Shown here: positions 1 to 62,965 of the stretch, piece by piece | Numbering within the stretch: the first letter of the stretch is position 1 | Layout of the letters: every line of letters begins with the position of its first letter | DNA from: an uncultured bacterium | GTDB lineage: Bacteria; Omnitrophota; Omnitrophia; Omnitrophales; Aquincolibacteriaceae | DNA length: 62,965 nucleotides | Direction of reading: 5' to 3' | NCBI GenBank assembly: GCA_964385615.1 | Contig: CAYLPP010000001.1 | Location: 38,220 to 101,184 of the forward strand | Translations under genes and position numbers: made by a program | The notes under the pieces: model-generated | What the model was told of the DNA's origin: nothing | The model's input: the letters and a program-made list of their open reading frames with translations, nothing else | Databases searched by the model: none

Positions 1-156
1 GCGGACAGCAAGGTGAATTTCAAGGTCAAGGTCCGCAAGGCAACGGGCGCAGGCATCGAGGCCTCGGGCATCACCGGGGTCAGCAAGGTCAGGGTTCTGG
101 AAACGGAAATAGTTCCGGCTCCGATGGAACCAGCTCAAACTCTTCAGGCGTTTTCG

Positions 157-453
157 TCAGCTGATACGATCGAGAAAATAAATTTCCATGCCTCCCTGGG
201 CGAGTCCGCCCAGGCGGGCAACCGCTTTTTTCACGTGTTCGCTGGCAAGGTGCTTGTCCAAATGAGCCCGGCTGGTCCAGTTTTCATGAAAAATAAAAAC
301 GCCGGGATCTTCCTGTGATTGATGAAGGTCATAGTTCACGCACCCTTCTTCCGCGCGCGTTGGTTTTATCAGCCCAAGAAGCATTTCCTTGAGCTCAGAT
401 TCTTTTCCGGGTTTCGCTTTGAACTTCGCCACGATCGTCAGATTTTTCGCCAT
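157..453 (-). CDS. ABM (antibiotic biosynthesis monooxygenase / YgiN-like) domain protein
   Basis: 98-aa ORF of typical ABM size. The pattern KPGK..E....L......R.E.GC..Y.LHQ...P..F.F.E.W.S..A.D.H..S.H resembles quinol-monooxygenase-like proteins by eye. Confidence 0.7.
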   Translation of the reverse strand: MAKNLTIVAKFKAKPGKESELKEMLLGLIKPTRAEEGCVNYDLHQSQEDPGVFIFHENWTSRAHLDKHLASEHVKKAVARLGGLAQGGMEIYFLDRIS

Positions 454-466
454 TTTCTTTCCTTAT

Positions 467-1093
467 TTATTTTGACGGATTTTCCGCCGTCAGGATTTTT
501 CTAAGATTTTCAAACGTCTTAAACGGCATATTCACGCTCAATGAATTCGCCAGCGCGGCGGGAATTGAACCGCCCGCGTCACAGTGCTGTTGAAACATCA
601 CTTCCGTTCCGCCAGTGGGGAGCGCTTTGAATTTCCACAGAATCTTTAAATAAGGCACACGCACTTTCCCCGGCTGTTCCGGGTATGCCTCGGGCCTTGC
701 CGAAAGCCGGTAAACCACGTCGCCGCCCAGCTCCACGGATTTTTCACGAGCATAAACACTGTCACGGTCGGAAACCGGCCAGGGCATCGCCATCACGTAA
801 TAAACAATCTGTTCCCCCGCTTCCTCTTCAAGAAGGCGCGCTTCCGCGCATTGATAAAACCATTCGGGGTAACGCTCTATTTTTTCGTAAAACGCCATCA
901 CTTGATTGCGGGGAACTTCAAGTTTCATAACCGCTTTAAACTCCAAAAGCGGAGAACCGTCCACCTTGCGGGTATAAACCTTAATGCCGTTTTTATCTTT
1001 TTTAAGATCCCAGGGGTGCTCCTGGGCTAAGACGGGGGCGCAAAACAAAACCGAAGTGATAAGCACCAAAACACGAGGAATTAAGGCTCTCAA
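467..1093 (-). CDS. Secreted START/SRPBCC lipid-binding domain protein (paralog of 59461-60102)
   Basis: Signal peptide (LFCAPVLAQE), then W.L.KD..GI.VYTR.V.GSP..EF.A, typical of bacterial START domains. About half the residues match the second copy at 59461-60102. Confidence 0.6.
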   Translation of the reverse strand: MRALIPRVLVLITSVLFCAPVLAQEHPWDLKKDKNGIKVYTRKVDGSPLLEFKAVMKLEVPRNQVMAFYEKIERYPEWFYQCAEARLLEEEAGEQIVYYVMAMPWPVSDRDSVYAREKSVELGGDVVYRLSARPEAYPEQPGKVRVPYLKILWKFKALPTGGTEVMFQQHCDAGGSIPAALANSLSVNMPFKTFENLRKILTAENPSK

Positions 1094-1095
1094 TG

Positions 1096-1617
1096 TTAAG
1101 CCTTCAGCAAAGTTTTAAGCTTTTCAATCAGCGCCGGTTTTTTTAAACCTTTGGCTTGCGCGTCACTCAAAGCTTGTTCAGCAGGCACGCCTTCGTGAAG
1201 ATTGCGGTGAAGCGCCCAAACCGCGGCCGCCCGCTGGCCTGTCGCGCAATGAAGAAGAACGGGGCCCGTTGCCGGATCTTTAAGAACTTCCGAAAGCTGT
1301 TCCGCCTGACGAGGGCTGAAGTTTTCAACCGAAACGGGAATATTCACATATTTAAGACCGACAGCCTCCGCGTGATCTTTTTCTTCCGAAGTTCCTTCTT
1401 CCGGATTTCTCAAATCGATAACAGTTCTCACGCCCTGCTCAGCCGCCTGGCCCAAACCCTTCGCTCCCGGAGCCCCGCCGGCAATCAGGTTCTCTTCCAA
1501 AAGAACCGCGTTCGGAACTTCCGTTAATTTTTTTGTATCTAATTTAACCGGGGGTTCACCGGCCAAAACCGGTACTGCCGCCGCAAGCATTAAAGCCAAC
1601 GTAAGGATCTTCTTCAT
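1096..1617 (-). CDS. Secreted DUF442 / PTP-loop phosphatase-like (beta-lactamase-hydrolase-like) protein
   Basis: Signal peptide. HCATGQRA cysteine P-loop near the C-terminus with VIDLR..EE upstream, as in the TIGR01244/DUF442 family. Confidence 0.55.
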   Translation of the reverse strand: MKKILTLALMLAAAVPVLAGEPPVKLDTKKLTEVPNAVLLEENLIAGGAPGAKGLGQAAEQGVRTVIDLRNPEEGTSEEKDHAEAVGLKYVNIPVSVENFSPRQAEQLSEVLKDPATGPVLLHCATGQRAAAVWALHRNLHEGVPAEQALSDAQAKGLKKPALIEKLKTLLKA

Positions 1618-1629
1618 AGCCTTCTCCTT

Positions 1630-1977
1630 TTATAATTTATTGTATTTGGTGATCCGGCCTTTTGATTTTTCGACCGGATATTTAAGAGCATTCTTGGCGA
1701 GTTTATTTTCTACCGCCTGGGCGAGATCAATTCCCAGATTGTCGGCAAGCTCAAAAAGGTAGCAGGCCACATCGGCCAGCTCGTCGGCAATTTCTTCCTT
1801 GCAGTCACGAGCGTGAGCTTCCACCTGCTCAGGTTTTTTCCATTGAAAATGCTCAAGTACTTCAGCAGCTTCCAGAGCGAGCGATAAAGCGAGGTCTTTG
1901 GGATTGTGAAACTGCTCCCAGTCGCGCTCATTGACGAACTTTTTAATTTTCTGCGTCAGGGCTTTGATATCAGACAT
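1630..1977 (-). CDS. MazG-like nucleotide pyrophosphohydrolase
   Basis: 115 aa. The motifs F..ERDWEQFH.PK.LALSL.LEAAEVLE.FQW and EEI.DELADV match the small all-alpha MazG/dCTPase-like family. Confidence 0.75.
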   Translation of the reverse strand: MSDIKALTQKIKKFVNERDWEQFHNPKDLALSLALEAAEVLEHFQWKKPEQVEAHARDCKEEIADELADVACYLFELADNLGIDLAQAVENKLAKNALKYPVEKSKGRITKYNKL

Positions 1978-2013
1978 AAATCTCCAGATTGAAAACGAAT
2001 GTATTGTACTACA

Positions 2014-2595
2014 TCATTTGATTTTTTCGATCCGCCGGTCGGGAATAAACCAGATCACTGCCACGGCGGCGTAGATCACCGCGGAAATTTGGGCATTCAC
2101 AAACGCCAATCCGATCGCGGAAAGATAACAAAGGGGCGAAAGCTTCCCTTTCCAGTCACAGCCAAACGCTTGCGCCAGTGAAGATCCTTTTCCATGCAGG
2201 CCGACAATGGCCCGCTGAAGCAGGTAGTAAGCGATCGCCGCCATAAAGAACACTCCCCCATAAAGGGCCGTCGGCCACGGCGCGCCTCCGGTTTGTCCCA
2301 TCCACGCCGTCACAAACGGAAAAAGAGAAAGCCAGAACAACAGGTGCATGTTCAGCCACATGATCTTTCCGTTGATTCGCCCCGCGGCATGAAGCAGGTG
2401 ATGGTGATTGTTCCAATAGATCGCAAGGTAAATAAAACTCAAAAGATAACTCAAAAAGACGGGAAGCAGAGGTCTGAGTGAGGCCAAGTCCGTACCGTGC
2501 GGAGCGTGAAGCTCCAGGACCATGATGGTAATGATGATAGCAATCACACCGTCACTGAAAGCTTCCAGCCGGTTCTGCGGGAAATGGTCAGCCAC
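2014..2595 (-). CDS. TMEM175-family (DUF1211) potassium channel
   Basis: N-terminal RLEAFSDGVIAIIITIMVLEL signature (RxxxFSD) and six hydrophobic segments. Confidence 0.7.
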   Translation of the reverse strand: MADHFPQNRLEAFSDGVIAIIITIMVLELHAPHGTDLASLRPLLPVFLSYLLSFIYLAIYWNNHHHLLHAAGRINGKIMWLNMHLLFWLSLFPFVTAWMGQTGGAPWPTALYGGVFFMAAIAYYLLQRAIVGLHGKGSSLAQAFGCDWKGKLSPLCYLSAIGLAFVNAQISAVIYAAVAVIWFIPDRRIEKIK

Positions 2596-3337
2596 GTTTT
2601 ACCCTCCTAACCGAAAAATAAACTACCGCGAGAAAAAGCCCCAGGACAAGAAGCACCAGGAGCGAACTGAGCAGCATGACCGCTACCGCGGCCAGGAGAT
2701 AAAACACGAAAAAAGCGGCATTTTTTACTTTCGCGGCGGGACCGTGGTCCGAAGGCAGGGCAACCCGGCCGACTTCCTCAAAAAGCAGAGGGTTGTTGAA
2801 ATCCGAAGGCATGATTTTAAAACTCTCACGCTCGAAACAGTAAATTCCGGCTTCTTGAAAACCGCGCGCAACCAATTCAGAACAAAAGTAACGGGTTTCG
2901 TTGTTGAAGCGGTTCGCGAAACCGTGAAAATTCAGGATAAAATGAAACTGCTGGGGGATAAAATTAAAAACCAGAAAATAGCCCAGTCCCCACGTGTCGT
3001 ATTTTTCCCCTTTTTCGGAAACACAGAAATCCAGAGCGGAACGAAGTTTTTCAGGCGGGGCGTTTTTCCGGCGGAGAAAAAGCAGGTTGTAATTGTCTTT
3101 CAGATAACGCCCCGAAACCGGATTAATCTGAATCCCATCGCCGTAAGCTTCAACGACCTCATCCCCGCCCAAATAAAAACCGGCGTGTGTCCACCCTCTC
3201 TGTTCAAAACCGTTTTGAAAGAAATTCGCGAGCTTGATCGGTAAAGAGGCGGGGTTCAACCCTTTTTTATGGAATAAAACAACGTCGCCCGGCTTGAGCT
3301 TTTCCAAAAGCTCCGCGGCTGTGTTCAAGCCGGCCAT
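2588..3337 (-). CDS. YiiX/YaeF-type permuted papain-like amidase (C92-like) with C-terminal membrane anchor
   Basis: GDVVLF..., WTHAGFYLGGDEVVEAY (His) precedes YFCSELVARGF (Cys), which is the permuted NlpC/P60 order. Hydrophobic C-terminal tail. Confidence 0.55.
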   Translation of the reverse strand: MAGLNTAAELLEKLKPGDVVLFHKKGLNPASLPIKLANFFQNGFEQRGWTHAGFYLGGDEVVEAYGDGIQINPVSGRYLKDNYNLLFLRRKNAPPEKLRSALDFCVSEKGEKYDTWGLGYFLVFNFIPQQFHFILNFHGFANRFNNETRYFCSELVARGFQEAGIYCFERESFKIMPSDFNNPLLFEEVGRVALPSDHGPAAKVKNAAFFVFYLLAAVAVMLLSSLLVLLVLGLFLAVVYFSVRRVKRG

Positions 3338-3864
3338 TTCTGGGGAACTTTCTGAATCTTGGAAGTGTCGTAACCTTCTTCGCCGGCCAGAGTAACCATT
3401 TTCTGATACTCCGCTTCAGAAATCACGGGTTTGCGCGCCATAATCCAGACGTAGTCACGCTTTTCACGCCCGATAACCGTCACTGAGTAATCCGGACTCA
3501 GATAGACAATCCGGTAATCGCCTTTGAACGGCCAGACAAAACGCATGCCCCAGACCGCGTTGGAAACTTTATCGCGCACAAAACCTTTAGGCGTGTATTT
3601 TTTCTGAGGACCTTCAAAACCGCCTTTGCGGAACGTAAACGTCGTCGCGATCGTGCCGTCCGGATTCATCTGGTAGGATTCAACCGCGTTATACGCTTCT
3701 TTCTCGACAAAAGTCGGAATGTTGGCAATCACGTACCAGCTCCCCATAAAACGCTGAAGATCGACCTGCGGTTCGATCCGAATCGGTTTTCTATCCATGG
3801 TACGGCACCCTCCGGTGAGCATAAAAAAAAGTGCGAGAAAAATCAGAGCGTTGTTTTTTTTCAA
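3325..3864 (-). CDS. blc: Outer-membrane lipocalin lipoprotein (Blc-like)
   Basis: FMGSWYVIANIP lipocalin motif. I moved the start to TTG at 3864, preceded by GAGGAA. This gives MKKNNALIFLALFFMLTGGC, a lipoprotein signal, and removes the overlap with the upstream gene. Confidence 0.75.
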   Translation of the reverse strand: MKKNNALIFLALFFMLTGGCRTMDRKPIRIEPQVDLQRFMGSWYVIANIPTFVEKEAYNAVESYQMNPDGTIATTFTFRKGGFEGPQKKYTPKGFVRDKVSNAVWGMRFVWPFKGDYRIVYLSPDYSVTVIGREKRDYVWIMARKPVISEAEYQKMVTLAGEEGYDTSKIQKVPQKWPA

Positions 3865-3874
3865 GGCCGTTTCC

Positions 3875-5245
3875 TCAATTGATTTCGTTGGCGGAAATAA
3901 TGCGTTCAAAAAGACCGCCCAAATAAGACTTTCCATTGAGCGTCAAATCTGAAACCACGACCTGGTTGATCCGGTTTTTGGCGTCTGAAGTCATCGAGTA
4001 GCGCTCCGCCCAGGTGCAGTGAATCACGTAATACTGGCCGTTATCCTTGCCCAGGAAAATCATCATGTGATGAGGCATGCGCAGAAGCGTGATGCCCGGC
4101 ACGGCATTATCGAGCATCTCTTTTTTCTTTTCGGTGTCTTCCTTGTAAGCGTAATGATCGAGCTGAGTGCCGGTGAAAGATTGTTCTTTGGAACCGCGAG
4201 GCATCTCCACACCCATCCCCAGAAAAACATCCTGCGTAAACCCGGAGCAGTCACGGCCGTTGTAAGTGCCCCCCCAGCCGTAGCGGGCGCCAAGTAATTT
4301 AAAAGCCTGACGGATGATATTCGCCTGTGTAAACGGCAGGAAATCCGTACTCACATCCGCGGAAGCTTTGATATATGCCCGTTTCAGCATGGCACTGCCG
4401 TCTTCTTTTCTTTTAGGAAGTCTCACGGCATAAGCATCGGGAGTAACAGACTCAAGATTAATCAAAGTTCCCATGCTGGGCGACTGAAGCTTACGCGTAA
4501 AAGCCGAATCCGCGTAAACCGGCACACTTTCACCGGTCACAACAAGAAAGGAAGAACTCTTCGCGTATTTTTTAAGCGGGTTCCGGTTTTTAAAAACGGC
4601 GACGTCTTCTGATTTAATCCAGCCCCGCGCGTACATCGCCTGAATGAAATACCACTTTCCGTCACTCGATTCATGCAGGATCGCAACCGGCGTCCAGAGT
4701 TTAATCTGCGTGAACTGGAGCTGATCGAACTCAATATCGCCTTTTTCTTCGAGCATTTTCACATCCGTCGGCAAAGCCCGCACCGAAGCCTGCCTCACGG
4801 CGGCGCCCCAGCGGGTTTCAATCGTCTCCGGAATGCCTTCCCAGTTTTCCACCGGCTTGACTTCCCGTTCAAAAAAATCCGGCTGAATATATTTATCATC
4901 CAAACCGAAAAGCTTCCGGCCTTTTAGAGTTTCATACTGCAGCTCGATCACTTCACGAATGCGGGCACCCTTGCGCTTGGAAGGCAGGCTAAAAATATCC
5001 ACCTGATCACGCACAATCGCGCGGATATCCTGATTAAAAGACTCAAGCTCTTTCGGGGTTTTTAAAACTTTATTCGCGTCGGGAAGACGTTTAATCCAAT
5101 ATTCAGGTTTCAGCTGTTCAGGCTTAACACTGGTCAAAATCAGCGGGCCTTTGGGAAGCGGGGGTAATTCTTCAGCGAACGAGGAAACCGGAAGGAGGAC
5201 AATCCAAGCCGCTGCCAGTAACTTAAAAAAACGTTTCTTATTCAC
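3875..5245 (-). CDS. NlpC/P60 (C40) cell-wall peptidase with SH3b-like region
   Basis: Signal peptide. C-terminal YGWGGTYNGRDCSGFTQDVF catalytic-Cys motif and downstream His (HHMMIFLG). Confidence 0.75.
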   Translation of the reverse strand: MNKKRFFKLLAAAWIVLLPVSSFAEELPPLPKGPLILTSVKPEQLKPEYWIKRLPDANKVLKTPKELESFNQDIRAIVRDQVDIFSLPSKRKGARIREVIELQYETLKGRKLFGLDDKYIQPDFFEREVKPVENWEGIPETIETRWGAAVRQASVRALPTDVKMLEEKGDIEFDQLQFTQIKLWTPVAILHESSDGKWYFIQAMYARGWIKSEDVAVFKNRNPLKKYAKSSSFLVVTGESVPVYADSAFTRKLQSPSMGTLINLESVTPDAYAVRLPKRKEDGSAMLKRAYIKASADVSTDFLPFTQANIIRQAFKLLGARYGWGGTYNGRDCSGFTQDVFLGMGVEMPRGSKEQSFTGTQLDHYAYKEDTEKKKEMLDNAVPGITLLRMPHHMMIFLGKDNGQYYVIHCTWAERYSMTSDAKNRINQVVVSDLTLNGKSYLGGLFERIISANEIN

Positions 5246-5262
5246 GTAAATCTCTGCCTTTT

Positions 5263-7389
5263 CTAATTCTGAGAAGTGCTGGGCGTCAAAACCTGCATCA
5301 GGTTCCGAAATTCCGCCGGGCTTGAAACATCAATACCCGATCCAGGTTCCAGTTTAACCGGCGCAAGCCCTGCTTCTTTTTGTTTTTTTGCTTTCTGCGC
5401 CGACTTCAAAATTCTTTGAGCCGGCGCTGATTTGGGATTCATCGCCAGCACCTGATTGAGACGCCGGATGGCTTCATCATAATCCTCCAGCCCCATTAAA
5501 GCATTAGCCAAATTCAGGTAAGCCGGAAGGTAGGCCGGTTCAGAATTAACGACCTCTGTCAGGAAATCACGGGCCTTTATCCACTGCTCATCCAGCATCC
5601 AGATCAGGCTTAGAGCATCGATCGCGCGATAGGAGCGTGGGGTCGCCCATACGGCTCTCTGATAAAGCTCCACGGCGCCTTCTTTGTCCCCGCTTAATTG
5701 CAGAATCCTTGCCCTTAAAAAAAGTACGCGTCCGCTTCCTGGAAACGAAATCCGAAGAGCGCGGACAAGCGCCTCCGCTCGCTCCGTTTCCCCATGCATC
5801 AAATAAAAATCAGCGAGAGCCACCCGGGCACGGGAGGTCTGCCTCTCATGGCGCGCGGCGATCTGCATATGTTTGAGGGCTCGTTCTTCATCTTTACGCA
5901 TCAGATAAATCAGCCCTAAATTATGGTTCGCGAAAACACTGCGGGGATTGAGTTTCAGCGCTTCCTGAAAATAAGGCTCCGCCTGCTGATAGTTTCCTTT
6001 CGCCACATAAATACTGCCCACATTAAATAGAGTGCGCGCGGTCCTGTGAAGTTTTAAAGCTTTTTCATAGGCATCAAGCGCCTTGTCCAGATCACCTTTT
6101 TTCAGGTAAGAGTACCCAAGCCCGCCGTAGGCAAAATAATTGCCAGGGACTACTTCAACCGCGTGTTTGTTCAAGGCAAGCGGAGAACTCCAGAAACCCA
6201 GCTGACGCACCGTCACCAGTGAGAAAAAAACCAGGGTGCCGGCAAACACCGCCGTGCCCGCTGTTCTTATTTTTTCAGGCGGTACCAGCTCCAGAAAACC
6301 CCAAACAGCCATGACCGCGATCCCGATATGAGGCAGGTACATATACCGGTCCGCCATCGCCTGAGCGCTGATATGCACCAATCCAAGCACAGGCCCAACC
6401 GTAATCAGGTACCAAAGCCAGCCGAAAAGCAAAAAGGGCATTTCGTCCTTTTTCTTCCAGGCCCAGAAAGTAAACACCGCCAGCCCAATCAGGCAAGCAA
6501 CGACAAAGATGGGCATTTCAGTCTGAGGATTGGGAAAGGGATAAGCGATGGCCAGACCGAAAGGCCAGACTGTTTTTTGAAGGTAGAGGTAACAGGAAAC
6601 GACCGCGTTGACCGCCCGGTCAAAAAAACTGATGTCTTTCAGCGAAATGATGGCGCCGATCACTTTGTGCGCCTTCAGTGTCATGATGGAAGAAAAAACG
6701 GCCAGACCGAAAAAGGGAATTTTTTCCGCCGTAAGTTTCCAGAGTGAAACACCCGGCCGGAACCTGCCCAGAGGCCAGAAATCAAAAAGGAAAAGAACCA
6801 AAGGAAGAGAAACTACCATCGGCTTTGACAAAACGGCCAAAACGTAAAATAAAACCGATCCCCAATAATGAGGAGTGCTTTTTTTCCGCCGGCTTTCCAG
6901 ATAAGTTCCAATTGTCAGCCACCAGAAAAGCCCGCTGAGCACGTCTTTTCTTTCAGCGATCCAGGCCACCGATTCCACGCGAAGCGGATGAACCGCGAAA
7001 AGCGCGGCCACGACCGCCGAAGCGCCGACACGGCCGGTTGCTTTCGAAAACACCCAGAAAATCAGCAGGGCGTTCAATATATGAAGAAGAACGTTCGTAG
7101 AATGAAATCCTGAAGGGTCCAGACCGAACAAAGCCCGGTCTAAAAAAAACGAAAGCCAGATCATCGGCTGCCAGTCCCCCGTCCGCATGGCAGTGAAAGA
7201 CCAGCGGAAGGACGTCCAGGAGAACGGCTGGTGCATGACGGGATTTTCGATAATGTATTCCTGATTATCCAGATTGATGAACGGATAATGAATCACAGGC
7301 CAGAAAACCGCGAGAACGAGAAGGGCAAGCCCGAGATAAATCAGCCAGGGCTGAAGAACAAAAGAGCCGCTTTTTTTCTTTCGCGCCAT
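5263..7389 (-). CDS. Polytopic membrane protein with C-terminal TPR repeats (TMTC/PMT-like GT-C glycosyltransferase)
   Basis: The N-terminal ~400 aa are multi-TM and carry FAVHPLRVESVAWIAERKDVLS (DUF1736/TMTC-like). The C-terminus has multiple 34-aa TPR-like units (A..YF..AL.L.P). Confidence 0.65.
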   Translation of the reverse strand: MARKKKSGSFVLQPWLIYLGLALLVLAVFWPVIHYPFINLDNQEYIIENPVMHQPFSWTSFRWSFTAMRTGDWQPMIWLSFFLDRALFGLDPSGFHSTNVLLHILNALLIFWVFSKATGRVGASAVVAALFAVHPLRVESVAWIAERKDVLSGLFWWLTIGTYLESRRKKSTPHYWGSVLFYVLAVLSKPMVVSLPLVLFLFDFWPLGRFRPGVSLWKLTAEKIPFFGLAVFSSIMTLKAHKVIGAIISLKDISFFDRAVNAVVSCYLYLQKTVWPFGLAIAYPFPNPQTEMPIFVVACLIGLAVFTFWAWKKKDEMPFLLFGWLWYLITVGPVLGLVHISAQAMADRYMYLPHIGIAVMAVWGFLELVPPEKIRTAGTAVFAGTLVFFSLVTVRQLGFWSSPLALNKHAVEVVPGNYFAYGGLGYSYLKKGDLDKALDAYEKALKLHRTARTLFNVGSIYVAKGNYQQAEPYFQEALKLNPRSVFANHNLGLIYLMRKDEERALKHMQIAARHERQTSRARVALADFYLMHGETERAEALVRALRISFPGSGRVLFLRARILQLSGDKEGAVELYQRAVWATPRSYRAIDALSLIWMLDEQWIKARDFLTEVVNSEPAYLPAYLNLANALMGLEDYDEAIRRLNQVLAMNPKSAPAQRILKSAQKAKKQKEAGLAPVKLEPGSGIDVSSPAEFRNLMQVLTPSTSQN

Positions 7390-7401
7390 GAAACTCCCGG
7401 T

Positions 7402-7986
7402 TTATCTTTTTGCTTTTTTAACCACTCGAGCGGGCTTCTTTGTTGAGGGAACCATTTCCGAAATCGTAACCTTCCCAACGCCGTTAGGAATCACTTTAAT
7501 TTTTCTCTGTTCCGTTTCCGGCCAGCGGTTGCCGTTGGGCTGATTCGGCTGTTGAGGTCCGCGTCTTTCGGCTTTCCGGCGGGTGAAACATTCTTTGCAG
7601 TAAGTCGCGCGCTCCGGCGTCGGCTTGAAAGGCACTTCACAGTTTTTACGGCATTCGGCGCAAACCGCCTGGAACATCTGCTTACCGCCGTTGTTGGGGC
7701 GGTTCTGCTGAAACGGCTGAGACGGCTGGGAATGTTGAGGGTGCTGAGGCCGGGGGGCCTGCTGCTGCGGGTGCTGATGTTGATGCTGAGACTGCGGTTG
7801 GGGCTGACCGGGCTGAGCGACACGGCCGATCCGGCTGAGCACCACATCCATCTTCCTTTCAACCGACTCAAGACGCTCCGTCAGCTTCAGCATGGCTGAA
7901 ACCAGGTCCGGCATCTGAGTTTCGGGTTCTTCGGCTTTCACCGCGCGTTTAACCGGTTTCACTTTTACTTTTGTCTTTTTAGCCAT
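7402..7986 (-). CDS. CxxC-x17-CxxC zinc-ribbon protein with Q/H/P-rich low-complexity tract
   Basis: CAEC-17 residues-CKEC counted directly. Preceded by PQPQSQHQHQHPQQQAPRPQHPQHSQPSQP. Confidence 0.6.
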   Translation of the reverse strand: MAKKTKVKVKPVKRAVKAEEPETQMPDLVSAMLKLTERLESVERKMDVVLSRIGRVAQPGQPQPQSQHQHQHPQQQAPRPQHPQHSQPSQPFQQNRPNNGGKQMFQAVCAECRKNCEVPFKPTPERATYCKECFTRRKAERRGPQQPNQPNGNRWPETEQRKIKVIPNGVGKVTISEMVPSTKKPARVVKKAKR

Positions 7987-8005
7987 TCTTCCCTTTCAAA
8001 AACGT

Positions 8006-8119
8006 TTATCCGCCGCAGCCGTTAGAGCCGTAGACGATCTCCGTGCCGCATTTGGCGCAGACACCTTTTTTAAAAACCTCATCACTGATTTTTTCTTCAC
8101 AGTTCGAGCACTGATCCAT
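8006..8119 (-). CDS. Possible 37-aa zinc-ribbon peptide (below the ORF-track cutoff)
   Basis: My translation is MDQCSNCEEKISDEVFKKGVCAKCGTEIVYGSNGCGG*. It has CxxC-x14-CxxC. There is no clear SD, but a TATAAT lies ~10 nt upstream of the ATG, suggesting a short or absent leader. Confidence 0.3.
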   Translation of the reverse strand: MDQCSNCEEKISDEVFKKGVCAKCGTEIVYGSNGCGG

Positions 8120-8191
8120 AGCCGGCTATTATATTCAAAAACGGGCAAAAAATCATTTTGTGATTTCAAAACCTTCGTTTATCGTAGTCGC

Positions 8192-9268
8192 ATGTCAATC
8201 TTGTTTGAACCGCTTCAACTTGGAGATTTACGTCTTCCACACCGTGTTTTGATGGCTCCGCTCACCCGCTGCCGAGCAAGCGGCGCTGACGGACGCACGC
8301 CCAACGACCTGATGGCTGAATATTACGTTCAGCGCGCTTCCGCCGGTCTGATTCTGACCGAAGCCACTTCCGTTGACCCGATGGGCGTCGGTTACCCGAA
8401 CACGCCCGGCATCTGGTCCCCGGCTCACGTGGAAGGCTGGAAAAAAATTACCGAACGCGTGCACGCTTCCGGCGGACGGATTCTGCTTCAACTCTGGCAT
8501 GTGGGCCGGGTTTCCGATCCCCTTTATCTGGACGGCAAACAGCCGGTGGCCCCAAGCGCGATCGCGCCTTCCGGCCATGTCAGCCTGGTCCGCCCGCAAA
8601 AACCTTTTGTCACACCCCGCGCGCTCGCGCTGGATGAAATCCCGGGAGTGATCGAGGCTTACCGCAAAGGCGCCGAAAACGCCAAAGCCGCGGGTTTTGA
8701 CGGCGTTGAAATTCACGGCGCCAACGGCTACCTGCTCGATCAATTCCTGCAGGACAGCTCCAACAAGCGTGAGGACAAATACGGAGGCTCCATCGAAAAC
8801 CGCGCGCGCTTGATGCTTGAAGTCGCGGACGCCGTCATTTCAGTTTGGGGCGCCGGGCGTGTCGGCATGCACCTCGCCCCTCGCGGTGACGCGCACGGCA
8901 TGGGCGACTCCAATCCCCTGGCGACTTTCACTTATGTTGCCGGCGAACTCGGCAAACGCAAACTCGCTTTTCTTTGCGCGCGCGAATCCCTGGGCGAGAA
9001 ACGGCTTTTCCCCGCGATCAAAAAAGCTTTCGGCGGAATTTATATCGCCAACGAAAATTTCACCCAGGAAACCGCGGAGCAAGTCATCGCTTCAGGTGAA
9101 GCCGATGCCGTGGCTTTCGGCCGTTCTTTTATCGCCAATCCCGATCTGCCGGAGCGTTTCCGCAAAGGCGCCGCGCTCAATCCCCCGCGCCCCGAAACTT
9201 TTTACGCGCCCGGCCCGCAGGGCTACATTGACTATCCGTTTCTGAGCGAACCTCTTTCCGCTCATTAA
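8192..9268 (+). CDS. Old Yellow Enzyme family NADH:flavin oxidoreductase (N-ethylmaleimide-reductase-like alkene reductase)
   Basis: The motifs LFEPL.LG.L.L.HRV.MAPLTR, LQLWHVGR and GFDGVEIHGANGYLLDQFL are classic OYE signatures. Confidence 0.85.
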   Translation: MSILFEPLQLGDLRLPHRVLMAPLTRCRASGADGRTPNDLMAEYYVQRASAGLILTEATSVDPMGVGYPNTPGIWSPAHVEGWKKITERVHASGGRILLQLWHVGRVSDPLYLDGKQPVAPSAIAPSGHVSLVRPQKPFVTPRALALDEIPGVIEAYRKGAENAKAAGFDGVEIHGANGYLLDQFLQDSSNKREDKYGGSIENRARLMLEVADAVISVWGAGRVGMHLAPRGDAHGMGDSNPLATFTYVAGELGKRKLAFLCARESLGEKRLFPAIKKAFGGIYIANENFTQETAEQVIASGEADAVAFGRSFIANPDLPERFRKGAALNPPRPETFYAPGPQGYIDYPFLSEPLSAH

Positions 9269-9280
9269 CCCCTTTCTTTT

Positions 9281-10204
9281 ATGAAACGCTTCATGGAATG
9301 GCTGACCCATCTTTTTCCGGGCTGGACTTTGCTCGCGGCTTGCGCCGCGCTTTGGCGCCCGGAACTTTTAACCTGGTTTCACGGGCCCTGGATCACCGTG
9401 GGTTTAGGCGTGATCATGCTCGGCATGGGGCTGACCCTGAGCCTGAATGATTTTAAACGTGTCCTTCTTTTTCCCGCGTGGATTGTGACCGGAGTCGTTC
9501 TTCAATACACGATCATGCCGTTTCTGGGCTGGAGCCTGGGTTACGCTTTTCACCTGCCCGCGCCGCTGGCCGTCGGGCTGGTGCTTGTGGCGTGCTGCCC
9601 CGGAGGCACGGCTTCCAATGTGGTGACTTATCTGGCGCGCGCGCATGTCGCGCTGTCGGTCACGCTCACGGCCTGCTCCACCGTGCTCGCGGTCGTCATG
9701 ACGCCGTTTCTGACTTCATGGCTGGCCGGAAGCCGTGTGCAAGTCGACACCTTCGGCCTTCTGCTCAGCACTTTGCAGGTGGTGATTCTTCCAATCGCCG
9801 TGGGCCTTTGGCTTCAGCGTTTCACGCCCCGGCTGACCCGCGCGATTCTTCCTTTTTCACCGCTGACCGCTGTGATTGTGATTTCACTTATCGTGGGATC
9901 AATTATCGGATCGGGAAAACAAATGATTCTCGACAGCGGGCTGAGACTGGCCGGCGCGGTCTTTTGTCTGCACGCGTTGGGATTCGCTTTGGGTTACTGG
10001 CTGAGCCGGCTGATTCACCGCGACCGGATTATCGCGCGCACCGTTTCAATTGAAGTGGGGATGCAAAACTCTGGCCTGGGCGCCGTTCTGGCGCGCGCGC
10101 ATTTCGCCAATCCCGCGACCGCCATTCCAAGCGCGATCTCGAGCCTGACTCACTGCCTGATCGGCAGTTTCTGCGCCGGAGTCTGGCGCGCTCGTAAAAT
10201 TTAA
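9281..10204 (+). CDS. Bile acid:Na+ symporter (BASS/SBF) family transporter
   Basis: Polytopic protein with the CCPGGTASNVVTYLARA signature of the SBF family. Confidence 0.8.
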   Translation: MKRFMEWLTHLFPGWTLLAACAALWRPELLTWFHGPWITVGLGVIMLGMGLTLSLNDFKRVLLFPAWIVTGVVLQYTIMPFLGWSLGYAFHLPAPLAVGLVLVACCPGGTASNVVTYLARAHVALSVTLTACSTVLAVVMTPFLTSWLAGSRVQVDTFGLLLSTLQVVILPIAVGLWLQRFTPRLTRAILPFSPLTAVIVISLIVGSIIGSGKQMILDSGLRLAGAVFCLHALGFALGYWLSRLIHRDRIIARTVSIEVGMQNSGLGAVLARAHFANPATAIPSAISSLTHCLIGSFCAGVWRARKI

Positions 10205-11073
10205 ACTTTTCCCCGCAAGGTTTTAACTTCCGGAATGCGGGCCTGACTGACCGTAACCGGCGGGTTTTGAAGAGGATGATGAAAGGGGCACTCGTCGCCC
10301 AAATAACAACGGCCGGAGCCGTGATACTGCCTTGAAATAACTTTGCCTTCGGGGTTGAGCACGGTGACGTCGTAAGAACCATCGGGGTTGTGGCGCACAA
10401 TCACGGTGTTGCCCAGTGGATCTTTGGTGACATGCGTGTTGGGGTCGCCAAACTCACGGCCCAGCAGGCGCTTGGCATCTTCAACTAAACCGCCCACATT
10501 TCCTTCACGGCCCGTAATGTTGCCGTCTTTATCATACTCCAGCTTGGCGTCCACTTTGGGTTGACCCTGCTCATCACGGCCGAAATGCACCACCTGAATC
10601 AAATGGCCTTCTTCATCGTAATCAAAATCGATCGACTCCGTGATCCCGCCCCCGTTATCCTTTTTATTAACCATGATCAGCCGGCCTTTTTCGTCGTACT
10701 GATACTCTTCAGTGGCGGAGTTAAAATCTTCATCCGTGACTGTGCGCTCAGTGACCCGGCCCTCGCCGTCATAAGTCAGCTCTTCACGGTCATGGCCGTC
10801 TTTATCACGCGTGACTTTTTTTTTGGGTTTCCCCTTGTCATAAGTCGTGGTTTGAGTCGTGCCCTTTTCAGGATCAATTTCCACATGGTCTTTAACCACG
10901 CCGTCTTCGCCGTAATGAGTGCGCCGGATTTCACGGCCCTCGTTGTCTTTGGTGATGTCGGTGTAGCCGTCTCCCGCAGCGCCGTAAACCCGTATAGTGT
11001 CAGCCCACACCCGGGAAGCCATTACCGCCAGCCCCGCCAAAATCAGAAACAAAAATATTTTTGATTTCTTCAT
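10201..11073 (-). CDS. Secreted protein built of YD/RHS-like repeats
   Basis: Signal peptide, then repeated units such as YDGEGRVTERT, YDEKGRLIMV, YDEEGHLIQV and YDKDGNITGRE. Confidence 0.45.
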   Translation of the reverse strand: MKKSKIFLFLILAGLAVMASRVWADTIRVYGAAGDGYTDITKDNEGREIRRTHYGEDGVVKDHVEIDPEKGTTQTTTYDKGKPKKKVTRDKDGHDREELTYDGEGRVTERTVTDEDFNSATEEYQYDEKGRLIMVNKKDNGGGITESIDFDYDEEGHLIQVVHFGRDEQGQPKVDAKLEYDKDGNITGREGNVGGLVEDAKRLLGREFGDPNTHVTKDPLGNTVIVRHNPDGSYDVTVLNPEGKVISRQYHGSGRCYLGDECPFHHPLQNPPVTVSQARIPEVKTLRGKV

Positions 11074-12224
11074 GACTTCCCTCCTCTGATTTTTTGAAAT
11101 TGAGGCAGAACAAATTCGGCCTGCCAGCGCATCAAACCGGCGGTCTTCACCATTTCTTCAATGGATTGCGGTTTATTTTCCATGACCGCTGTCAGCGCCG
11201 CGGCCGTTGCCAGCACCGAAGACTGAATTTTTAATTCACTCGCGACTTTTTTACAGGCATCCGCGAGTGGTTCAATATCCACACGCTCCCCGCGCTTTTC
11301 ATACCACGGCGTTTTCTCACGGTACACGGGCCACTCCGATTGAGGCATTTGCTCCGCGGTTTTAAGCGCGTTCTCAAGCCCCGCCCTAACCTCACCTTTA
11401 AATCTTTGCAGAGCATTGGGGCCTTTTTCCAAAGGCGCTCCGGGGTTTTTGGCCCGCCACTGCGCGGCCTCAACAATGTATTCATTCATCAGAATCATGA
11501 AAGCAGGGCGGTCTTTGCGCCGGGCTTCGGCGTCGCGCCATTTCCAAAGCTCGCGCACAAACACCAATTCATTAGGCTGAAGCACCGATGAGCCTTTCAC
11601 CCGCCACTCGTCTTTAGGGTTAGCTTCCACTTTTCTGGGCGCATCGATCATTTTCACCAAACGCTCGCACCACTCCCGGTGCCAGTCCTCGCGCCCCAAC
11701 GCTTCCAGCTCTTTTTGCTGAAAGTCCGCGATGCGCTCGAGGTATTGAATGTCGTTAGCCGCGTAAATCATCATTTTTTCAGTCAGCGGGCGGATGGACC
11801 AGTCGGCTCTCTGCGAAGATTTTGAAAGCACCACCCCGAAAAACTTTTCCACCAGCGCGGCCAGCCCGATTTTTTCATAACCCAACAGCTGAGACGCAAG
11901 CATGGTGTCAAAAAGCCTGCCCTTGGGCTGAAAACCAAAATCCCTTTTCAACAGGCGAAGGTCGTTGTCCGCCGCGTGAATGATCAGGTCTTTGGTTGAG
12001 AGGACTTCGAAGAATTCATTGAGAGGAACACCCGCGAGAGGGTCGATCAGGTAACACTGTCCCGAAAATCCCACCTGAATCAGGCACACCTTTTCGAAGT
12101 AGTGATGCATACTATCCGCCTCAGTATCCACCACCACCCGCCCCGCGTTTTTTAACACTTGGGTTAAGCGAGCCACTCCCTCAGAAGTATTAATGAGAGC
12201 GTTTTCTAAACTATCTGATTTCAA
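11070..12224 (-). CDS. rnd: Ribonuclease D (DEDD 3'-5' exonuclease + HRDC)
   Basis: VVVDTEADSMHHYFEKVCLIQV (ExoI), HAADNDL (ExoII) and YAANDIQYL (ExoIII). The only plausible start is TTG at 12224, which overlaps the stop of the upstream island gene (TTGA). Confidence 0.8.
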   Translation of the reverse strand: MKSDSLENALINTSEGVARLTQVLKNAGRVVVDTEADSMHHYFEKVCLIQVGFSGQCYLIDPLAGVPLNEFFEVLSTKDLIIHAADNDLRLLKRDFGFQPKGRLFDTMLASQLLGYEKIGLAALVEKFFGVVLSKSSQRADWSIRPLTEKMMIYAANDIQYLERIADFQQKELEALGREDWHREWCERLVKMIDAPRKVEANPKDEWRVKGSSVLQPNELVFVRELWKWRDAEARRKDRPAFMILMNEYIVEAAQWRAKNPGAPLEKGPNALQRFKGEVRAGLENALKTAEQMPQSEWPVYREKTPWYEKRGERVDIEPLADACKKVASELKIQSSVLATAAALTAVMENKPQSIEEMVKTAGLMRWQAEFVLPQFQKIRGGKS

Positions 12225-12913
12225 ACGAACTTGTCTCTTTTCTCTAGATTATGCCTAGCACAAAGCAACTGAATATTCTCGACCATTAAAGACGTACCCC
12301 CTTTTGAGAAGGGCAAATCATGATCAAAATGCAGGTTATCCTTACTCTGACATTTCACACACTGACCTTTATCTCGCTTCCAGACCGCCAATTTTACCTC
12401 TGAAGGAATCATTCGGTCATGCTTTAAATCTTGACGCTCTTCAACTGTCAGAGCATCGTCTTTTTCCAATAACTCAAGTTTAAACTTAAAGACCTTTCGG
12501 CTTCCAGATTTTTCCTGCCAGGCATCGACCAACTGAAAACGGCCGTTATAAACCCAGATTCCATCTCGAATCTTTTCATAAACCCTAATAAGTTCAGGCT
12601 TGGCTTTACCAGCCTTATATCGATTTACAGTTTCCGCGAATTTTCCGTTCTCGGTTAAACTTCCCTTGATAGTCTTATCAGGCTGATCAACTTTTTTAGG
12701 CTCACGGGCATCCCGCTTCGAAGCATCATGCCCCTCATAAATCAAAACTCGCCCATTCTCTTCTACCCTGTCCGCATATGGAGCTCCTTTTCGGACACTC
12801 ATCAAAATAACTGTTTCCCGCCCTTTAAGCCTAAAATTCATCCCTCTTTGAAGATTCGCCTTCTCAATAGAAGTCATCTCCGTATAGGAAATAATATCGC
12901 CAGGCCGAATCAC
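12221..12913 (-). CDS. HNH nuclease, probably the C-protein-controlled restriction endonuclease
   Basis: C-terminal CVKCQSKDNLHFDHDLPFSKGG....NIQLLCARHNLEKRDK (HNH). The GTG start overlaps the C-gene stop (GTGA). The N-terminal ~150 aa are of uncertain fold. Confidence 0.65.
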   Translation of the reverse strand: MIRPGDIISYTEMTSIEKANLQRGMNFRLKGRETVILMSVRKGAPYADRVEENGRVLIYEGHDASKRDAREPKKVDQPDKTIKGSLTENGKFAETVNRYKAGKAKPELIRVYEKIRDGIWVYNGRFQLVDAWQEKSGSRKVFKFKLELLEKDDALTVEERQDLKHDRMIPSEVKLAVWKRDKGQCVKCQSKDNLHFDHDLPFSKGGTSLMVENIQLLCARHNLEKRDKFV

Positions 12914-13137
12914 TGTTTTTCAGCTAGACGAAATAGTTCTGAGGGCTTTAGCGCAAGGGCTTTTGCCAGTTCGTGAATGTTAAGGAGAGAAACATTCCGA
13001 ATGCCGCGTTCAACATCACTCACATAGGTGCGGTGTAGATTGGCGCGATCAGCAAGTTCTTCTTGAGAAATCCCGAGGGCCTGACGACGGAGCCTAACAA
13101 CTTTACCAAAATTGAGAAGCGATTGTTGGGAAGCCAT
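12910..13137 (-). CDS. Restriction-modification controller (C) protein, XRE-type HTH
   Basis: 75 aa. ISQEELADRANLHRTYVSDVERGIRNVSLLNIHELAKAL parallels known C proteins such as C.Esp1396I and C.PvuII. C-boxes lie immediately upstream and a nuclease gene overlaps downstream. Confidence 0.75.
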   Translation of the reverse strand: MASQQSLLNFGKVVRLRRQALGISQEELADRANLHRTYVSDVERGIRNVSLLNIHELAKALALKPSELFRLAEKQ

Positions 13138-13149
13138 GGCTTCAGAATG

Positions 13150-13175
13150 CCTTGGCGATGACTTTAAGTCTACAG
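13150..13175 (-). promoter_or_regulatory. C-box operator pair (GACTTTAAGTC-TACA-GACTATAAGTT)
   Basis: Two GACT-N3-AGTY palindromes separated by 4 bp, 13-38 bp upstream of the C-gene ATG. This matches the published GACT-N3-AGTC C-box architecture. Confidence 0.6.
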
Positions 13176-13420
13176 ACTATAAGTTACAATTCCATATCCA
13201 ACAATCGAGAGATCGATAAAAGTTGAAGAGTTTGCTAGAAAAAGGCCAGTCACAACTACAAATAAAAGAGAAACATATCCCCTTTCATAGCTACTCGCAC
13301 CTTTGAGATCCTAGTATAGACTGGGTTCTATCTGTCTACAGCACTAAAGGATATAACTAACTTTCTTATTATACCCGACGATAATTAGAATACTGATTTT
13401 AGCAAATGGAGGCTCTTTAA

Positions 13421-14899
13421 TTGATTACCAAACTAGAAATCTGGGCAGACAGTTTCCATGAAGGAGAATGGGCCGTCGCCGAGATATCAAAATATTTCAC
13501 AAAAAAATCTGTGACCTATTGCCACGGGTTTATTCCAATTTGGACTTTATATTTTGATAAGAATAATGTTCTCGAAGTAACAATATTCGGTAGTTATCAT
13601 TCATGGGAAACACTACCGAATAAAATCCGGGTTCTTCTAAATTATGGAAAACCAGACTTTATTCTTTATGACCGAACCAAAGACAATATCCTCGTCGCAA
13701 TCGAAGAAACTGCGGCAGTCCCGACCGGCAATCAAGCATTACAGAGATGCGAAAGAATCTTTGGGAGTGCGTTCTCAGGAATCCCATTTATTTATTTAAT
13801 TGGTGAATATGGGATTCATAAGGACGGCCATGTGAGGCGAACTTCAATTTGGCCTACTTTATTGGGGCTAAAGCTATCCCTTCAATTTAAAACATCATCG
13901 CTTTCACTTCATTATTCAGATATCGACAACCCCGAAGATTATGAGGCGGGAGCGGGATTAGCACTTTTATTTGAGTATACCTTTTTAACCGTAAAAACTT
14001 ACCTTGGGTTAATAAATGAAACAGAGTCCAGCAAACTTGAACAAGTCGTATCTAATATTGTATCTAAAATGTGCGATTTCATTATAAGTCAGTGGTCTAG
14101 CATCACCAATTATTTACCAAGCATTGAAAATTTTAAAAATAAAGAATTCTCAAAATCACTTGCTGACAAAATACTTGGAAAACCCAGTAAGCTCAAAATA
14201 GATACTTTTTTGAATTGGCCATTAACAAGCGGCCGAAACACTGGCTCTTTTCCAAAAGAAATCTTATTGGGATACATCAAAAAAGATGATTTTCTGCTGG
14301 GGTTAGACGCTTCTGTCAAGAAGCAAGAGGGATATGTCCTGTCTCAGGGCGCGGGCAGCAAACCTCAAAAACAATCTCAAATCAGAGAATGGATCGCCAC
14401 TCAACAGCAGTTTGCAGATAAAATTAAAATAAAATATAAATGCGACCCCAAGGAGTTCCCATCATCCCCTGGCGGCTTTTATCATATTACAACATCGAAA
14501 AATATTACTTACTTATTAGACGATATTATTCATGTGAAAATTGCTTATGAAAAAGCATTCCACAAGCTTCCCGAACCAATTTCCAATAACATTCAAAACC
14601 GATTTGCTGGAATGCCCGCATTTGTTTATATCTGTAATAGCCTAAAGCCAGGACGGATGTTTCGCGATCCATTTGTCGGCCAATTTGCAACTTTTGCTAG
14701 CATTTTTTCATACGACTGTTCTCGCAAGAAAAAACGAATCACCTTCGTATACCTACCTCATCAAACAGCTGCTCTTTTTTTTAAGGGTGGTAACCTAATA
14801 AAGAACAAGGGAACATTTATTTATAAGGAAATGGCGGATTTCGTTATTTGCAATTCAGGTTCTATCATCGATATGCACAATGAGACATTATTCGCATGA
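13421..14899 (+). CDS. Uncharacterised 492-aa protein with a possible variant PD-(D/E)xK core (putative large nuclease subunit)
   Basis: TTG start 8 nt after GGAGG. KPDFILYD-x10-VAIEETAAV (aa 78-97) resembles a PD...ExK core, but with EET. Its stop overlaps the next gene's start (ATGA). No other family is recognisable by eye. Confidence 0.45.
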   Translation: MITKLEIWADSFHEGEWAVAEISKYFTKKSVTYCHGFIPIWTLYFDKNNVLEVTIFGSYHSWETLPNKIRVLLNYGKPDFILYDRTKDNILVAIEETAAVPTGNQALQRCERIFGSAFSGIPFIYLIGEYGIHKDGHVRRTSIWPTLLGLKLSLQFKTSSLSLHYSDIDNPEDYEAGAGLALLFEYTFLTVKTYLGLINETESSKLEQVVSNIVSKMCDFIISQWSSITNYLPSIENFKNKEFSKSLADKILGKPSKLKIDTFLNWPLTSGRNTGSFPKEILLGYIKKDDFLLGLDASVKKQEGYVLSQGAGSKPQKQSQIREWIATQQQFADKIKIKYKCDPKEFPSSPGGFYHITTSKNITYLLDDIIHVKIAYEKAFHKLPEPISNNIQNRFAGMPAFVYICNSLKPGRMFRDPFVGQFATFASIFSYDCSRKKKRITFVYLPHQTAALFFKGGNLIKNKGTFIYKEMADFVICNSGSIIDMHNETLFA

Positions 14900-15504
14900 A
14901 ACCTAAGTTCGAATATGTAATCACAGAAGAGGTTGTTCGCTTTTGCTTTGAAATCCACCTTAAAAGTAAAAGTAAAGATTGGGCTGTCGCTTTTACAAAT
15001 CCTACTGCTGGACCCTGGAAAAAAATATTCGCTATTGAAGGGACAAAAAAAATCGAAATAGGGCGATATGAAAGAGAAGAGGTTCGTCCCGATCTGATAC
15101 TGCTCAGCAAGTCTTTACGGGCATGCATAATCATTGAAGCGAAAGACGGGTTCGGGAAAATATCCACAGATATGCAGATGCAGAAAAATATTGCTGTCTA
15201 TCTAAAAGAAAAAAAACGATTGCAAGCGGCTCCTTATCTTAGAAAATGGGTCCTCCAAGGAGATACTCTGTTTGTTAACGGCTTGCTCTGGTTTTCAACT
15301 TCTAGAGAGTCTGCAGAACAAATGAAAACTCTATATAAAAGATATGCACAACAGCAAAACAACGATCCGCTCTTAATGGTCGAAGTTATTAAGGAGGGCG
15401 ATGATTTGGTTTGTTACGGATATATCGAGTCAGGGGAAAAAGACATTAAAAAAGCAACGAGTGTTCTAGAAAGTCTTTATTTAAAGAGCAATTCTGATTC
15501 TTGA
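14896..15504 (+). CDS. PD-(D/E)xK nuclease-fold protein (putative small subunit)
   Basis: RPDLILLSKSLRACIIIEAKDG is a canonical PD-x14-ExK motif (aa 65-83). The gene is translationally coupled to the upstream ORF. Confidence 0.6.
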   Translation: MKPKFEYVITEEVVRFCFEIHLKSKSKDWAVAFTNPTAGPWKKIFAIEGTKKIEIGRYEREEVRPDLILLSKSLRACIIIEAKDGFGKISTDMQMQKNIAVYLKEKKRLQAAPYLRKWVLQGDTLFVNGLLWFSTSRESAEQMKTLYKRYAQQQNNDPLLMVEVIKEGDDLVCYGYIESGEKDIKKATSVLESLYLKSNSDS

Positions 15505-17342
15505 GATTGCTTCTTACATTGCTTTGAAGATATTTTAAGCCTATTAATTATTTCCGATATTTCAGGAGCCTCTAAAAAATCGTAGCCGTCGTAAATCCCC
15601 GAGATAATATCCCATGAGACCTTCTTTCCCTTTGCTCGAACTTTTGCAATCGCATTATCAATCTCAGAATCAATAGAGCTAGACGGATTATCTACCTTTA
15701 ACAAATAGTAACTTTCTTTCCTTTTTAAAAAATTAACCCCGATTATTTCTTTAGCCCAATTAGTAGCCTCTGAGATATAACCGTTTTTTAAAATTAGGGC
15801 AACCGCTATTCTGATTATGTGGGGATAATTAAGCCTACCTTCACGCTTAGCGGCCGCTTGCACATAAGCTGCAATTAATTGTTTTTCAAACAACTTCCTA
15901 TTAGTTAAACGCTCTGAAAAATTGTTACTTTTCTGAAAAGTCAAATAATAATCCCCCAAATAACTTCCAGACATAGCAAACCTCGCTTTGGAAGGAACCA
16001 CGGCCGGCAAAACAAGAGATACATCACGATATTGTAATTTAGCGTTTTCAAATCCGTAAATTAATGTATGCCAAGCATCGAGAGATAGCTGATTAAATGT
16101 TACAGTAAAATAACCATTTTCCTTTAGAACATCTGCAGTCGTATTTATTGCCCGAATTATATCAAGCTTGTATCTTTCCCATCTTTTATTACGGTCAGGG
16201 CTATCAGACACAACAATTTCGTCAGCATAGAAAGCAGGTGCTTTAAGCCAAGAGTTCCAAATTGCAGAGACCTCTAGATAGGGAACGCTGTCACCATAAG
16301 GCGGATCTGTAAATACATAACCAATTTTTCCATTAATTTTATATTGAAGCTTTTTAAGAACGTCCGAGCAGTTCCCATTTAATATTTGCGACTTTGCTTG
16401 GCTATTAAAGCTCTTTCTCTTAAGAGAACAAATAGCCGCTAGAGATTTTTTGAAGCGCACATCAAATGTCGCAACTGGATTAACTTCAAGATGCTTCTTT
16501 GCTATCCAAAAACCCGGAACAGACCAGGCAGGTCCCCCTGTAGTTAAACCATTTCGACTCGGAATAAGTCGACTCGCTTGCGTAGAAGTTGCGGTAAGCG
16601 TCAATAAAAAGAAGTTCCTAACAAGGTTGGAAGGAATTGAATGAATAAAATCAGCCATTACTGCCAAAGTCAAAAAAGCTCTTTTTGTATAAAAGCTACG
16701 AGTTGAAGTACCCTCATAACTTAATATCCGTTTATTTGTTAAAAAATTTTGATCATACTTATTTATATCGCTCTTTAAAAAACGCGTATCGGCGCGTTGA
16801 GACTTTGCAGTTTGCTCTTCTAGAATAGCTTTATCTTTATATTCTTTCCCACTTGAATCAGTAACAGAAATAACTCTCGTCGAATGAAGCGTGCCAATAT
16901 TTGCATTAATTCTCTTTCCGCACTTTTGGCACAAAGAGCCATTTACTTCTTGCACAAAGCCACATTCCTTGCATCGCAACACTATGATGTGAGTACAATG
17001 CCTAATTTGCACCCGCCCTAATGAATAAGCCGATTTCAGTTTCTCGGCTATTTTTTCTTGGAAGTCGCTGTATGTCTTCTCTAGCTCTCCTAATGAAACA
17101 TCGCGCAGGAGAACTTCCCCAATTAAGACAGCTACAGGATTGATGTCGATTCCAATACTATCTATACCTAACTTCAAAGATTCAATATTTACTACAGAGC
17201 TTCCGCAAAATGGATCTAAAACATAACTATCTGGGATTGCGTATTTTTTAATAAACTCTCTAACAACATTCGCTGGTTTTCGAGCCCAATATTTATGAAT
17301 TAAATACTCCGAATCGTGTGTTGATGCAGTAAAGATCTTCAT
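15477..17342 (-). CDS. DNA amino-methyltransferase (N6-A or N4-C), motif order X-I...IV, with internal zinc ribbon
   Basis: HKYWARKPANVV..VLDPFCGSSV (motifs X/I) at the N-terminus and FTDPPYGDSVPY (motif IV) ~300 aa later. CKECGF-x9-CQKCG lies between them. Confidence 0.8.
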   Translation of the reverse strand: MKIFTASTHDSEYLIHKYWARKPANVVREFIKKYAIPDSYVLDPFCGSSVVNIESLKLGIDSIGIDINPVAVLIGEVLLRDVSLGELEKTYSDFQEKIAEKLKSAYSLGRVQIRHCTHIIVLRCKECGFVQEVNGSLCQKCGKRINANIGTLHSTRVISVTDSSGKEYKDKAILEEQTAKSQRADTRFLKSDINKYDQNFLTNKRILSYEGTSTRSFYTKRAFLTLAVMADFIHSIPSNLVRNFFLLTLTATSTQASRLIPSRNGLTTGGPAWSVPGFWIAKKHLEVNPVATFDVRFKKSLAAICSLKRKSFNSQAKSQILNGNCSDVLKKLQYKINGKIGYVFTDPPYGDSVPYLEVSAIWNSWLKAPAFYADEIVVSDSPDRNKRWERYKLDIIRAINTTADVLKENGYFTVTFNQLSLDAWHTLIYGFENAKLQYRDVSLVLPAVVPSKARFAMSGSYLGDYYLTFQKSNNFSERLTNRKLFEKQLIAAYVQAAAKREGRLNYPHIIRIAVALILKNGYISEATNWAKEIIGVNFLKRKESYYLLKVDNPSSSIDSEIDNAIAKVRAKGKKVSWDIISGIYDGYDFLEAPEISEIINRLKISSKQCKKQSQESELLFK

Positions 17343-18607
17343 AGCTTTTTAAAAATTAAAATGAAATCGGAAAGAGAGATCCCAATTTTTTTTGCATTCC
17401 GCCTCTGGCTTGTAACCCATGATGCTTCTGTATATTTAGGCTTCCTTATAGCTATTTTGATTAAACTAAGAGGGTCTTTGGAAAGGTAATCTAGAAGTAA
17501 TTTTGTGGTTGGAATATGCTTATCATGAATCTTTGTATCACCCATCATAAGTGCAATAACCGCCCCTTTACGTAGCTGTTTTGAAAGGTTTTTAATTCCA
17601 TCGCCAAGATCAGCGACGTAAGCATCAACATTACCAGGCTTGCCAACCTTAAAAAACTCTCGTATTTCCTTCTTAGAAATATCTTTTCGATCGCAAGAAA
17701 GCCAGCCAAGCTCTAAAGAAAAAATGGTGCTAAACTTATAAACATTAAAATATGGCGGGTGACAGATCACTAAGGATATGTCTTTATTTGCTATATCGAG
17801 TGAGCGAAGATCTCGCAATTCAAATGACGGTGCTTTGAAATGTTTGGGTAATCTACTGATAGCTCCTATCGATTTTATAGCAGCTTTTTCAAAAAAATCC
17901 CACGGCTCTTCTTCGGCTGTTTCTACGTCTAAAAATAACCGCCCCTGCTGTGAAGTCGCCTTTGAAACCCTACGCAAAATTGATAAAAAACTAAGCAACA
18001 AAGCTTCTCTCATATCTCGATCTTTAATCTCGAGAACACAACTCAACAACCTTCTCAAATTGGTTACTGTTTCAGGTAAAAACCAATGGAATAGGCTTTT
18101 TTCTGGAATTAAAATGTCAGAGATTCTTATCTTGCCTCCACCTCTTTTCCGTTTATAAGAAAGTTTTACTGAATCAAGCGCTTTTATAAAATTATCTTTC
18201 TTAATCGGAGTACACTTTACTTTTGCTAGAAGAGCCGAAAGCGGGCTCACATCAGCACAAAAAATATTCCGGTTCAAATAAATACTTTCAACAGCTGTGG
18301 TTCCACTGCCAATTGTAGGATCAAGAATATTTTGATCTTTTTTGGAATATATTTGAATGAGATGCCTAGCTACAGGCGGTGGAAACTTCCCATAAAATCG
18401 AAATAAACCATGCGTCAAATAACTTAGCTCTTTAGATGAGTAATCTAAATTCCAAACCTCGGTTATAGATTTATATTTAGATAAGTCTGCAGCTCTAAGC
18501 AGTGCATTCTTGTATTCTTTATCAGCTGGATTAGAGGAAATTTCAACGGTTGGTAACAAGGCTTCGGTCATGCTGTGTATATTAGCAATGTACTTCTCAG
18601 GTTTCAA
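17339..18607 (-). CDS. Second DNA amino-methyltransferase-like protein (HPPY variant of motif IV)
   Basis: FYGKFPPPVARHLI..ILDPTIGSGTTAVES (motifs X/I), then VICHPPYFNVY. Overlaps the downstream MTase gene by 4 nt. Confidence 0.65.
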   Translation of the reverse strand: MKPEKYIANIHSMTEALLPTVEISSNPADKEYKNALLRAADLSKYKSITEVWNLDYSSKELSYLTHGLFRFYGKFPPPVARHLIQIYSKKDQNILDPTIGSGTTAVESIYLNRNIFCADVSPLSALLAKVKCTPIKKDNFIKALDSVKLSYKRKRGGGKIRISDILIPEKSLFHWFLPETVTNLRRLLSCVLEIKDRDMREALLLSFLSILRRVSKATSQQGRLFLDVETAEEEPWDFFEKAAIKSIGAISRLPKHFKAPSFELRDLRSLDIANKDISLVICHPPYFNVYKFSTIFSLELGWLSCDRKDISKKEIREFFKVGKPGNVDAYVADLGDGIKNLSKQLRKGAVIALMMGDTKIHDKHIPTTKLLLDYLSKDPLSLIKIAIRKPKYTEASWVTSQRRNAKKIGISLSDFILIFKKL

Positions 18608-18772
18608 GAATCCCCTTTTTGAAATATATGTCGGGCACCTGCATCGCTAGTTGAGAAGAGAGACAAGGCATGCTTTAAAATATCAAGTAAGCCTGTCATA
18701 TAAAAGTAGTTTCGCGGGAAATAGCCCGTAAAGTGCTGAAATCGCTCAACTCTAGTGGACTTCCTACGAAGA

Positions 18773-18894
18773 TTAACTTTTCCCCGCAAACCAGGACTTG
18801 AATTCAGGGCTTTGGGCGGTCGCGGGGCCAGACGTTGAAACACGGATAATGGCGTTGGGGCCTACATAGAAATAGCGCAGGCCGGACCCGGCGT
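18773..18894 (-). repeat. Direct-repeat copy A: displaced 3'-terminal fragment (last ~40 codons plus stop) of a homolog of CDS 19897-20595
   Basis: Hand alignment to 19897-20018 gives 122 bp with 6 mismatches. In the gene frame it reads ..AGSGLRYFYVGPNAIIRVSTSGPATAQSPEFKSWFAGKS*. Confidence 0.8.
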
Positions 18895-19043
18895 TTGAGC
18901 TCAGTGTAGGCGGCCATCATATCACAAGCAAGCGCTGGCCAACCACCGAGGATTCTTCGGTAGTTGAGTTGTTGCAGAAAATGCAACGGTTGATCCTTTT
19001 TGTGAATTTCCAGTATGTCCCAAAATGGAACTAACACCAGCTT

Positions 19044-19352
19044 TTAGGCTGCTTTTTTTGAGGGGCGGATACGGATTTCGATTTCACCGTTCAAGGCATC
19101 AACAACCTTAACCAGGGTTTCAAGGCTGAGGTTGGCGGTCTCATCGTTTTCCAGGCGGGCAATAAAGGGCTGCGACACCCCCATACGGGCAGCCAACTCC
19201 CCTTGTGTCAGCCCCAGTTTCTCGCGCAATTCGATAATCTGGGTGATGACCCTTAAACGCTGAACCCCGGCTTCGATCTTTTGCCGGAAGCGTTTGTCTT
19301 TAAGCAGAGGCCGCATAAGCGTTTTATGCGCCGGGGCTTTCATCGGTTTCAT
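19044..19352 (-). CDS. higA: HigA-like XRE-HTH antitoxin
   Basis: The HTH is LREKLGLTQGELAARMGVSQPFIARLE. Lies downstream of, and overlaps by 4 nt, a RelE/HigB-like toxin gene (toxin-first order). Confidence 0.7.
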   Translation of the reverse strand: MKPMKAPAHKTLMRPLLKDKRFRQKIEAGVQRLRVITQIIELREKLGLTQGELAARMGVSQPFIARLENDETANLSLETLVKVVDALNGEIEIRIRPSKKAA

Positions 19353-19726
19353 GGCTCGTTTTCTCCTAATTGAATTTTCCCTTTCTGGTATCTATTGACA
19401 AATTCTTCCATGTTTCTAACAGCAATTCTCATTTCCCTTTCAGGAACTGCCTGGGTCTTTTTACGAAATGCGTGCACGAGAACTGCATACTCCTTAAGCA
19501 TGAAAAAATAAATGATCCGAGTCTGCTTGGGGCGGAGTTCATAGAGCTTGTCCCCTAGATAATCCCCTACCGGCCGCCTGATCTGTTCGCCCATCTCTTC
19601 AAGGTAAGCGATATACTCAAAGCATTTGTCTCGCTCGTCCGGAGGTAACTTTGAAATAAACTCCCAAACCGGATTCCGGCCTTTTTCATCAAAATAATAG
19701 ACAACGCTCTTGTTCATGAGCGCCAC
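19349..19726 (-). CDS. higB: HigB/RelE-superfamily toxin (phage Gp49/DUF891-like)
   Basis: 125 aa. The pattern YFDEKGRNPVWEFI..L......K......L.E.G......V..L.DKLYELR.K..RIIYF......AVLVHAF.KK matches the Gp49-like toxin pattern. Confidence 0.7.
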   Translation of the reverse strand: MALMNKSVVYYFDEKGRNPVWEFISKLPPDERDKCFEYIAYLEEMGEQIRRPVGDYLGDKLYELRPKQTRIIYFFMLKEYAVLVHAFRKKTQAVPEREMRIAVRNMEEFVNRYQKGKIQLGENEP

Positions 19727-19728
19727 CC

Positions 19729-19754
19729 ATAATATAACATATAGGTTATATTAT
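19729..19754 (-). promoter_or_regulatory. Perfect 10-6-10 inverted repeat (ATAATATAAC-ATATAG-GTTATATTAT), probable TA operator/promoter
   Basis: Starts 3 bp upstream of the toxin start codon. AT-rich with embedded TATAAT-like hexamers. Confidence 0.45.
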
Positions 19755-19773
19755 CAAGACTCGATTTAGACAC

Positions 19774-19809
19774 AAAAAAACCCTCCTGAAATTTGAGATT
19801 TCAGCAGGG
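19774..19809 (-). terminator. Rho-independent terminator of CDS 19897-20595
   Basis: On the minus strand: CCCTGCTGAAAT-CTCAA-ATTTCAGGAGGG (12-bp stem, 1 mismatch) followed by T7. Confidence 0.6.
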
Positions 19810-19896
19810 TAAACCGTTACTGCGTCTTTACGCGTCCTCCACAACCCGACTTTGAAAAAATTATACCGTGATCAGGCTGTGGATCAACAAAGAATT

Positions 19897-20018
19897 TTAG
19901 TTTTTGCCCGCAAACCAGGACTTGAATTCAGGGCTTTGGGCGGTCGCGGGGCCAGACGTTGAAACACGGATAATGGCGTCGGGGCCGACATAGAAATAGC
20001 GCAGGCCGGAGCCGGCGT
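19897..20018 (-). repeat. Direct-repeat copy B (functional 3' end of CDS 19897-20595)
   Basis: Partner of 18773-18894. See the alignment evidence there. Confidence 0.8.
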
Positions 20019-20595
20019 CAATAGGGTCGGCGTGGAGCTGGAAGTCGTCGGGTTTCATGGGGATATTGGTCAGGTAATAATTGTATTTGCCGGTTTTTCC
20101 GCTTTCGTAGCTGACAGGCAGAAAGCCGTCGAGGGTCAGCTGGCGCAGTTTGACCGGGAAAAATTCTTTCTTTTCGTAGTAGCGCACGGCGGCGTTGTTA
20201 ATATTAGCCAGACTGCGGATAGCCTGAAATTCCCAGACAGGGTTGAGCATTTGGTCGGGGCGCTCCCGGTAATGCTGAACATTTTCCCAGAAGGTTTTAG
20301 GAGCGGACTCCTGGGCCGGAACCGGGGTTTGGGCGACAGGCGCAGGCGCGGTTTTTAAATCAAGAATCACTTCACTGCCGGGCTCAGCGCCGGCAAGCTT
20401 CACGGAATTGGATTTCACTTCAATCACGCGCGAGCCCGCGACGGAATCCCCTACTTTATAAGGACTGCCGTTGATGATCGCGATCGCGGGTGAATTGCCG
20501 GAAGGGTCTTCGAGCACGCCTTCCAGGCGCAGGTCTTCGGCAAAAAGCGGTGCGGTCAGCAGAAGCAAACCCGCGAGCAGGATAAGTTTTTTCAA
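19897..20595 (-). CDS. Secreted hypothetical protein (232 aa)
   Basis: Signal peptide LLLLTAPLFAED and a proline-rich linker. No family assignable by eye. Its 3' end is the target/duplicated segment of the adjacent insertion. Confidence 0.55.
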   Translation of the reverse strand: MKKLILLAGLLLLTAPLFAEDLRLEGVLEDPSGNSPAIAIINGSPYKVGDSVAGSRVIEVKSNSVKLAGAEPGSEVILDLKTAPAPVAQTPVPAQESAPKTFWENVQHYRERPDQMLNPVWEFQAIRSLANINNAAVRYYEKKEFFPVKLRQLTLDGFLPVSYESGKTGKYNYYLTNIPMKPDDFQLHADPIDAGSGLRYFYVGPDAIIRVSTSGPATAQSPEFKSWFAGKN

Positions 20596-20602
20596 ATTTT
20601 TC

Positions 20603-23212
20603 TCATGAGACCAGCGCGGGCTCGAGAGCCGCGTTTTCCGCCAGCCAGGAAGAGGCTTCTTTGGAGCCCCGGGCGGTCCAGCGGATGTTGGACTGAATAA
20701 TTTCCAGCGACTGTTTCATGGTGCGCTCAATGCCGGCGATCGCGTTTTTCTTGAAAAACGCCTGCACGTCTTTGAGCTCAGCGGGTTTATTGAACCCGGT
20801 CACGGAGCCTTCAAAAATATGGCCCAGCATGGAAGCCACGCTTCCGCCTTCGTAGCGCCGGCGCAGTTCCTTCACGTTGGATTTATTGAAAGCCCAGGCC
20901 TGGTGGCGGGCAGTGCGGTTGGAGCCGAAACCGCCCAGAATGGCGTAGGTGTCCTGACTGCGCACTTCTTTTGAAAGCGCGAATTTCAGCACCTGAGCGA
21001 TCAAACCCTTTTCTTTGAAGCGGGTCAGCGAGCGCATGATCCGGACTTTTTCTTCATGCAGAGTTACGGTCTTGTAGAGTTTCAGTAGTTGGTCGAGCTC
21101 TTTTTGCCCGCCGTTTTCAGCCGTGATCGCGTAAACCGGCCCGCGCAGGTTCGGCTCAAGCTCGCCGGTCTTCACGTAATACTCAAACAGCGCCTTGGCT
21201 TCGTTGATAACTTCCGGCGCGCCGTAATGCCCGGCCTGCGAAATCAAGAGCGAGCGAAGCAGAAGGTCGGAGTGCGAGTCGGTGGATTTTTTCTCCCAGC
21301 CCAGCGATTTGAGGCAAGGCAGAAGAAGCGAGCGGGCAAAAGCGGAAAGACGCTCCCGGTCTTCTTCCTTATCCAGCAGATTATTAATCGAGCTCAAACT
21401 TCCCGAAACAATGCTCCAGATATTGTACTCACGCTCATTTTTAGCGGAGCTCAAAATCTGCAGAAGGCAGGAGGTTTTAAGGTAACCCGCGCGAGTCAGC
21501 GCGTGCGCGTCGCTTAAAATGCCCAGCGCGTCAATCACCGGATCAGGCAGGCTGCCCGATTCCAGCGCGTTCACCACACCGGCCAGCAATTCACCCGGAT
21601 AAGACGTGCGGTAAAAACCGCTCTGCCCGGCGTTGATCTTGACCCAATCGCTCTCCCCGCCCAAATCCACCACGGAGGAAGCCGATTTCAGCAGACCGAT
21701 AAAAGGTTTTTCCTGGCCCTGGCGCTGAATCACCAGCGGAATCTGCCAGCGGGTTTTCTTCGCGTCTTTGCTTCCGTCAAAAAGAAAACGTTCCTGGCTG
21801 AGTTTGAGTTTGCGCCCCTGGGCTTCAACTTTCAGCACCGGAAAGCCGGGCTGGCGGGTGTAGCCGTCCATAATGGCCTGCACGGGCTTGCCCGAAACCT
21901 GCTCCAGCACTTTCCAAAGATCGTTGGTGGAAGCGTTGCCGTAAGCAAACTTCTTAATATAAACACGCAAGCCTTTGCGGAAAACATCTTCGCCCAGGTA
22001 ATGCTCGAGCATCCGGTTGACCGAAGAGCCTTTGCTGTAAGTGATCGCGTCAAAAATTTCGCGGATCTCGGCCGGGTTCTGCACCGGGATTTCGATCGGG
22101 TGTGTGTTGCGAAGGGCGTCAGAGCCCAGCGCGCGCAGGTAATCGGCCACCACGAACTGATCCCAGATTTTCCATTCCGGGAACTGGTCGTGCACGGCTT
22201 TCGGGCCCATATAAGAAGCGAAGCCTTCGTTCAGCCAAAGGTCGGTCCACCATTCCATCGTGACCAGATTGCCGAACCATTGGTGCGCGAGCTCGTGGTC
22301 AATGACTTCGGCCACACGCTGGCGCGCCGCCGCGGAGGAATTTTGCGGGTCGACCAGCAAAGCGGTTTCGCGGTAAGTGATCAGGCCCCAGTTTTCCATG
22401 GCGCCGGAAGCAAAGTCAGGCAGAGCGACCATGTCGCACTTGGGAAGCGCGTATTGAATACCGAACCATTCGCCGAAATAAGGCAGGCAGTGCAAAGCGA
22501 CTTCGAGCGCGAAACGCCCCTGCTCTTTTTTGCCGGGCACGGTGTAAATGCGCACCAAAGTTCCGTTTTTGTCTTTGGCTTCAACATACTCCAGGTCCGC
22601 CACCACGATCGCCAGCAGATAAGTCGACATGACCGGAGAAATTTCATAATGGAGCTGTTTGAGACCGCCGGTTTTTTTCACGGTCTTTTCAACCGGCATA
22701 TTGGAAAGCGCGGTCAGGTGTTGAGGCACGATCACGGAAATCTTGAAGCAGGCTTTGGCGTCGGGCTCATCCCAGCACGGAAAGGCACGGCGCGCGTCGG
22801 TGGCTTCAAACTGAGTGGCCACGCCCCAGCGTTTCTCACCTTTTACGGTGTAGGCGGTGCGGTAAAAGCCGTGCATCTTGTCGTTGTGGATGCCTTCAAA
22901 TTCAACGCACAGGCAGTTGGCTTCGCCGGGTTTTACGGAACGGCCGAAATCAAACGTGGCGGTTTCGAATTTTTCGTTGTAGGAAATTTTTTTAGCTGGA
23001 AGATCGGCTTTGAGCTTGGCACCGCACAGCCAGGCTTTTTTGATTTTCAGTTCGGCGGAATGCAGGGTGATGGAAGAAAACGGTTTAACCGCTTTAAAAG
23101 TGACGGACTCTTTGCCCTGGAACGTGAATTTTTTAAGGTCGGGCTCGAAGGTGATGCTGTAAACAATGGGAGTGATGTTGCGGTCGAGACGGTAAGGATT
23201 TTTTTTTGCCAT
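20603..23212 (-). CDS. pepN: M1-family aminopeptidase N
   Basis: GAMENWG exopeptidase motif and HELAHQWFGNLVTMEWWTDLWLNEGFA (HExxH-x18-E). Long ERAP1-like C-terminal domain. Confidence 0.9.
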   Translation of the reverse strand: MAKKNPYRLDRNITPIVYSITFEPDLKKFTFQGKESVTFKAVKPFSSITLHSAELKIKKAWLCGAKLKADLPAKKISYNEKFETATFDFGRSVKPGEANCLCVEFEGIHNDKMHGFYRTAYTVKGEKRWGVATQFEATDARRAFPCWDEPDAKACFKISVIVPQHLTALSNMPVEKTVKKTGGLKQLHYEISPVMSTYLLAIVVADLEYVEAKDKNGTLVRIYTVPGKKEQGRFALEVALHCLPYFGEWFGIQYALPKCDMVALPDFASGAMENWGLITYRETALLVDPQNSSAAARQRVAEVIDHELAHQWFGNLVTMEWWTDLWLNEGFASYMGPKAVHDQFPEWKIWDQFVVADYLRALGSDALRNTHPIEIPVQNPAEIREIFDAITYSKGSSVNRMLEHYLGEDVFRKGLRVYIKKFAYGNASTNDLWKVLEQVSGKPVQAIMDGYTRQPGFPVLKVEAQGRKLKLSQERFLFDGSKDAKKTRWQIPLVIQRQGQEKPFIGLLKSASSVVDLGGESDWVKINAGQSGFYRTSYPGELLAGVVNALESGSLPDPVIDALGILSDAHALTRAGYLKTSCLLQILSSAKNEREYNIWSIVSGSLSSINNLLDKEEDRERLSAFARSLLLPCLKSLGWEKKSTDSHSDLLLRSLLISQAGHYGAPEVINEAKALFEYYVKTGELEPNLRGPVYAITAENGGQKELDQLLKLYKTVTLHEEKVRIMRSLTRFKEKGLIAQVLKFALSKEVRSQDTYAILGGFGSNRTARHQAWAFNKSNVKELRRRYEGGSVASMLGHIFEGSVTGFNKPAELKDVQAFFKKNAIAGIERTMKQSLEIIQSNIRWTARGSKEASSWLAENAALEPALVS

Positions 23213-23263
23213 ATTCCCCTGCCTGAGAGTTAAGAATAAATGCGAAAAACGGATTATATCATA

Positions 23264-24160
23264 CTATTTTTTGGGGTGGGATTTGAAGAAGTCCCAGATT
23301 CGGTCGGTGGCGGGCACGCCTTCATCCGCCGTAGGCCAGGCATGGTCGCCGTCTTCAATTGTGTAAAGCTCCACGGCCGTTGAATCACGGCAGTCCGCGT
23401 AAAGCTCCCGGTTCCAGCCGTCGCCAGCTTGGGTTTCGGGATCGGCCGGGCACTCGTCAAATTTTTTCCAGAAATTCACCGCGTAAGAAACCGGATGGTC
23501 GTATTTGCTCCCATAAATAACGGGGCTGTACCCGCCGTTATAAAGCACCTTGAGGTCGGCCGTGCCGTTAAAGGCCAGAATCGAAATGGGTTTTTCAGGA
23601 AGGCAGACACCGTTGAGCGCCCCGCTGACGGGTGCGACTGCCGCGAAAATATCTGAAGCTTCACAGGCGAGGCGATAAGCCAGAATCGCTCCGTTGGAAA
23701 AACCGGTGACGTAAATTCTCGAAGAATCGACCGGATATTCTTTTTGAAGTTTGCCGATCAGCGCGCGGATAAAACCCACATCGTCAATCTGAGCGGCGTC
23801 GGCGTAACCGCAGCAGTTACTGCCGTTCCAGGTCAGCTCACGGGTCGCTCCGGGAATTTCACTGGTGCCGTTAGGGTAAACCACGATAAATTTTTCATCT
23901 CGTGATTTTTCGGTAAATCCCGTCGCCTGTTCAACGGCGAAGGCATTGTCCAGCGCGCCGTGAAGCACCACAACGAGAGGAACCGGCTGATTCAGGTATT
24001 TGGCCTCAGGAGCATGAAGGTGGTAACTGCGCTGCTGACCCCCGTAAATCATCCGCTCGAGGTCATCGGCCCGGGCTGAGGGCGAAACCACGGTCAGGAA
24101 GAGCAGGATTAGAAGCCAATATCCGCGCGAACGCATGGCTAAAGGATAGCATGAAGGCAA
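23264..24160 (-). CDS. Secreted PHB-depolymerase-family esterase (LpqC/COG3509-like)
   Basis: Signal peptide. PLVVVLHGA, NCCGYA and VTGFSNGA (GxSxG) motifs. The true start may be the internal MRSRGYW. Confidence 0.7.
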   Translation of the reverse strand: MPSCYPLAMRSRGYWLLILLFLTVVSPSARADDLERMIYGGQQRSYHLHAPEAKYLNQPVPLVVVLHGALDNAFAVEQATGFTEKSRDEKFIVVYPNGTSEIPGATRELTWNGSNCCGYADAAQIDDVGFIRALIGKLQKEYPVDSSRIYVTGFSNGAILAYRLACEASDIFAAVAPVSGALNGVCLPEKPISILAFNGTADLKVLYNGGYSPVIYGSKYDHPVSYAVNFWKKFDECPADPETQAGDGWNRELYADCRDSTAVELYTIEDGDHAWPTADEGVPATDRIWDFFKSHPKK

Positions 24161-24218
24161 AGAAAGGGTTTGAGTTTCAGGCGGGATGTTTTAGAATCTT
24201 GGTCAACCGGAGGATTCA

Positions 24219-24602
24219 ATGAAACGTTTTCTTTCTATTTTTTCCGCTTTCGTCCTGCTCCTTTCAGCCTCACCCGTTTTTGCTTCTTATGAACAAACCC
24301 AGCGTTATGAACGGTTAGAGCCGCCCAATGCCATTGAGAAATACGGCATGAAGGTAGGCGAGAAATTCGATTTCGGGGTCCCGAATTTTTTGATGGGCTG
24401 GACGAATATTCTGACGGAACCGGGTCTCCACCGGAAAACTTCGGATTCCCGGGGGAAACAAGCTCTGTCGGTAACCGGAGGAGCTTTGATCGGCGTTGGG
24501 CTTTTTGTCGTCGATACGGTTGGAGGCGCGGTCAATATTCTGACTTCCCCCATTCCCGTCATCATTCCGCTTCCTCGAGGCGGAGTCAAAACGGCGCATT
24601 AA
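24219..24602 (+). CDS. Small secreted protein, possibly exosortase-system-associated TIGR04073-like
   Basis: 127 aa with a signal peptide. G.PNFLMGWTNILTEP resembles the G..N...GW.EIP core of that family from memory. Weak call. Confidence 0.4.
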   Translation: MKRFLSIFSAFVLLLSASPVFASYEQTQRYERLEPPNAIEKYGMKVGEKFDFGVPNFLMGWTNILTEPGLHRKTSDSRGKQALSVTGGALIGVGLFVVDTVGGAVNILTSPIPVIIPLPRGGVKTAH

Positions 24603-27600
24603 GCCGACCTTCCGAACGCCTGCATGGCCTGGAATGTGCGTGTGATCACGCGTTCGATCGCGAATTTCGAAACTCTGGCGATCGGTTTCTGAGAACCTGC
24701 CACCACAATCCGTCCCCTCGCCAGCTTCACGGCGCTGATCAACGCGCGGTCCACATACTTCCGGGCTTTTGAAGGCACGATCTGCGGATCGACAAACTGC
24801 ATGACCGCCGGCATCTCCAGGTTTTCCTGCTTCGCCTGGTAGCTGACAAAACTTTCCAGACTGCCGAAGCGGTCGTCGCCCACCAGCGAAACTTTACGGC
24901 CTGAAGCTTTCAATTTACGGATATCCCCGCCCAATGCTTTTTTCACGGCATCCCAGTCAGAGGCTGAAGTCGAGGGATCTTTGAAGATGACCAGGCTGAC
25001 TTCGCGCGGTTGAGATTCGACGCGGACCATCAAATTTTTCATAAATTCAAGGGAGTGATCCTCCGCGCGGTAGTCAAAAATAAACTGACCCCGGGTTCCC
25101 GTGAGCACTGCCGGAAACTTGGCTGCGATTCCCGTAGTTTCGGCGAAATTATCCAGCGCGCCCAGGAGATCGGCTCCCGCGCTTTCCGCCTGGAGAATCG
25201 TTTGAAGCATCATGTCTTGTTTGGCTTGAAGCGCCTGCCCGAGCTCCGTCCGCTGAAGGCGCAATTCAGATCTTGTCCGCTTGGGAATAAAAGAGAAGGA
25301 CCCCTTCATGCCCACATAGTAACGCCCTGAAGGTCCCGGCTGATAAACGTTGCGAGGTTCCGAAAGTTGGTAATCCGTGTACCCGGCATCCGTGAGCGCG
25401 TTGGTAACTATCGTCTTGATTACGGTGGAAAGTGTCGGCCCCGTGCTGCTTCCGCCGACAGGAAGTTCCCGTGTAAATTCAGGCTGAACTTCAGCGCGCA
25501 CCCGAAGCTCGCTCAATTTCCCGTTTTTAACCGCGTCCGCATTTTCCAAAATGATACCGCCAGGCGTCCAAAGCCCGCCGGTTCTCTTCGAAGGATTCCG
25601 GATAACCGGCCATTTAATCATGCTGGAAACCGCGGACTCAAATTCACCCGCCAAATCTTTAAGGAAAATATTTTTCCCTTCGCGGTTAACCGCTCTTAAA
25701 ACCGCGAGAACCGCCAGGCTTTGCTCAATTTCCATTTCGTAAGCGATCAAGTGAACCGCGACCTCCCGTGAAGGGCCCGCGTCTTGACGAAGGTACGCCA
25801 AGGTCACTAACCGCACGTACGCGTTGACCAGCCTGCGCTGGAGCTTTTCTTTTTCATCGCCGGCGCCGGCATTTTTTAAATTCCGTTTCAGCGCTTCCAC
25901 TTTTCTCCGAAGCGCGGCTTCAGTGGCTTTTGCCGACAGGCTTTGAAATTCCGCATCCTTCAGTTTTTCAAAAAGAGTTTTCAGCGACTGACTCTGATCT
26001 CTCAATTCGGAGCGCGGAGCCGCGTCGTCATCTCCGAACAGATCTTTTAAAAGATCCGCGGCCTCTGAAATAGCTTCCGGCGTTTCAGCTTCCGGATCAT
26101 TGTTGATTCCCAGAGAATTCAAATCCAGAGCCCCTGTGGGAACATCCTCGACAAGATCGCGGGATAATTCGCCCCCGTCCACAACCAGCGCTTCTTCCAA
26201 CGGCTCCTCAGAAAGACCGCGGGGAATCAAAGGGTCATGCGATTCTCCGTCATAAGATGGAGTGTCGCCAAGCGCGTCCGCGACAAGTGAAGGCGTCACC
26301 CCGGAGTTTCCGTCCACAGAACCCAGACGCAATTTCGAAACTTCCGCATCGGCCTCACCAAAAGAAGCCGCGGGCCTCAAAACTTTAGGAAGCTTTTGAA
26401 GATACGGAACAATGGCGTCCGCTCCATAAGGCTGTGCCGTCGTGTGCACCCCGGTTCCTCCGTGAGTCCGGTACCACACCCAGGCCACCACATAACTCCA
26501 GGGCCGGTACCAAACAGGCGTCGCGGCCGCGCGGGCAATGTGACTGGTTAAAACAAATCCGGCCAAAAGCTGTTTGAACGCGTCAACCGTGTCGCCGTAA
26601 ATTTCCTGAACAATCATGCGTTTCGACATATTTTCGGGAATGTGCGTGTCCGCGTCGGCCACAATATGCTTGTAGGCGCCTTTGGCCACACCCGGCGGAT
26701 TGGGATTACTGCTGATATGAAGAATGTAAGCGCCCGCCAGCGGGATTCCGAATAAATGCGAAAACGGAAAGAAAATCGAAAGAATGGTTTTGATCTGCCT
26801 GCCGATCATCACGACCGCGCTTTCCGTGTTTTCCTGAGCGGGCACACGGCCGTCACGGTTTAAGAGAATGATCCAGGTGGAACGGTCGCCGGAATGTTCA
26901 TCCAGCGCGCGGTAACTGTCGGTCGCGTGAACCGTCACGCCGTTGATGCCGTAGGCCTGGTTGAACATTTTGCGCATGGCAATCGCGAGCAGGTTGGCGA
27001 CATCACCGTTTTTGGAAACGATAATAATTTTCTTAATCCCCATCCGGTCCTGAACGGAGCGTTTATTGCCGTCAATCTGCTTGATCAGAAGCCTCCGAAG
27101 CAGGGGCAATACAGGCCCGGCCAGATGAATATAAAGAAGCGCGTCCATGACCCCGGGAATAAACAAAATTCCGGTAATAACCGCGACCAGGGTGGTCGTG
27201 CGGGCAAAGACTTTAGCGGCAAACCGTTTGGAAACGGGATGCTTGGAAGAAACCATCGCGATCACTTTTCGAACGAGGTAAAAAATCAGCGCGGCGCCGT
27301 AAAAAAACGCGGCAATTCCGGCCAGGACATACCAAGCTCCAAATTGCGCGGCCAGCGGAAAAAGCAAATGATTCAATGCCGTAAAAAGGGGCGAAATCGC
27401 GACACCCGCGGACGGCAGGGCTACCGTAATAAAAATGTAAGCGGCCGCAAGCACCCAAACATCGACAGACTCGTTAATGCGCCGGCCCATGGAAAGGCCT
27501 TCTTCCGCGAGGTTTTTAGCATCCGGAACATCCGTGTCTCCCAATTTGCCTTTTTGAGTGAACCCTGTAATGTTAGGAATACTGGAAGTTAAAAATTCGT

Positions 27601-30600
27601 CGCGGTGCCGTTCGATTTCTTTCAAATCGTCGGCCTCATACCGGCGGTCAAACAAACGCTCACCGGGAAATTTCTCGACAGCCGCACGAGTCAGATAAAG
27701 TCCCATCTCCAAAAAGGTGAGCCGTGTCGCGGCAGTCGCGGCCACGTGAACTTCAGCCGGGCTCCATCCGCTTCGGATCAGAAAAGTACGGCGGGGGCCG
27801 ACATCGTCAGCCATCGGACTGTTAATATCCGCGGTAATGACAAACACTTCGGGAATCATGCGCACAAGCAAAGTCGTGCTGACGGCGGAAGGAAAAGTCT
27901 GGCCTGATTCTCCGCTTCCCAACGCGACCACGAAGGGGTTAATCAGTCCCAAGCGGTGCTTGAGACGTTCAATATCCATTTCAGGAAGGCGCTGACTGGC
28001 ATCTTCTTCTGAACGCGTTGCCAGCTCGGCTTCTTCAAGGATGTGGTTCGGCTCGAGCATTACAATTTCAAGGTCCGGCAGCATTTTTTTGAAAAAAATC
28101 ATCCAATCATTAAAATGCTCCTCGTTTTTCTCTTTCCCATAAAGAACGATATCGGGCCCTTTGATTTCCAGCGGAAGAACCGGTTTGAGAAAACGCTGCT
28201 GCATCCGGTAAAGATCACGTCTTTTCTGCTCTTCATCTTTCCCCGCGGCCTGATTGATAGCCGAAATCAATTCCGCGTGAGGAATTGTATCCAGCTCCTG
28301 CTCCGCGTAACGGGCCCCCTGTTCCAGAACCCCCTGGTTTTCAGACTCCAAATTGAAGTACCCCTCCAAAAGTTCGAACACGGCGCTGTTAATGCGCTCC
28401 GCTAATTCGGACGGAGGGAAATCGCCCCGAATCAGCCCGGAAGAGACCTCATACCCGGCTTTCAGCACCGCATCCATAAATTGCTTTTCAGTTAAGGAAG
28501 CGAGCACCCGTCTGCGGTAAAGCTCAGTCAAAAATTTTTCAGCGGTCAGAAGCTCTTCCGTGTAATTCACTCCGTCATCTTCGCCGATAATCTCACGGGC
28601 TTTGGAAGCCGCCCATTGTTTCAAAACTGGTTTCAGGTAACTGCGTTCGAGCGCCTGGCGGACCCCGTTAAGAATACGCTTCCCGACCGGATTGCGAAAA
28701 AGCACGGACGCAAACTCCTGAGCAACGTGCGGGTTGTGGGGCTTGGGAACTTCCCGTGTCGGAGTCCCCTCCCATTCTTTTTGAACCACTTCCAGATAGC
28801 GCGGTAATTTGCGGTGTTCCGCTTCGATCGGATCTCTCTTCTCTTCGGCTGAAAGCGGAATAAAAGGCGTTACATCCTTGATACGTCCTCTTTCCATCAG
28901 TTGTTGAAGATTCAATTCTTCGCCGGTGGAAAGCGAATAAACCCGGATACTGATAACGCCATTTTCATAACTGACCTCCGCGACTTCACCCAGAGGATCC
29001 AGTTTGAGAATGTGCTGATACCCCTCGACCCGGGCCGCGTTTCTTTCTGAAAATGACCCAACCTGCAGAAGGCCGTCTTTAACGCCGAAACCGATATAAA
29101 TCGGTGAAATCAGCGAAACCGCGACCAGTTTATTCACGGAGCTCGGAGAATACGCGTTAATACCGGCTGAACCGCGGAAATTGATCATGATACTTTTCCA
29201 GACATTGTAAGAATCATTTTTAAAGAAAGCTTCCACCGCGGTCCGGATGAATCTCTCCGTTTTTTGAGGACCCCAGCCATTAAAAAGCCTGATGGCAAGC
29301 GGCTGCGCCGCCTCCGCCGTATGGATTTCAGCCAGAAAAAGTTTCTGAAGGCCTTGAATCGTCTTAGCGTCCACTTTGGCCAAGTCGGGAAAGCGCGAAA
29401 GAATTTCGACCCCCCCGTGTTTTTGAAAAGCCGTTTCGAGGAATTTTGAAAGCGCCTGCTCTTCCGCGGGTGTTAGACTGGTGTCAGGCGCCGTAAGTTC
29501 GGCTTCCGCGCTTTCAGGAATTTTTCCGCCGAAATATTCCTTAAAATCCTCAACCACAGCTTCATCGTAAGCCAGACGCGGAACTTTTTTCCAATCCCCC
29601 TGAACGAGGCGAAGATCAAATTCACCCGCGGCCTTGGGAGAATCGCCCGTCGTGTTGTTGGCTTTCTTCAGAACCCGTTTCAGCCTCCAGCCCACCAGGT
29701 CGTTGCTATAGCGCTTTCCTTTGTGGACGAGATAATCGAAATCGCCATTGTGCGTGATCGCGTTGATCCCAAGCCACTGGTGCGGATGGGCGCCGGCTTC
29801 GATTTCTTCGACATAGGTATCTTTTTCAAGCGCTCCGCCGGTCGGCCAGCGAAGGTGCACGCCGATCATTAGCCGGGAGGGATACCCTACCGAAGAAACC
29901 GCGGCGCGGACCTTTTTGGAAAAATCCAGAAACGCGTCAAGTGCCTGCTGGCGTTTCCAGATGATATATTTTTCAAGAAGCACTTTTTTTCTGCCGTTCG
30001 ACCCTTCCACGACCGCGTAAAAACCCATGGAAATTTTCCCGCGGACTTCGGTAATCATAATGCTCTGACCCAGACGGCTGAGATACGCTTCCATATCTTT
30101 TGAATTTTTCATTTCCCCCTGAATACTGGCGTTACCGCAGCGCAATTCGGAACGTGAAGCCGGTTTCGGCATTTTCTCGGAACCAATCACGGTACTGCTG
30201 TCCTTCCCGCTGATCCGCCGATAAAGCTTAAGCCCAAGCGCTTGAGCTCCCGCTTTAGAAAAGCCGGACAAACCGCTTTTCATTCTAGCCGTGAGTTTGC
30301 GAAGCATCTCCAGCGCGCGGGCAGGTGAAAGCAAAACGCTTAAAATAAAAGTTTCCCCCAGAAATTCAGAACGGTAAACTGCTTCGGGTTTTTCCTGATC
30401 CGGCTGGCCGACTTCCGTCAGGGCTTCATCCCTCGCGGGTTCAATACGGATTTGCATGACTGGTTTTTCCTGGTTTTCCGGGCGCAGTGAAAAAACCGGC
30501 TCATCTTTTTCCGGCGTCACATAAATGGTGGCGTAAGGCGGAAGCTTCACCCCGACGGCTTCAAACATAGTGCTGACAGGCACGCGCTGGCCTTCCGCGT

Positions 30601-32932
30601 TTCTAGCGTTATGCAGAAGGTTATCCAAACGGTTCAGCTCAGGTGTGTAAGCGCGGAGATTCCAGGTCATATTGGTTTTTCCAGTCGCCCGGACTTCAGT
30701 GACCAGTTTCTGGGGATCCTTAATCCGAAGAACGAAATTCTTACGGCCCTGCGGAGTTTCAAAAACCATATGGTAAACACGCTGAGTGCTGACCTGCCCG
30801 GGTTCCAGTTTTCCGGTTTTCGTTCCGTCTTCGAGCACGTGATGCGCCCGGATAAAAAACCGGTTCGCGAACGTGATTCCTTCGTTTTTTAGCGCGTCAA
30901 AAATCTGCGCGCGAAACTTATCAACCGCTGATCCCATGAGAAAAAGCAAATCATCGTCCGGCGTTCTTTCAGGGCTATAGATCATTTTTGAAAAATCAGA
31001 AATCCTGGGAAGATTGCCGGCCGTTTCAGCCGTTCTCGCTTCAGAGCGGGCCGTGGACAGACTTCCCGTCTTTTCCCGGCGCGCGTTCAGTTTCGTCTCC
31101 AGCATGGCGCGGTCATCAGGATCCGCGAGACCGATTTCAACGGAAATCCCGTCACTCATGAGCGCGCGGGCTTCGGCGCGAAGAACCAGATTCCGGTCGC
31201 GTTTTTTCTCCGCGTGCCAATAGCCTTTAATGGAGATCTGAGCCGTACCGAGGGGCTGGGTCATCAGCACCCCCGTATTTCCGTCCAGATAATAGAAGCC
31301 GGGATTGCTCACGGCTGAAAAAAGAGGCGCGAACTGCTCTTCCCCTTTAAAACGGACATTCATCTGAATCCTGGCGGACGGAATTCTTTCACCCTCAAGA
31401 CGCAGAGCGTTGACCGCGTTTAAAACCGCGCCGCTAAGCGCCAGACCCAAACGGCGGTTTTGAACTAATTCTCTAAAATCAAAATTCGTAACGGCTCCAG
31501 CCGGAATTTTCGCGAGATCATCCACAGTCGGGAAACCGGAAGGCGGATTCAGCTGAAACCGGGGATCCTGAACCGGAGACTTCAGCAGAACTGTCATCGG
31601 CGCTCCGTCAATCGCCATCGCTTTGTAATATTTTTCGCGGTCTTCGGCTTCGTCAATTTTATTGCCCGCCGCGGGCATAATGACGATGTAGGAATAACCG
31701 CTTTTCTGCAGAGCTTTCTCAATGCCGGGCGTATGAAACCCGCCGGTAATTAAAACCGACTGATTTTGTCCGCGGTCCTTCATATCTTTCATAGCGTTTT
31801 CAACAAGCGCCTGATCACGTTTCAGCGCGAGAGAATAGAAATTTTCCATCAGCGGAAGGTCGCGGTCGAGAAAAGAAAGGTCCGGAAGAACTTCGCTGAA
31901 ACCATACTGCCTAAGCATTCCGCTCAGCTCGGCTTTAAAGGGGCGGGCTTTAAAAGAACCCGGGTGATTGTAAAAAAACTCCGCGTCTTCTTTGGTCCAG
32001 GCCAGCTGAAAAAGTTTTTCATAAATACTAAGAACCCGGAAAAGACCGTCAAGCTTACGGGCCTCTTCAGTGATTAAAAGTTTTTCGCGAAGTTTTTCCT
32101 CGGCTCCGCTCATTTCATCAAAAATATCCAGCCCCAGCGAAGCCGTCATGCGCTCAGCTTTCTTACCGCTTTCCTTAGCTTCAGACAAAGCCGCGAGATT
32201 CCGGATTTGCGGATAATCCCCTTCAACGCCGTTCTGGTCCAGCAAGTCGCGCAAAAACCGCACGTAAGAAGCAAAACCATGCCCATCTTCCCGGAAACCC
32301 CGCTCCATCTGGCGGAGCTTGCGGTAATTATCGGGAAACATAAATCTGGAAACGTCGTCCATTTTTGTGCGAACCTGAATTAGAATCGGTAGATCCCGTT
32401 TCTGAATTTCAAGCGTGCGCATGAAAATATCGCGGTTGGATTGGTAAAGCCCCCTGTCTTCAACCCCATGAAGCACCAGATCGGGAGAACCGGTCAACGC
32501 TTCGTATTCCGGACCGGTGATCAAGCCTTCGCGGAGAAAATAATCAGCGGTCAGCGCGCGGGCTTCTTTATTAGGGTGAGAAGAAACAAATTGATGCCAA
32601 ATCTCCCCCGTTGAGCCTTCCGTGTGAACCAGTCCGATACCGTGCCGGCTTTTGAGATATCCCAAAATCCCGGCGATATGCTGTTGAATTTCAAGATTTG
32701 AGTGCGCGTCCTGAATATGAACGACCAGCCCGCGCCCATTCCCCTGGTGAAACGATTTTATTTTCCCCAAATTTCCCGGCAGGTCTTTTTGAATTAATGA
32801 AGATGCGTCAGACGGCGAGCTGAGGGGGAAATTCAGCTCAGCCGCCTGCGCATTTTGAGTCACAAGAAAACAAATCAAAACCAGACCTCCGATCACCCGG
32901 AATCCCAGCTTGTTCTTTTTAATGTGACTCAT
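24599..32932 (-). CDS. Giant 2,777-aa signal-anchored multidomain protein with an expanded, TM-interrupted GlmS-like core (class-II amidotransferase + two SIS-like halves)
   Basis: Uninterrupted ORF with a GGGGGA RBS 7 nt upstream. N-terminal hydrophobic signal. GlmS-like motifs at aa ~932-2170 (see findings). About 4-5 hydrophobic helices at aa ~1824-1945 and ~2050-2073. Confidence 0.85.
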   Translation of the reverse strand: MSHIKKNKLGFRVIGGLVLICFLVTQNAQAAELNFPLSSPSDASSLIQKDLPGNLGKIKSFHQGNGRGLVVHIQDAHSNLEIQQHIAGILGYLKSRHGIGLVHTEGSTGEIWHQFVSSHPNKEARALTADYFLREGLITGPEYEALTGSPDLVLHGVEDRGLYQSNRDIFMRTLEIQKRDLPILIQVRTKMDDVSRFMFPDNYRKLRQMERGFREDGHGFASYVRFLRDLLDQNGVEGDYPQIRNLAALSEAKESGKKAERMTASLGLDIFDEMSGAEEKLREKLLITEEARKLDGLFRVLSIYEKLFQLAWTKEDAEFFYNHPGSFKARPFKAELSGMLRQYGFSEVLPDLSFLDRDLPLMENFYSLALKRDQALVENAMKDMKDRGQNQSVLITGGFHTPGIEKALQKSGYSYIVIMPAAGNKIDEAEDREKYYKAMAIDGAPMTVLLKSPVQDPRFQLNPPSGFPTVDDLAKIPAGAVTNFDFRELVQNRRLGLALSGAVLNAVNALRLEGERIPSARIQMNVRFKGEEQFAPLFSAVSNPGFYYLDGNTGVLMTQPLGTAQISIKGYWHAEKKRDRNLVLRAEARALMSDGISVEIGLADPDDRAMLETKLNARREKTGSLSTARSEARTAETAGNLPRISDFSKMIYSPERTPDDDLLFLMGSAVDKFRAQIFDALKNEGITFANRFFIRAHHVLEDGTKTGKLEPGQVSTQRVYHMVFETPQGRKNFVLRIKDPQKLVTEVRATGKTNMTWNLRAYTPELNRLDNLLHNARNAEGQRVPVSTMFEAVGVKLPPYATIYVTPEKDEPVFSLRPENQEKPVMQIRIEPARDEALTEVGQPDQEKPEAVYRSEFLGETFILSVLLSPARALEMLRKLTARMKSGLSGFSKAGAQALGLKLYRRISGKDSSTVIGSEKMPKPASRSELRCGNASIQGEMKNSKDMEAYLSRLGQSIMITEVRGKISMGFYAVVEGSNGRKKVLLEKYIIWKRQQALDAFLDFSKKVRAAVSSVGYPSRLMIGVHLRWPTGGALEKDTYVEEIEAGAHPHQWLGINAITHNGDFDYLVHKGKRYSNDLVGWRLKRVLKKANNTTGDSPKAAGEFDLRLVQGDWKKVPRLAYDEAVVEDFKEYFGGKIPESAEAELTAPDTSLTPAEEQALSKFLETAFQKHGGVEILSRFPDLAKVDAKTIQGLQKLFLAEIHTAEAAQPLAIRLFNGWGPQKTERFIRTAVEAFFKNDSYNVWKSIMINFRGSAGINAYSPSSVNKLVAVSLISPIYIGFGVKDGLLQVGSFSERNAARVEGYQHILKLDPLGEVAEVSYENGVISIRVYSLSTGEELNLQQLMERGRIKDVTPFIPLSAEEKRDPIEAEHRKLPRYLEVVQKEWEGTPTREVPKPHNPHVAQEFASVLFRNPVGKRILNGVRQALERSYLKPVLKQWAASKAREIIGEDDGVNYTEELLTAEKFLTELYRRRVLASLTEKQFMDAVLKAGYEVSSGLIRGDFPPSELAERINSAVFELLEGYFNLESENQGVLEQGARYAEQELDTIPHAELISAINQAAGKDEEQKRRDLYRMQQRFLKPVLPLEIKGPDIVLYGKEKNEEHFNDWMIFFKKMLPDLEIVMLEPNHILEEAELATRSEEDASQRLPEMDIERLKHRLGLINPFVVALGSGESGQTFPSAVSTTLLVRMIPEVFVITADINSPMADDVGPRRTFLIRSGWSPAEVHVAATAATRLTFLEMGLYLTRAAVEKFPGERLFDRRYEADDLKEIERHRDEFLTSSIPNITGFTQKGKLGDTDVPDAKNLAEEGLSMGRRINESVDVWVLAAAYIFITVALPSAGVAISPLFTALNHLLFPLAAQFGAWYVLAGIAAFFYGAALIFYLVRKVIAMVSSKHPVSKRFAAKVFARTTTLVAVITGILFIPGVMDALLYIHLAGPVLPLLRRLLIKQIDGNKRSVQDRMGIKKIIIVSKNGDVANLLAIAMRKMFNQAYGINGVTVHATDSYRALDEHSGDRSTWIILLNRDGRVPAQENTESAVVMIGRQIKTILSIFFPFSHLFGIPLAGAYILHISSNPNPPGVAKGAYKHIVADADTHIPENMSKRMIVQEIYGDTVDAFKQLLAGFVLTSHIARAAATPVWYRPWSYVVAWVWYRTHGGTGVHTTAQPYGADAIVPYLQKLPKVLRPAASFGEADAEVSKLRLGSVDGNSGVTPSLVADALGDTPSYDGESHDPLIPRGLSEEPLEEALVVDGGELSRDLVEDVPTGALDLNSLGINNDPEAETPEAISEAADLLKDLFGDDDAAPRSELRDQSQSLKTLFEKLKDAEFQSLSAKATEAALRRKVEALKRNLKNAGAGDEKEKLQRRLVNAYVRLVTLAYLRQDAGPSREVAVHLIAYEMEIEQSLAVLAVLRAVNREGKNIFLKDLAGEFESAVSSMIKWPVIRNPSKRTGGLWTPGGIILENADAVKNGKLSELRVRAEVQPEFTRELPVGGSSTGPTLSTVIKTIVTNALTDAGYTDYQLSEPRNVYQPGPSGRYYVGMKGSFSFIPKRTRSELRLQRTELGQALQAKQDMMLQTILQAESAGADLLGALDNFAETTGIAAKFPAVLTGTRGQFIFDYRAEDHSLEFMKNLMVRVESQPREVSLVIFKDPSTSASDWDAVKKALGGDIRKLKASGRKVSLVGDDRFGSLESFVSYQAKQENLEMPAVMQFVDPQIVPSKARKYVDRALISAVKLARGRIVVAGSQKPIARVSKFAIERVITRTFQAMQAFGRSA

Positions 32933-32984
32933 GGCAAATCCCCCTTAATTAAATAGTTTTTAAAAACCTTTACTACTTAGAACT

Positions 32985-33031
32985 AAAAAAGACGTTTAAC
33001 GCGATTATTGCCTTAATGCGTTGAACGTCTT
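32985..33031 (-). terminator. Intrinsic terminator / candidate regulated attenuator between the ANTAR gene and the giant ORF
   Basis: Minus-strand RNA reads AAGACGUUCAACGC-15 nt-GCGUUAAACGUCUU + UUUU (14-bp stem, 1 mismatch). Its 5' arm can alternatively pair in UUGAACG-AAGA-CGUUCAA (33021-33038). Confidence 0.6.
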
Positions 33032-33076
33032 CGTTCAATTCTTCGACTGCCCGGCTGCGCAGTATTTTTTTTAAAA

Positions 33077-33874
33077 CTAATTTTTGATTTCTTGCGACAA
33101 AATCACGGCCTCCGCGACCTGGCGGATAGGAATGCGCTTCTCCATACTGCGCTTTTGCAGCATCCGATGCGCTTCCGGCTCTTCGATCTTGTGCTGTTTC
33201 ATCAAAATGCCTTTGGCCCTCTCTACTTTTTTACGCGTTTCGAGTTCCTCAACAGCCGTAACCTTTTCGGTCAACAGCCGGGAATTTTCAATCGCAAGCG
33301 CGGCTTGACTGGCAACCGCCATCAAAACCTGCGTGTCTTCTTTTGAAAAATCACGCTCTGCTTCCGTGTAACAGTTTAAAACACCGATGGCCCGATTCTT
33401 CGTCATCAAAGGAACGCACACCAGCGATTTCAAATTTTCAGTCTTGGCCAGTTCTTTATATTTGTAAGCCGGCTCCAAAGTCACGTCACGCACGACCACA
33501 GGCTGTTTTTCAAGCAGTGCCCGTCCGCTCACGCTTTCACCGACTTTCACGGGAGGTTTGCGCCGGTAATCGTCGCTCAAACTCTGAGTCGCGCGAATCA
33601 CCAACTGCTGTTTTTCTTCGTCCAGTATCATGAGTGAACAAATTTTTGATCCCATAAGCTCCGCGGTCATCCCCACAATGAGAAATAAAACTTCTTCGAG
33701 GTAGCGGTCTGAAGAAATCGCCCGGCTGACGTTATAGAGCAGCTCGAAACTTTTTTTGGCCTTCTCTTCATCTTTGGCTCCTGAACTTTCCATTTTCAAT
33801 GTGACAAGCTTGTTAAAAACTACATTTTTGTCAGCTTGCCTTCTACCCTCGAAGGTTAGTGCTGCGTTGCACAC
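33077..33874 (-). CDS. GAF-ANTAR RNA-binding antitermination regulator
   Basis: GAF-like N-terminal region. C-terminal RKKVERAKGILMKQHKIEEPEAHRMLQKRSMEKRIPIRQVAEAVI is the ANTAR pattern. The start is uncertain (GTG 33874 or ATG 33793). Confidence 0.8.
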   Translation of the reverse strand: MCNAALTFEGRRQADKNVVFNKLVTLKMESSGAKDEEKAKKSFELLYNVSRAISSDRYLEEVLFLIVGMTAELMGSKICSLMILDEEKQQLVIRATQSLSDDYRRKPPVKVGESVSGRALLEKQPVVVRDVTLEPAYKYKELAKTENLKSLVCVPLMTKNRAIGVLNCYTEAERDFSKEDTQVLMAVASQAALAIENSRLLTEKVTAVEELETRKKVERAKGILMKQHKIEEPEAHRMLQKRSMEKRIPIRQVAEAVILSQEIKN

Positions 33875-34067
33875 CCCTTGTTTGGCAAATTGCGTGCCAA
33901 GGTAAAAAGTATGTCACCCCCATCCTTTTCAGACACTCAGATTAAAGCTTTTAAATTTCCCATAGCACGATTGATCTCTAGTGATCGTTTCCGGGATTCA
34001 CGCCAGAAGCTGAAAGTGATACAATCTGGACTTTTCCAACGCACTCTTTCAACGGTAAGGATGAGAC

Positions 34068-35474
34068 ATGAAAAATGACGCAGGCCTGATCGGGCTCGCC
34101 GTGATGGGCAAAAATCTTGTTTTAAACATTGAACGCAATGGTTTCAAAGTTTCTGTTTTCAACCGCACTTTTGAAACCACCTCTGAATTTCTCGCCAATG
34201 AAGCGAAAGGCAAAAACATCACGGGCCATAAAACCCTTGAGGAATTTGTCGCTTCTTTAGAAAAACCGCGCCGGGTGCTGGTCATGGTCAAGGCCGGAAA
34301 ACCGGTAGATGAAGTCATATCACATCTCCGTCCCCTTCTTGAAAAAGGCGATATTCTGATCGATTGCGGAAATTCTCTCTATAAAGACACGGAGCGGCGC
34401 ACCGCGGAATTTGAAGGAAGCGGTATTCAATATATGGGAATGGGCGTCAGCGGAGGTGAAGAGGGCGCTCTTTGGGGCCCAAGTATTATGCCGGGCGGTG
34501 ATAAATCCGCTTTTGAAAAAATTGAACCTATCCTGAAAAAAATCGCGGCAGATTCCGATACGGGCCGCTGTTTCGCGCATATCGGCAAGGGCGGCGCGGG
34601 TCATTTCGTGAAAATGGTTCACAACGGCATTGAGTACGGCGACATGCAGTTGATCGCTGAAACCTACGACATCATGCGCCGCGGCCTGGGCATGAGCGCG
34701 CCGGAAATCGCGGATATTTTCGCGAAATGGAATGAAGGCATCCTTAAAAGTTATCTGATTGAAATCACGGCCAAGGTCTTAAAACACAAAGATCCTGCCG
34801 ACAAAGCTTATCTGGTTGATCTGATTCTGGACAAAGCCGGCCAGAAAGGCACGGGCGGATGGACCGTCAAAGCCGCGATGGAAGAAGGTGTGGCCATCCC
34901 CACCATCACGGCGGCAGTTGACGCGCGCACGCTCAGTTCTTTAAAAGAAGAGCGTGTTAAAGCCGCGAAAATCTACTCCAGCCTTTCCTGGAAAAAAGAA
35001 AAAGGCGGTAAGGAACTGATCGACAAGCTGATGCTGGCGCTCTACGCCTCCAAAATCTGCTCTTACGCGCAGGGTTTCGCGCTCATGAACGCGGTCAGCA
35101 AAATCAGCAATTACAATCTAAACCTTTCAGAGATCGCGCGCATCTGGAAGGGCGGATGCATCATCCGCGCCATTTTCCTCGACCGCATCCGTAAAGCTTT
35201 CGCCGATAATCCTTCACTGACTAACCTTCTGATCGACCCGGGATTCCAGCAGGATCTTTTAAAGTCGGCCTCAGCCTGGCAGGACGTTTTGGTTTTCGCG
35301 GTCACTCACGGCATCCCGGCGCCGGCCATAAGCGTTTCGTTCGCTTACTTTACTTCGTACGTGACTGAAAATCTTCCGGCTAATCTGATTCAGGCCCAGC
35401 GTGATTTCTTCGGCGCGCATACTTACGAGCGCATCGACAAACCCGGCATCTTTCACACTCACTGGCCGTCCTGA
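34068..35474 (+). CDS. gnd: 6-phosphogluconate dehydrogenase (decarboxylating)
   Basis: GLIGLAVMGKNLVLNIERNGF.V.VFNRT Rossmann N-terminus. GHFVKMVHNGIEYGDMQLI and RDFFGAHTYERID motifs. Confidence 0.9.
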   Translation: MKNDAGLIGLAVMGKNLVLNIERNGFKVSVFNRTFETTSEFLANEAKGKNITGHKTLEEFVASLEKPRRVLVMVKAGKPVDEVISHLRPLLEKGDILIDCGNSLYKDTERRTAEFEGSGIQYMGMGVSGGEEGALWGPSIMPGGDKSAFEKIEPILKKIAADSDTGRCFAHIGKGGAGHFVKMVHNGIEYGDMQLIAETYDIMRRGLGMSAPEIADIFAKWNEGILKSYLIEITAKVLKHKDPADKAYLVDLILDKAGQKGTGGWTVKAAMEEGVAIPTITAAVDARTLSSLKEERVKAAKIYSSLSWKKEKGGKELIDKLMLALYASKICSYAQGFALMNAVSKISNYNLNLSEIARIWKGGCIIRAIFLDRIRKAFADNPSLTNLLIDPGFQQDLLKSASAWQDVLVFAVTHGIPAPAISVSFAYFTSYVTENLPANLIQAQRDFFGAHTYERIDKPGIFHTHWPS

Positions 35475-37012
35475 TGGAAACACACGTTCCCATCAAGGTC
35501 ACGGCGCATGAACAGCTGTGCATTGAGCGTGTTCCCCACCGCCCCTGCGGGTTCATTATTTTCGGCGCTTCAGGCGACCTAAGCAAACGCAAGTTATTGC
35601 CCGCCTTATTTAATCTGTACCGGGAAAAACTTTTGCCCAAAAAGTTTTTCGTGCTGGGCACGGGACGCACGGAATGGAATGACACGAAATTCCGGGAAAC
35701 CGCCGTGGAAACGCTGAAAGAAAACGGCAAACGCGATCCGGAAATGATCAAAGCCTTTTCCGAACGGCTTTATTACTCTCCTTGTGACTACACGAAAGAA
35801 GCTTCTTTTGAAGGTTTCAAGAAGGTTCTGGATTCACTCGATCAGAAACACGAGGCCGGAGGAAACGCCATTTTTTATCTCTCGATTCCCCCGTCGGTTT
35901 ATGACACAACCATCCGCAACCTGATTGCCTCGGGAATGCTTCGCCCCGACAATTCAGAGGCCCCGCAAACCCAAATCGTCGTGGAAAAACCTTTCGGCAC
36001 GGATTTAAAATCCGCGCGTTCCCTGAAAACCGAAACCATGAAGGGACTTTCCGAACATCAGATTTACCGCATTGATCACTATCTTGGCAAAGAGACCGTG
36101 CAGAATATCCTGATGTTCCGTTTTGCCAATTCCATTTTTGAACCGGTCTGGAACCGCGAGTTCATTGACCACATTCAAATTTCTGCCGCCGAAACCCTCG
36201 GCGTCGAGCACCGGGCGGGTTACTATGAATCCGCGGGCGTTCTGAGGGATATGTTTCAGAACCATATGCTGGAACTTCTTTCACTGGTCGCCATGGAACC
36301 TCCTCAGTCGTTCGACCCTGAACATTACCGTGAAGAAAAAGTCAAAGTTCTCAAGCAGATCCGCCCGATTCCCGGCGGAGAGATTGAAGAGTTTTTCGTG
36401 CGCGGACAATACGCGCCCGGCCAAATTAACGGCGCGAAAACCATCGGTTACCGTGAAGAAGAAGATGTGAATCCTGCCTCAGAAATCGAAACCTTCGCGG
36501 CCTTAAAGCTCTTTGTTGATAACCCCCGGTGGGAAGGCGTGCCTTTTTATCTTCGCTCCGGAAAACGTATGGCTGAGCGCACGACTGAAATTATTATTCA
36601 ATTCAAACATATCCCTCATTCCATTTTCACGCGTGTGCCTCCGGATCAAATTCCGGCCAACCGGCTTTATATCCGCATCCAGCCCAATGAAGGCATTCAG
36701 CTGTGCTTTAACGCTAAGCATCCAGGCCCGAAAATGTGCATGGCTACTTTGGGTTTGGAATTCAACTACAACACTGTTTTTGATGAAAAAGATTTGAGCG
36801 CTTATGAGCGCCTGATTCTCGACTGTATGCACGCCGATCCGACTCTTTTCGTCAGTCAGGATATGGTGGAGGTCGCGTGGGCCCTGGTTGAAAATATTCT
36901 CCACACATTCAAAAGCTCTCATCCGCCCAAACTGCATTTTTATCCTTCCGGTTCCTGGGGTCCGGAAGAAGCCATGAAACTTCTTAGCCGGGACGGGCGG
37001 TCATGGCGGTAA
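35474..37012 (+). CDS. zwf: Glucose-6-phosphate 1-dehydrogenase
   Basis: IFGASGDLSKRKLLPAL and IYRIDHYLGKE signature motifs. Confidence 0.9.
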   Translation: METHVPIKVTAHEQLCIERVPHRPCGFIIFGASGDLSKRKLLPALFNLYREKLLPKKFFVLGTGRTEWNDTKFRETAVETLKENGKRDPEMIKAFSERLYYSPCDYTKEASFEGFKKVLDSLDQKHEAGGNAIFYLSIPPSVYDTTIRNLIASGMLRPDNSEAPQTQIVVEKPFGTDLKSARSLKTETMKGLSEHQIYRIDHYLGKETVQNILMFRFANSIFEPVWNREFIDHIQISAAETLGVEHRAGYYESAGVLRDMFQNHMLELLSLVAMEPPQSFDPEHYREEKVKVLKQIRPIPGGEIEEFFVRGQYAPGQINGAKTIGYREEEDVNPASEIETFAALKLFVDNPRWEGVPFYLRSGKRMAERTTEIIIQFKHIPHSIFTRVPPDQIPANRLYIRIQPNEGIQLCFNAKHPGPKMCMATLGLEFNYNTVFDEKDLSAYERLILDCMHADPTLFVSQDMVEVAWALVENILHTFKSSHPPKLHFYPSGSWGPEEAMKLLSRDGRSWR

Positions 37013-37704
37013 TCAGCCGGGCTGAAACACCCGAAGAGCTTTTCACCCAAACCGCGGAATTTATCCTTTCACTCGCTGAAAAATCTAAGGATAAATTCTT
37101 CACGGTCGCACTGGCCGGAGGCTCCACTCCAAAAGGTCTTTACCAGAGAATGATTTCCCCTCAGTTCATAAACCGCTTTCCTTGGGAGAAAATGCATTTT
37201 TTCTGGGGGGACGAACGGTGGGTTTCTTCTTCTGACAGCCGGAGTAATGAGCGCATGGCCCGTGAATCCATGCTTTCACCCGCGGGTGTTCCGGAATCTC
37301 ATATTCACGCGGTCGATACCAGCCTGCCTTCTCCGCAAGCGAGTGCTGAAAATTACGGAGTGGTGATTCGGGATTTCTTCAAATCAGGCAGTCAGATACC
37401 GCGCTTCAGCCTGGTTCTTTTAGGGCTCGGCGACGACGGTCACACCGCCTCCCTTTTCCCCGGGGATCCCGTGCTGAATGAAAATGAAAAAATCACGGCC
37501 GCGGCCAAACTCGAAACCCCGGAACCGCGGATCACTATGACTTATCCGCTGATTAATGCCGCTGAAAATATCGCGTTTCTGGTGAGCGGAGAGAGTAAGA
37601 AGAAAATTTTAAGCGAGATTTTTTCTAAAAATTGCCCCGTGCCCTACCCTGCCATGAAGATACGCCCATCTTCCGGAAATCTTTTCTGGTTTATTTCGGG
37701 CTGA
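37003..37704 (+). CDS. pgl: 6-phosphogluconolactonase
   Basis: LAGGSTPKGLY, WGDERWV and LLGLGDDGHTASLFPG motifs. Overlaps the zwf stop. Confidence 0.85.
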   Translation: MAVISRAETPEELFTQTAEFILSLAEKSKDKFFTVALAGGSTPKGLYQRMISPQFINRFPWEKMHFFWGDERWVSSSDSRSNERMARESMLSPAGVPESHIHAVDTSLPSPQASAENYGVVIRDFFKSGSQIPRFSLVLLGLGDDGHTASLFPGDPVLNENEKITAAAKLETPEPRITMTYPLINAAENIAFLVSGESKKKILSEIFSKNCPVPYPAMKIRPSSGNLFWFISG

Positions 37705-38218
37705 CCCCGGCAGTTTGCGCCAGGCCGTAATCCTTTTCGATATTCGCCTTCACCTGCTGAGCGTCAAACACTGTCACCGGTGAATCCGCGGGCTCTTCCT
37801 TGTAACACCGGATCATGAAATAAATTCCAGGCACGGAATAAGTGTAGGTCTGCCAAACCGTGTAATAAGAATCGAAACAGTGACGGCCGATACAGCCGAT
37901 GCGCGCGGGCTCAGGAAGACTCTGATCCATTTTTTTAGAATCTTCTTTTTCGGTCAGTACGGTGAAGTAGCGGTAGCCGTTGGTGAGCGTAATATCGGCA
38001 CTGCGCAGGAGAGCATAATCCGAAACCGTTTTGATATCCGCGTCACTCCGGCCGCGGTACTGCACGCTGTAAACGCCTTCCTGGATTTTGGTATCGGAAT
38101 AACCGTCCCCGGCGGATCCCCGGGCGGGATGGTACTGCAAGGCTGACGCACAGCCGGTTAAACTTATAAGAAGAACCCCTAAAAAGGCAGACCGTCTAAA
38201 CATGCCTTTATTATACAC
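37691..38218 (-). CDS. Lipoprotein of unknown function
   Basis: Signal peptide with the LISLTGC lipobox. No recognisable catalytic motif. Confidence 0.5.
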   Translation of the reverse strand: MYNKGMFRRSAFLGVLLISLTGCASALQYHPARGSAGDGYSDTKIQEGVYSVQYRGRSDADIKTVSDYALLRSADITLTNGYRYFTVLTEKEDSKKMDQSLPEPARIGCIGRHCFDSYYTVWQTYTYSVPGIYFMIRCYKEEPADSPVTVFDAQQVKANIEKDYGLAQTAGVSPK

Positions 38219-38221
38219 GGG

Positions 38222-38917
38222 TCAATACCCCGCGCGGCGCTCTAATTCATCTTTAAGAACAAAACGGATGGGGATTTCCAATTCAGACTCCACATTCATC
38301 ATGCCGATATGAGCGGGTTCAAACTTCCATTTTTTCACGGTTTTGACCGCGGTGTCATCCAGAATACGGTAACCTGACTTCTGTTTAACAGTCACGCTCC
38401 GCGGACGGCCGGCAGTGTCCACGTTCACAATCAAAACAACCAGCCCTTCCTGACCTTTCTGCAAGGCTTCAGCGGGATACGGCGGAGGTGGATTGCTCAG
38501 ATAGCCCGCTTTATCGGTAGTAGAACCGCCAGGAGAATAAAAAGTCGTCCGGCTCTGGCCGGGGATTTCGGAACTGCCGTCACCGGTAAACGGCGTGTCA
38601 TTCGTGAATGTGTAATCTTTCTGTTTCTTATCTTTTTCAGGTTTTGTTTTTTGAACCGGTGCCTGGTGCTCCTCTTGGATTTTTTCTTCCGCTTCTTCCG
38701 GTTTGTTTTCTTCCTTTGCCTTGACGGCGGATTTCACCGCTGTCTCAGGCATGGCGGCGATCAGGCTGACCTCGATACCGCCCGTGCTGGCATCCACACC
38801 ATACTGGGCCTGCTGGACAAAAGCCAGACCGCTTCCAAAAAAAATAAAAAAATGAGCTCCGCCCGCCAAAAGACAGCTGGCCAGCCATTTTTTCGGAAGC
38901 TTATCGAGGAATTTCAC
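38222..38917 (-). CDS. tonB: Energy transducer TonB
   Basis: N-terminal anchor, K/E/P-rich spacer and C-terminal PPPPYPAEALQKGQEG.V.L...V...G....V.V..SSGY..LD..A..AV.KW.F.PA domain. Confidence 0.8.
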   Translation of the reverse strand: MKFLDKLPKKWLASCLLAGGAHFFIFFGSGLAFVQQAQYGVDASTGGIEVSLIAAMPETAVKSAVKAKEENKPEEAEEKIQEEHQAPVQKTKPEKDKKQKDYTFTNDTPFTGDGSSEIPGQSRTTFYSPGGSTTDKAGYLSNPPPPYPAEALQKGQEGLVVLIVNVDTAGRPRSVTVKQKSGYRILDDTAVKTVKKWKFEPAHIGMMNVESELEIPIRFVLKDELERRAGY

Positions 38918-39357
38918 GGTTTAACCTCCGGCACGGCTTCCTTGACCGCGCCTTTGGTTTGAATTGAAACTTTTTCAATCCCCGCCTTGCGTATCTTGTC
39001 CAGCACCGCGACCACATCCCCGTAATATGAAAGCTCATCTCCATTCACAAAAACCTTCTGCTCCGGGTTTCCGGCTTTTAAAGCCCGTAGTTTTTCCAGC
39101 AGTTCCGCCGGGCCGGTTTTTTCTTTGTTCAGGTAAAGATCTCCGTTTTCCTTCACGGTCACCGTAGCTGAAACATCCGGATCTCTTTCAAGAGCGGTCC
39201 CCGTAGCCGCGGAAGGCAGGCGAACAGAAATCCCCTGGTTCTTGATCATGGAAAACGACACCATGACGAAGGTTGCCAGGAGGAAAAAAATAATATCAAT
39301 CAGCGGGATGATTTCAATGCGCGCGCGCCGCTTGGCGTAGCTCTGACGGAGCCTCAT
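38914..39357 (-). CDS. exbD: Biopolymer transport protein ExbD/TolR
   Basis: Start reset to ATG at 39357 (MRLRQSYAKRRARIEIIPLIDIIFFLL). The longer track ORF is an unlikely N-terminal extension running into exbB. Confidence 0.8.
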   Translation of the reverse strand: MRLRQSYAKRRARIEIIPLIDIIFFLLATFVMVSFSMIKNQGISVRLPSAATGTALERDPDVSATVTVKENGDLYLNKEKTGPAELLEKLRALKAGNPEQKVFVNGDELSYYGDVVAVLDKIRKAGIEKVSIQTKGAVKEAVPEVKP

Positions 39358-39967
39358 AAAATCCCCTTTCTGATTTGGATTTGGCCAATAAAGATTCCAG
39401 CAGAGAGCCGGCGTTTTCCATCTGATGGCGCATATTCTCAACATAAGCATTCAGCCAGTTAAACGGAATCAGGCAGAAAATCGCGATCCCAAGACCAAAC
39501 GCGGTCGCGATCAAAGCTTCCGCGATCCCGCCCGTAATGGCCGCGGGCGCTTCCAGCTCCGCGCCGCCCAGAAGTCCGAACGCGCGGATCATTCCGGTCA
39601 CAGTGCCCAGGAGCCCGAGCAGAGGCGCCAGGGTGATGATGGTATCGAGTACCGGAAGACCACGCTCATATTTTTTAAGTTCCGTGCTGGCTGAAGCGTA
39701 AAGCGCCGTTTGAAGCGTCTGTTTGTGTTTCAAGCCGGAGATCAGCATCTTCACCACAGGGTCTTTGAGCTTTTCCCCCGCCGCCTTCGCCTGATCCAGC
39801 TCACCCCGCTCGACAAAATAGAAAATCTTTTTCCGTGATTCTTTACGTTCCGCGGCTTTCTGCATCCAGACAAACAGAATCCGCTCAAAAACCACAGTCA
39901 TTCCCGTAATTGAAGCCAATAGAAGCGGCCACATGATCGGCCCGCCTTTTTCAAACATTGCGAACAT
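39314..39967 (-). CDS. exbB: MotA/TolQ/ExbB proton channel
   Basis: Start reset to ATG at 39967, with GGAGGT 6-11 nt upstream. LAPLLGLLGTVTGMIRAF and GIAEALIATAFGL motifs. Confidence 0.8.
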   Translation of the reverse strand: MFAMFEKGGPIMWPLLLASITGMTVVFERILFVWMQKAAERKESRKKIFYFVERGELDQAKAAGEKLKDPVVKMLISGLKHKQTLQTALYASASTELKKYERGLPVLDTIITLAPLLGLLGTVTGMIRAFGLLGGAELEAPAAITGGIAEALIATAFGLGIAIFCLIPFNWLNAYVENMRHQMENAGSLLESLLAKSKSERGFYEAPSELRQAARAH

Positions 39968-41051
39968 TTTTACCTCCGTTAAATATTTTAGATTTTTTAA
40001 ACCGGAACAAAGCCATCGAAAAACCCGTCCAGACCAGCATGACAATTCCGCAAGCCGATAAAAATGCAATAACCTGAGTGACCCACCCGAAAGATTCTCC
40101 GGTGTGAAGAAATTTAGTCCAGGTGCGCGCTTTTCTTCCGGCGTTATAATTTGCGTAAGGCTCCCAAGTAAGGGTCTCACCGGTTTGCGGATCCAGCACA
40201 AGCTTGGATTTCATAAAATTCCTGGCCGTTCCCGCTTCGCGGAGATAAATCACGGCCGGATCGCCCGGGCGTTTTAATCGAATAGAAGCCGACTGCCAGC
40301 CGGGGGCCTGCCGGTCAATTCCGGATTTCAGCAAATCAAAATTAACCGCCGATTTATCCGGCGGCCCCTGATATCTTTTTTGCATCATCTCTGCCGCGGG
40401 AGGCTCACTGCCCGTCACGCGGTAAAGAAGATGGTTGGCCCACGCGTAAGACATGATTAAACCCGTCAAGGTAGTCATCAGAAGCATGGGCAGGCACCAG
40501 AATCCGATGGTGTTATGCCAGTTCCAGTCGCGGGCTTTACCGCTCAGACCGGGCTTGAATTTCATGGTTTTTCGGGGCCACCATAAATAAAATCCACCAA
40601 GAATTAAAAAGAAAAAAGCCGCATTGCAGAAATGCGTGACCGCGCCCCCGGTTTCTCCGTTTAACAATTTCCGGTGCAAGTCTTCAACCCAATGCATGAA
40701 GTCCCGCACTTTAGAACCCCGGCCCAAAATTTCCCCAGTGTAGGGATGGATGTAAACCATCCCGCCGTCTTTACCGAATTGAGCTATCACCGCCGTGTCC
40801 GGCGCGGACTCCAGCAGAATCCCGCTCAGCTTACTGCCGGGCATGGCCATTTGAGCCTTAACCGCGATTGGGTTTAAGGACATTCTTTCCGCCGGTGACG
40901 GGATTTCGACGTGACGGATTTTTCTTTCCGCGAAATCCACAATCTGCGGTTCAAAAGCCATGATGGATCCGGTCACGGCCATCACGAAAATAACCGCTCC
41001 AACCGTGACCCCGGTGATCAGGTGAATCCAGAAAATAGTTTTACGCAGCAT
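39951..41051 (-). CDS. PepSY-associated TM-helix protein (PiuB-like iron-regulated membrane protein)
   Basis: The N-terminus IFWIHLITGVTVGAVIFVMAVTGSIMAF is typical of PepSY_TM proteins. Four TM segments. Sits between piuC-like and exbB. Confidence 0.75.
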   Translation of the reverse strand: MLRKTIFWIHLITGVTVGAVIFVMAVTGSIMAFEPQIVDFAERKIRHVEIPSPAERMSLNPIAVKAQMAMPGSKLSGILLESAPDTAVIAQFGKDGGMVYIHPYTGEILGRGSKVRDFMHWVEDLHRKLLNGETGGAVTHFCNAAFFFLILGGFYLWWPRKTMKFKPGLSGKARDWNWHNTIGFWCLPMLLMTTLTGLIMSYAWANHLLYRVTGSEPPAAEMMQKRYQGPPDKSAVNFDLLKSGIDRQAPGWQSASIRLKRPGDPAVIYLREAGTARNFMKSKLVLDPQTGETLTWEPYANYNAGRKARTWTKFLHTGESFGWVTQVIAFLSACGIVMLVWTGFSMALFRFKKSKIFNGGKNVRNV

Positions 41052-41731
41052 CAGACCTCAGCCCATTGGCGAAGCAAGTTATTATAAACTCCAGTCAACT
41101 CAACAGAGGAGGAATGATTCGGCATATCTCTGAGAATTTTCTGAATCGCGATATCCAGATCATAAAGCACGGTACGCCGCGCGTCTTCACGCACCATGCT
41201 TTGAATCCAGAAAAAAGAAGCCGTGCGCGCGCCGCTGATCACCGGCGTCACATGATGAAGGCTTGAAGCCGGATAAAGCACCATATGCCCCGCAGGCAAT
41301 TTCACGCTCTGAATGCCGTAAGTATCTTCAATCGTCAATTCTCCTCCCTCGTATTCATCCGGCGAGCTTAAAAAAAGCGTGGCGGAAAGGTCGGTGCGGA
41401 TGCGCACAGGCGTATTCGGGATATGGCGGATGGCATTGTCCACATGCGTACCGAAAGACTGGCCGACCCGATAGCGGTTAAACAACGGCGGAAAGACATG
41501 AAGCGGAAGCGCCGCGGAAATAAAATGCGTGTTCTGCCCCAGCGCTTTCAGGATCATATCGCCGGCTTCCCTCGATGCCGGATGGTTTTCCGGCACCTGC
41601 AAATTGACCTTGGCTTTGGCGGACTGATGACCCGCGGTCACCCGGCCGTCGACCCACTCGGCTTTGTCCAGAATTTCTCTCGTTTTTTTAACCTGCTCCG
41701 GATTTAGAACTTCAGGAATCGAAACAATCAT
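41051..41731 (-). CDS. Fe(II)/2-oxoglutarate-dependent PKHD-type hydroxylase (PiuC/YbiX family)
   Basis: 226 aa. HVDNAIR (HxD), downstream H (LHHV) and R..SFF. Lies directly downstream of a TonB-dependent receptor, as in fiu-ybiX and piuA-piuC loci. Confidence 0.8.
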
Positions 41732-41746
41732 GGAATCTCCGTTTTT

Positions 41747-43948
41747 TTAATCGAAATCAACATCCGTACTGAAAACCATAGACCGCCCGGGGCCGGGAAT
41801 AAAATGCCCGCCGCCAACCGATCCGATATATTTTTCATTCGTGATGTTGTAAATATTAAACCGGAACGTGAAATGTTCGCGGAACTTGTAAGACGCCATG
41901 GCATCAAACAACAGGTAGCTTGGCGCTTTACGCGTATTCGTATTACTGTTGAAACGGCGGTCCACATAATTCAGTCCGCCGCCAACCTGAAAATCCCAGG
42001 GCAAATCATACGTTGACCACAGGCTGAAGCTGTGCGAAGGCGTATTGCTCAGGTCCTTATCGATTTCCGCGGCCGTTTTGGATTCCAGAACCCGGCTGTT
42101 TAAAAACGTGTACCCGGTAAACACCCGCCAGTCTTTTGTGACACTCCCGGCAGCGCCCAGCTCAACCCCCATAATTCTCTGCCGGCCTTCCAGTACCGTA
42201 AGGTCACTAGGGTCAGCGGCATCTTGCGTGCGCGCGTTGGTTTTCGTGGTATGAAAAACAGCCGCGTTCAGCTGAAGTTTTTCCTGAAGCACGTCCCACT
42301 TGGTTCCAATTTCAAAAGTACGCGTCTTTTCAGGATCCGCGTCAATTGGATTCGATAAGGGATTCGCCCCCGTGGGAGGGGTACTGGCGCTTAGCGTCAA
42401 ACCTTCGGCGGATGGATTAAAAGAAACGCCGTAACCAAAATAGATGCTTCCAATCTCCACGGGCTTGTAAACAATGCCGGCGTTCCAGCTCAAAGGATAA
42501 TCCACACGGTGAAGCGAATCACCGGTATTTGGGCCGAAAGCCACATTGAAATAGTCCCACCGCAAACCGCCGTTAACATCCAGCCAATCCGTTACGGCAA
42601 TCGTGTCAAAACTGTAAAGGGAAAGCGTGTTTGCCTTTGCCGTCGCTTTATGACCTGTTCTGGCGTAATTTTCCAGGTAAGGATCAGACGGGTCAGGACT
42701 AAACAAATCCGTGCTTGGCGAATCCGGCCCCGTCGGCTGGCGGTCGTAGTTGGTGTCGTTCTCATAGTTATACTCAATGCCGGCCACCAGTTTGTGCTTC
42801 AGATCAAAAGTTTCAAACTGAGAAATCAGCTCCATCTGATTCGCGAAGATCGAATCGACCTGATCACGGGACTTTTCATCCGAACGGCGGATCAGCGTGC
42901 TGGAGTTCGGCACAAAACGAGGCGCCGTGATCAGTGAGTCCCGGTAGTTCCGGCCATAGCGGAACAGGTCGCGGAACGTTAGAGAGTCGTTAAAATCATG
43001 CTGGAACTCCGCGGTCACCATCGTGGTATTAATTTTTTCGTAGTCCCGGCCGGACAAGCCGTAAAAATTATTGTAATCCACAGGGGCAGGGTAATTTTCC
43101 ATGCCCGCCAGCGCGCCGCGGTCACTGCCGGCAGGGATCCAGGGAATGCCGTAATCCGGAATATTATTCTGATGCATATGAAAAACTCCGGCTTTCAAAC
43201 GCGTCGCCGTTCCCATGCCCAACGCGATCGTGGGCGAAATTCCCCAGCGCTGGTTTTCAGCCACCTTACGCCCGGGAGTGTCGGTATGAAAAATCATACT
43301 GTTCACCCGCACCGCGGCGCCTTCAACTCCTTCAATCTGCTGGTTAACATCAATCGTGGCGCGCTGGTACTCATCCGTTCCATAACCATAAGAACCTTTG
43401 TAAAAATTTCTCAACTGCGGCATTTTTGAAACCATATTGATCAGCCCGCCGGTAGCACCTCGGCCCGCGAAAGAAGACGAAGGTCCTTTGACCACTTCGA
43501 TCTGCTCAAAAGCGAATGGGTCGCGCGTGTAACCGCCGATATCACGGATGCCATCGACAAAAAAATCGGTGCGCGCGCTAAAACCCCGGATCGAAAGTTG
43601 ATCGCCCGCCGGCACTCCGCCCTCGCCCGCCTGAATGCTGATCCCCGGCACATTACGCAGGACCTCACGCAGGCTGGTGGCATTTTGATCTTTCATCACG
43701 GCTTCCGGGACAACCTGAATCGTTTGTGGAATATCACGGATCGGTTCCGTGTATTTCGTCGAAGAAACCGTGGTCGGTTTGTAGGACTTCTTATCTTGCT
43801 GGCCGCGAACCACAACTTCCGGCATGGCCGAAGTAATCTTCTTGGTATCTTCAGCTCCGTAAATAATGTCATGAGTAACGACCATGGCGAAACCGAGGAC
43901 GACCATGATCATGGCAAAGGGACGCAAACTCAATTTGACCCGCTTCAT
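41747..43948 (-). CDS. TonB-dependent siderophore (catecholate-type, Fiu/PiuA-like) outer-membrane receptor
   Basis: Signal peptide, plug motifs (IEVVKGPSS, GGLINMV) and a C-terminal beta-barrel ending in F. Start reset to ATG 43948, with GAGGGAG upstream. Confidence 0.85.
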   Translation of the reverse strand: MKRVKLSLRPFAMIMVVLGFAMVVTHDIIYGAEDTKKITSAMPEVVVRGQQDKKSYKPTTVSSTKYTEPIRDIPQTIQVVPEAVMKDQNATSLREVLRNVPGISIQAGEGGVPAGDQLSIRGFSARTDFFVDGIRDIGGYTRDPFAFEQIEVVKGPSSSFAGRGATGGLINMVSKMPQLRNFYKGSYGYGTDEYQRATIDVNQQIEGVEGAAVRVNSMIFHTDTPGRKVAENQRWGISPTIALGMGTATRLKAGVFHMHQNNIPDYGIPWIPAGSDRGALAGMENYPAPVDYNNFYGLSGRDYEKINTTMVTAEFQHDFNDSLTFRDLFRYGRNYRDSLITAPRFVPNSSTLIRRSDEKSRDQVDSIFANQMELISQFETFDLKHKLVAGIEYNYENDTNYDRQPTGPDSPSTDLFSPDPSDPYLENYARTGHKATAKANTLSLYSFDTIAVTDWLDVNGGLRWDYFNVAFGPNTGDSLHRVDYPLSWNAGIVYKPVEIGSIYFGYGVSFNPSAEGLTLSASTPPTGANPLSNPIDADPEKTRTFEIGTKWDVLQEKLQLNAAVFHTTKTNARTQDAADPSDLTVLEGRQRIMGVELGAAGSVTKDWRVFTGYTFLNSRVLESKTAAEIDKDLSNTPSHSFSLWSTYDLPWDFQVGGGLNYVDRRFNSNTNTRKAPSYLLFDAMASYKFREHFTFRFNIYNITNEKYIGSVGGGHFIPGPGRSMVFSTDVDFD

Positions 43949-43994
43949 TTTTAAATTCTCCCTCAAAAAAAATGATTAGCTGGGTCTAAGTTTC

Positions 43995-44030
43995 AAAAAA
44001 ACGCCGTCCCTGGCTGTTTAAAGGCGTTTT
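43995..44030 (-). terminator. Possible terminator after the hemP-like ORF
   Basis: Minus strand: AAAACGCC-17 nt-GGCGTTTT followed by a T-run. The loop is large, so confidence is only moderate. Confidence 0.35.
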
Positions 44031-44042
44031 CCAAATCAAAAA

Positions 44043-44189
44043 TTACTTATTTAAAATTAATTTTCCCGCTTTGGTAATCTGAAGACGGTAATGCGAATCT
44101 CCGTGGATAATAATAATTTCCCGCTCATTTTGAAAAAGATCCTCAGACTTCACGGTCTTTTTCTCTTTAGGGAATTCCTGCCCCGTCAC
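44043..44189 (-). CDS. hemP: HemP/HmuP-like small hemin-uptake protein (48 aa, absent from the ORF track)
   Basis: My translation is VTGQEFPKEKKTVKSEDLFQNEREIIIIHGDSHYRLQITKAGKLILNK*. The C-terminal I.H.G..Y.L..T..GKLIL.K is the HemP family signature. The GTG start overlaps the upstream stop (GTGA). Confidence 0.55.
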   Translation of the reverse strand: MTGQEFPKEKKTVKSEDLFQNEREIIIIHGDSHYRLQITKAGKLILNK

Positions 44190-44632
44190 GCTTCAAGCCT
44201 CCGCGCTGAAAAGATCTGGAACCTTTGATGAAATCGCCGGCGGATGCAGTCAAAACCTTCGCGGGGGTCGGAACCCAGCGCCCAGAAAAGCGCGGCGTAG
44301 GAATTGCGTTTTCTCCACGAAACACTCATAACGTACTGAACCACTTCGGCAGGGCTGCGATGCCCAAGCTGGAGAATTGCTTTTTTATGGAATTCGTTTA
44401 GAAGACTTTCGATACGGAGAGAGACGGGATTTTCAGAATGACAGCATTCGTGAATCAGGCACTGGGCCTGAAACTCAAGGTGAGACTCCGGTTTCTTCAA
44501 ATCAAGCTGGTGACCGTTTCCCTGAAGAATATTCACCAACTCCCGCCAGTCAAACGAAGCCGCGAGCGCGGCATCCAGCGACCAGCAGTCCACTTCCCAG
44601 ATTCTTTTACGGACCAGACAATCTGTAGCCAT
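44186..44632 (-). CDS. Hypothetical cytoplasmic protein (148 aa, Cys/His-containing)
   Basis: ORF translationally coupled to the hemP-like gene. Contains CLIHECCH. No family recognised. Confidence 0.5.
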   Translation of the reverse strand: MATDCLVRKRIWEVDCWSLDAALAASFDWRELVNILQGNGHQLDLKKPESHLEFQAQCLIHECCHSENPVSLRIESLLNEFHKKAILQLGHRSPAEVVQYVMSVSWRKRNSYAALFWALGSDPREGFDCIRRRFHQRFQIFSARRLEA

Positions 44633-44761
44633 GGCTAGCTCCTTTCCGTTTTAAGATTTTATCTGAATAAGAAGTTATCTAATTAGTACTTAATCTTATT
44701 AAGACTGAATCTTAATTAGAAGGCCCGGAAAGTCAACCCTTTTGTTTAAATAGCGGGAAAA

Positions 44762-45409
44762 TCAGGCTTTGGAGGAACGCTCCAAAATGCGGTCCTGAAC
44801 CAGAGCGGTATTGGCGGGAGTCAAGATCAAAGTAACCTGATGAGGATAAGACCGCTTAATGTAAGGGATGGCTGGAATTTCCAAAACGGCTTGATTGTTA
44901 ACAACCGGAAGAAGGAAAAGCCGGGAGCCTTTGCGGCCTCCAGAAGCAGTGTAGTTATATTGCACTTGGATTTTACCGTTACTCAAACCCTGAAAAATAT
45001 AACGATGGTCTTCATGCACCATCTTCCCTACCTTGCCCCGGTAATTACCGGCCCAATAGCGCTCGTAGGAATAATTGTCCGCGGAAAATTCGACCGGGAT
45101 CTTGGCGTGGGCCTTACCGCCGAAAAAAATCTGGTTAACCCGGGCTTCACCGGCTAAAACCCCACGGTTGTCGGAAGTTTTGAAAAAATTCAAAAAAATG
45201 ACTGTCGCGGAAATAACAAGGAGCACTGCCGCCCCGGCCAGAATTTTATTAAGAAAAGGAATTTCCTCCTCATAATCGGTATCCAGGGAATCTTTGAAAC
45301 TCAGCAGGTTAAGGCAACGCGGACACGCCGGCGGTTTTTGATAAGTTCCGCGGTAGACTTCTTCGTAGCCGCACCCCGAACAAATCAAAGTCTCTTTCTT
45401 ACTCATCAC
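44762..45409 (-). CDS. Zinc-ribbon (CxxC-x16-CxxC) single-pass membrane protein
   Basis: N-terminal CSGCGYEEVYRGTYQKPPACPRC, one TM helix (AAVLLVISATVIFLNFF) and a ~130-aa extracytoplasmic domain. Confidence 0.5.
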   Translation of the reverse strand: MMSKKETLICSGCGYEEVYRGTYQKPPACPRCLNLLSFKDSLDTDYEEEIPFLNKILAGAAVLLVISATVIFLNFFKTSDNRGVLAGEARVNQIFFGGKAHAKIPVEFSADNYSYERYWAGNYRGKVGKMVHEDHRYIFQGLSNGKIQVQYNYTASGGRKGSRLFLLPVVNNQAVLEIPAIPYIKRSYPHQVTLILTPANTALVQDRILERSSKA

Positions 45410-45930
45410 CCGTTTTCCTGCATTTCACGTTCCATGGCCTCACGCTGTTTGTACAGTTGCTGGCGTGCCCGCGCGGCTTCCGCCATAGCTTGATTCACTT
45501 GGTCTGTAGCTGAAAGCCCGGGGTTGTCTTTTTTTATTTTTTCCGCGATTCGGCTGGGTTCCAAAACCGCGTGGTCCCACTTCGCGCCAAGCGTGTCTTC
45601 CTTCCGGTGAGTAAACAACGGGTGTAATTCCTGATTCGCCTCATAATTTTTTTGGAGCATACTGACAAAGTCCGGAGGCAGTCCGGTTTTCATGGATTCT
45701 ATTTCAGATTTCCTGTAGGTCATCACCACGCCGTCAGTATTCAGCTTAATTTCACGTTCAGAATCTTCTTCGAGAATTCCCGTAAGAACACTCCCATTGA
45801 CCAGACGGACTTCGGATTTCTTGCTGGAATCTTCAAATTTGAAGTAATACGGCAGGTTTTCCGGGTAAACCCGGTAGCCGGACGCCCAGCCAACCCCCAA
45901 AACAAGTGCCAGAATCAGGATAATTTTCAT
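45406..45930 (-). CDS. Secreted hypothetical protein (174 aa)
   Basis: Signal peptide. Overlaps the downstream gene by 4 nt. Confidence 0.5.
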   Translation of the reverse strand: MKIILILALVLGVGWASGYRVYPENLPYYFKFEDSSKKSEVRLVNGSVLTGILEEDSEREIKLNTDGVVMTYRKSEIESMKTGLPPDFVSMLQKNYEANQELHPLFTHRKEDTLGAKWDHAVLEPSRIAEKIKKDNPGLSATDQVNQAMAEAARARQQLYKQREAMEREMQENG

Positions 45931-45962
45931 TATTTCCCCCTGAAGAAATATCGGCAGAAGGA

Positions 45963-46298
45963 CTAAAACTTTAGATTGGCGTCGCGGGCCAGGGAGTCTT
46001 TTTTGATTTCATACTCCGTCTGGGTAATCTCACCTTTGGCAAGCCGGCGTTCTTCCTGGCGAAGCTCTTCTGCTTCAGCGGGAGTCAGACCGGTCCGGGT
46101 AATTTTTTTGGGGACTTCCGGGATTTCCTTCTCAAGAGGTTTGATTTCGGGGATAGGATTGCCTTGTAATTCAGGCTTGGGGCCTTCAATCTCCATGGCC
46201 GGAGTCTTTTTTTCGGAAGAGCTTTCCGCATAAAGCGGTACCGCAAGCAGCAGAGACAGAACCAATGCGGATAAATACCTAAACAAGAAAGTTTTCAT
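45963..46298 (-). CDS. Secreted hypothetical protein (111 aa)
   Basis: Signal peptide LLLAVPLYAES. Charged, E/K/P-rich mature part. Confidence 0.45.
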   Translation of the reverse strand: MKTFLFRYLSALVLSLLLAVPLYAESSSEKKTPAMEIEGPKPELQGNPIPEIKPLEKEIPEVPKKITRTGLTPAEAEELRQEERRLAKGEITQTEYEIKKDSLARDANLKF

Positions 46299-46324
46299 AA
46301 AAAATCCTTTCTTAAAATTTAAGG

Positions 46325-47185
46325 CTACTTCCCGGCAGGCAGCAGCCTTTCAGGTGTGCGTTTCAGATCCCAGGTTAACCCAGCCAGAGAAAGCAGGTAG
46401 ATCACCCATTTACTGGGATCCCACTGATACCAAAGCCGGCCGTTGCGATAGTCGTTAGGAAACTTATGGTGAAAGCTGTGATAACCTTCTCCGTGAGTCA
46501 TAAAAGCACCCAGCCAGTGGTCTCTCGCGGATGCTGATTTATCGTAACTGTTGTCCCCGATCATATGCGCGTAGGAATTGATTAAGAAGGCGGAATTAAT
46601 CACCAAAAACATCCTGAGCGCGACCGAAACCAGAAAAACCCCAAGAGGCCGTCCAATGGCGAACCCAATCGCCATTGGGATCAGGATACTGCTTACAAAA
46701 GCCCAAAGATTGTAATACTTATGCTGATTACGGACCAAGGGATCATTGAAGAGATCCTTCACATTGTCCCGGTTCATGTAATGCTTGTAAAAAATGATCC
46801 AGCCCACGTGGCAGAACCAGAACCCTTTCAGGGAGTTATGCGGGTCAAGCTCCGTATCGGTAAACTGATGATGCTGACGGTGTTGAGATGACCACTTAAT
46901 GGCGGACTGCTCGTATGTAGCAGCACCGAAAAAAAGCAGAAAAAATTTAACGATAGGATTTGCTTTGTAAGTCGCGTGCGCGAAAAGGCGGTGGTACCCA
47001 ACGGTAATGGAAAGACCAGTCGCGAAATAATAAACCCAGAAAAGAATAATTTCAGTGCGGGTCAAATCATGTTTCCAGATATAGAAGACCGCCGCGACAC
47101 TCCCAAACGTCATGACTGTAAAAAGGACAAGGCCCACCCATCGGGTTCTTCGCACGGGCGGCTGATATCCTGCAGCATGAATCAT
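46325..47185 (-). CDS. Acyl-CoA (delta-9-type) fatty-acid desaturase
   Basis: Three histidine boxes (HRLFAH, HRQHHQF, HSFHHKFP) in a four-TM protein. Confidence 0.85.
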   Translation of the reverse strand: MIHAAGYQPPVRRTRWVGLVLFTVMTFGSVAAVFYIWKHDLTRTEIILFWVYYFATGLSITVGYHRLFAHATYKANPIVKFFLLFFGAATYEQSAIKWSSQHRQHHQFTDTELDPHNSLKGFWFCHVGWIIFYKHYMNRDNVKDLFNDPLVRNQHKYYNLWAFVSSILIPMAIGFAIGRPLGVFLVSVALRMFLVINSAFLINSYAHMIGDNSYDKSASARDHWLGAFMTHGEGYHSFHHKFPNDYRNGRLWYQWDPSKWVIYLLSLAGLTWDLKRTPERLLPAGK

Positions 47186-47265
47186 GATTTACCTTTCGGG
47201 GAAAACCCCAACAACAAAACAAATCCGGCAGATCCGGTTAACCGGACCTGCCGGAAAAATCAAAC

Positions 47266-47574
47266 CTAGGCCAGCGCGCTCTTTGAAGAGGCTTTTTCTT
47301 TTGCCTTTTCAGCGGCTTTTTCAGCGGCTTTCGCTTTTTTCCTGGCTTCTTTTTCAGCTTCCTTGGCTTTTTTCTTGGCTTCTTTTTCTGCTTCTTTGGC
47401 TTTTTTCTTAGCTTCTTTCTCAGTGTCCTTCGCGGCCTTTGAAGCACTGGCTTCGGCCTTTTTAGCATCCCATTTCAGCTTTGACTCTTCCTTTTTATCG
47501 GCAAACGCGGGGGTACTGGCCAAAAACGAAAATGCAACGAGTAATGCCAAAACAACCTTGGATTCTTTCTTCAC
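47266..47574 (-). CDS. Secreted K/A/E-rich repeat protein
   Basis: GTG start after AAGGAG. Signal peptide, then 11-aa units KEAKKKAKEAE x2.5 and related KA/EK tracts. Confidence 0.55.
   Translation of the reverse strand: MKKESKVVLALLVAFSFLASTPAFADKKEESKLKWDAKKAEASASKAAKDTEKEAKKKAKEAEKEAKKKAKEAEKEARKKAKAAEKAAEKAKEKASSKSALA
47344..47430 (-). repeat. 33-bp tandem repeat (~2.6 copies) inside the K/A/E-rich gene
   Basis: ggcttctttttcagcttccttggcttttttctt / ggcttctttttctgcttctttggcttttttctt / agcttctttctc..., read directly. Confidence 0.8.
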
Positions 47575-47732
47575 TTGAAGCTCCTTGTTAATGGAAAGCC
47601 TTCTAAGGCAGACATTGCCTTATCTGAAGGCTTATACGGCTGAGTTTATTGATTTACATGAAAACGCCGGAGATTGCAACCCTTTTGAGCCGGCATTCCA
47701 TGGTGATTTTGACGGATCTTGGAGAAGAAAAT

Positions 47733-48443
47733 TCAGCTTTTCTTCCCGGCGGAAGTAATCGCTTTAAGCTTCTCCGGGCTGACTTTACGCAGAGGGCAGT
47801 AAGTCTTTTTACCCCAGGTACGTTCCAGGTAGATTTTCCTGCCGGACCCCAGACTGTACATGAGGTACTGCGCGGAATTTTTTTTGTGATAATCCTGGTG
47901 ATATTCTTCCGCCTTTGTCCAATTCTGAAAAGGAAGAATATTCACGGCAATTGGACTTTTGAAAATCTTGCTCTCATCCAAAATCGCGCGGGACTCTTCC
48001 GCCACAGCTTTTTCCATTTCATCCTGATAAAAAATCGCCGTCAGGTACTGAGAACCTCTGTCCGCGAACTGCCCATCCTTCTGAGTCGGATCAATCGTCG
48101 TCCAGTAAACGTTCAGAAGGTCTTCAAAAGTGACTTTCGAAGGGTCATAAACCACTTCGATAGCTTCATAAGCGCCGGTCTTTCCTGTTGAAACCTGCTC
48201 GTACGTGGGATTCGCGGTCTTGGAATTCACATAACCTGAATCCACTCCGGTCACTCCAGGAACCTTCTCAAAAGGGCCTTCCATGCACCAGAAACATCCG
48301 CCCGCGAAATAAGCTTTTTTAAGTTCCGTCATTGAGGTTTCCTCCGCCCAAACCCGAGGGGCTGTGACCATCAGCAGAAACGCTAAAAAGATACCGCATC
48401 CTGTCTGAAGCCGTTTAAGTATTTTATCTTTTAATCTCATCAC
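47733..48443 (-). CDS. msrA: Exported peptide-methionine (S)-S-oxide reductase
   Basis: Signal peptide, then the AYFAGGCFWCMEGPFEKVPGV active-site motif. Confidence 0.9.
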   Translation of the reverse strand: MMRLKDKILKRLQTGCGIFLAFLLMVTAPRVWAEETSMTELKKAYFAGGCFWCMEGPFEKVPGVTGVDSGYVNSKTANPTYEQVSTGKTGAYEAIEVVYDPSKVTFEDLLNVYWTTIDPTQKDGQFADRGSQYLTAIFYQDEMEKAVAEESRAILDESKIFKSPIAVNILPFQNWTKAEEYHQDYHKKNSAQYLMYSLGSGRKIYLERTWGKKTYCPLRKVSPEKLKAITSAGKKS

Positions 48444-48477
48444 TTCCCTCTACGGCAATCCGGCGGATCCGGATGGG

Positions 48478-49500
48478 TCAATAACTGTGCTTTTCCAGGC
48501 GGACTTTCCCGCGGAAAATCCAGTAAATGCTGACAGTATACGCTATAACCATCGGCATGCCAACAAGGGCGATAACGAGCATTATTTGGAGGGTTTTAGG
48601 GCTAGAAGCTGCGTTATAGATATGGAGGCTGTTTTCCGGGTTTGGAGCGGAAAGAATCAAATTGGGATACATCGCCAAACCCGCTAAAGCCATCAAAAAA
48701 ACCATGGCTCCGCAGGAAGAAAGAAAAGCCTGAAAATCCCAGCCGTGCGCGATAGCCCGGGGGATATTGGCAATGCAGAAAACACCCGCGACCGGAACGA
48801 TAAAAAGAACCGGATGATCTTTAAAAGGCTGGGAAAGATTCGGCGCGTAAAGCAGTGCCGCGAGCGTAGCCACCGCGAATGTCATAATAAAAAAAATCAT
48901 GCACCTGCGTACCCAAACCCGGACACGGTCATGCAAACTGCCTTCCGTTTTCATGACCAGATAGATTGAACCGTGCATCATAAAGAGAGCCAAGGTCAAC
49001 ACGCCGACCAGCAGGCTGAAAGGATGAATCAAGGTCCAGAAATTGCCGGCAAATTCATGGTCGGCTGTCAACGGAACACCCCAGAGAATATTCCCGAAGG
49101 CCACCCCGATTAAGACGGAGCACAAAATGCTGGAAATACTGAAACTGAAATCCCACGCGGAGCGCCACCAGCCCATTTCCTGCTTACTGCGGAATTCAAT
49201 CGCGACCGCGCGGAAAATCAAACCCGCGAGAAGCATCATAAACGCGGTATAAAAACCCGAAAACGCGGTCGCGTAAACTTCGGGGAATGCCGCGAAAAGC
49301 GCGCCCCCGCCCGTCACCAGCCAAACTTCATTTCCGTCCCAAACCGGGCCGATAGAATTCAAAAGAATCCGGCGTTCTTCATCCTTGCGCACAAATAAAT
49401 GCAGAGCCCCGACACCCAGGTCAAAACCATCCAGCACCGCGTAGCCGGTCAGCAGAATCCCGACCAAAAGAAACCAGACTGTGTTCAAATCCCAGCTCAT
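48478..49500 (-). CDS. cydB: Cytochrome bd ubiquinol oxidase subunit II
   Basis: Polytopic protein. The N-terminus WF.L.G.LL.GYAVLDGFDLGVG is typical of CydB. Overlaps cydA by 4 nt. Confidence 0.9.
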   Translation of the reverse strand: MSWDLNTVWFLLVGILLTGYAVLDGFDLGVGALHLFVRKDEERRILLNSIGPVWDGNEVWLVTGGGALFAAFPEVYATAFSGFYTAFMMLLAGLIFRAVAIEFRSKQEMGWWRSAWDFSFSISSILCSVLIGVAFGNILWGVPLTADHEFAGNFWTLIHPFSLLVGVLTLALFMMHGSIYLVMKTEGSLHDRVRVWVRRCMIFFIMTFAVATLAALLYAPNLSQPFKDHPVLFIVPVAGVFCIANIPRAIAHGWDFQAFLSSCGAMVFLMALAGLAMYPNLILSAPNPENSLHIYNAASSPKTLQIMLVIALVGMPMVIAYTVSIYWIFRGKVRLEKHSY

Positions 49501-50852
49501 GCTCTTTGCCCTTTCAGCAGATCCCCTTCTTTTTCATGGGAATCCGGTCCGTGTTTGATTTTCTGATCCAGCAGATAAATGAACAGCACCAGCATCAGCA
49601 GATAAATCAGGGAAAACATGATAATCGAGGAAAGCACCTGCCCCGCGCTGACCACGCGGGAGACCGCGTCTTTGGTGCGCAGCAGTCCGTAAACAATCCA
49701 AGGCTGTCTTCCAATTTCAGCGCTGATCCAGCCCAGCTGATTGCCCATTTGCGGAAGCACAACCGCGATCACGAAAATTTTAAGAAGCCAGCGGGTTTTA
49801 AAAAGTGTACCCCGCATCCAAAGAAAACCTCCGGCAAAACTCAGTGCGATCAGCAGAAACCCGATCGCAACCATCGCATGGTAGGTTTGAAACACCGGCG
49901 CTACCGGCGGGCGGTCTGCCGGAGCGAAAGACTCCAGTCCCCGGACCGGAGCTTTAGGGTTTCCAGTCAAAAGCCAGCTGGTTCCGCCGGGAATCCGCAG
50001 CCCTTTAACTTCTCCGGCTTTTTCATCCACCCATCCAAAAAGGTAAAGATCGGCCGGCGCCTCAGCCTCAAAGTGGCCTTCAAAAGCCGCGATTTTCGCC
50101 GGCTGATATTTGGCCGCCGTTTCCGCGCTTTTATGTCCGGTCACCAGCTGAAGAATCGAGGCAACCATCGCCAGACCCAGCGCGATTTTCATGGAGGCTT
50201 TGGCGAATTCTTCATGTTTCTTTTTGAGAATATAAAAAGCGCTGATACTGATGACCAGCCAGGCGCCGGTCTGCCATGCCGCCAGCACCGTGTGGGTCAA
50301 GCGGTCCATCGAAGACGGATTAAAAACAAGCGCCCAGAAATCCGTGATTTCCGCGCGTTGTTTGCCGGCCTCGCCGACAATGTGATACCCGGCCGGCGTC
50401 TGCATCCAGGAATTGGCCACAATAATCCAGACCGCGCTGAACATGGAGCCGAGCGAAACCATACAGGTTGAAAGGAAATGAACTTTCGGGCCGACGCGAT
50501 TCCATCCGAAAAGGAGCACTGCCAGAAAACCGGACTCAAGAAAAAAAGCGAAAACACCTTCTGCGGCGAGCGCGCTGCCGAACACGTCCCCCACGTAGCG
50601 GGAATAATAAGACCAGTTGGTGCCGAACTGGAATTCCAGCACGATACCCGTCGCCACGCCCATTGAAAAAGTCAGACCGAACACACGCACCCAAAACTGA
50701 ACCATCTGCTCGTAAAGAGGATTGCGGGTTTTGAGGTAAACCGCTTCCATAGCGACCAGCAAAACACCCAGGCCGATACTGAAAGGCGGAAAGAGATAAT
50801 GAAAAGAAGAAGTCAGACCGAATTGAATCCGCGAAAGCATGACAAGATCCAT
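49497..50852 (-). CDS. cydA: Cytochrome bd ubiquinol oxidase subunit I
   Basis: [25 protein letters not shown]-terminus, Q-loop region and [12 protein letters not shown] motif. Confidence 0.9.
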
Positions 50853-50903
50853 ACAAGTCCCCCGTTTAAAGCGGTCATTCTAGCCGCGCGGGCGCGCGGA
50901 AGC

Positions 50904-50919
50904 TGTGACAAAAGTCACA
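50904..50919 (-). promoter_or_regulatory. Perfect CRP/FNR-family-type palindrome TGTGA-N6-TCACA upstream of cydAB
   Basis: TGTGACAAAAGTCACA read directly. Its centre is ~59 bp upstream of the cydA ATG. Confidence 0.45.
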
Positions 50920-50931
50920 CCTGAATCAAAA

Positions 50932-51915
50932 TCAGGAAGAAATCTGTTTTAAAAGCCGGATCAGTTCTGGATGCAGTTTTTTATTCGAAGCGGCAATTCC
51001 AAGATTATCGAAAAGTCTCAGCCCTTTGCCGAAATCCAGCGGTTTTCCCGATAAATCCGTAATCATTCCGCCCGCTTCTTCAAGAATCACGGAACCGGCC
51101 GCCTGATCCCATATCCACTCGCGGTAATCAGGCTTCTTGGGAGAAAGCAAACGCAGTAAAAATTCACTCCGCCCGTTAGCCACCATGACAATCTTGGCAA
51201 GACTGCTCATCTCAATCGGCTTTTTCTGATTGCCCGCTTCCTGAAGAAATTGATGAATTTTACTGAGGTCCGTATGCGCCTCGTCTTCCGAACAGCACAT
51301 CCGGGCTTCAGCGAGAGCTGAGCAATCTGAAACTTTCAAAGGTCTCTTGAAGGCATTTTCCGCCAGCCCCGACCAGAAAGCTCCCTGACCGCGCGACGCC
51401 CAAGCCAGCATCCCCGTGCCTTCCAGCGATTCATCTTTGAGTTTGGGACAGCCGAGCACGCCCATCGTAACTTTTCCGTTTTCAAGCAGGGCCAAAGCCA
51501 CCGCGTATTGCCCGCCCCGGATAAAACCTTTCGTTCCGTCAATCGGATCCAGCACCCAGGCCCGGCCGGTCTGGGGCATTCCGCCCTCGCCGACCCATTT
51601 AAAAATATCCGAATTCGACATGGAAGGAATAAACCCTGAAAGCGCGTCCTTAATATCTGCCAGAAGGGCTGAATGCTCCCCTTCTTTTAAAAGCGAAGCC
51701 CGTTCTTCACCGATCAAAGTGTCTTGGGGAAATTTTTTATGAAGTTCAGAACCGATCAAAGCCTGAATGGCGTAATCACCGATCGTCACCGGAGATTTAT
51801 CGGCCTTAGCCACGCCAGCGCCTTGAAACTTCAGGCGGACTTTCTCGCCCAGAGCGCAGGCTTTGCGGACAATTTCAATACCAAATTCGAGTTCTGAGGA
51901 AAGGGTGTGAGGCAT
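50932..51915 (-). CDS. 3'(2'),5'-bisphosphate nucleotidase (HAL2/SAL1-like inositol monophosphatase family)
   Basis: KADKSPVT.GDY, GEE, WVLDPIDGTKGF and IWDQAAG motifs. Confidence 0.75.
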   Translation of the reverse strand: MPHTLSSELEFGIEIVRKACALGEKVRLKFQGAGVAKADKSPVTIGDYAIQALIGSELHKKFPQDTLIGEERASLLKEGEHSALLADIKDALSGFIPSMSNSDIFKWVGEGGMPQTGRAWVLDPIDGTKGFIRGGQYAVALALLENGKVTMGVLGCPKLKDESLEGTGMLAWASRGQGAFWSGLAENAFKRPLKVSDCSALAEARMCCSEDEAHTDLSKIHQFLQEAGNQKKPIEMSSLAKIVMVANGRSEFLLRLLSPKKPDYREWIWDQAAGSVILEEAGGMITDLSGKPLDFGKGLRLFDNLGIAASNKKLHPELIRLLKQISS

Positions 51916-51955
51916 GAAAAATAATAGGCGCTTTTAGAGGATTTGTAAATCTGAA

Positions 51956-52525
51956 TCAGCCAGCGGCGGCATCTTCAAGAATTCTGCGGTAAGAACGATG
52001 CTCATGCAACGCCGAACCCAGTCCGAGTTTGCGGGCAATGCCGCGGATTGCGCCGGCCATAGCTTCAATTTCCACGAACCATCCGATCTTGGGCAGGTAG
52101 TCCAGATAAACTTTTCCTGCCGCGACTTTATACTCTTCCCGGTGCTTGCGGTAGACGGACATCATTCTGAAACCGAGAAGCACTAAAATCCGCTTTGCTT
52201 CCTCGTAAGAAACCGGAGTTTCGATCTCCACCCTTTTTTTGTAACGTCCTTTAAGCCGGGGCCCCTTGAAAGTCATCCAAGCCCGTGACTCGCCGTGATA
52301 GCGCAACCGAAGAATCTGTTTTTTCTTCCGCAAACGCTTGTTGTCATCGTAAAGCTCGTTGTGCTCCTGACCTGAAGCCAGAAGCTTGGCGCCCATTTTT
52401 TTTAAACTCCTCCGCACGGGGTGAATGTCCGTAACCCGGTATTTCTGCTCAACTTCCAGACTGGAAAAAGCCAAACGCTTGAGAAACTGCTTGGCCATAA
52501 ATTTTTCGAATTTCGCTTTTTTCAC
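51956..52525 (-). CDS. CYTH-domain protein (class IV adenylate cyclase / triphosphate tunnel metalloenzyme)
   Basis: EVEQKYRV N-terminal ExExK motif, alternating basic/acidic beta-strands and a terminal VEIE. The start may be the internal MAKQF. Confidence 0.65.
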   Translation of the reverse strand: MKKAKFEKFMAKQFLKRLAFSSLEVEQKYRVTDIHPVRRSLKKMGAKLLASGQEHNELYDDNKRLRKKKQILRLRYHGESRAWMTFKGPRLKGRYKKRVEIETPVSYEEAKRILVLLGFRMMSVYRKHREEYKVAAGKVYLDYLPKIGWFVEIEAMAGAIRGIARKLGLGSALHEHRSYRRILEDAAAG

Positions 52526-52647
52526 ACGCCGCCTTCCGTTAGCCGGAATTATAGGGCAGGTCCCGGCTGTCTCCGTGTAAAATTTAAGGAAATTCCCCTG
52601 TGATACTGCTCACTTGCTTCCAGGCGCTTTACCCCTATAATCCTTTC

Positions 52648-53322
52648 ATGAAAAACCTCCGGTTAATCACAGCCGCTTTTACATTTTTCTGGGTGCTCGC
52701 TTCCACGGCTTCCGCTTCACCCGTCCAAGATGAAGACACGGGGTTCTGGCTGTTGACCGACTTGGAACATAAACAGGGTCCGTGGAGTTTCCGGGCAGGC
52801 GAAGATACGCGGTTCCGGGAACACTCCGGCATTTATTATTACGACACCCATATCGGCGCGGGCCGTAAACTCACCTCTTATTTCACCGCCGGCGCGGAAT
52901 ACCTGCAGGTTCGGCAGACCAAATCTTCCGGCCGTAAAGAAGTCTGGTTCTGGGAAGAACGCCCGCGCGTTTACGGCACGCTTTCTGAAACTCTCAAAGG
53001 TTTTAAATTCGAAAACCGGCATATGATGGAGTTCCGTTTCAAGGAAGAAGCTGAAAACACGATGCGCTACCGCACCCAATTTTCCGGCACAGCCCCATGG
53101 AAGCTCACGCGCTTTGAGTTTCAGCCTTTTGCTTCCGCGGAGCTTTTCTTTGAAACTAACCGTAACGGCTTGATTGAAGTGCGGTATCTCGAAGGGTTTA
53201 AATTTCAGCTGACCAAACGGCTTGGCGGTTCTCTTTACTATATGCGTGAACCCACGAAAAATTCCCAGGCCAAATGGAAAGACTTGAATATTTTCGGGGC
53301 CTCAGTCAAAATCACGGTCTAA
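52648..53322 (+). CDS. DUF2490-like outer-membrane beta-barrel protein
   Basis: Start reset to MKNLRLITAAFTFFWVLASTASA (signal peptide). Alternating amphipathic strands with aromatic girdle residues. Confidence 0.5.
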   Translation: MKNLRLITAAFTFFWVLASTASASPVQDEDTGFWLLTDLEHKQGPWSFRAGEDTRFREHSGIYYYDTHIGAGRKLTSYFTAGAEYLQVRQTKSSGRKEVWFWEERPRVYGTLSETLKGFKFENRHMMEFRFKEEAENTMRYRTQFSGTAPWKLTRFEFQPFASAELFFETNRNGLIEVRYLEGFKFQLTKRLGGSLYYMREPTKNSQAKWKDLNIFGASVKITV

Positions 53323-53334
53323 CAAGAGGCTTTC

Positions 53335-55002
53335 ATGGATTTTCTTCATTCACTAATCCCAACGGCTCCGGCCGCCGTAACTTCATTGATTCTGGCGCTG
53401 GTTATCGCTTCAGGCCTGGCTTTCGGCAATGTCCGTTTCTGGGGCATTCAGCTGGGAGTGGCGGGCGTGCTTTTTTCCGGCCTGGTCTTTGGGCATTTCA
53501 AGGCCCCCGCGGATGAACGTATTCTGGAATTCGCGCGCGAATTCGGCCTGATTCTTTTCGTCTACACCCTGGGAATGCAGGTCGGCCCTGCTTTTTTTGG
53601 TTCTCTGAAACGTGAAGGTCTGCGCCTCAATCTGGTCGCGGCTCTGATCGCCCTGGCCAGCGGAGCTATCGCCGTCACGTTCGCGAAATTCACTTCTATT
53701 CCTTTTCCTGTGATTGCCGGGATGCTTTCCGGCGCGACAACCAATACCCCCAGCCTGGCCGCGGCCCAGCAGGCACTTCAATCCGTGACCGGACTTCAAG
53801 GCGAAGTCATGAAACTGCCCGGACTGGGTTACGCCGTCTGTTATCCGTTCGGCATCCTCGGCATTATTCTAACCATGATCCTGATCCGCAAAATTTTCAC
53901 CGTTAAGCCGGAGCAGGAAGCAGCGGCTTACCTCACCCAGCATTCCAAGAACAAAGCCGGCGTGGAAACCATGAGCATCCGTATCGATAATGGAAATTTC
54001 GAGGGCTTGACGGTTTGCGAAGTTCCCCTTCTTTCAGACGGTCATCTGGTCATCTCCCGCGTTCTGCACCAGGGCGCGGTTGAAATTGCCACGCCTTCTA
54101 CCGTGCTTCATGAAAAAGACATTGTGCTGGCCGTGGGCCCGCGCGAAAAACTGGAAGCACTCAAGCTGATGCTGGGCAGCGCGGTCACTTTAGACTGGAA
54201 TAAATCCGATGAAACCATCATTTCCAAATGGGTAATGGTCACGCGCAAGGAAATCGCGGGAAAAACCCTGCAGGAACTGGATGTTTTTCTTTACGGCGTC
54301 GCGGTCACCCGTGTCAGCCGCGCGGAAATCGAAATGCCCGCCAATCCTGAAATTGAGCTGAACTACGCGGATGCTCTGCTGGCCATCGGCACCGCGGATG
54401 CCATTAAGAAATTCGCGGCCATCTGCGGTAACTCCACACGCGAACTGAACCACCCCGATCTGATTCCGGTGTTCCTTGGAATTTCCCTGGGCGTTCTTTT
54501 GGGCTCAATTCCCTTCCATTTTCCGGGCATGCCTTCCCCGCTCAAACTCGGCCTGGCTGGCGGTCCGCTGATAGTCGCGCTGATACTCAGCAAAATCGGG
54601 CGCGTCGGAAAACTCATCTGGTATATGCCGTTGGGAGCGAATTTGATGCTGAGAGAAATTGGAATCACCCTGTTCCTGGCCTGTGTGGGTCTGCGCTCAG
54701 GCGATAAGTTCCTGGAGATTCTCCTGCACGGTGAAGGGCTCACCTGGTTCGCCGCGGGAACAGTCATCACGTTTGTTCCGCTTTTTACCGCGGCACTGGC
54801 CGCAAGAATTTTCATGAAGATGAACTACTTGAGCCTTTGCGGTCTTCTGGCCGGAAGTATGACCGATCCTCCCGCCCTGGCATTCGCCAATCAGATCACG
54901 CCCTCAAGCGCGCAGGTCGTTTCTTACGCGTCTGTTTATCCTCTGGTCATGATTCTGCGCGTCCTGATCGCTCAGATCCTAGTCATGTTCCTTGCCCGCT
55001 AA
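53335..55002 (+). CDS. YidE/YbjL-type duplicated transporter (AAE family) with central RCK_C/TrkA_C domains
   Basis: Two homologous 5-6 TM halves (GI.LGV.G.L..GL..G / G..GGPLIVALIL) flank a ~200-aa soluble segment. Confidence 0.75.
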   Translation: MDFLHSLIPTAPAAVTSLILALVIASGLAFGNVRFWGIQLGVAGVLFSGLVFGHFKAPADERILEFAREFGLILFVYTLGMQVGPAFFGSLKREGLRLNLVAALIALASGAIAVTFAKFTSIPFPVIAGMLSGATTNTPSLAAAQQALQSVTGLQGEVMKLPGLGYAVCYPFGILGIILTMILIRKIFTVKPEQEAAAYLTQHSKNKAGVETMSIRIDNGNFEGLTVCEVPLLSDGHLVISRVLHQGAVEIATPSTVLHEKDIVLAVGPREKLEALKLMLGSAVTLDWNKSDETIISKWVMVTRKEIAGKTLQELDVFLYGVAVTRVSRAEIEMPANPEIELNYADALLAIGTADAIKKFAAICGNSTRELNHPDLIPVFLGISLGVLLGSIPFHFPGMPSPLKLGLAGGPLIVALILSKIGRVGKLIWYMPLGANLMLREIGITLFLACVGLRSGDKFLEILLHGEGLTWFAAGTVITFVPLFTAALAARIFMKMNYLSLCGLLAGSMTDPPALAFANQITPSSAQVVSYASVYPLVMILRVLIAQILVMFLAR

Positions 55003-55015
55003 ATAAGGCGGTTTG

Positions 55016-58000
55016 CTACAGACGCTGAAAATCGAAGGGGTCGGCGCCCAGCGTGCCGGTCATCTTCTGAAGGTATTCCGGGGATTGAGTTTCTTTAAGA
55101 CGGGTTTCGGCTTGACGTATTTTTTCAACTTCCGCTCCAGCTTGTTTTAAATCACTGACCGCGCGCGTCCAGAAACCGGCCTGCCTTTGCTGTAAGGCGC
55201 GCAGACGCGCGGCGTACCAACCGCTTTTCATGATTTCATCATAATCAAATAATCTTCGGACTTCGGGATCGGCCAGGGTTTTCCCCTGATAATTCCCCTC
55301 CGCCATGATATGAAGCAAGGCTTTGAGCGGAGGGCAAGCCGCGTTCACACTGCCGTCAGCAAAATAATGCCGGGCCACACGCCGGTAGGTTTCAAAAATA
55401 TTACGGACCCCGTCTTCAAACACCGCGGGATCCTGTTTTTCCGGCTGAAGCATCTCGCTGTCAAAAACAATGTCCGGGTTGTCAAAAATTCTTCCCAGGA
55501 AAGTGCGGACAAAACGGCGCGTGATCCGGTAGCCTAAAATATCCACCGGAGCTTTTTCCAAATAACCATTCTGAATCATAAAGGCGGGCGTCTGTTCGTC
55601 CGGACGCATACGCGACCAAATTTCAGGCACCAGCAAGCTGACGTCGTGATCCACCCGGTATTTCGGGCCCACGTAGCCCGCCGCGGAACTAAATCCATGT
55701 GAACGGGTTACCGCGAATGAAACAAAGGCGTTATTCAGATCCACAATCGGCCAAAGCGCGTTAAACGGGCCTTTCGTAAGAGCGCCTTCAGAACCAAAAC
55801 CGGTGGTTGAAGGCGATTTTCCCGTAAGTGAACAGATAAAATCCATAAATAACTCAGGCAATTCCTGGTAATGAATCGGATTGTAAACTGCCAGGGCTGG
55901 AACTCCGTTTTTAGGCTCAGGCGGATTGTTGCGCCGGCCGGGAAGCACCGCGTTAACCGGGAAATAAACCGGGTAATTTGACTGAACCTTACGGAAAAGC
56001 CGCGCACCGGCTTCCGCAAGATAGCCTTTCATGGGATTCACGCGGTCAGGTCTTTTCTGCAGATACCGGGGGTTCTTGGAAGGCTTGCCGTCAACCATGC
56101 GCGGATGCGCGGAAGAAACCACGTACCCCGTTTCGTTTCCATCCAGGTAATCAAGCAGATTTTTTTTCATCGGCTCGCTGAATTGATCAAACAAAATAGC
56201 ATCTTCCGTAATTTCACGGACTTTTTTACGGTCAAGCGGTTCAAAGTTGGAAATAAATGTGTTCTCTGTCGACAAATCGATTTCAGCCTGTTTGTCGTAA
56301 CCGCGGTGAATCGCGTCATCAGGCCTTTGAAAAAGGTAATTTTCACAGTTGTGAATGAATTTCACGGAAGGATTGGCGTACTCTAAGTTCAGCCCCTTGA
56401 GCTTTTTCACGGGAATAACAGCCGAAGCGGTAATGTCATCAGCGTACTGGATTTTTTCAGCCGCCGCGAAATCCTGCCTAACACGGAAAATACGCCACGC
56501 GCCGTCCGTCTGTCTGCCGACCCGCAGGTAATTGGCCGTAAGTTTCCGGCCGTGAAACCGGAGTTCATGCCCAGGATGGCCGTTGACAATATCAACCGAA
56601 AAATGCTTCTTCCAGTCCGAGCCCCATTCGGAGCGGTAAAAACGTTTGACCGTCAGCAGAATTTCCTTAATGTAGTCGGGAATCTGTTTCAGCCAGGCAT
56701 TGAAATCATCCGTGTATTCCGCTGAAACCGTGAACAATTTAATCACGGAACCCAACGAGCGGTCTTTGGAAAGCACCGTACGGCTGGGGCGCTTGGGGTC
56801 AAACTCCGGTTTGAAACGCCCGCTGTAATCGCGCTCCAGAAGTTCCTGGACCCGGCGCATATCCTCGTGAAAATCCGCGACAAACACGGAACCTTGAATC
56901 ATCGCATCTACAATCGACTTGGAAATCTCCGACTTGCCCCCGCCTGAAACCGTGCAGGGTTTATGGCAGAGCACGCCGTCAGCCACCACTCCGATTAAAT
57001 GCCAAGCGTGGCCGCCCGTCTGTTTCTTAATGTAAACTTTGTAGCCGGAGGGTAAAACGTAAGTGCATCCGGCCAGCAGGCGAATCTGCGAATGCCCCTC
57101 ACCGCCGGGCTTGGGCCAGACAATCCGTGATTCCATTAAATTGAATTCCGCGGTTTCCGGAACATAAAAAATCTCAGGGTAATTTTTGTCGACGGCGTAA
57201 CCTTCGGGGCGGGATTCAATCCGGCCGTCCATCAAACGAAGAGTGTCGGCGAAAGTATTTTCACTGCGCGCCCAAAATTTGCTGAGCGAAAACTGCTCGC
57301 CCAGATCATAAGAAGCAAACGCAAGCGCGCCGCCGGAATGCTCTTCTTCAGCAAGACCGAAAAGGTTAGCCGAATAACTGATCTGGGTTTTGACTTCTTT
57401 TTTGCAGTAACCGAAATAATTATCCGCGATAACCGTGACAATCACACCCCGCATATCACGGCAGGTGATCTTAAACGCGTTGCCGTTATTGTAGAGCTCA
57501 TCTTCGGATTTCCAGCACATACTGTCACGGCGCTGGCGTTCAGTCGCTTTGTCCCAAGCCGGAAGACCCAGTTCCTTTTTCTTCAGCCGGATCAAATGAG
57601 GGGCAAGAATGACACAGCCGGTGTGACCGGTCCAATGCTCCGGATCCAGCGCGGAATCATTTCCCGGGAGATTTGGATCTCCCCCGTTGCCGAAAATGGA
57701 CTCCACAAAATCGAGATTCCCCACCAGATTACCCGGCGCGAAAAAGCGGACTTCCATGCGCTTTTCCGTCAGCACACCTTTAATTTCAGGGCAAACAACC
57801 GGTTTTAGAAGGAGCGAAACAAAACATTCCACGCTTTCGGATTTTTCGGAAGTAAAAGGAAGTTTCATCAGGCTGACCGGCGGATGAAACGCGGCTTTAA
57901 GAAGCTCCTCAAAAACGCTCGCGGGCACGGCAAGCTTATCGTCAGGGATCGGCAGACCGCCCTCAGCAATATGGAAAACGCCCTGCGTGGTGCGCCGATC

Positions 58001-58240
58001 GTTTTTAGGATTGTGCAAAACGCCCTGGTGAAGCCGGTAAGTCGTGACAATATCGGATTTGAAAAGATTCCCGTCCTGAGGAAGTGAAAGCTCACGGGCT
58101 TGCCCCGGACGGTTAAGCACGAGCGTTCCGGAAGGCAGGGAGATTTTTTCAGCACCCGTCTTCTTCAGATAACCATTCAGGAAATCTTCGATACGGCGGT
58201 CGGCTGGGCAGACTGTGTCTTTTTTCTGGAGTGTTATCAT
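55016..58240 (-). CDS. Large (1,074 aa) soluble conserved protein of unknown function. Possibly a PPi-type PEP carboxykinase family member (unverified).
   Basis: Long clean ORF with no TM or signal. Contains a P-loop-like SGGGKSEISKS. The size class is similar to the ~130-kDa PPi-PEPCKs, but I cannot recall diagnostic motifs. Confidence 0.3.
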   Translation of the reverse strand: MITLQKKDTVCPADRRIEDFLNGYLKKTGAEKISLPSGTLVLNRPGQARELSLPQDGNLFKSDIVTTYRLHQGVLHNPKNDRRTTQGVFHIAEGGLPIPDDKLAVPASVFEELLKAAFHPPVSLMKLPFTSEKSESVECFVSLLLKPVVCPEIKGVLTEKRMEVRFFAPGNLVGNLDFVESIFGNGGDPNLPGNDSALDPEHWTGHTGCVILAPHLIRLKKKELGLPAWDKATERQRRDSMCWKSEDELYNNGNAFKITCRDMRGVIVTVIADNYFGYCKKEVKTQISYSANLFGLAEEEHSGGALAFASYDLGEQFSLSKFWARSENTFADTLRLMDGRIESRPEGYAVDKNYPEIFYVPETAEFNLMESRIVWPKPGGEGHSQIRLLAGCTYVLPSGYKVYIKKQTGGHAWHLIGVVADGVLCHKPCTVSGGGKSEISKSIVDAMIQGSVFVADFHEDMRRVQELLERDYSGRFKPEFDPKRPSRTVLSKDRSLGSVIKLFTVSAEYTDDFNAWLKQIPDYIKEILLTVKRFYRSEWGSDWKKHFSVDIVNGHPGHELRFHGRKLTANYLRVGRQTDGAWRIFRVRQDFAAAEKIQYADDITASAVIPVKKLKGLNLEYANPSVKFIHNCENYLFQRPDDAIHRGYDKQAEIDLSTENTFISNFEPLDRKKVREITEDAILFDQFSEPMKKNLLDYLDGNETGYVVSSAHPRMVDGKPSKNPRYLQKRPDRVNPMKGYLAEAGARLFRKVQSNYPVYFPVNAVLPGRRNNPPEPKNGVPALAVYNPIHYQELPELFMDFICSLTGKSPSTTGFGSEGALTKGPFNALWPIVDLNNAFVSFAVTRSHGFSSAAGYVGPKYRVDHDVSLLVPEIWSRMRPDEQTPAFMIQNGYLEKAPVDILGYRITRRFVRTFLGRIFDNPDIVFDSEMLQPEKQDPAVFEDGVRNIFETYRRVARHYFADGSVNAACPPLKALLHIMAEGNYQGKTLADPEVRRLFDYDEIMKSGWYAARLRALQQRQAGFWTRAVSDLKQAGAEVEKIRQAETRLKETQSPEYLQKMTGTLGADPFDFQRL

Positions 58241-58311
58241 GGCTTTCCCGTCAAACGGAATTTCTAAAGGAGAAGTATAAACCTGTAAGGATTTTCTGAG
58301 AAGCCGTTTTT

Positions 58312-59424
58312 TTACGCTTTATCCACCGGAAAACGCAGATGGCTCCGGGAAGGAAACAGACGGTCGCGCAGTTTGAGCATCGGGTATTCAATGATTTTCG
58401 ACATAACCATTCCAACGCAAATCGACCCGGCTAAATACACCGCCATACACACCCCCCAGTGCTCAGCCGGGGAAAAAAAACGAAGAGCGAACCACTCCAG
58501 CACCGCGATATGCCATAAATAAATCGAATAGGAATGCCGGCCGACCGCGGCCAGGGCGTTGGTAAACCCATTCTCAGGGAAAGCAGCTCCCAGAGTCCCC
58601 AGCAAAACAAGTCCGCCGCCCAGGTAGAAAAGAGTGAATCCAAAAGTCACGATAAACGGATATTCCGCTCTTTCATAAAGAAAAGCCGGCACGAATAAAA
58701 GTACGCCTGCCGCGATCATCAGGTACCTGAAGCGGGCAATCACGGCTTCTAACTGTGAGTGTTTGAAATAGTATAAATACGAAAGAAAAACTCCGAAGAA
58801 AAGTGAATCCAGTCTTAAATGAAACGGAAAAAGATGCGTTCTGAAGTGGTAGGGGTGCATCCAACTGGTCAGGATACGGGCACCAAGGCATGAGAAGGCC
58901 ACGACCAGAAAAACTGACGGAATCCAGCGGAAAGGTTTCTCCGCGGACTTGTCCGCCCGCGCGAATATAAAGAAAAGCGCCGGCAGGAAAAGATAAAACT
59001 GTTCTTCAACGGCAAGAGACCAGGTCTGCCCGCACATACCCGGGAAATAATCTTGAAGGAAGAACAATTCAGAAAACAGGCGGGCATGATTGATTTCCCA
59101 GCCTTTGAGCGCCCCAAATGCCAGCATGAATAAAATCAGCGCGTAAAAAGGCGGATAGATCTTAAATCCTCGCCGGATAAAGAAGCGCTTGAACGAGATC
59201 GAACCGAATTTCTGATGCTCTTTGAACAAAAGTCCGGAGATTAAAAACCCGCTTAGAACGAAAAACAGGTCAACGCCGACCCAACCGCCTAAAAACCATG
59301 GCCCTATCATTTTATTTAAAAAGGAAGCCGAGCCGGTTTCGGGGTGTGGGAGGAGATGGTTTCCGAGGACGAGAAAAATGGCAACGGCCCGCAGAATATC
59401 AAGAGACTTGGATCTGGTTTCCAA
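58312..59424 (-). CDS. Acyltransferase family 3 (OafA/NolL-like O-acyltransferase), copy 1
   Basis: Ten-TM protein. LDILRAVAIFLV..NH and VDLFFVLSGFLISG motifs. About 65% identical to 60595-61686. Confidence 0.8.
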   Translation of the reverse strand: METRSKSLDILRAVAIFLVLGNHLLPHPETGSASFLNKMIGPWFLGGWVGVDLFFVLSGFLISGLLFKEHQKFGSISFKRFFIRRGFKIYPPFYALILFMLAFGALKGWEINHARLFSELFFLQDYFPGMCGQTWSLAVEEQFYLFLPALFFIFARADKSAEKPFRWIPSVFLVVAFSCLGARILTSWMHPYHFRTHLFPFHLRLDSLFFGVFLSYLYYFKHSQLEAVIARFRYLMIAAGVLLFVPAFLYERAEYPFIVTFGFTLFYLGGGLVLLGTLGAAFPENGFTNALAAVGRHSYSIYLWHIAVLEWFALRFFSPAEHWGVCMAVYLAGSICVGMVMSKIIEYPMLKLRDRLFPSRSHLRFPVDKA

Positions 59425-59460
59425 TTTAGACTGAAACTCCGGGTTAAAGAAACTACTTTT

Positions 59461-60102
59461 TTAAAGTATAGCTGATGAGGGGGCTTTTTTCATGCTCTCA
59501 AGCAAGGCACGGAACTTCACGAAGGTCTTGAAAGGAATCGGCACGACAAAGCGGTTCATCATGGCGGGAGGAATGTAACCGCCCGGAGCCGTATGCGTGC
59601 GGTAGTTTACGAGAGTCCGGCCGCCGGGCAGAGGGGTAAAGCGCCATTCCGCGTCAAGGTAAACGACCCGGACCCGGCCTTTACGCCATGTATAAATATC
59701 CGGCTGGGAGTGAAGTGTATAAACCACAGCTCCAGTGGAAGAATCCAGGGATTTGATCCGGCGGTAAACACCGTCTCGGGGGAAAAAGGGCCACGGCAAT
59801 TCAACCGCGAAATAAATCAAACTCTCAACGTTGGAAACCTGTTCAACCAGCTGGGTTTCAAGGCACCGGTGAAACCATTTAGGAATCAGATCAACTCGTT
59901 CATAAAGAAGCACAGCATCTTCAATAGAAGCTTCAAGGGTGGTTTCCGCGCGGAATTCCAGGATCGGAGAGCCTTCAACCGGGCGGGTATAAATCCGGAT
60001 CCCCTGCTCGTCTTTCTGCAGATGCCAGGGCTGTTCGGCTCCAAGCGCAGTCCCGCAAAGCAGAACGCACACAGTTACCAGCACCCCATATTTTTTCATC
60101 AC
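59461..60102 (-). CDS. Secreted START/SRPBCC domain protein, copy 2
   Basis: Signal peptide plus EQPWHLQKDEQGIRIYTRPVEGSPILEFRA. Collinear with 467-1093. Confidence 0.6.
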   Translation of the reverse strand: MMKKYGVLVTVCVLLCGTALGAEQPWHLQKDEQGIRIYTRPVEGSPILEFRAETTLEASIEDAVLLYERVDLIPKWFHRCLETQLVEQVSNVESLIYFAVELPWPFFPRDGVYRRIKSLDSSTGAVVYTLHSQPDIYTWRKGRVRVVYLDAEWRFTPLPGGRTLVNYRTHTAPGGYIPPAMMNRFVVPIPFKTFVKFRALLESMKKAPSSAIL

Positions 60103-60117
60103 GGCTCCGCACCCACT

Positions 60118-60150
60118 AAAAAAAAAGCCTATGCGCGGACACGCATAAGC
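60118..60150 (-). terminator. Second rho-independent terminator downstream of csp
   Basis: Minus strand: GCUUAUGCG-UGUCCG-CGCAUAGGC followed by U9. Confidence 0.6.
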
Positions 60151-60173
60151 AGATCACTTTCAGTATTTTGGAC

Positions 60174-60202
60174 AAAAAAATAGCGGGGCTTTTAGGCCCC
60201 GC
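60174..60202 (-). terminator. Rho-independent terminator of csp
   Basis: Minus strand: GCGGGGC-CUAAAA-GCCCCGC followed by UAUUUUUUU. Confidence 0.7.
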
Positions 60203-60209
60203 CATTTAT

Positions 60210-60413
60210 TTACATCTTTACCAGATTTGAGGCTTGATCACCTTTGGGACCCTGAGTCACTTCAAACTGGACTTTCTGGCCCTCATCAAGAGACTTGTAG
60301 CCCGTTCCCTGGATCGCGGTGTGATGCACGAAGACATCTTTTCCACCATTATCACGGGTCACGAAACCATAGCCCTTGGCATTGTCAAACCACTTTACAG
60401 TACCTGTTTCCAT
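60210..60413 (-). CDS. cspA: Cold-shock protein (CspA family)
   Basis: [15 protein letters not shown] (RNP1) and VFVHHTAI (RNP2). 67 aa. Confidence 0.9.
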
Positions 60414-60535
60414 AATTATTTTTCCTCCTTTCGAAAAATCGCACTATGAACTTATGCCCATAGGGAGTAACAGCTGAGAAATTTCCGAAGGAGAACTAGT
60501 CAATCGTAGATTTGCACGGCGGATAACTGGGTTGC

Positions 60536-60564
60536 ATAATGGGGCCTGACGCCCAGAATGTCAA
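60536..60564 (-). promoter_or_regulatory. Sigma70-type promoter of csp (TTGACA-17 nt-CATTAT) giving a ~115-nt 5' UTR
   Basis: Hexamers and spacer counted on the minus strand. A long leader is typical of csp mRNAs. Confidence 0.5.
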
Positions 60565-60594
60565 CATTTATTATCTTTCCCCTATACAAATTGG

Positions 60595-61686
60595 CTAAGA
60601 AACGGCCGGAAGCCGGGAAGGATAAAGCCGATTCCGCACTTTCAGCATGGGGTATTCAATAAGCTTCGAGGTAAGAATCCCCACCAGAAGGGCCCCGGCC
60701 AGATAGGTCAAAGCGTACATTTCCCATTGATGGGAAGGTGAAAACAGGCGTTTGGCAACCCTCTCCACCGCCGTATGCCATAAATAAATCGAGTAGGAGT
60801 AGCGCCCGATCGCCGCCAGCAGTCCCGCGAACCAGTGGTCTCTCCCCTGACTTTCCAGGCAAGCGATGAGAATCATTCCGCCGGCAAGATAAAAACAGGT
60901 AAATCCTAACGTCGGGATGAACGGATAACTCTCCCGGGAAAATAAAAAGGCAGGCACCAGAAGAATCACGCCCCCGCCAAGCAGAAAAGGTTTAAACCGG
61001 TTCGCGAAAGCCGTAATCCGGACAGGCTGATAATGATAAAAATAGGAAATTAAAACTCCAAAGAAAAGCGAGTCGGCCCGTAAATGAAACGGGAAAAGAT
61101 GGGTCCGGATTCCGTAAGGCACCGACAGACTGGTAAAAATCCGGGCTGTGAGGCAAAAAATCCCCACCAGAATGGAAATAAGCGGTATCCAGCGGAATGG
61201 CTCTTTTTGGCCCCGGCCGGCCCAAATCAGAAAAATCAACAGCGCGGGAAGCAGAAGATAAAATTGTTCTTCGACCGCCAGAGACCAGGTGTGGCCCCAG
61301 AAAACCGGCAGGTAATCCTGAAGGAAAAATAATTCTGAAAAAAGCCAGGGGTGAAAAATGCCGTGTCCCCGAACCAGCTCATAGAGAATCGTCGCGAAAA
61401 TAAAAACATAAAACGGCGGATAAATTTTAAACCCGCGCCGGATAAAAAACCGTTTAAATGAAATAGAACCGAATTTCTGATGCTCTTTAAACAAAAGCCC
61501 TGAGATCAAAAAACCGCTTAAAACAAAAAACAGGTCTACCCCCACCCATCCGCCGCGGATCCAAGCATCAATCATCCAGTCAAAGAAGCGGGTCCGTCCC
61601 GGAAACGGGGCAATGTGATTGCCGATAACAAGAAAGATGGCAACGGCGCGCAAAATATCAAGAGGTGCTAATCTGGATTCCCGCAT
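60595..61686 (-). CDS. Acyltransferase family 3, copy 2
   Basis: Shares a 48-aa identical run, GGWVGVDLFFVLSGFLISGLLFKEHQKFGSISFKRFFIRRGFKIYPPF, with copy 1. Confidence 0.8.
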   Translation of the reverse strand: MRESRLAPLDILRAVAIFLVIGNHIAPFPGRTRFFDWMIDAWIRGGWVGVDLFFVLSGFLISGLLFKEHQKFGSISFKRFFIRRGFKIYPPFYVFIFATILYELVRGHGIFHPWLFSELFFLQDYLPVFWGHTWSLAVEEQFYLLLPALLIFLIWAGRGQKEPFRWIPLISILVGIFCLTARIFTSLSVPYGIRTHLFPFHLRADSLFFGVLISYFYHYQPVRITAFANRFKPFLLGGGVILLVPAFLFSRESYPFIPTLGFTCFYLAGGMILIACLESQGRDHWFAGLLAAIGRYSYSIYLWHTAVERVAKRLFSPSHQWEMYALTYLAGALLVGILTSKLIEYPMLKVRNRLYPSRLPAVS

Positions 61687-61699
61687 AATTTCTTCTGAT

Positions 61700-62878
61700 T
61701 CAGCTTTCCGTTTTTCCGCGGCAGCCTATACGGCTGAGCAATTCGGCGGCGGCGCGGCGATGGTCCGTAATTTTGACCCCGATTAAATGATAAACCCCGT
61801 CCGAACTCTTTTGAATCACGTGTTCCCGTGAAATCTCATGCGGGGTCAAGGACTGCGCAGGTTTCGCGAGCGGACGTATCCCGCAATCCCGGGCAATAAT
61901 ATCCTGCCGGCTTAAAGAAATGCCAGGGAAAAGTCTCGTCAGCTCTTTTAACAAATAATCGATCTCCGCTTCACTCACCCGGGTATTTTCAGGATCAGGC
62001 TCCGGCCGTTCTGTGGTTCCAACCCGGGAAATTCCGTTTTTATTGATAACGAAAAAAAGACGCCCATCTTCCGCCTCAAGCGCCATCGATTGATTAATGA
62101 ATTGTTTAAACTCAAGATGCGATCCTGCGACCGGAACTACCATGTCTTCATGATTCCCCGGCTGAAGCGCGCGCCGGGTTTCGTCGGCCCAGGGCCCCGT
62201 CGCGTTTACAACCACCCGGGCGGAAAAAGATTTCGTTCCCGCGTTTATGACCGTTTGTATTTTATAAATATCTCCGGTCTTTTCACAGGCTGAGACTTTC
62301 GCGCGCTCAAAACATTGCGCGCCTTTTTGAACCGCGGATTGAATCACAGCATTTACAAGAGCGTGATCATCCGCCGTGTGGTCCCAAAGAATGACTCCGC
62401 CGGAAAGCCCCTCGGGTAAAAGCTGAGGGATTTCTTTCAGAACCGCCTGCCGGCTCCAGAGAATTTTGGGGAAACGGGATCCCGACAGAATCTTTCCAAG
62501 AAATCCGTAGAAGATGCACCCCAAAACCATTAGAGAATGATTCCGTTTCCGGGACGGATAAAAAGGAACAACCATGGAGATAGGTTTTACAAGTTCGGGA
62601 AACGCGCGGGCCAGCGTCTTACTTTCACGGAGAGAAGAACAAACAAAAGCAAAGTTTTTCCAGGCGTCTTTAAACCGGCCCTTTTCCATCGCGAACCAGG
62701 CCGTTTCAAGATAACGCAAACCGCCGTGAATCAGCTTGGAGCTTTTGGAGCTGGTTGCCGAACCAAACGTATTTTTCTCAAAAAGAATAACGCTCAGCCC
62801 CCGGGAGGACGCTTCTCTCGCGGTCGAGGCTCCCGCTATTCCTCCGCCAATAACCGCAATATCGAATGTGTTTTCCAT
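61700..62878 (-). CDS. FAD-dependent oxidoreductase (short GlpD/GlpA-like glycerol-3-phosphate dehydrogenase family)
   Basis: DIAVIGGGIAGASTAREASSRGLSVILFEK dinucleotide fold plus SSKSSKLIHGGLRYLE, typical of GlpD. Confidence 0.7.
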   Translation of the reverse strand: MENTFDIAVIGGGIAGASTAREASSRGLSVILFEKNTFGSATSSKSSKLIHGGLRYLETAWFAMEKGRFKDAWKNFAFVCSSLRESKTLARAFPELVKPISMVVPFYPSRKRNHSLMVLGCIFYGFLGKILSGSRFPKILWSRQAVLKEIPQLLPEGLSGGVILWDHTADDHALVNAVIQSAVQKGAQCFERAKVSACEKTGDIYKIQTVINAGTKSFSARVVVNATGPWADETRRALQPGNHEDMVVPVAGSHLEFKQFINQSMALEAEDGRLFFVINKNGISRVGTTERPEPDPENTRVSEAEIDYLLKELTRLFPGISLSRQDIIARDCGIRPLAKPAQSLTPHEISREHVIQKSSDGVYHLIGVKITDHRRAAAELLSRIGCRGKTES

Positions 62879-62922
62879 GAAGCAATTATCGGCAGGTTAA
62901 GCCTGAAAATTCGGGTAGAAAA

Positions 62923-62965
62923 TGGTCGGGGCGGCAGGATTTGAACCTGCGACCGCACGCACCCC
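62923..62965 (-). tRNA. tRNA 3' portion (truncated by the window edge), probably tRNA-Pro, CCA-encoded
   Basis: The reverse complement is GGGGTGCGTGCGGTCGCAGGTTCAAATCCTGCCGCCCCGACCA. It shows a T-arm GCAGG-TTCAAAT-CCTGC, acceptor CGCCCCG, discriminator A and CCA. A GGGG at the anticodon-loop position fits Pro(NGG). Confidence 0.75.

Follow-up and report, generated by a model that had tools for sequence, protein, structure and literature searches.

A modular giant protein of Candidatus Omnitrophota with a GlmS-like core, predicted membrane helices and a recurrent junction motif that suggests cleavage into separate enzymes

Glucosamine-6-phosphate synthase (GlmS/GFAT, EC 2.6.1.16; E. coli GlmS 1xff, 2j6h and 4amv; human GFAT1 6r4e) is built, in order, of an Ntn glutaminase domain, a linker and two SIS domains. 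Double-SIS enzymes without an amidotransferase, AgaS (3c3j), FrlB (8glr) and NagB-II (8eym), are soluble and have neither a glutaminase domain nor a membrane insertion. In B. subtilis PurF and other propeptide class-II amidotransferases the catalytic Cys is exposed once an N-terminal peptide, about 11 residues long in the PurF type, has been removed, and in the PurF propeptide and the Ntn hydrolases the upstream sequence is removed autocatalytically. MARTX toxins are giant secreted bacterial proteins whose unrelated enzymatic modules are freed by inter-module cleavage, for which they carry an internal cysteine protease domain that cuts after Leu; one of their effectors, RRSP, is an endopeptidase of the TIKI family, and the TIKI superfamily includes esterases (Ere) beside peptidases (PMC6254334). 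Giant proteins of Omnitrophota are called "multi-enzyme metabolic clusters", and their post-translational cleavage is speculated on, in two reports (bioRxiv 10.1101/2023.11.21.568195; 10.64898/2026.06.07.730766).

The protein analyzed here is encoded at 24599..32932 on the minus strand of the window (the whole 62,965-nucleotide stretch of DNA that was analyzed), and all its features given below lie on that strand. The ORF starts with ATG, has a Shine-Dalgarno-like AAGGGGG 7 nt 5′ of it, and runs for 2,777 codons to a stop codon, in exact agreement with an earlier note on this DNA, which had described an uninterrupted 8,334-nt ORF and left out the strand. Like the published giants, it combines the phylum-level context with a signal peptide, membrane helices and metabolic enzyme domains on one chain. 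At 2.8 kaa it is far under their published cut-offs of at least 10–30 kaa, and a search by term of the accessible portions of the two reports found no mention of the head domain, tail domain, RSE[LV]R or GlmS-like cassette. We consider it rather probable that this is a modular giant with a membrane-anchored GlmS paralogue and that it is cut at RSE[L/A]R into separate enzymes. Its chassis would be typical of Omnitrophota giants, with a Sec signal and a TIKI/ChaN/Ere-like head first, a tail ending in -SA last, and cassettes between them set apart by the five-residue R-S-E-[L/A]-R. The largest of these, aa 932–2306, would be a distant paralogue of glucosamine-6-phosphate synthase, anchored to the membrane and ordered as Ntn amidotransferase, GlmS-type linker, SIS1, three to four membrane helices and SIS2.

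The N-terminal signal or anchor seen earlier has the textbook form of a Sec-type signal peptide (aa 1–30, …TQNAQA|AE; 32843..32932), with a K/R-rich n-region, a hydrophobic core at aa 13–24 and then AQA|AE; its hydropathy peak spans aa 9–31, and the AlphaFold model has a helix at 8–28. The head domain that follows (aa ~45–470; 31523..32800) occurs in some 190 giant proteins, of which the named ones are mostly from Candidatus Omnitrophota, and its predicted fold resembles that of TIKI/ChaN/Ere-superfamily hydrolases with a large helical insert. Its conserved residues are D75-x-H77, E105, R372 and H400 (invariant in alignment A3), and the domain shares the acid-x-His … Glu … His pattern of the TIKI/TraB/ChaN/erythromycin-esterase superfamily (Bcr135 3b55, EreC 6xcq, HopBA1 5t09, RRSP), with a His-to-Glu spacing of 28 residues that equals those of Bcr135 and RRSP (PMC6254334). 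The head differs in its first acid, which is Asp and not Glu, and in that about 220 aa of inserted helical sequence split the fold. In a Foldseek search with the head model (pLDDT 81), Bcr135, EreC and HopBA1 took ranks 1, 2, 6, 9 and 10, all at E ≥ 0.05 and none significant, and Pfam ChaN (PF04187) was weakly matched by three of 20 head-domain members. The TIKI/TraB/ChaN kinship, which the earlier note had called vague, is thus weakly supported by sequence and predicted fold.

At aa 932–~1337 (28922..30139), hhalign, a PDB profile search and invariant columns identify a class-II (Ntn) glutamine amidotransferase domain. The motifs quoted in the earlier note all lie at the residues it gave, those of the glutaminase side being CGNASIQG 932–939, EVRGKIS 962–968, HLRWPTGG 1026–1033, AHPH 1048–1051, THNGDFDY 1060–1067, TGDSPKAAG 1095–1103 and SPIYIGFG 1276–1283. 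The core shares with GlmS/GFAT the Cys1, Arg26-Gly27, His-x-Arg73-x-x-Thr76, HPH, Asn98-Gly99 and Asp123-like GD elements, the GxxG…GxP..G strand motifs and an (E/D)IxEQP-like linker. Cys, RG, HxRxxT, HNG(D) and GD are family-invariant and found in the query, whose key residues are Cys932, R964, R1028, T1031, N1062-G1063 and D1097, the Asp123 equivalent being placed by alignment only. The Cys, Arg, Asn-Gly and Asp are also invariant in alignments A1 and A2, which include the query, P0005 and the orthologue P0002 (2,789 aa, collinear over its full length, 57% identity over 100% of length), and of the 161 sequences gathered for the family, 118 align at the Cys-Gly. The domain carries a ~130-aa insertion after the Asp123 equivalent and is followed by a GlmS-type inter-domain linker (aa ~1338–1414), which aligns with GlmS 219–290, and by a ~175-aa helical insertion before SIS1 (aa ~1415–1589; linker and insertion together 28166..28921) that is lineage-specific: in alignment A1 the query and P0002 alone have it, with part of it in P0005.

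The earlier note held that its assignment would fall if profile searches did not recover GATase_2 and SIS. Pfam, NCBIfam and PDB searches with the single sequence indeed gave no match, and the core lies under every curated Pfam and NCBIfam threshold, but family profiles find GlmS/GFAT. Specifically, hhalign of a profile of 151 relatives against E. coli GlmS gave Prob 95.1% and E 8.4e-9 for GlmS 1–218 (the glutaminase domain), and Prob 88.5% and E 2.7e-6 for GlmS 142–366, a span that takes in the C-terminal half of that domain and goes on to the first SIS loop, SQSGET. A profile of 13 relatives matched only GlmS/GFAT among PDB sequences, in all top 11 places (best E 3.7e-5). On these profile comparisons the likeness to GlmS is beyond chance, and the previously proposed collinear GATase_2–SIS–SIS core, about twice the length of GlmS, holds at the profile and structure level only.

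SIS domain 1 (aa ~1590–1800; 27533..28165) contains GKEKN 1598–1602, GSGESGQT 1672–1679 and VHVAATAAT 1728–1736; the hhalign alignment extends to the GlmS SQSGET here, and two relatives gave weak Pfam SIS matches. By family consensus it shares the S-x-S-G-x-T phosphate loop with GlmS/GFAT. In the query this loop is off the consensus (by alignment, GlmS S303 → N, S347 → G and Q348 → E). Unlike GlmS/GFAT, the core next has a membrane insertion (aa ~1801–1940; 27113..27532) with three to four hydrophobic helices, placed by hydropathy at about 1828–1846, 1856–1887 and 1908–1933 and seen in the AlphaFold model of aa 1640–2200 as long helices 164–202, 228–258 and 262–299. Of the four to five such helices suggested before, those in aa ~1824–1945 stand and the one at 2050–2073 does not: residues 2050–2068 were rejected as a membrane helix, being non-helical in the model and part of a lineage-specific insertion inside SIS2. 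SIS domain 2, with a conserved C-terminal helix and the family "TTA.P" tail, occupies aa ~1941–2170 (26423..27112), and the family profile stops at aa 2169. All 50 of the top 50 Foldseek matches of the model (pLDDT 77.8, pTM 0.78) in the PDB were SIS proteins, many of them RpiR/NanR/MurR regulators; AgaS, GFPT1 and GFAT1 aligned over about 500 columns, and the double-SIS enzymes AgaS, FrlB and NagB-II over ~200–500. At the sequence level SIS2 had no significant match to GlmS SIS2, and equivalents of the GlmS isomerase residues Glu488/Lys603 could not be mapped in it.

The earlier note knew of no described fusion of this kind. The core (aa 932–2170) is no one-off: its family, large and unannotated, comprises 2,493 clusters at E ≤ 1e-3 and consists mostly of standalone proteins in cyanobacteria, and 13 listed family representatives start with Met-Cys or Val-Cys. 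In contrast to GlmS/GFAT, Cys1 of the core is internal, at precursor residue 932, and about 931 residues with other folded domains precede it, as opposed to the short PurF-type propeptide.

The ~930 N-terminal and ~470 C-terminal residues once left unassigned resolve into conserved head, modules, tail and a recurrent junction motif. A junction-like RAEAR (aa 585–589; 31166..31180) and an RSEAR (aa 629–633; 31034..31048) precede Module B (aa 634–926; 30155..31033), which is common to P0002, P0165, P0135, P0143 and P0003 and has no Pfam or PDB match. An RSELR (aa 927–931; 30140..30154) directly adjoins Cys932. Beyond the core, an acidic, poorly conserved spacer (aa 2171–2306; 26015..26422) leads to a second RSELR (aa 2307–2311; 26000..26014), whose position is kept in P0002, then to Module D (aa 2312–2553; 25274..25999), found elsewhere only in P0002, and to a third RSELR (aa 2554–2558; 25259..25273). 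The tail domain (module E, aa 2559–2777; 24602..25258; alignment A5) ends in an invariant -SA and is the extreme C-terminus in all 18 giants that have it.

RSE[LVIMA]R occurs 128 times in 120 giants, with 2.4 occurrences expected and 0–5 in permuted controls, and in a six-frame translation of the 63-kb window all five motif occurrences fall inside the giant ORF. The motif codons differ from site to site, a sign that it is the peptide that is under selection. In P0114 and P0108 the motif brackets Pfam domains, and in at least nine giants it flanks the GlmS-like cassette at both ends. Cys follows the motif in four of 189 cases, each time the catalytic Cys of the GlmS-like cassette (P0001, P0002, P0165 and P0137); at the roughly 185 other sites A, S, G, T or N comes next and unrelated domains are bracketed. 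Motif class tracks head-domain relatedness in 25 of 28 cases, which shared ancestry alone would also yield.

Because the motif sits exactly where the enzyme's activity would need a cut, these data suggest that giant proteins of this kind are cut into separate enzymes, a processing that we infer throughout by comparison of sequences. The precursor would be cleaved right after the second Arg of every motif, by the head domain or another protease. The cut after Arg931 would leave Cys932 at the new N-terminus, as the free nucleophile on which enzymes of this class depend, and would release an active Ntn amidotransferase. Anchored at the membrane, the freed enzyme would hydrolyse glutamine and pass ammonia to the putative acceptor, a phosphosugar held by the SIS pair. 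The membrane side on which it would work is likewise a prediction: with the signal peptide cleavable and the chain from aa 31 to about 1824 free of hydrophobic segments, both amidotransferase and SIS1 would lie outside the cytoplasm, an unexpected place for glutamine and phosphosugar chemistry. Such release would resemble that of MARTX modules, but no MARTX-type cysteine protease domain or repeat region was found in the giant protein, and the cargo here is of metabolic-type enzymes, not cytotoxic effectors.

Cleavage may instead proceed without the head domain, by Ntn autocatalysis or by a separate Arg-specific protease, with its gene elsewhere, that serves every RSE[LV]R site; the head would then be an esterase or peptidase for external substrates, as the membership of its putative superfamily allows. 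We think this reading somewhat unlikely. The Ntn domain may be able to cleave itself with no help from a motif-specific protease, and Cys1 can be exposed without RSE[LV]R: in most family members with an N-terminal extension the junction ahead of the Cys is another one, S-D-x15-18-[FY][YFC]|CGN, after an S2P-like prodomain. P0178, of the same subfamily as the motif-Cys proteins, has a prodomain-type junction at that spot. Moreover, the head cannot be tied generally to the motif site, because only 33 of the 120 head-domain giants carry the motif. Autocleavage, however, would account for the Cys932 site alone and not for the other sites, and the window holds no trans-acting protease candidate except an M1 aminopeptidase (20603–23212), a member of an exopeptidase family.

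We regard as improbable that the protein stays uncut, as a giant membrane or surface protein in which Cys932 is buried, the GlmS-like module binds a ligand, serves as a sensor or provides a scaffold, without glutaminase activity, and RSE[LV]R either works as a structural linker or is recognized by something that is not a protease, such as a chaperone, a secretion factor or a docking partner. SIS domains often act as sensors, in keeping with the regulators among the Foldseek matches, and the comparative basis of the cleavage, the diverged SIS1 phosphate loop and a predicted extracytoplasmic location ill-suited to glutamine-dependent catalysis all fit such a protein. The invariant glutaminase residues speak against it, as does the zero distance between motif and catalytic Cys in P0001/P0002, P0165 and P0137, which a cleavage site would explain and a mere linker would not.

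That faulty assembly or a frameshift has joined several genes into this ORF, or that the GlmS likeness is a chance product of short motifs, is very improbable despite the empty single-sequence Pfam and NCBIfam searches, given the profile-profile and fold evidence for GlmS and SIS homology, the recovery of P0165 in identical form from two assemblies, and the collinear full-length orthologue P0002. An assembly chimera, in particular, is unlikely on comparative grounds, because P0002 comes from an independent assembly with matching flanking genes, the head/GlmS-like/tail order is kept in at least nine other giants, and GC content is even along the whole ORF. Immediately upstream, in conserved synteny, lies a GAF-ANTAR regulator gene (33077..33874, minus strand), and between it and the giant ORF is a terminator-like leader hairpin with a U-run (32979..33042, minus strand), equivalents of which are carried by the orthologous loci L082 and L085.

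Translation of the minus strand yields one giant ORF at window positions 24599-32932, which starts with ATG, runs uninterrupted for 8,334 nt (2,777 codons) and is preceded by an AAGGGGG ribosome-binding sequence 7 nt 5′ of the start codon. The ORF listing and translation therefore bear out the single reading frame described in the earlier note, and all of the motifs quoted there were found in the protein (the query) at the residues given. GC content is even across the ORF (0.51-0.54). The N-terminus, MSHIKKNKLGFRVIGGLVLICFLVTQNAQA|AE, contains an AxA site and reads as a typical Sec-type signal peptide. Besides the signal peptide, hydropathy is strong in only three stretches (aa 1828-1846, 1856-1887 and 1908-1933); a fourth peak, at 2050-2068, is weak.

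Searches with the query alone did not reveal the affinity of its core (aa 932-2170), which had been aligned by eye with glucosamine-6-P synthase (GlmS). Pfam and NCBIfam returned no amidotransferase (GATase) or SIS family at E ≤ 1, the sole match of the whole protein being ERM_helical at E 0.14, which we judged spurious. A phmmer search of the whole query against the PDB gave no relevant match, and the core went undetected in a pairwise tblastn comparison of E. coli GlmS with the window. Thus, the GlmS homology of the core is visible with profiles only. Failure of profile searches to recover GATase_2 and SIS from aa 932-2170 had been named in advance as a result that would refute the assignment; this is literally the outcome of the single-sequence Pfam and NCBIfam searches, but profiles built from relatives of the core retrieve GlmS and GFAT.

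These relatives, obtained in a homology search with aa 900-2320, are standalone proteins of ~1,000-1,290 aa without Pfam annotation, two of which have the N-terminus (M/V)-C-G-N. When a 13-sequence profile was searched against all PDB sequences, the top 11 matches were all GlmS or GFAT proteins with collinear matched stretches, among them the E. coli glutaminase domain 1xff (E 3.7e-5), full-length GlmS (E 2.4e-4) and human GFAT1 (E 0.019). Alignment with E. coli GlmS (from MG1655) by hhalign was weak with the 11 sequences of core-family alignment A2 (Prob 12%, E 0.0024) and convincing only with a 151-sequence profile built from an exhaustive search. The latter matched GlmS across the whole glutaminase domain (Prob 95.1%, E 8.4e-9) and over GlmS residues 142-366 (Prob 88.5%, E 2.7e-6), a span that runs from the C-terminal half of this domain through the GlmS-specific linker to the SQSGET loop of the first SIS domain (SIS1).

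The glutaminase alignment places Cys1, Arg26-Gly27, His-x-Arg73-x-x-Thr76, HPH, His97-Asn98-Gly99 and two strand motifs of GlmS. Specifically, the query equivalents of GlmS Arg26, Arg73, Thr76, Asn98 and Gly99 fall within R964-G965, R1028, T1031 and N1062-G1063, and the equivalent of Asp123, D1097, is placed only by core-family alignment A1 (invariant G-D) and by eye. Columns invariant in both A1 and A2 are C-G-N (Cys932), R-G, H-x-R-x-x-T, H-N-G-D, G-D and S-G-Q, so that the conservation of Cys932, proposed earlier as a check, holds. Cys-Gly is aligned at the Cys932 column in 118 of 161 family sequences, and in 13 the Cys is residue 2, after Met or Val. Class-II amidotransferases use the α-amino group of an N-terminal Cys, a requirement that these 13 representatives, starting Met-Cys or Val-Cys, fit. 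In the query, Cys932 is internal. It would become residue 1 if the chain were cut after Arg931, and the one feature pointing to such a cut is the RSELR motif that abuts it.

The SIS assignment was supported by structure prediction. An AlphaFold2 model of aa 1640-2200, made from a 49-sequence alignment (pLDDT 77.8, pTM 0.78), retrieved SIS-domain proteins as all of its top 50 PDB matches in Foldseek (probability ~1.0, E 5e-3 to 7e-2), and the double-SIS enzymes AgaS (3c3j_A), GFPT1 isomerase domain (2v4m_C) and GFAT1 (7ndl_B) align over 497-511 columns. Three long helices lie between the SIS halves in the model (aa ~1803-1841, 1867-1897 and 1901-1938). Hence, of the hydrophobic helices previously noted between the halves, those within aa ~1803-1938 stand and the 2050-2073 segment does not: aa 2050-2068 was rejected as a membrane helix, being non-helical in the model and part of an insertion confined to the query and its 57%-identical orthologue, P0002. 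The extra length of the core is accounted for by ~130 aa in the glutaminase domain, a ~175-aa lineage-specific helical insertion before SIS1 (aa ~1415-1589) and the membrane insertion.

At the sequence level the SIS domains are divergent. The Pfam SIS model does not match the query and reaches just E 0.03-0.04 in two relatives (P0122 and P0129). The SIS1 phosphate loop reads G-E-S-G-Q-T, against SqSGqT in the family, with two of four binding positions kept, and three SIS1 phosphate-binding positions differ from the family consensus in the query subfamily. The second domain, SIS2, gave no significant hhalign match to GlmS 441-608, and we therefore make no claim about Glu488, His504 or Lys603; by eye, a K-L-x-x-x-S-Y stretch may resemble GlmS K485-Y491 with Glu488 replaced.

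Taken together, hhalign and Foldseek give the order GATase_2, linker, SIS, SIS, collinear with GlmS, and the core is very probably a GlmS-related module of one GATase_2 and two SIS domains. Profile and fold evidence thus uphold the initial description of a collinear core stretched by insertions and carrying membrane helices between its SIS halves. GlmS is a soluble protein of ~600 aa that matches the NCBIfam glmS models, whereas the query core spans 1,240 aa, contains 3-4 membrane helices and has no NCBIfam match. Because the curated models fail and the membrane insertion is present, we treat the core family as a distant paralogue family of GlmS rather than as GlmS itself.

The module is not one of a kind. 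When 1.84 billion representatives were searched exhaustively with the profile, 2,493 clusters (counted at 50% identity) scored E ≤ 1e-3, and 661 reached E ≤ 1e-30. In a scan of species-representative genomes the family is mostly cyanobacterial (Nostoc, Pleurocapsa, Chamaesiphon, Synechococcus, Leptolyngbya and others) and is also found in Omnitrophota, Elusimicrobia, Planctomycetales and Myxococcota. Eukaryotic members exist, one of which, from Prymnesium parvum, is named a type-2 glutamine amidotransferase protein in UniRef; all named bacterial records examined are labeled hypothetical protein. The core is a new form of a known enzyme type within a large uncharacterised family, and its setting points to a processing model that can be tested. 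GlmS holds a central place in the synthesis of amino sugars and cell-wall precursors, and this large, unannotated, membrane-anchored group of its relatives, common in cyanobacteria, points to a glutamine-dependent membrane reaction that has so far gone unrecognised.

The standalone GlmS-like proteins (P0121, P0123-P0127, P0133 and others; loci L002-L081) usually carry an N-terminal multi-pass membrane prodomain of ~190 aa with an HGxGH motif. In P0132 this motif is HELAH, and the Pfam M50 match is at just E 0.9. The prodomain looks site-2-protease-like and may serve to expose Cys1. Strains of Nostoc, Synechococcus and Chroococcidiopsis are among those with the standalone form. Nothing in the gene neighborhood of one cyanobacterial standalone homologue hinted at a function; on both contigs examined, a 500-aa protein without a Pfam domain is encoded directly downstream of, and convergent to, the standalone gene (L083:11802-13304 and L084:4300-5802).

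For the rest of the query, a first homology search gave 192 proteins. Nearly all of the best 120 are 1.6-4.8 kaa long, and most named sources among these 120 are Candidatus Omnitrophota, with a few Elusimicrobia, Auribacterota and Makaraimicrobium. Only aa ~45-470 of the query, the head domain, are common to the best 120 of these 192 giants generally. Downstream of the head, other giants carry phosphoglucomutase, PGI, enolase, PEP-utilisers, UDP-glucose dehydrogenase, kinases, SecA or GT2 domains, and module B of the query (aa 634-926) is common to four or five other giants. Two preprints on Omnitrophota giants describe multi-enzyme architectures and speculate on cleavage by C39 or S8 peptidase domains (10.1101/2023.11.21.568195; 10.64898/2026.06.07.730766); term searches of both found neither the head nor the tail domain, nor the junction motif described below, nor an amidotransferase. 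Literature searches for RSELR and for the GATase/SIS/transmembrane family found nothing relevant.

Outside the head domain, no other 5-mer is as frequent in the best 120 of the 192 giants as RSELR and RSEVR. In this set we counted 128 instances of the pattern RSE[LVIMA]R where composition predicts 2.4 (a 53-fold excess), permuted controls giving 0-5. The pattern is present in 33 of the 120; its flanks are rich in A/G/S/P, and its copies stand at domain-sized intervals. A six-frame translation of the 63-kb window contains five matches to R[SA]E[LVIMA]R, all in the giant ORF (aa 585, 629, 927, 2307 and 2554), and these delimit the homology blocks of the query exactly: head, module B, GlmS-like core, module D and tail. 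Similarly, motifs at 1076 and 1518 of P0114 enclose a 2-hydroxyacid dehydrogenase (1144-1476), motifs at 3908 and 4053 of P0108 enclose a receiver domain starting at 3919, and the GlmS-like cassette is flanked on both sides by the motif in at least nine giants. We rejected the motif as a DNA repeat or recombination site, since its codons and flanking nucleotides are unlike at all five query sites; the constraint therefore acts on the peptide. A different 5-mer, ASSLG, recurs up to six times per protein in giants without RSE[LV]R (P0083, P0101, P0026, P0029, P0080, P0087 and P0100) and may be a lineage-specific alternative junction motif.

The motif and the catalytic Cys meet in four giants. 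RSE[LV]R stands at zero distance from the Cys in the query, in P0002, in P0165 (GTRSEVR|CGNAS) and in P0137 (VRSEVR|CGNEG); the motif is followed by Cys in 4 of 189 occurrences, and all four are the catalytic Cys of the core. In most N-terminally extended members of the core family, an S2P/M50-like membrane prodomain is instead followed by a conserved S-D-x15-18-[FYLC][YFCNH]|C-G-N junction. In P0178, of the same CGNAS subfamily, this prodomain-type junction occupies the place of the motif, so that one element seems able to stand in for the other. Read most simply, a cut after the second Arg of the motif (Arg931) would make Cys932 residue 1. From these sequence patterns, we put the chances that cleavage really takes place at the motif at about even. 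The five-residue motif, which encloses domains and directly abuts a residue needing an N-terminal position, offers a concrete test of cleavage: the predicted product of a cut after Arg931 is a chain starting with Cys932.

A candidate for the protease, though one to which we give less credence than to the cleavage site itself, is the head domain. It has no Pfam match, and its profile found no real match among PDB sequences; a search with the single head domain of the query against species-representative genomes found no close relative. A model of the head (pLDDT 81) gave Bcr135 (3b55, 2rad), EreC (6xcq, 6xcs) and HopBA1 (5t09) as top Foldseek matches, each individually non-significant (E 0.05-0.3, low TM-scores). 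Bcr135 and HopBA1 belong to the TIKI superfamily, and erythromycin esterases are treated as sharing its catalytic mechanism (PMC6254334). Among 20 head domains, PF04187 (ChaN) weakly matches 3 (best E 1.6e-4) and PF01963 (TraB_PrgY_gumN) matches 1 (E 0.15), the query matching neither. In the same 20 domains, H77, E105, R372 and H400 are invariant and D75 nearly so, a sequence pattern that reproduces the acid-x-His … Glu … His arrangement of the 2His/2Glu type, and the His-to-Glu spacing of 28 is that of Bcr135 (H85/E113) and RRSP (H3902/E3930) (PMC6254334). The TraB/Tiki/ChaN likeness glimpsed earlier in the N-terminal region, and with it a TIKI/ChaN/Ere-like head, is thus plausible, not proven. 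It is a candidate protease because RRSP shows that the superfamily includes sequence-specific endopeptidases (PMC6254334).

The head and the motif are also correlated. The nearest head-domain neighbors share the motif class in 25 of 28 cases, against a shuffle mean of 8.6, and none of 2,000 shuffles reached 25; shared ancestry alone could explain this. Most head-domain giants among the best 120 of 192 are without the motif. On this evidence we propose, tentatively and with the odds somewhat against it, that RSE[LV]R is a processing code of Omnitrophota giants acting as polyproteins: the head or a partner protease would cut after the second Arg and free separate enzymes, the enzyme freed from the query would be a membrane-anchored GlmS paralogue activated through exposed Cys932, the products, given the signal peptide, may reach beyond the cytoplasm or into a host or prey cell, and other lineages would use other motifs, such as ASSLG. 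The resemblance to MARTX toxins, which have an internal cysteine protease domain and RTX-type repeats, is by analogy only, as the query has no such Pfam matches. One paper on Omnitrophota giants names ignorance of whether and where they are cut as an obstacle; the shared head, tail and junction motifs provide rules for splitting giants into units that can be modeled or expressed separately.

Since the signal peptide is followed by no hydrophobic segment from aa 31 to ~1824, the glutaminase domain and SIS1 are predicted to lie outside the cytoplasm. Extracytoplasmic glutamine and phosphosugar chemistry would be odd, and would set the query apart from the standalone relatives that start Met-Cys. 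The 2026 preprint notes a similar tension for much larger Omnitrophota giants, in which a signal peptide and membrane helices accompany metabolic enzyme domains (10.64898/2026.06.07.730766). Packing of SIS1 against SIS2 as modeled would require an even number of intervening helices.

The tail domain, the last 209 residues of the query, lies at the extreme C-terminus in all 18 giants that have it, is ~200 aa long, and ends in -SA or -AA in each of the 18. Neither its profile against the PDB nor its members against Pfam gave a match. A homology search with aa 2312-2777 retrieved no protein, missing even the orthologue P0002, and so carries no information. More broadly, 85 of the best 120 of 192 head-domain giants end in [SA][ALV] (AA 27, SL 22, SA 20, AL 8, SV 8), an ending that could be a recognition or sorting signal.

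The giant gene is immediately preceded, on its own strand, by a GAF-ANTAR regulator gene (33077-33874, minus), an arrangement that recurs in the P0002 locus (L082) and in the P0165 loci. The leaders are predicted to fold into strong, terminator-like hairpins followed by a U-run in all three cases (window 32979-33042, minus strand; L082:1727-1865; L085:3862-4003; z = −3.7, −2.4 and −7.3, respectively), and by eye a conserved UUGAACGARGACGUUCAA in the window and L082 leaders could form a small competing hairpin. The regulator gene, the terminator-like hairpins and the possible competing hairpin suggest that the giant gene would be under antitermination control. Two minus-strand genes closely follow the giant gene (20603-24160); they encode an 869-aa M1 aminopeptidase and a PHB-depolymerase-like esterase of 298 aa, and L082 likewise has an esterase gene after its giant gene. 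A gnd-zwf-pgl cluster (6-phosphogluconate dehydrogenase, glucose-6-P dehydrogenase and 6-phosphogluconolactonase; 34068-37704, plus) is divergent from the GAF-ANTAR/giant unit. Further away, the window contains a low-GC island (~12000-19000; 0.37-0.44 against 0.50-0.55 elsewhere) with two DNA-methylase-domain ORFs (15477-17342 and 17339-18607, minus), which may be an acquired restriction-modification or mobile region. In the P0165 locus, the GAF-ANTAR gene is itself closely preceded by a second giant gene, truncated by the contig end (L085/L086:1-2872; product at least 2,506 aa), and giant genes may thus be clustered.

Follow-up and report, generated by a model that had tools for sequence, protein, structure and literature searches.

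A giant Omnitrophota open reading frame with a recurrent junction pentapeptide is a candidate bacterial polyprotein

Results and discussion

Architecture of the giant open reading frame

The window analyzed here is a stretch of 62,965 nucleotides from an uncultured bacterium of the phylum Omnitrophota. It contains a giant open reading frame (ORF) encoding the candidate polyprotein P0001 (24599..32932, 2,777 amino acids, stop codon included), which like all features described below is located on the minus strand. Gene neighbours in the window include pentose-phosphate, cytochrome bd and TonB-receptor genes, and an M1 aminopeptidase and an esterase are encoded downstream. Neither Pfam and NCBIfam nor single-sequence PDB searches yielded a usable match for the complete protein or for eight segments of it. 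Its layout was examined by comparison with a full-length ortholog, P0002, which comes from an independent sample and displays the same architecture at 57% identity, and with a family set of 120 homologous Omnitrophota giant proteins (1.6-4.9 kaa) defined by a shared N-terminal domain.

The first 31 residues (32840..32932) form a putative Sec signal peptide or signal anchor, recognized by inspection and a hydropathy scan, in which a basic N-terminus is followed by a hydrophobic stretch and the sequence AQA-AE. It is an oddity of this protein that a putative Sec-type signal peptide stands ahead of enzymes that are normally cytoplasmic. The conserved N-terminal domain (aa 32 to ~520, 31373..32839) is common to all 119 of 119 homologs. 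Beyond it lies the first of four pentapeptide sites, RSEAR at aa 629-633 (31034..31048), which aligns with RSESR in P0002. Module X (aa 634-926, 30155..31033) has homologous blocks in P0002, P0003, P0121, P0124, P0130 and P0140, and its C-terminal part is a linker rich in Ser, Pro and Lys. The second site, RSELR at aa 927-931 (30140..30154), directly abuts Cys932 (30137..30139), the predicted N-terminal nucleophile of a glutamine amidotransferase domain of class II (Ntn) (aa 932-1400, 28733..30139), which contains a helical insertion and was assigned by profile and Foldseek searches. This domain belongs to a larger GlmS-like module (aa 932-2306, 26015..30139) that is collinear with stand-alone proteins of ~1,075 aa. 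A hydropathy scan of the module revealed hydrophobic, transmembrane-like segments at aa 1821-1937. Its tail (aa ~2190-2306) is acidic and poorly conserved, and identity to the ortholog is low over residues 2191-2340. A region at aa ~1600-1800 resembles SIS domains in motifs alone, and the SIS-like region of a relative gave no PDB match in a single-sequence search; this label is not claimed here.

The third site, RSELR at aa 2307-2311 (26000..26014), is also RSELR in P0002, where it is embedded in an indel-rich, unalignable linker. It is followed by module Y (aa 2312-2553, 25274..25999), which among the sequences compared was seen elsewhere only in the ortholog. The fourth site, RSELR at aa 2554-2558 (25259..25273) and RSEAR in P0002, stands just ahead of a conserved C-terminal domain (aa 2559-2777, 24602..25258) that ends in a conserved Ser-Ala. 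This domain was found in 18 proteins by jackhmmer, in 16 of which it ends exactly at the protein C-terminus; Pfam and PDB searches with it gave no informative match. The minimal layout of the family is represented by P0125, which consists of the N-domain, a motif, the GlmS-like module, a motif and the C-domain. P0125 is devoid of module X, and its post-N-domain motif is directly followed by CGN. Compared with this protein, P0001 contains two additional modules and two additional motif copies. The division into five segments that had been predicted from the motif positions (1-633, 634-931, 932-2311, 2312-2558 and 2559-2777) agrees with these homology blocks.

A recurrent pentapeptide in linkers between modules

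The initial annotation listed six copies of an RSE[LA]R-like word in this protein. All of their coordinates were re-verified, including those of the three exact RSELR copies (aa 927, 2307 and 2554) and of RSEAR (aa 629), and these four are retained as sites. The other two are not: RAEAR at aa 585-589 is located within a strongly conserved block and corresponds to RTEAR in the ortholog, and SELR at aa 2474-2477 corresponds to EEIR. When the complete 63-kb window is translated in all six frames, the pattern R[SAT]E[LAVIM]R occurs in this reading frame only. The three sites that do not precede Cys932 are directly followed by T, D and L. The recurrence of RSELR had been judged to be far above chance, and given the composition of the protein 0.0063 copies are expected, with a probability of ~4e-8 for three or more. 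P0002 keeps all four sites in otherwise divergent, indel-rich linkers, so that conservation in an ortholog, on which the polyprotein reading had been made to depend, was observed.

A scan of relatives, as proposed in the initial annotation, showed that the motif is recurrent in the family. RSE[LVMIA]R was found 138 times in 35 of the 120 homologs against 7.1 copies expected, a 19-fold enrichment, and RSExR is the most over-represented recurrent pattern in this set. At least two copies are present in 27 proteins, with a maximum of 13 exact RSELR copies in P0107. Position 4 of the motif varies between L, V, M, I and A, and the sequences that flank the individual copies are mutually unrelated. 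The density in family ORFs amounts to 1.27 sites per 1,000 aa; in neighbouring ORFs (~42,000 aa) no site was found, setting aside five matches in two large ORFs cut by a contig end; one of these ORFs belongs to the family in truncated form, as the other probably does too. A literature search on RSELR and on polyproteins or cleavage in Omnitrophota found no prior description of the motif.

The motif is under selection as a peptide. All three RSELR copies of the window protein encode Glu-Leu as GAA-TTG, which by itself might suggest that a DNA or RNA signal, such as the footprint of cassette-shuffling recombination, RNA processing or translational recoding, underlies the repeats. Yet the ortholog employs CTC, CTG and GAG where the window has TTG and GAA, and the 13 RSELR sites of P0107 are encoded with four Ser, five Leu, two Glu and six Arg codons. 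At 21 sites from three genes, the full range of synonymous codons for Arg, Ser, Leu and Glu is represented, which indicates that selection acts at the protein level. Together with the variable position 4, this codon diversity makes an origin in a nucleic acid signal very improbable.

RSExR is absent from 85 of the 120 homologs, and many homologs contain no recognizable recurrent motif at all. In family members of other lineages, different words (ASS[LA]G, GAR[ML]A, RDTAMQ and AGFGA) show the same kind of recurrence at comparable positions, for example GARMA with 11 copies in P0049 and [AS]SS[AL]G with 13 copies in P0060, and these are likewise found outside Pfam domains. Paralogs in the same genome have a common motif even at 22% N-domain identity, and among nearest N-domain neighbours 29 of 30 have the same motif type, an observation that is compatible with specificity both in cis and in trans. 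No modifiable residue is common to RSELR, ASSLG and GARMA.

The positions of the copies suggest that they mark module borders. In most relatives of the RSExR type the first motif occurs 530-790 aa from the N-terminus, just past the N-domain, and in 15 of the 18 proteins with the C-terminal domain, the window protein included, an RSExR stands shortly upstream of this domain with unrelated flanks. In relatives, domains begin soon after a site (REC after 6 aa, MraZ after 4 aa, HAD after 20 aa), and a GNAT domain is contained within a 188-aa fragment. One motif per module border, close to where REC, MraZ and dehydrogenase domains naturally begin, would fit the release of modules. A location inside packed domains would have spoken against cleavage; no copy falls within a Pfam domain, and the linkers are divergent and poor in hydrophobic residues. 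These make up 28.3% of the motif flanks versus 33.0% +/- 0.6% at random positions, ~8 SD lower. Small residues are preferred at -1 and +1 and Pro at +3/+4, and identity to the ortholog drops beside the sites. By these proxy measures, the motif sites appear to lie in exposed or flexible linkers.

Cys932 and the amidotransferase module

Class-II amidotransferases need Cys1 with a free alpha-amino group for catalysis. The proposal that Cys932 is the equivalent of Cys1 in a GlmS-type Ntn amidotransferase was corroborated by profile and Foldseek matches and by the M/V-CGN start of seven stand-alone homologs. A profile built from an alignment of the module (A2) matched the GlmS/GFAT glutaminase domain in the PDB (E 6e-7 to 1e-5), with profile position 1 on the GFAT/GlmS Cys. 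Cys932 occupies column 1 of A2 and is invariant there; a lack of conservation at this position would have weakened the proposal. An AF2 model of the domain (pLDDT 85) retrieved GlmS/GFAT in Foldseek with E 1e-9 to 1e-7 and probability 1.0, with a TM score of 0.72 to the isolated glutaminase domain 1xff, followed next by PurF (E ~1e-5). According to this model, the module that begins at aa 932 is predicted to adopt the four-layer alpha-beta-beta-alpha fold of Ntn enzymes. Further residues invariant in A2 are R33, G34, H95, R97, T100, H130, N131, G132, D166 and S167, and the conserved residues in the window protein are R964-G965, H1026/R1028/T1031, H1061-N1062-G1063 and D1097-S1098. By the alignment, we take them to be the equivalents of GlmS R26-G27, the H-x-R-x-x-T motif, the H-N-G oxyanion hole and the D-S glutamine-binding motif. 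Pfam and NCBIfam GATase models gave no match for the protein or its segment, nor did Pfam in ten homologs of the module. The module represents a divergent subfamily, which only its fold and a profile comparison with PDB sequences reveal.

The stand-alone homolog P0190 aligned with the window protein in three collinear blocks (residues 2-937 versus 932-2137 of P0001). The motif abuts the Cys without a spacer, as RSE[LV]R-CGN, in four proteins, namely P0001, P0002, P0121 and the 35%-identical P0125, and in all four it replaces a conserved segment of the GVY type that otherwise precedes the Cys. Dozens of other relatives of the module contain an internal ...GVY[CH]-CGN, ...FY-CGN or ...LL-CGN with no junction motif ahead of it. 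In these motif-less relatives a free Cys1 is presumably made in another way, for instance by Ntn self-processing, or is not always needed.

The N-terminal domain as a candidate protease

No known protease domain was detected in the window protein with Pfam, and its only two Cys residues are Cys21 in the signal-peptide-like part and Cys932. Any protease inside the polyprotein is therefore not a cysteine protease. At the loci compared, no conserved protease gene stands beside the family genes. The M1 aminopeptidase of the window was considered as a dedicated protease, as was an M24 peptidase encoded near P0107; both were rejected, since only a GAF-ANTAR gene and the esterase recur at the ortholog locus. 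Stand-alone N-domain genes occur in housekeeping synteny (EngA, PlsY, helicase, TIM fusion, TrpBA, ManC, M16), which offers no functional clue, and a neighbour of P0107 with 8,777 aa contains the same N-domain.

The N-domain itself contains eight residues that are invariant in alignment A1, Q74, H77, Q83, E105, R372, G397, G398 and H400, of which Q74 and H77 belong to HIQDAH (aa 72-77) and G397, G398 and H400 to TGGFHT. Its AF2 core was modelled with pLDDT values of mostly 84-97. Foldseek matches to superfamily members were weak (E 0.2-1.6), with EreC on ranks 1 and 2 (E 0.2-0.36, probability 0.3), HopBA1 on rank 14 and ChaN on rank 37. Pfam searches with 21 members matched PF04187 twice (best E 1.6e-4) and PF05139 once (E 0.06), and the N-domain of the window protein gave no Pfam match. 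Possible common features with the Tiki/TraB-PrgY/ChaN/erythromycin-esterase superfamily are an alpha/beta core, an N-terminal motif ending in H, a Glu that is conserved, an Arg and a GGxH motif towards the C-terminus; H77, E105, R372 and H400 are candidates for the His...Glu...(Arg)...His catalytic constellation. The domain differs by a large helical insertion (model residues ~133-360, about aa 160-390), and the window protein scores below significance. Tiki is a protease, and the superfamily also includes non-proteases such as esterases and haem binders. These similarities hint weakly that the N-domain is a hydrolase or protease of the Tiki/ChaN/erythromycin-esterase-like kind. Our leading guess for the processing enzyme, a tentative one, is that the family's own N-terminal domain cleaves in cis or in trans.

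Proposed processing and alternative explanations

The ORF is probably a bacterial polyprotein that is cut at RSE[LVMIA]R by a lineage-specific endoprotease. The precursor would comprise, in order, the signal-peptide-like N-terminus, the N-domain, module X, the GlmS-like Ntn-amidotransferase/membrane module, module Y and the C-domain, with one copy of the motif in a flexible linker at each junction. The endoprotease would recognize the motif and, as we infer, cut immediately after the final Arg (RSExR-X), thereby releasing the modules. Cutting at the second site would free the alpha-amino group of Cys932, as class-II amidotransferase catalysis needs. The earlier polyprotein reading is supported by the present analysis, in which the computational refutations tested did not hold.

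Several other explanations were weighed. Within the single protein, the repeats are only moderately significant once the post hoc choice of the word is corrected for, because in 35 of 5,000 shuffles of its residues (0.7%, p ~0.007) some 5-mer reached at least three copies. The notion that chance, a composition effect or leftover duplicated linker segments produced the copies is nonetheless contradicted by their conservation in the ortholog, the 19-fold family enrichment, the unrelated flanks and the agreement of independent samples, and it can practically be dismissed. More serious is the idea that Cys932 is exposed by Ntn self-processing through an N-to-S acyl shift and that the adjacent RSELR has no activating role. 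Self-processing of Ntn hydrolases is established, and an N-to-S acyl shift has been proposed for the PurF propeptide as well as for further enzymes of the Ntn hydrolase class. As the dozens of relatives with an internal Cys before which no motif is found suggest a motif-independent route, self-processing stays an alternative way to a free Cys1. It would leave the three other sites of the window protein and 130-plus sites in relatives unexplained, however, and the replacement of the GVY-type segment by the motif in four proteins looks as if activation routes had been swapped. The occurrence of the same motif ahead of Cys932 and at non-Ntn borders argues for a general endoprotease rather than for self-processing alone, which we regard as improbable.

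The strongest competitor holds that the junction motif stays uncut and that the protein works as one chain. A chaperone, a modifying enzyme or a factor involved in translocation or assembly would then dock at the motif or recognize it, or the motif would simply be a linker that is structurally favoured. A strict short linker motif would suit any sequence-specific binder equally well, no protease was identified in the protein or at the loci compared, and cleavage of giant Omnitrophota proteins was left open by West-Roberts et al. (2023). This explanation nevertheless appears rather unlikely to us. It can hardly account for a motif that abuts the Ntn Cys in four proteins at the very position where stand-alone homologs start, a modifying enzyme is difficult to reconcile with substitute words that have no modifiable residue in common, and single copies at each border beside natural domain N-termini fit module release.

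Comparison with known systems and implications

Cleavage at the motif, our preferred reading, has a close analogy in the viral polyproteins that are processed by picornavirus 3C, potyvirus NIa-Pro and coronavirus Mpro/PLpro. In both cases one long ORF encodes several enzymes with a short, strict linker motif at the borders, and the motif differs by lineage, as co-evolution of protease and site would predict. Unlike the viral examples, the Omnitrophota gene is cellular and located on a bacterial chromosome, its modules are of metabolic or housekeeping type, cleavage is deduced here from sequence, and the window protein contains no recognizable 3C-like, papain-like or other known protease domain. 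In MARTX and large clostridial toxins, an internal cysteine protease domain cuts after Leu in interdomain linkers and releases effectors. The window protein resembles them as a giant bacterial protein with a putative export signal, unrelated enzyme modules and flexible linkers with a simple site. In contrast to these toxins, it has no RTX repeats, its site would be a five-residue word instead of a single Leu, and its modules are housekeeping-like and not toxins. The C80 cysteine protease domain was not found in it by Pfam, and such a domain is impossible given that Cys21 and Cys932 are the only Cys residues. The nearest parallel for the second site is B. subtilis PurF, a class-II amidotransferase from which an 11-residue propeptide is removed so that the catalytic Cys becomes residue 1. 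The Cys of the window amidotransferase would likewise have to be freed of the sequence that precedes it; 931 residues stand ahead of it compared with 11 in PurF.

A predatory or parasitic lifestyle has been suggested for Omnitrophota, and the function of their giant ORFs, a hallmark of the phylum, has been described as poorly understood (PMC10066038). For the 'Archaeovorins', giant proteins of the same phylum, the authors speculated on post-translational cleavage and invoked C39/S8 peptidase domains, and information on cleavage points was said to be lacking (West-Roberts et al. 2023, bioRxiv 10.1101/2023.11.21.568195). Archaeovorins also contain signal peptides and embedded glycolytic and PPDK-type enzyme domains; the present family differs by its size of 1.6-4.9 kaa, a different N-domain and an explicit candidate site. 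This candidate polyprotein family is widespread in Omnitrophota. It is conceivable, though doubtful at present, that it represents a phylum-wide cellular system of at least 577 loci in species-representative genomes, in which a Tiki-like N-terminal protease, arrays of enzymes of housekeeping or effector type and a common C-domain are combined, the site (RSELR, ASSLG, GARMA and others) co-evolves with the protease across lineages as in RNA viruses, and processing also activates enzymes, among them the Ntn amidotransferase.

The strict, lineage-specific pentapeptide at every border provides concrete, testable candidate cut sites for giant proteins. These sites allow the proteins to be split for structure prediction and annotation and their mature N-termini to be predicted, and the question of one chain versus polyprotein in giant bacterial proteins becomes experimentally answerable. 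If cleavage were confirmed, the protease and its site would be a new pair with possible use as a tool, and viral polyprotein expression would have a cellular counterpart in the Omnitrophota family, where it is applied to metabolic enzymes.

Recurrent sites in the giant protein

The candidate polyprotein (2,777 aa) is encoded by a single ORF (24599-32932, minus strand), which holds every motif copy reported in the initial annotation at the nucleotide coordinates given there. The three RSELR copies (aa 927, 2307 and 2554) and RSEAR (aa 629) were confirmed in position and are referred to as sites. The remaining two of the six listed copies are also present but were rejected as sites by comparison with the ortholog P0002: RAEAR (aa 585) falls in a block of high conservation, where the ortholog has RTEAR, and SELR (aa 2474) is replaced by EEIR. 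P0002 is a full-length ortholog from an independent sample (57% identity, word-indexed protein search) and its alignment retains the four sites, in order, as RSESR, RSELR, RSELR and RSEAR amid divergent, indel-rich surroundings, so that the motif is conserved where its flanks are not. Protein composition predicts 0.0063 copies of RSELR (P for three or more, ~4e-8); in a test allowing for post-hoc word choice, some 5-mer occurred at least three times in 35 of 5,000 shuffles. Six-frame translation of the whole window restricted R[SAT]E[LAVIM]R to the giant-ORF frame.

The window protein gave no match in curated libraries. The search that recovered the ortholog also returned over 100 proteins of 1.6-4.9 kaa, nearly all assigned to Candidatus Omnitrophota by sources giving names. 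These homologs resemble the window protein only over the first ~500 residues, the remainder being enzyme domains of great variety (phosphoglucomutase, PGI, enolase, SecA, kinases, GT2, PPDK and others). The window protein has an unusual topology, in that a signal-peptide-like N-terminus stands ahead of enzymes that are normally cytoplasmic. Local searches showed that the segments proposed in the initial annotation are homology blocks. The N-domain (aa ~32-520) is carried by 119 of 119 homologs, module X (aa 634-926) recurs in six other proteins, the GlmS-like module (aa 932-2306) is collinear with stand-alone proteins of ~1,075 aa, module Y (aa 2312-2553) was seen in P0002 only, and the C-terminal domain (aa 2559-2777; 24602-25258, minus strand) occurs at the very C-terminus of 18 proteins. 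The homolog P0125 represents a minimal architecture of N-domain, RSEVR, GlmS-like module, RSEMR and C-terminal domain, relative to which the window protein has two extra modules and exactly two extra motif copies. Neither Pfam nor the PDB gave a match to the C-terminal domain; its last residues are a conserved Ser-Ala-COOH (Ala-Ala in one member), and it may serve as a tail for sorting or recognition. An 8,777-aa ORF (L002 31542-33092), located 8 kb downstream of the homolog P0107, starts with the same N-domain (IIHIQDAH ... VTGGFHSEG), and the family therefore extends into the 'giant gene' size range.

RSExR across the family

RSExR was the top pattern among all words recurring within proteins of 120 homologs (365 kaa), with 138 copies in 35 proteins against 7.1 expected; exact RSELR reaches 13 copies in P0107 and 10 each in P0114 and P0108. 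Nearly every copy has L, V, M, A or I at position 4. The flanks are not conserved. Over 157 sites they are poor in hydrophobic residues (28.3% vs 33.0% +/- 0.6% at random positions), with A, V, S, P and T preferred at position -1, S, N, T and A at position +1 (C in four cases) and Pro enriched at +3/+4. Wherever Pfam domains could be placed, none was interrupted by RSExR, and domains start close behind the sites: in P0108 two REC domains begin 6 aa past a site, a MraZ domain begins 4 aa and a HAD domain 20 aa past one, a GNAT domain occupies a 188-aa fragment between two sites, and 2-hydroxyacid dehydrogenases open with ...VLIVAD just past a site. RSExR also precedes 15 of the 18 C-terminal domains, at a short variable distance and after unrelated upstream sequence, and the other three carry RKSEVR, RKELR or RAEHR at that place. 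At 14 loci of RSExR-type genomes, family ORFs contain 1.27 sites per 1,000 aa and neighbouring ORFs none in ~42,000 aa, not counting five hits in two large ORFs that are interrupted by contig ends; of these two ORFs, one is a truncated member of the family, as is probably the other.

The amidotransferase module

The initial annotation had equated Cys932 with Cys1 of a GlmS-type amidotransferase. An exhaustive search of representatives yielded 140 relatives of aa 932-1400, and an alignment of 12 relatives beginning at Cys932 revealed invariant C1, G2, R33-G34, H95/R97/T100, H130-N131-G132 and D166-S167. In the PDB, the resulting profile matched GlmS/GFAT glutaminase domains alone (E 6e-7 to 1e-5), followed weakly by PurF, and its position 1 falls on the catalytic Cys of GlmS/GFAT. 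An AF2 model of the domain (pLDDT 85) likewise matched GlmS/GFAT in Foldseek at E 1e-9 and prob 1.0, reaching TM 0.72 against the glutaminase domain on its own, with PurF next. Seven stand-alone proteins among 73 relatives with the CGN...RG signature begin with M/V-CGN, which together with the profile and the model confirms the assignment; collinearity with the stand-alone P0190 extends over aa 932-2137. RSE[LV]R abuts the Cys in four polyproteins, namely the window protein P0001, P0002, P0121 and the 35%-identical P0125. The lack of a spacer makes for a specific scissile-bond prediction, RSExR|C, and the proposed cut would fall directly ahead of Cys932. In the wider GlmS-like subfamily (P0122-P0259), hydrophobic TM-like segments accompany the Ntn amidotransferase domain, and a conserved internal ...G[VI][YF][CHY]|CGN junction in many of its members suggests self-processing.

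The N-domain as candidate processing enzyme

The window protein contains only two Cys residues: C21, within the N-terminus that resembles a signal peptide, and C932, predicted to be catalytic. This excludes an internal cysteine protease; so extreme a Cys depletion in 2,777 aa is notable in its own right. Within the N-domain, Q74, H77, Q83, E105, R372, G397, G398 and H400 (protein numbering) are invariant in an alignment of 21 sequences. Its AF2 model has a confident core; Foldseek returned no significant match, and below significance the erythromycin esterase EreC ranked 1-2, HopBA1 14 and ChaN 37. In Pfam, PF04187 ('Tiki superfamily, ChaN') is matched by two members (best E 1.6e-4) and PF05139 by a single one. 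We tentatively read the N-domain as a divergent Tiki/ChaN/Ere superfamily member with a large helical insertion. As Tiki is a metalloprotease, the N-domain is, by analogy, the most evident candidate within the chain for carrying out the processing, which we offer as a guess.

N-domains occur at no fewer than 577 loci (>=577) in species-representative genomes, nearly all of Omnitrophota. Stand-alone proteins of 440-580 aa exist in ordinary housekeeping neighbourhoods, and at least four such copies are found in genome JAHIPS. Those of 440-520 aa at L074, L078, L047, L050, L075 and L043 share a conserved gene order: EngA, PlsY, helicase, 929-aa TIM-domain protein, N-domain gene, uncharacterised gene, TrpB, TrpA, ManC and M16 peptidase.

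Surrounding genes

The giant gene is immediately preceded by a gene for a GAF-ANTAR regulator (33077-33874, minus strand), and an esterase (23264-24160, minus strand) is encoded downstream on the same strand; both are also found at the ortholog locus L001. In the window, the esterase is followed by an M1 aminopeptidase (20603-23212, minus strand); the L001 contig ends before this point. A low-GC island (12000-19000; 37-44% vs ~51%) encodes an SRA-domain protein (12221-12913) and, besides unannotated ORFs, has two ORFs resembling N6/N4 DNA methylases (15477-17342 and 17339-18607). This island was probably acquired and would serve restriction-modification or defence. The 1,074-aa ORF at 55016-58240 (minus strand) has no Pfam match and lies outside the N-domain family.

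Proposed cleavage, its alternatives and lineage-specific words

Wholly from sequence comparison, we infer that the giant proteins would be polyproteins cleaved at the motif. Chance as the source of the repeats is contradicted by the family-wide enrichment and by retention in the ortholog. A nucleotide-level signal is contradicted by codon usage: three genes with 21 sites between them draw on every synonymous codon family, and P0107 alone, with 13 sites, employs six codons for Arg, five for Leu and four for Ser. Selection thus acts on the peptide. Exposure of Cys1 by Ntn-type self-processing is plausible for the GlmS-like subfamily because many relatives contain an internal ...GVY[CH]|CGN without any motif, but it could account for site 2 (aa 927) only. 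A junction motif that is never cleaved is unlikely and fits poorly both with the geometry at Cys932 and with the chemically unrelated motifs that replace RSExR elsewhere.

Only some one in three of the homologs sampled carry RSExR, and many lack any recognisable word. Homologs without RSExR often hold another strict pentapeptide that recurs likewise. Such carriers are P0060, P0083, P0101, P0049, P0067, P0057 and P0043 and loci L073 and L076. The ASS[LA]G type occurs 13 times in P0060 (as [AS]SS[AL]G) and 4-5 times each in P0083 and P0101, GAR[ML]A 11 times in P0049, five times in P0067, and eight and four times in two paralogs from one genome, RDTAMQ five times and AGFGA four times. These words likewise avoid Pfam domains, and ASSLG often lies directly past the N-domain and ~230-260 aa ahead of the C-terminus.

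A literature search returned nothing on Omnitrophota with polyprotein, and RSELR in unrelated contexts only. Giant Omnitrophota proteins with embedded glycolytic enzymes were described by West-Roberts et al. (bioRxiv 10.1101/2023.11.21.568195), who speculate on cleavage by C39/S8 domains and themselves note an absence of information on cleavage points; Seymour et al. (PMC10066038) regard giant ORFs as little understood and make no mention of cleavage. As far as the searchable literature goes, there is no precedent for the junction motif or for its lineage-specific variants. The motif class was identical in 29 of 30 N-domain nearest-neighbour cases, and paralogs of the same genome have one word in common even at 22% N-domain identity (P0020 and P0107, RSELR only). 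A word that varies by lineage and is uniform within each genome is the pattern expected of a protease and its sites evolving together.
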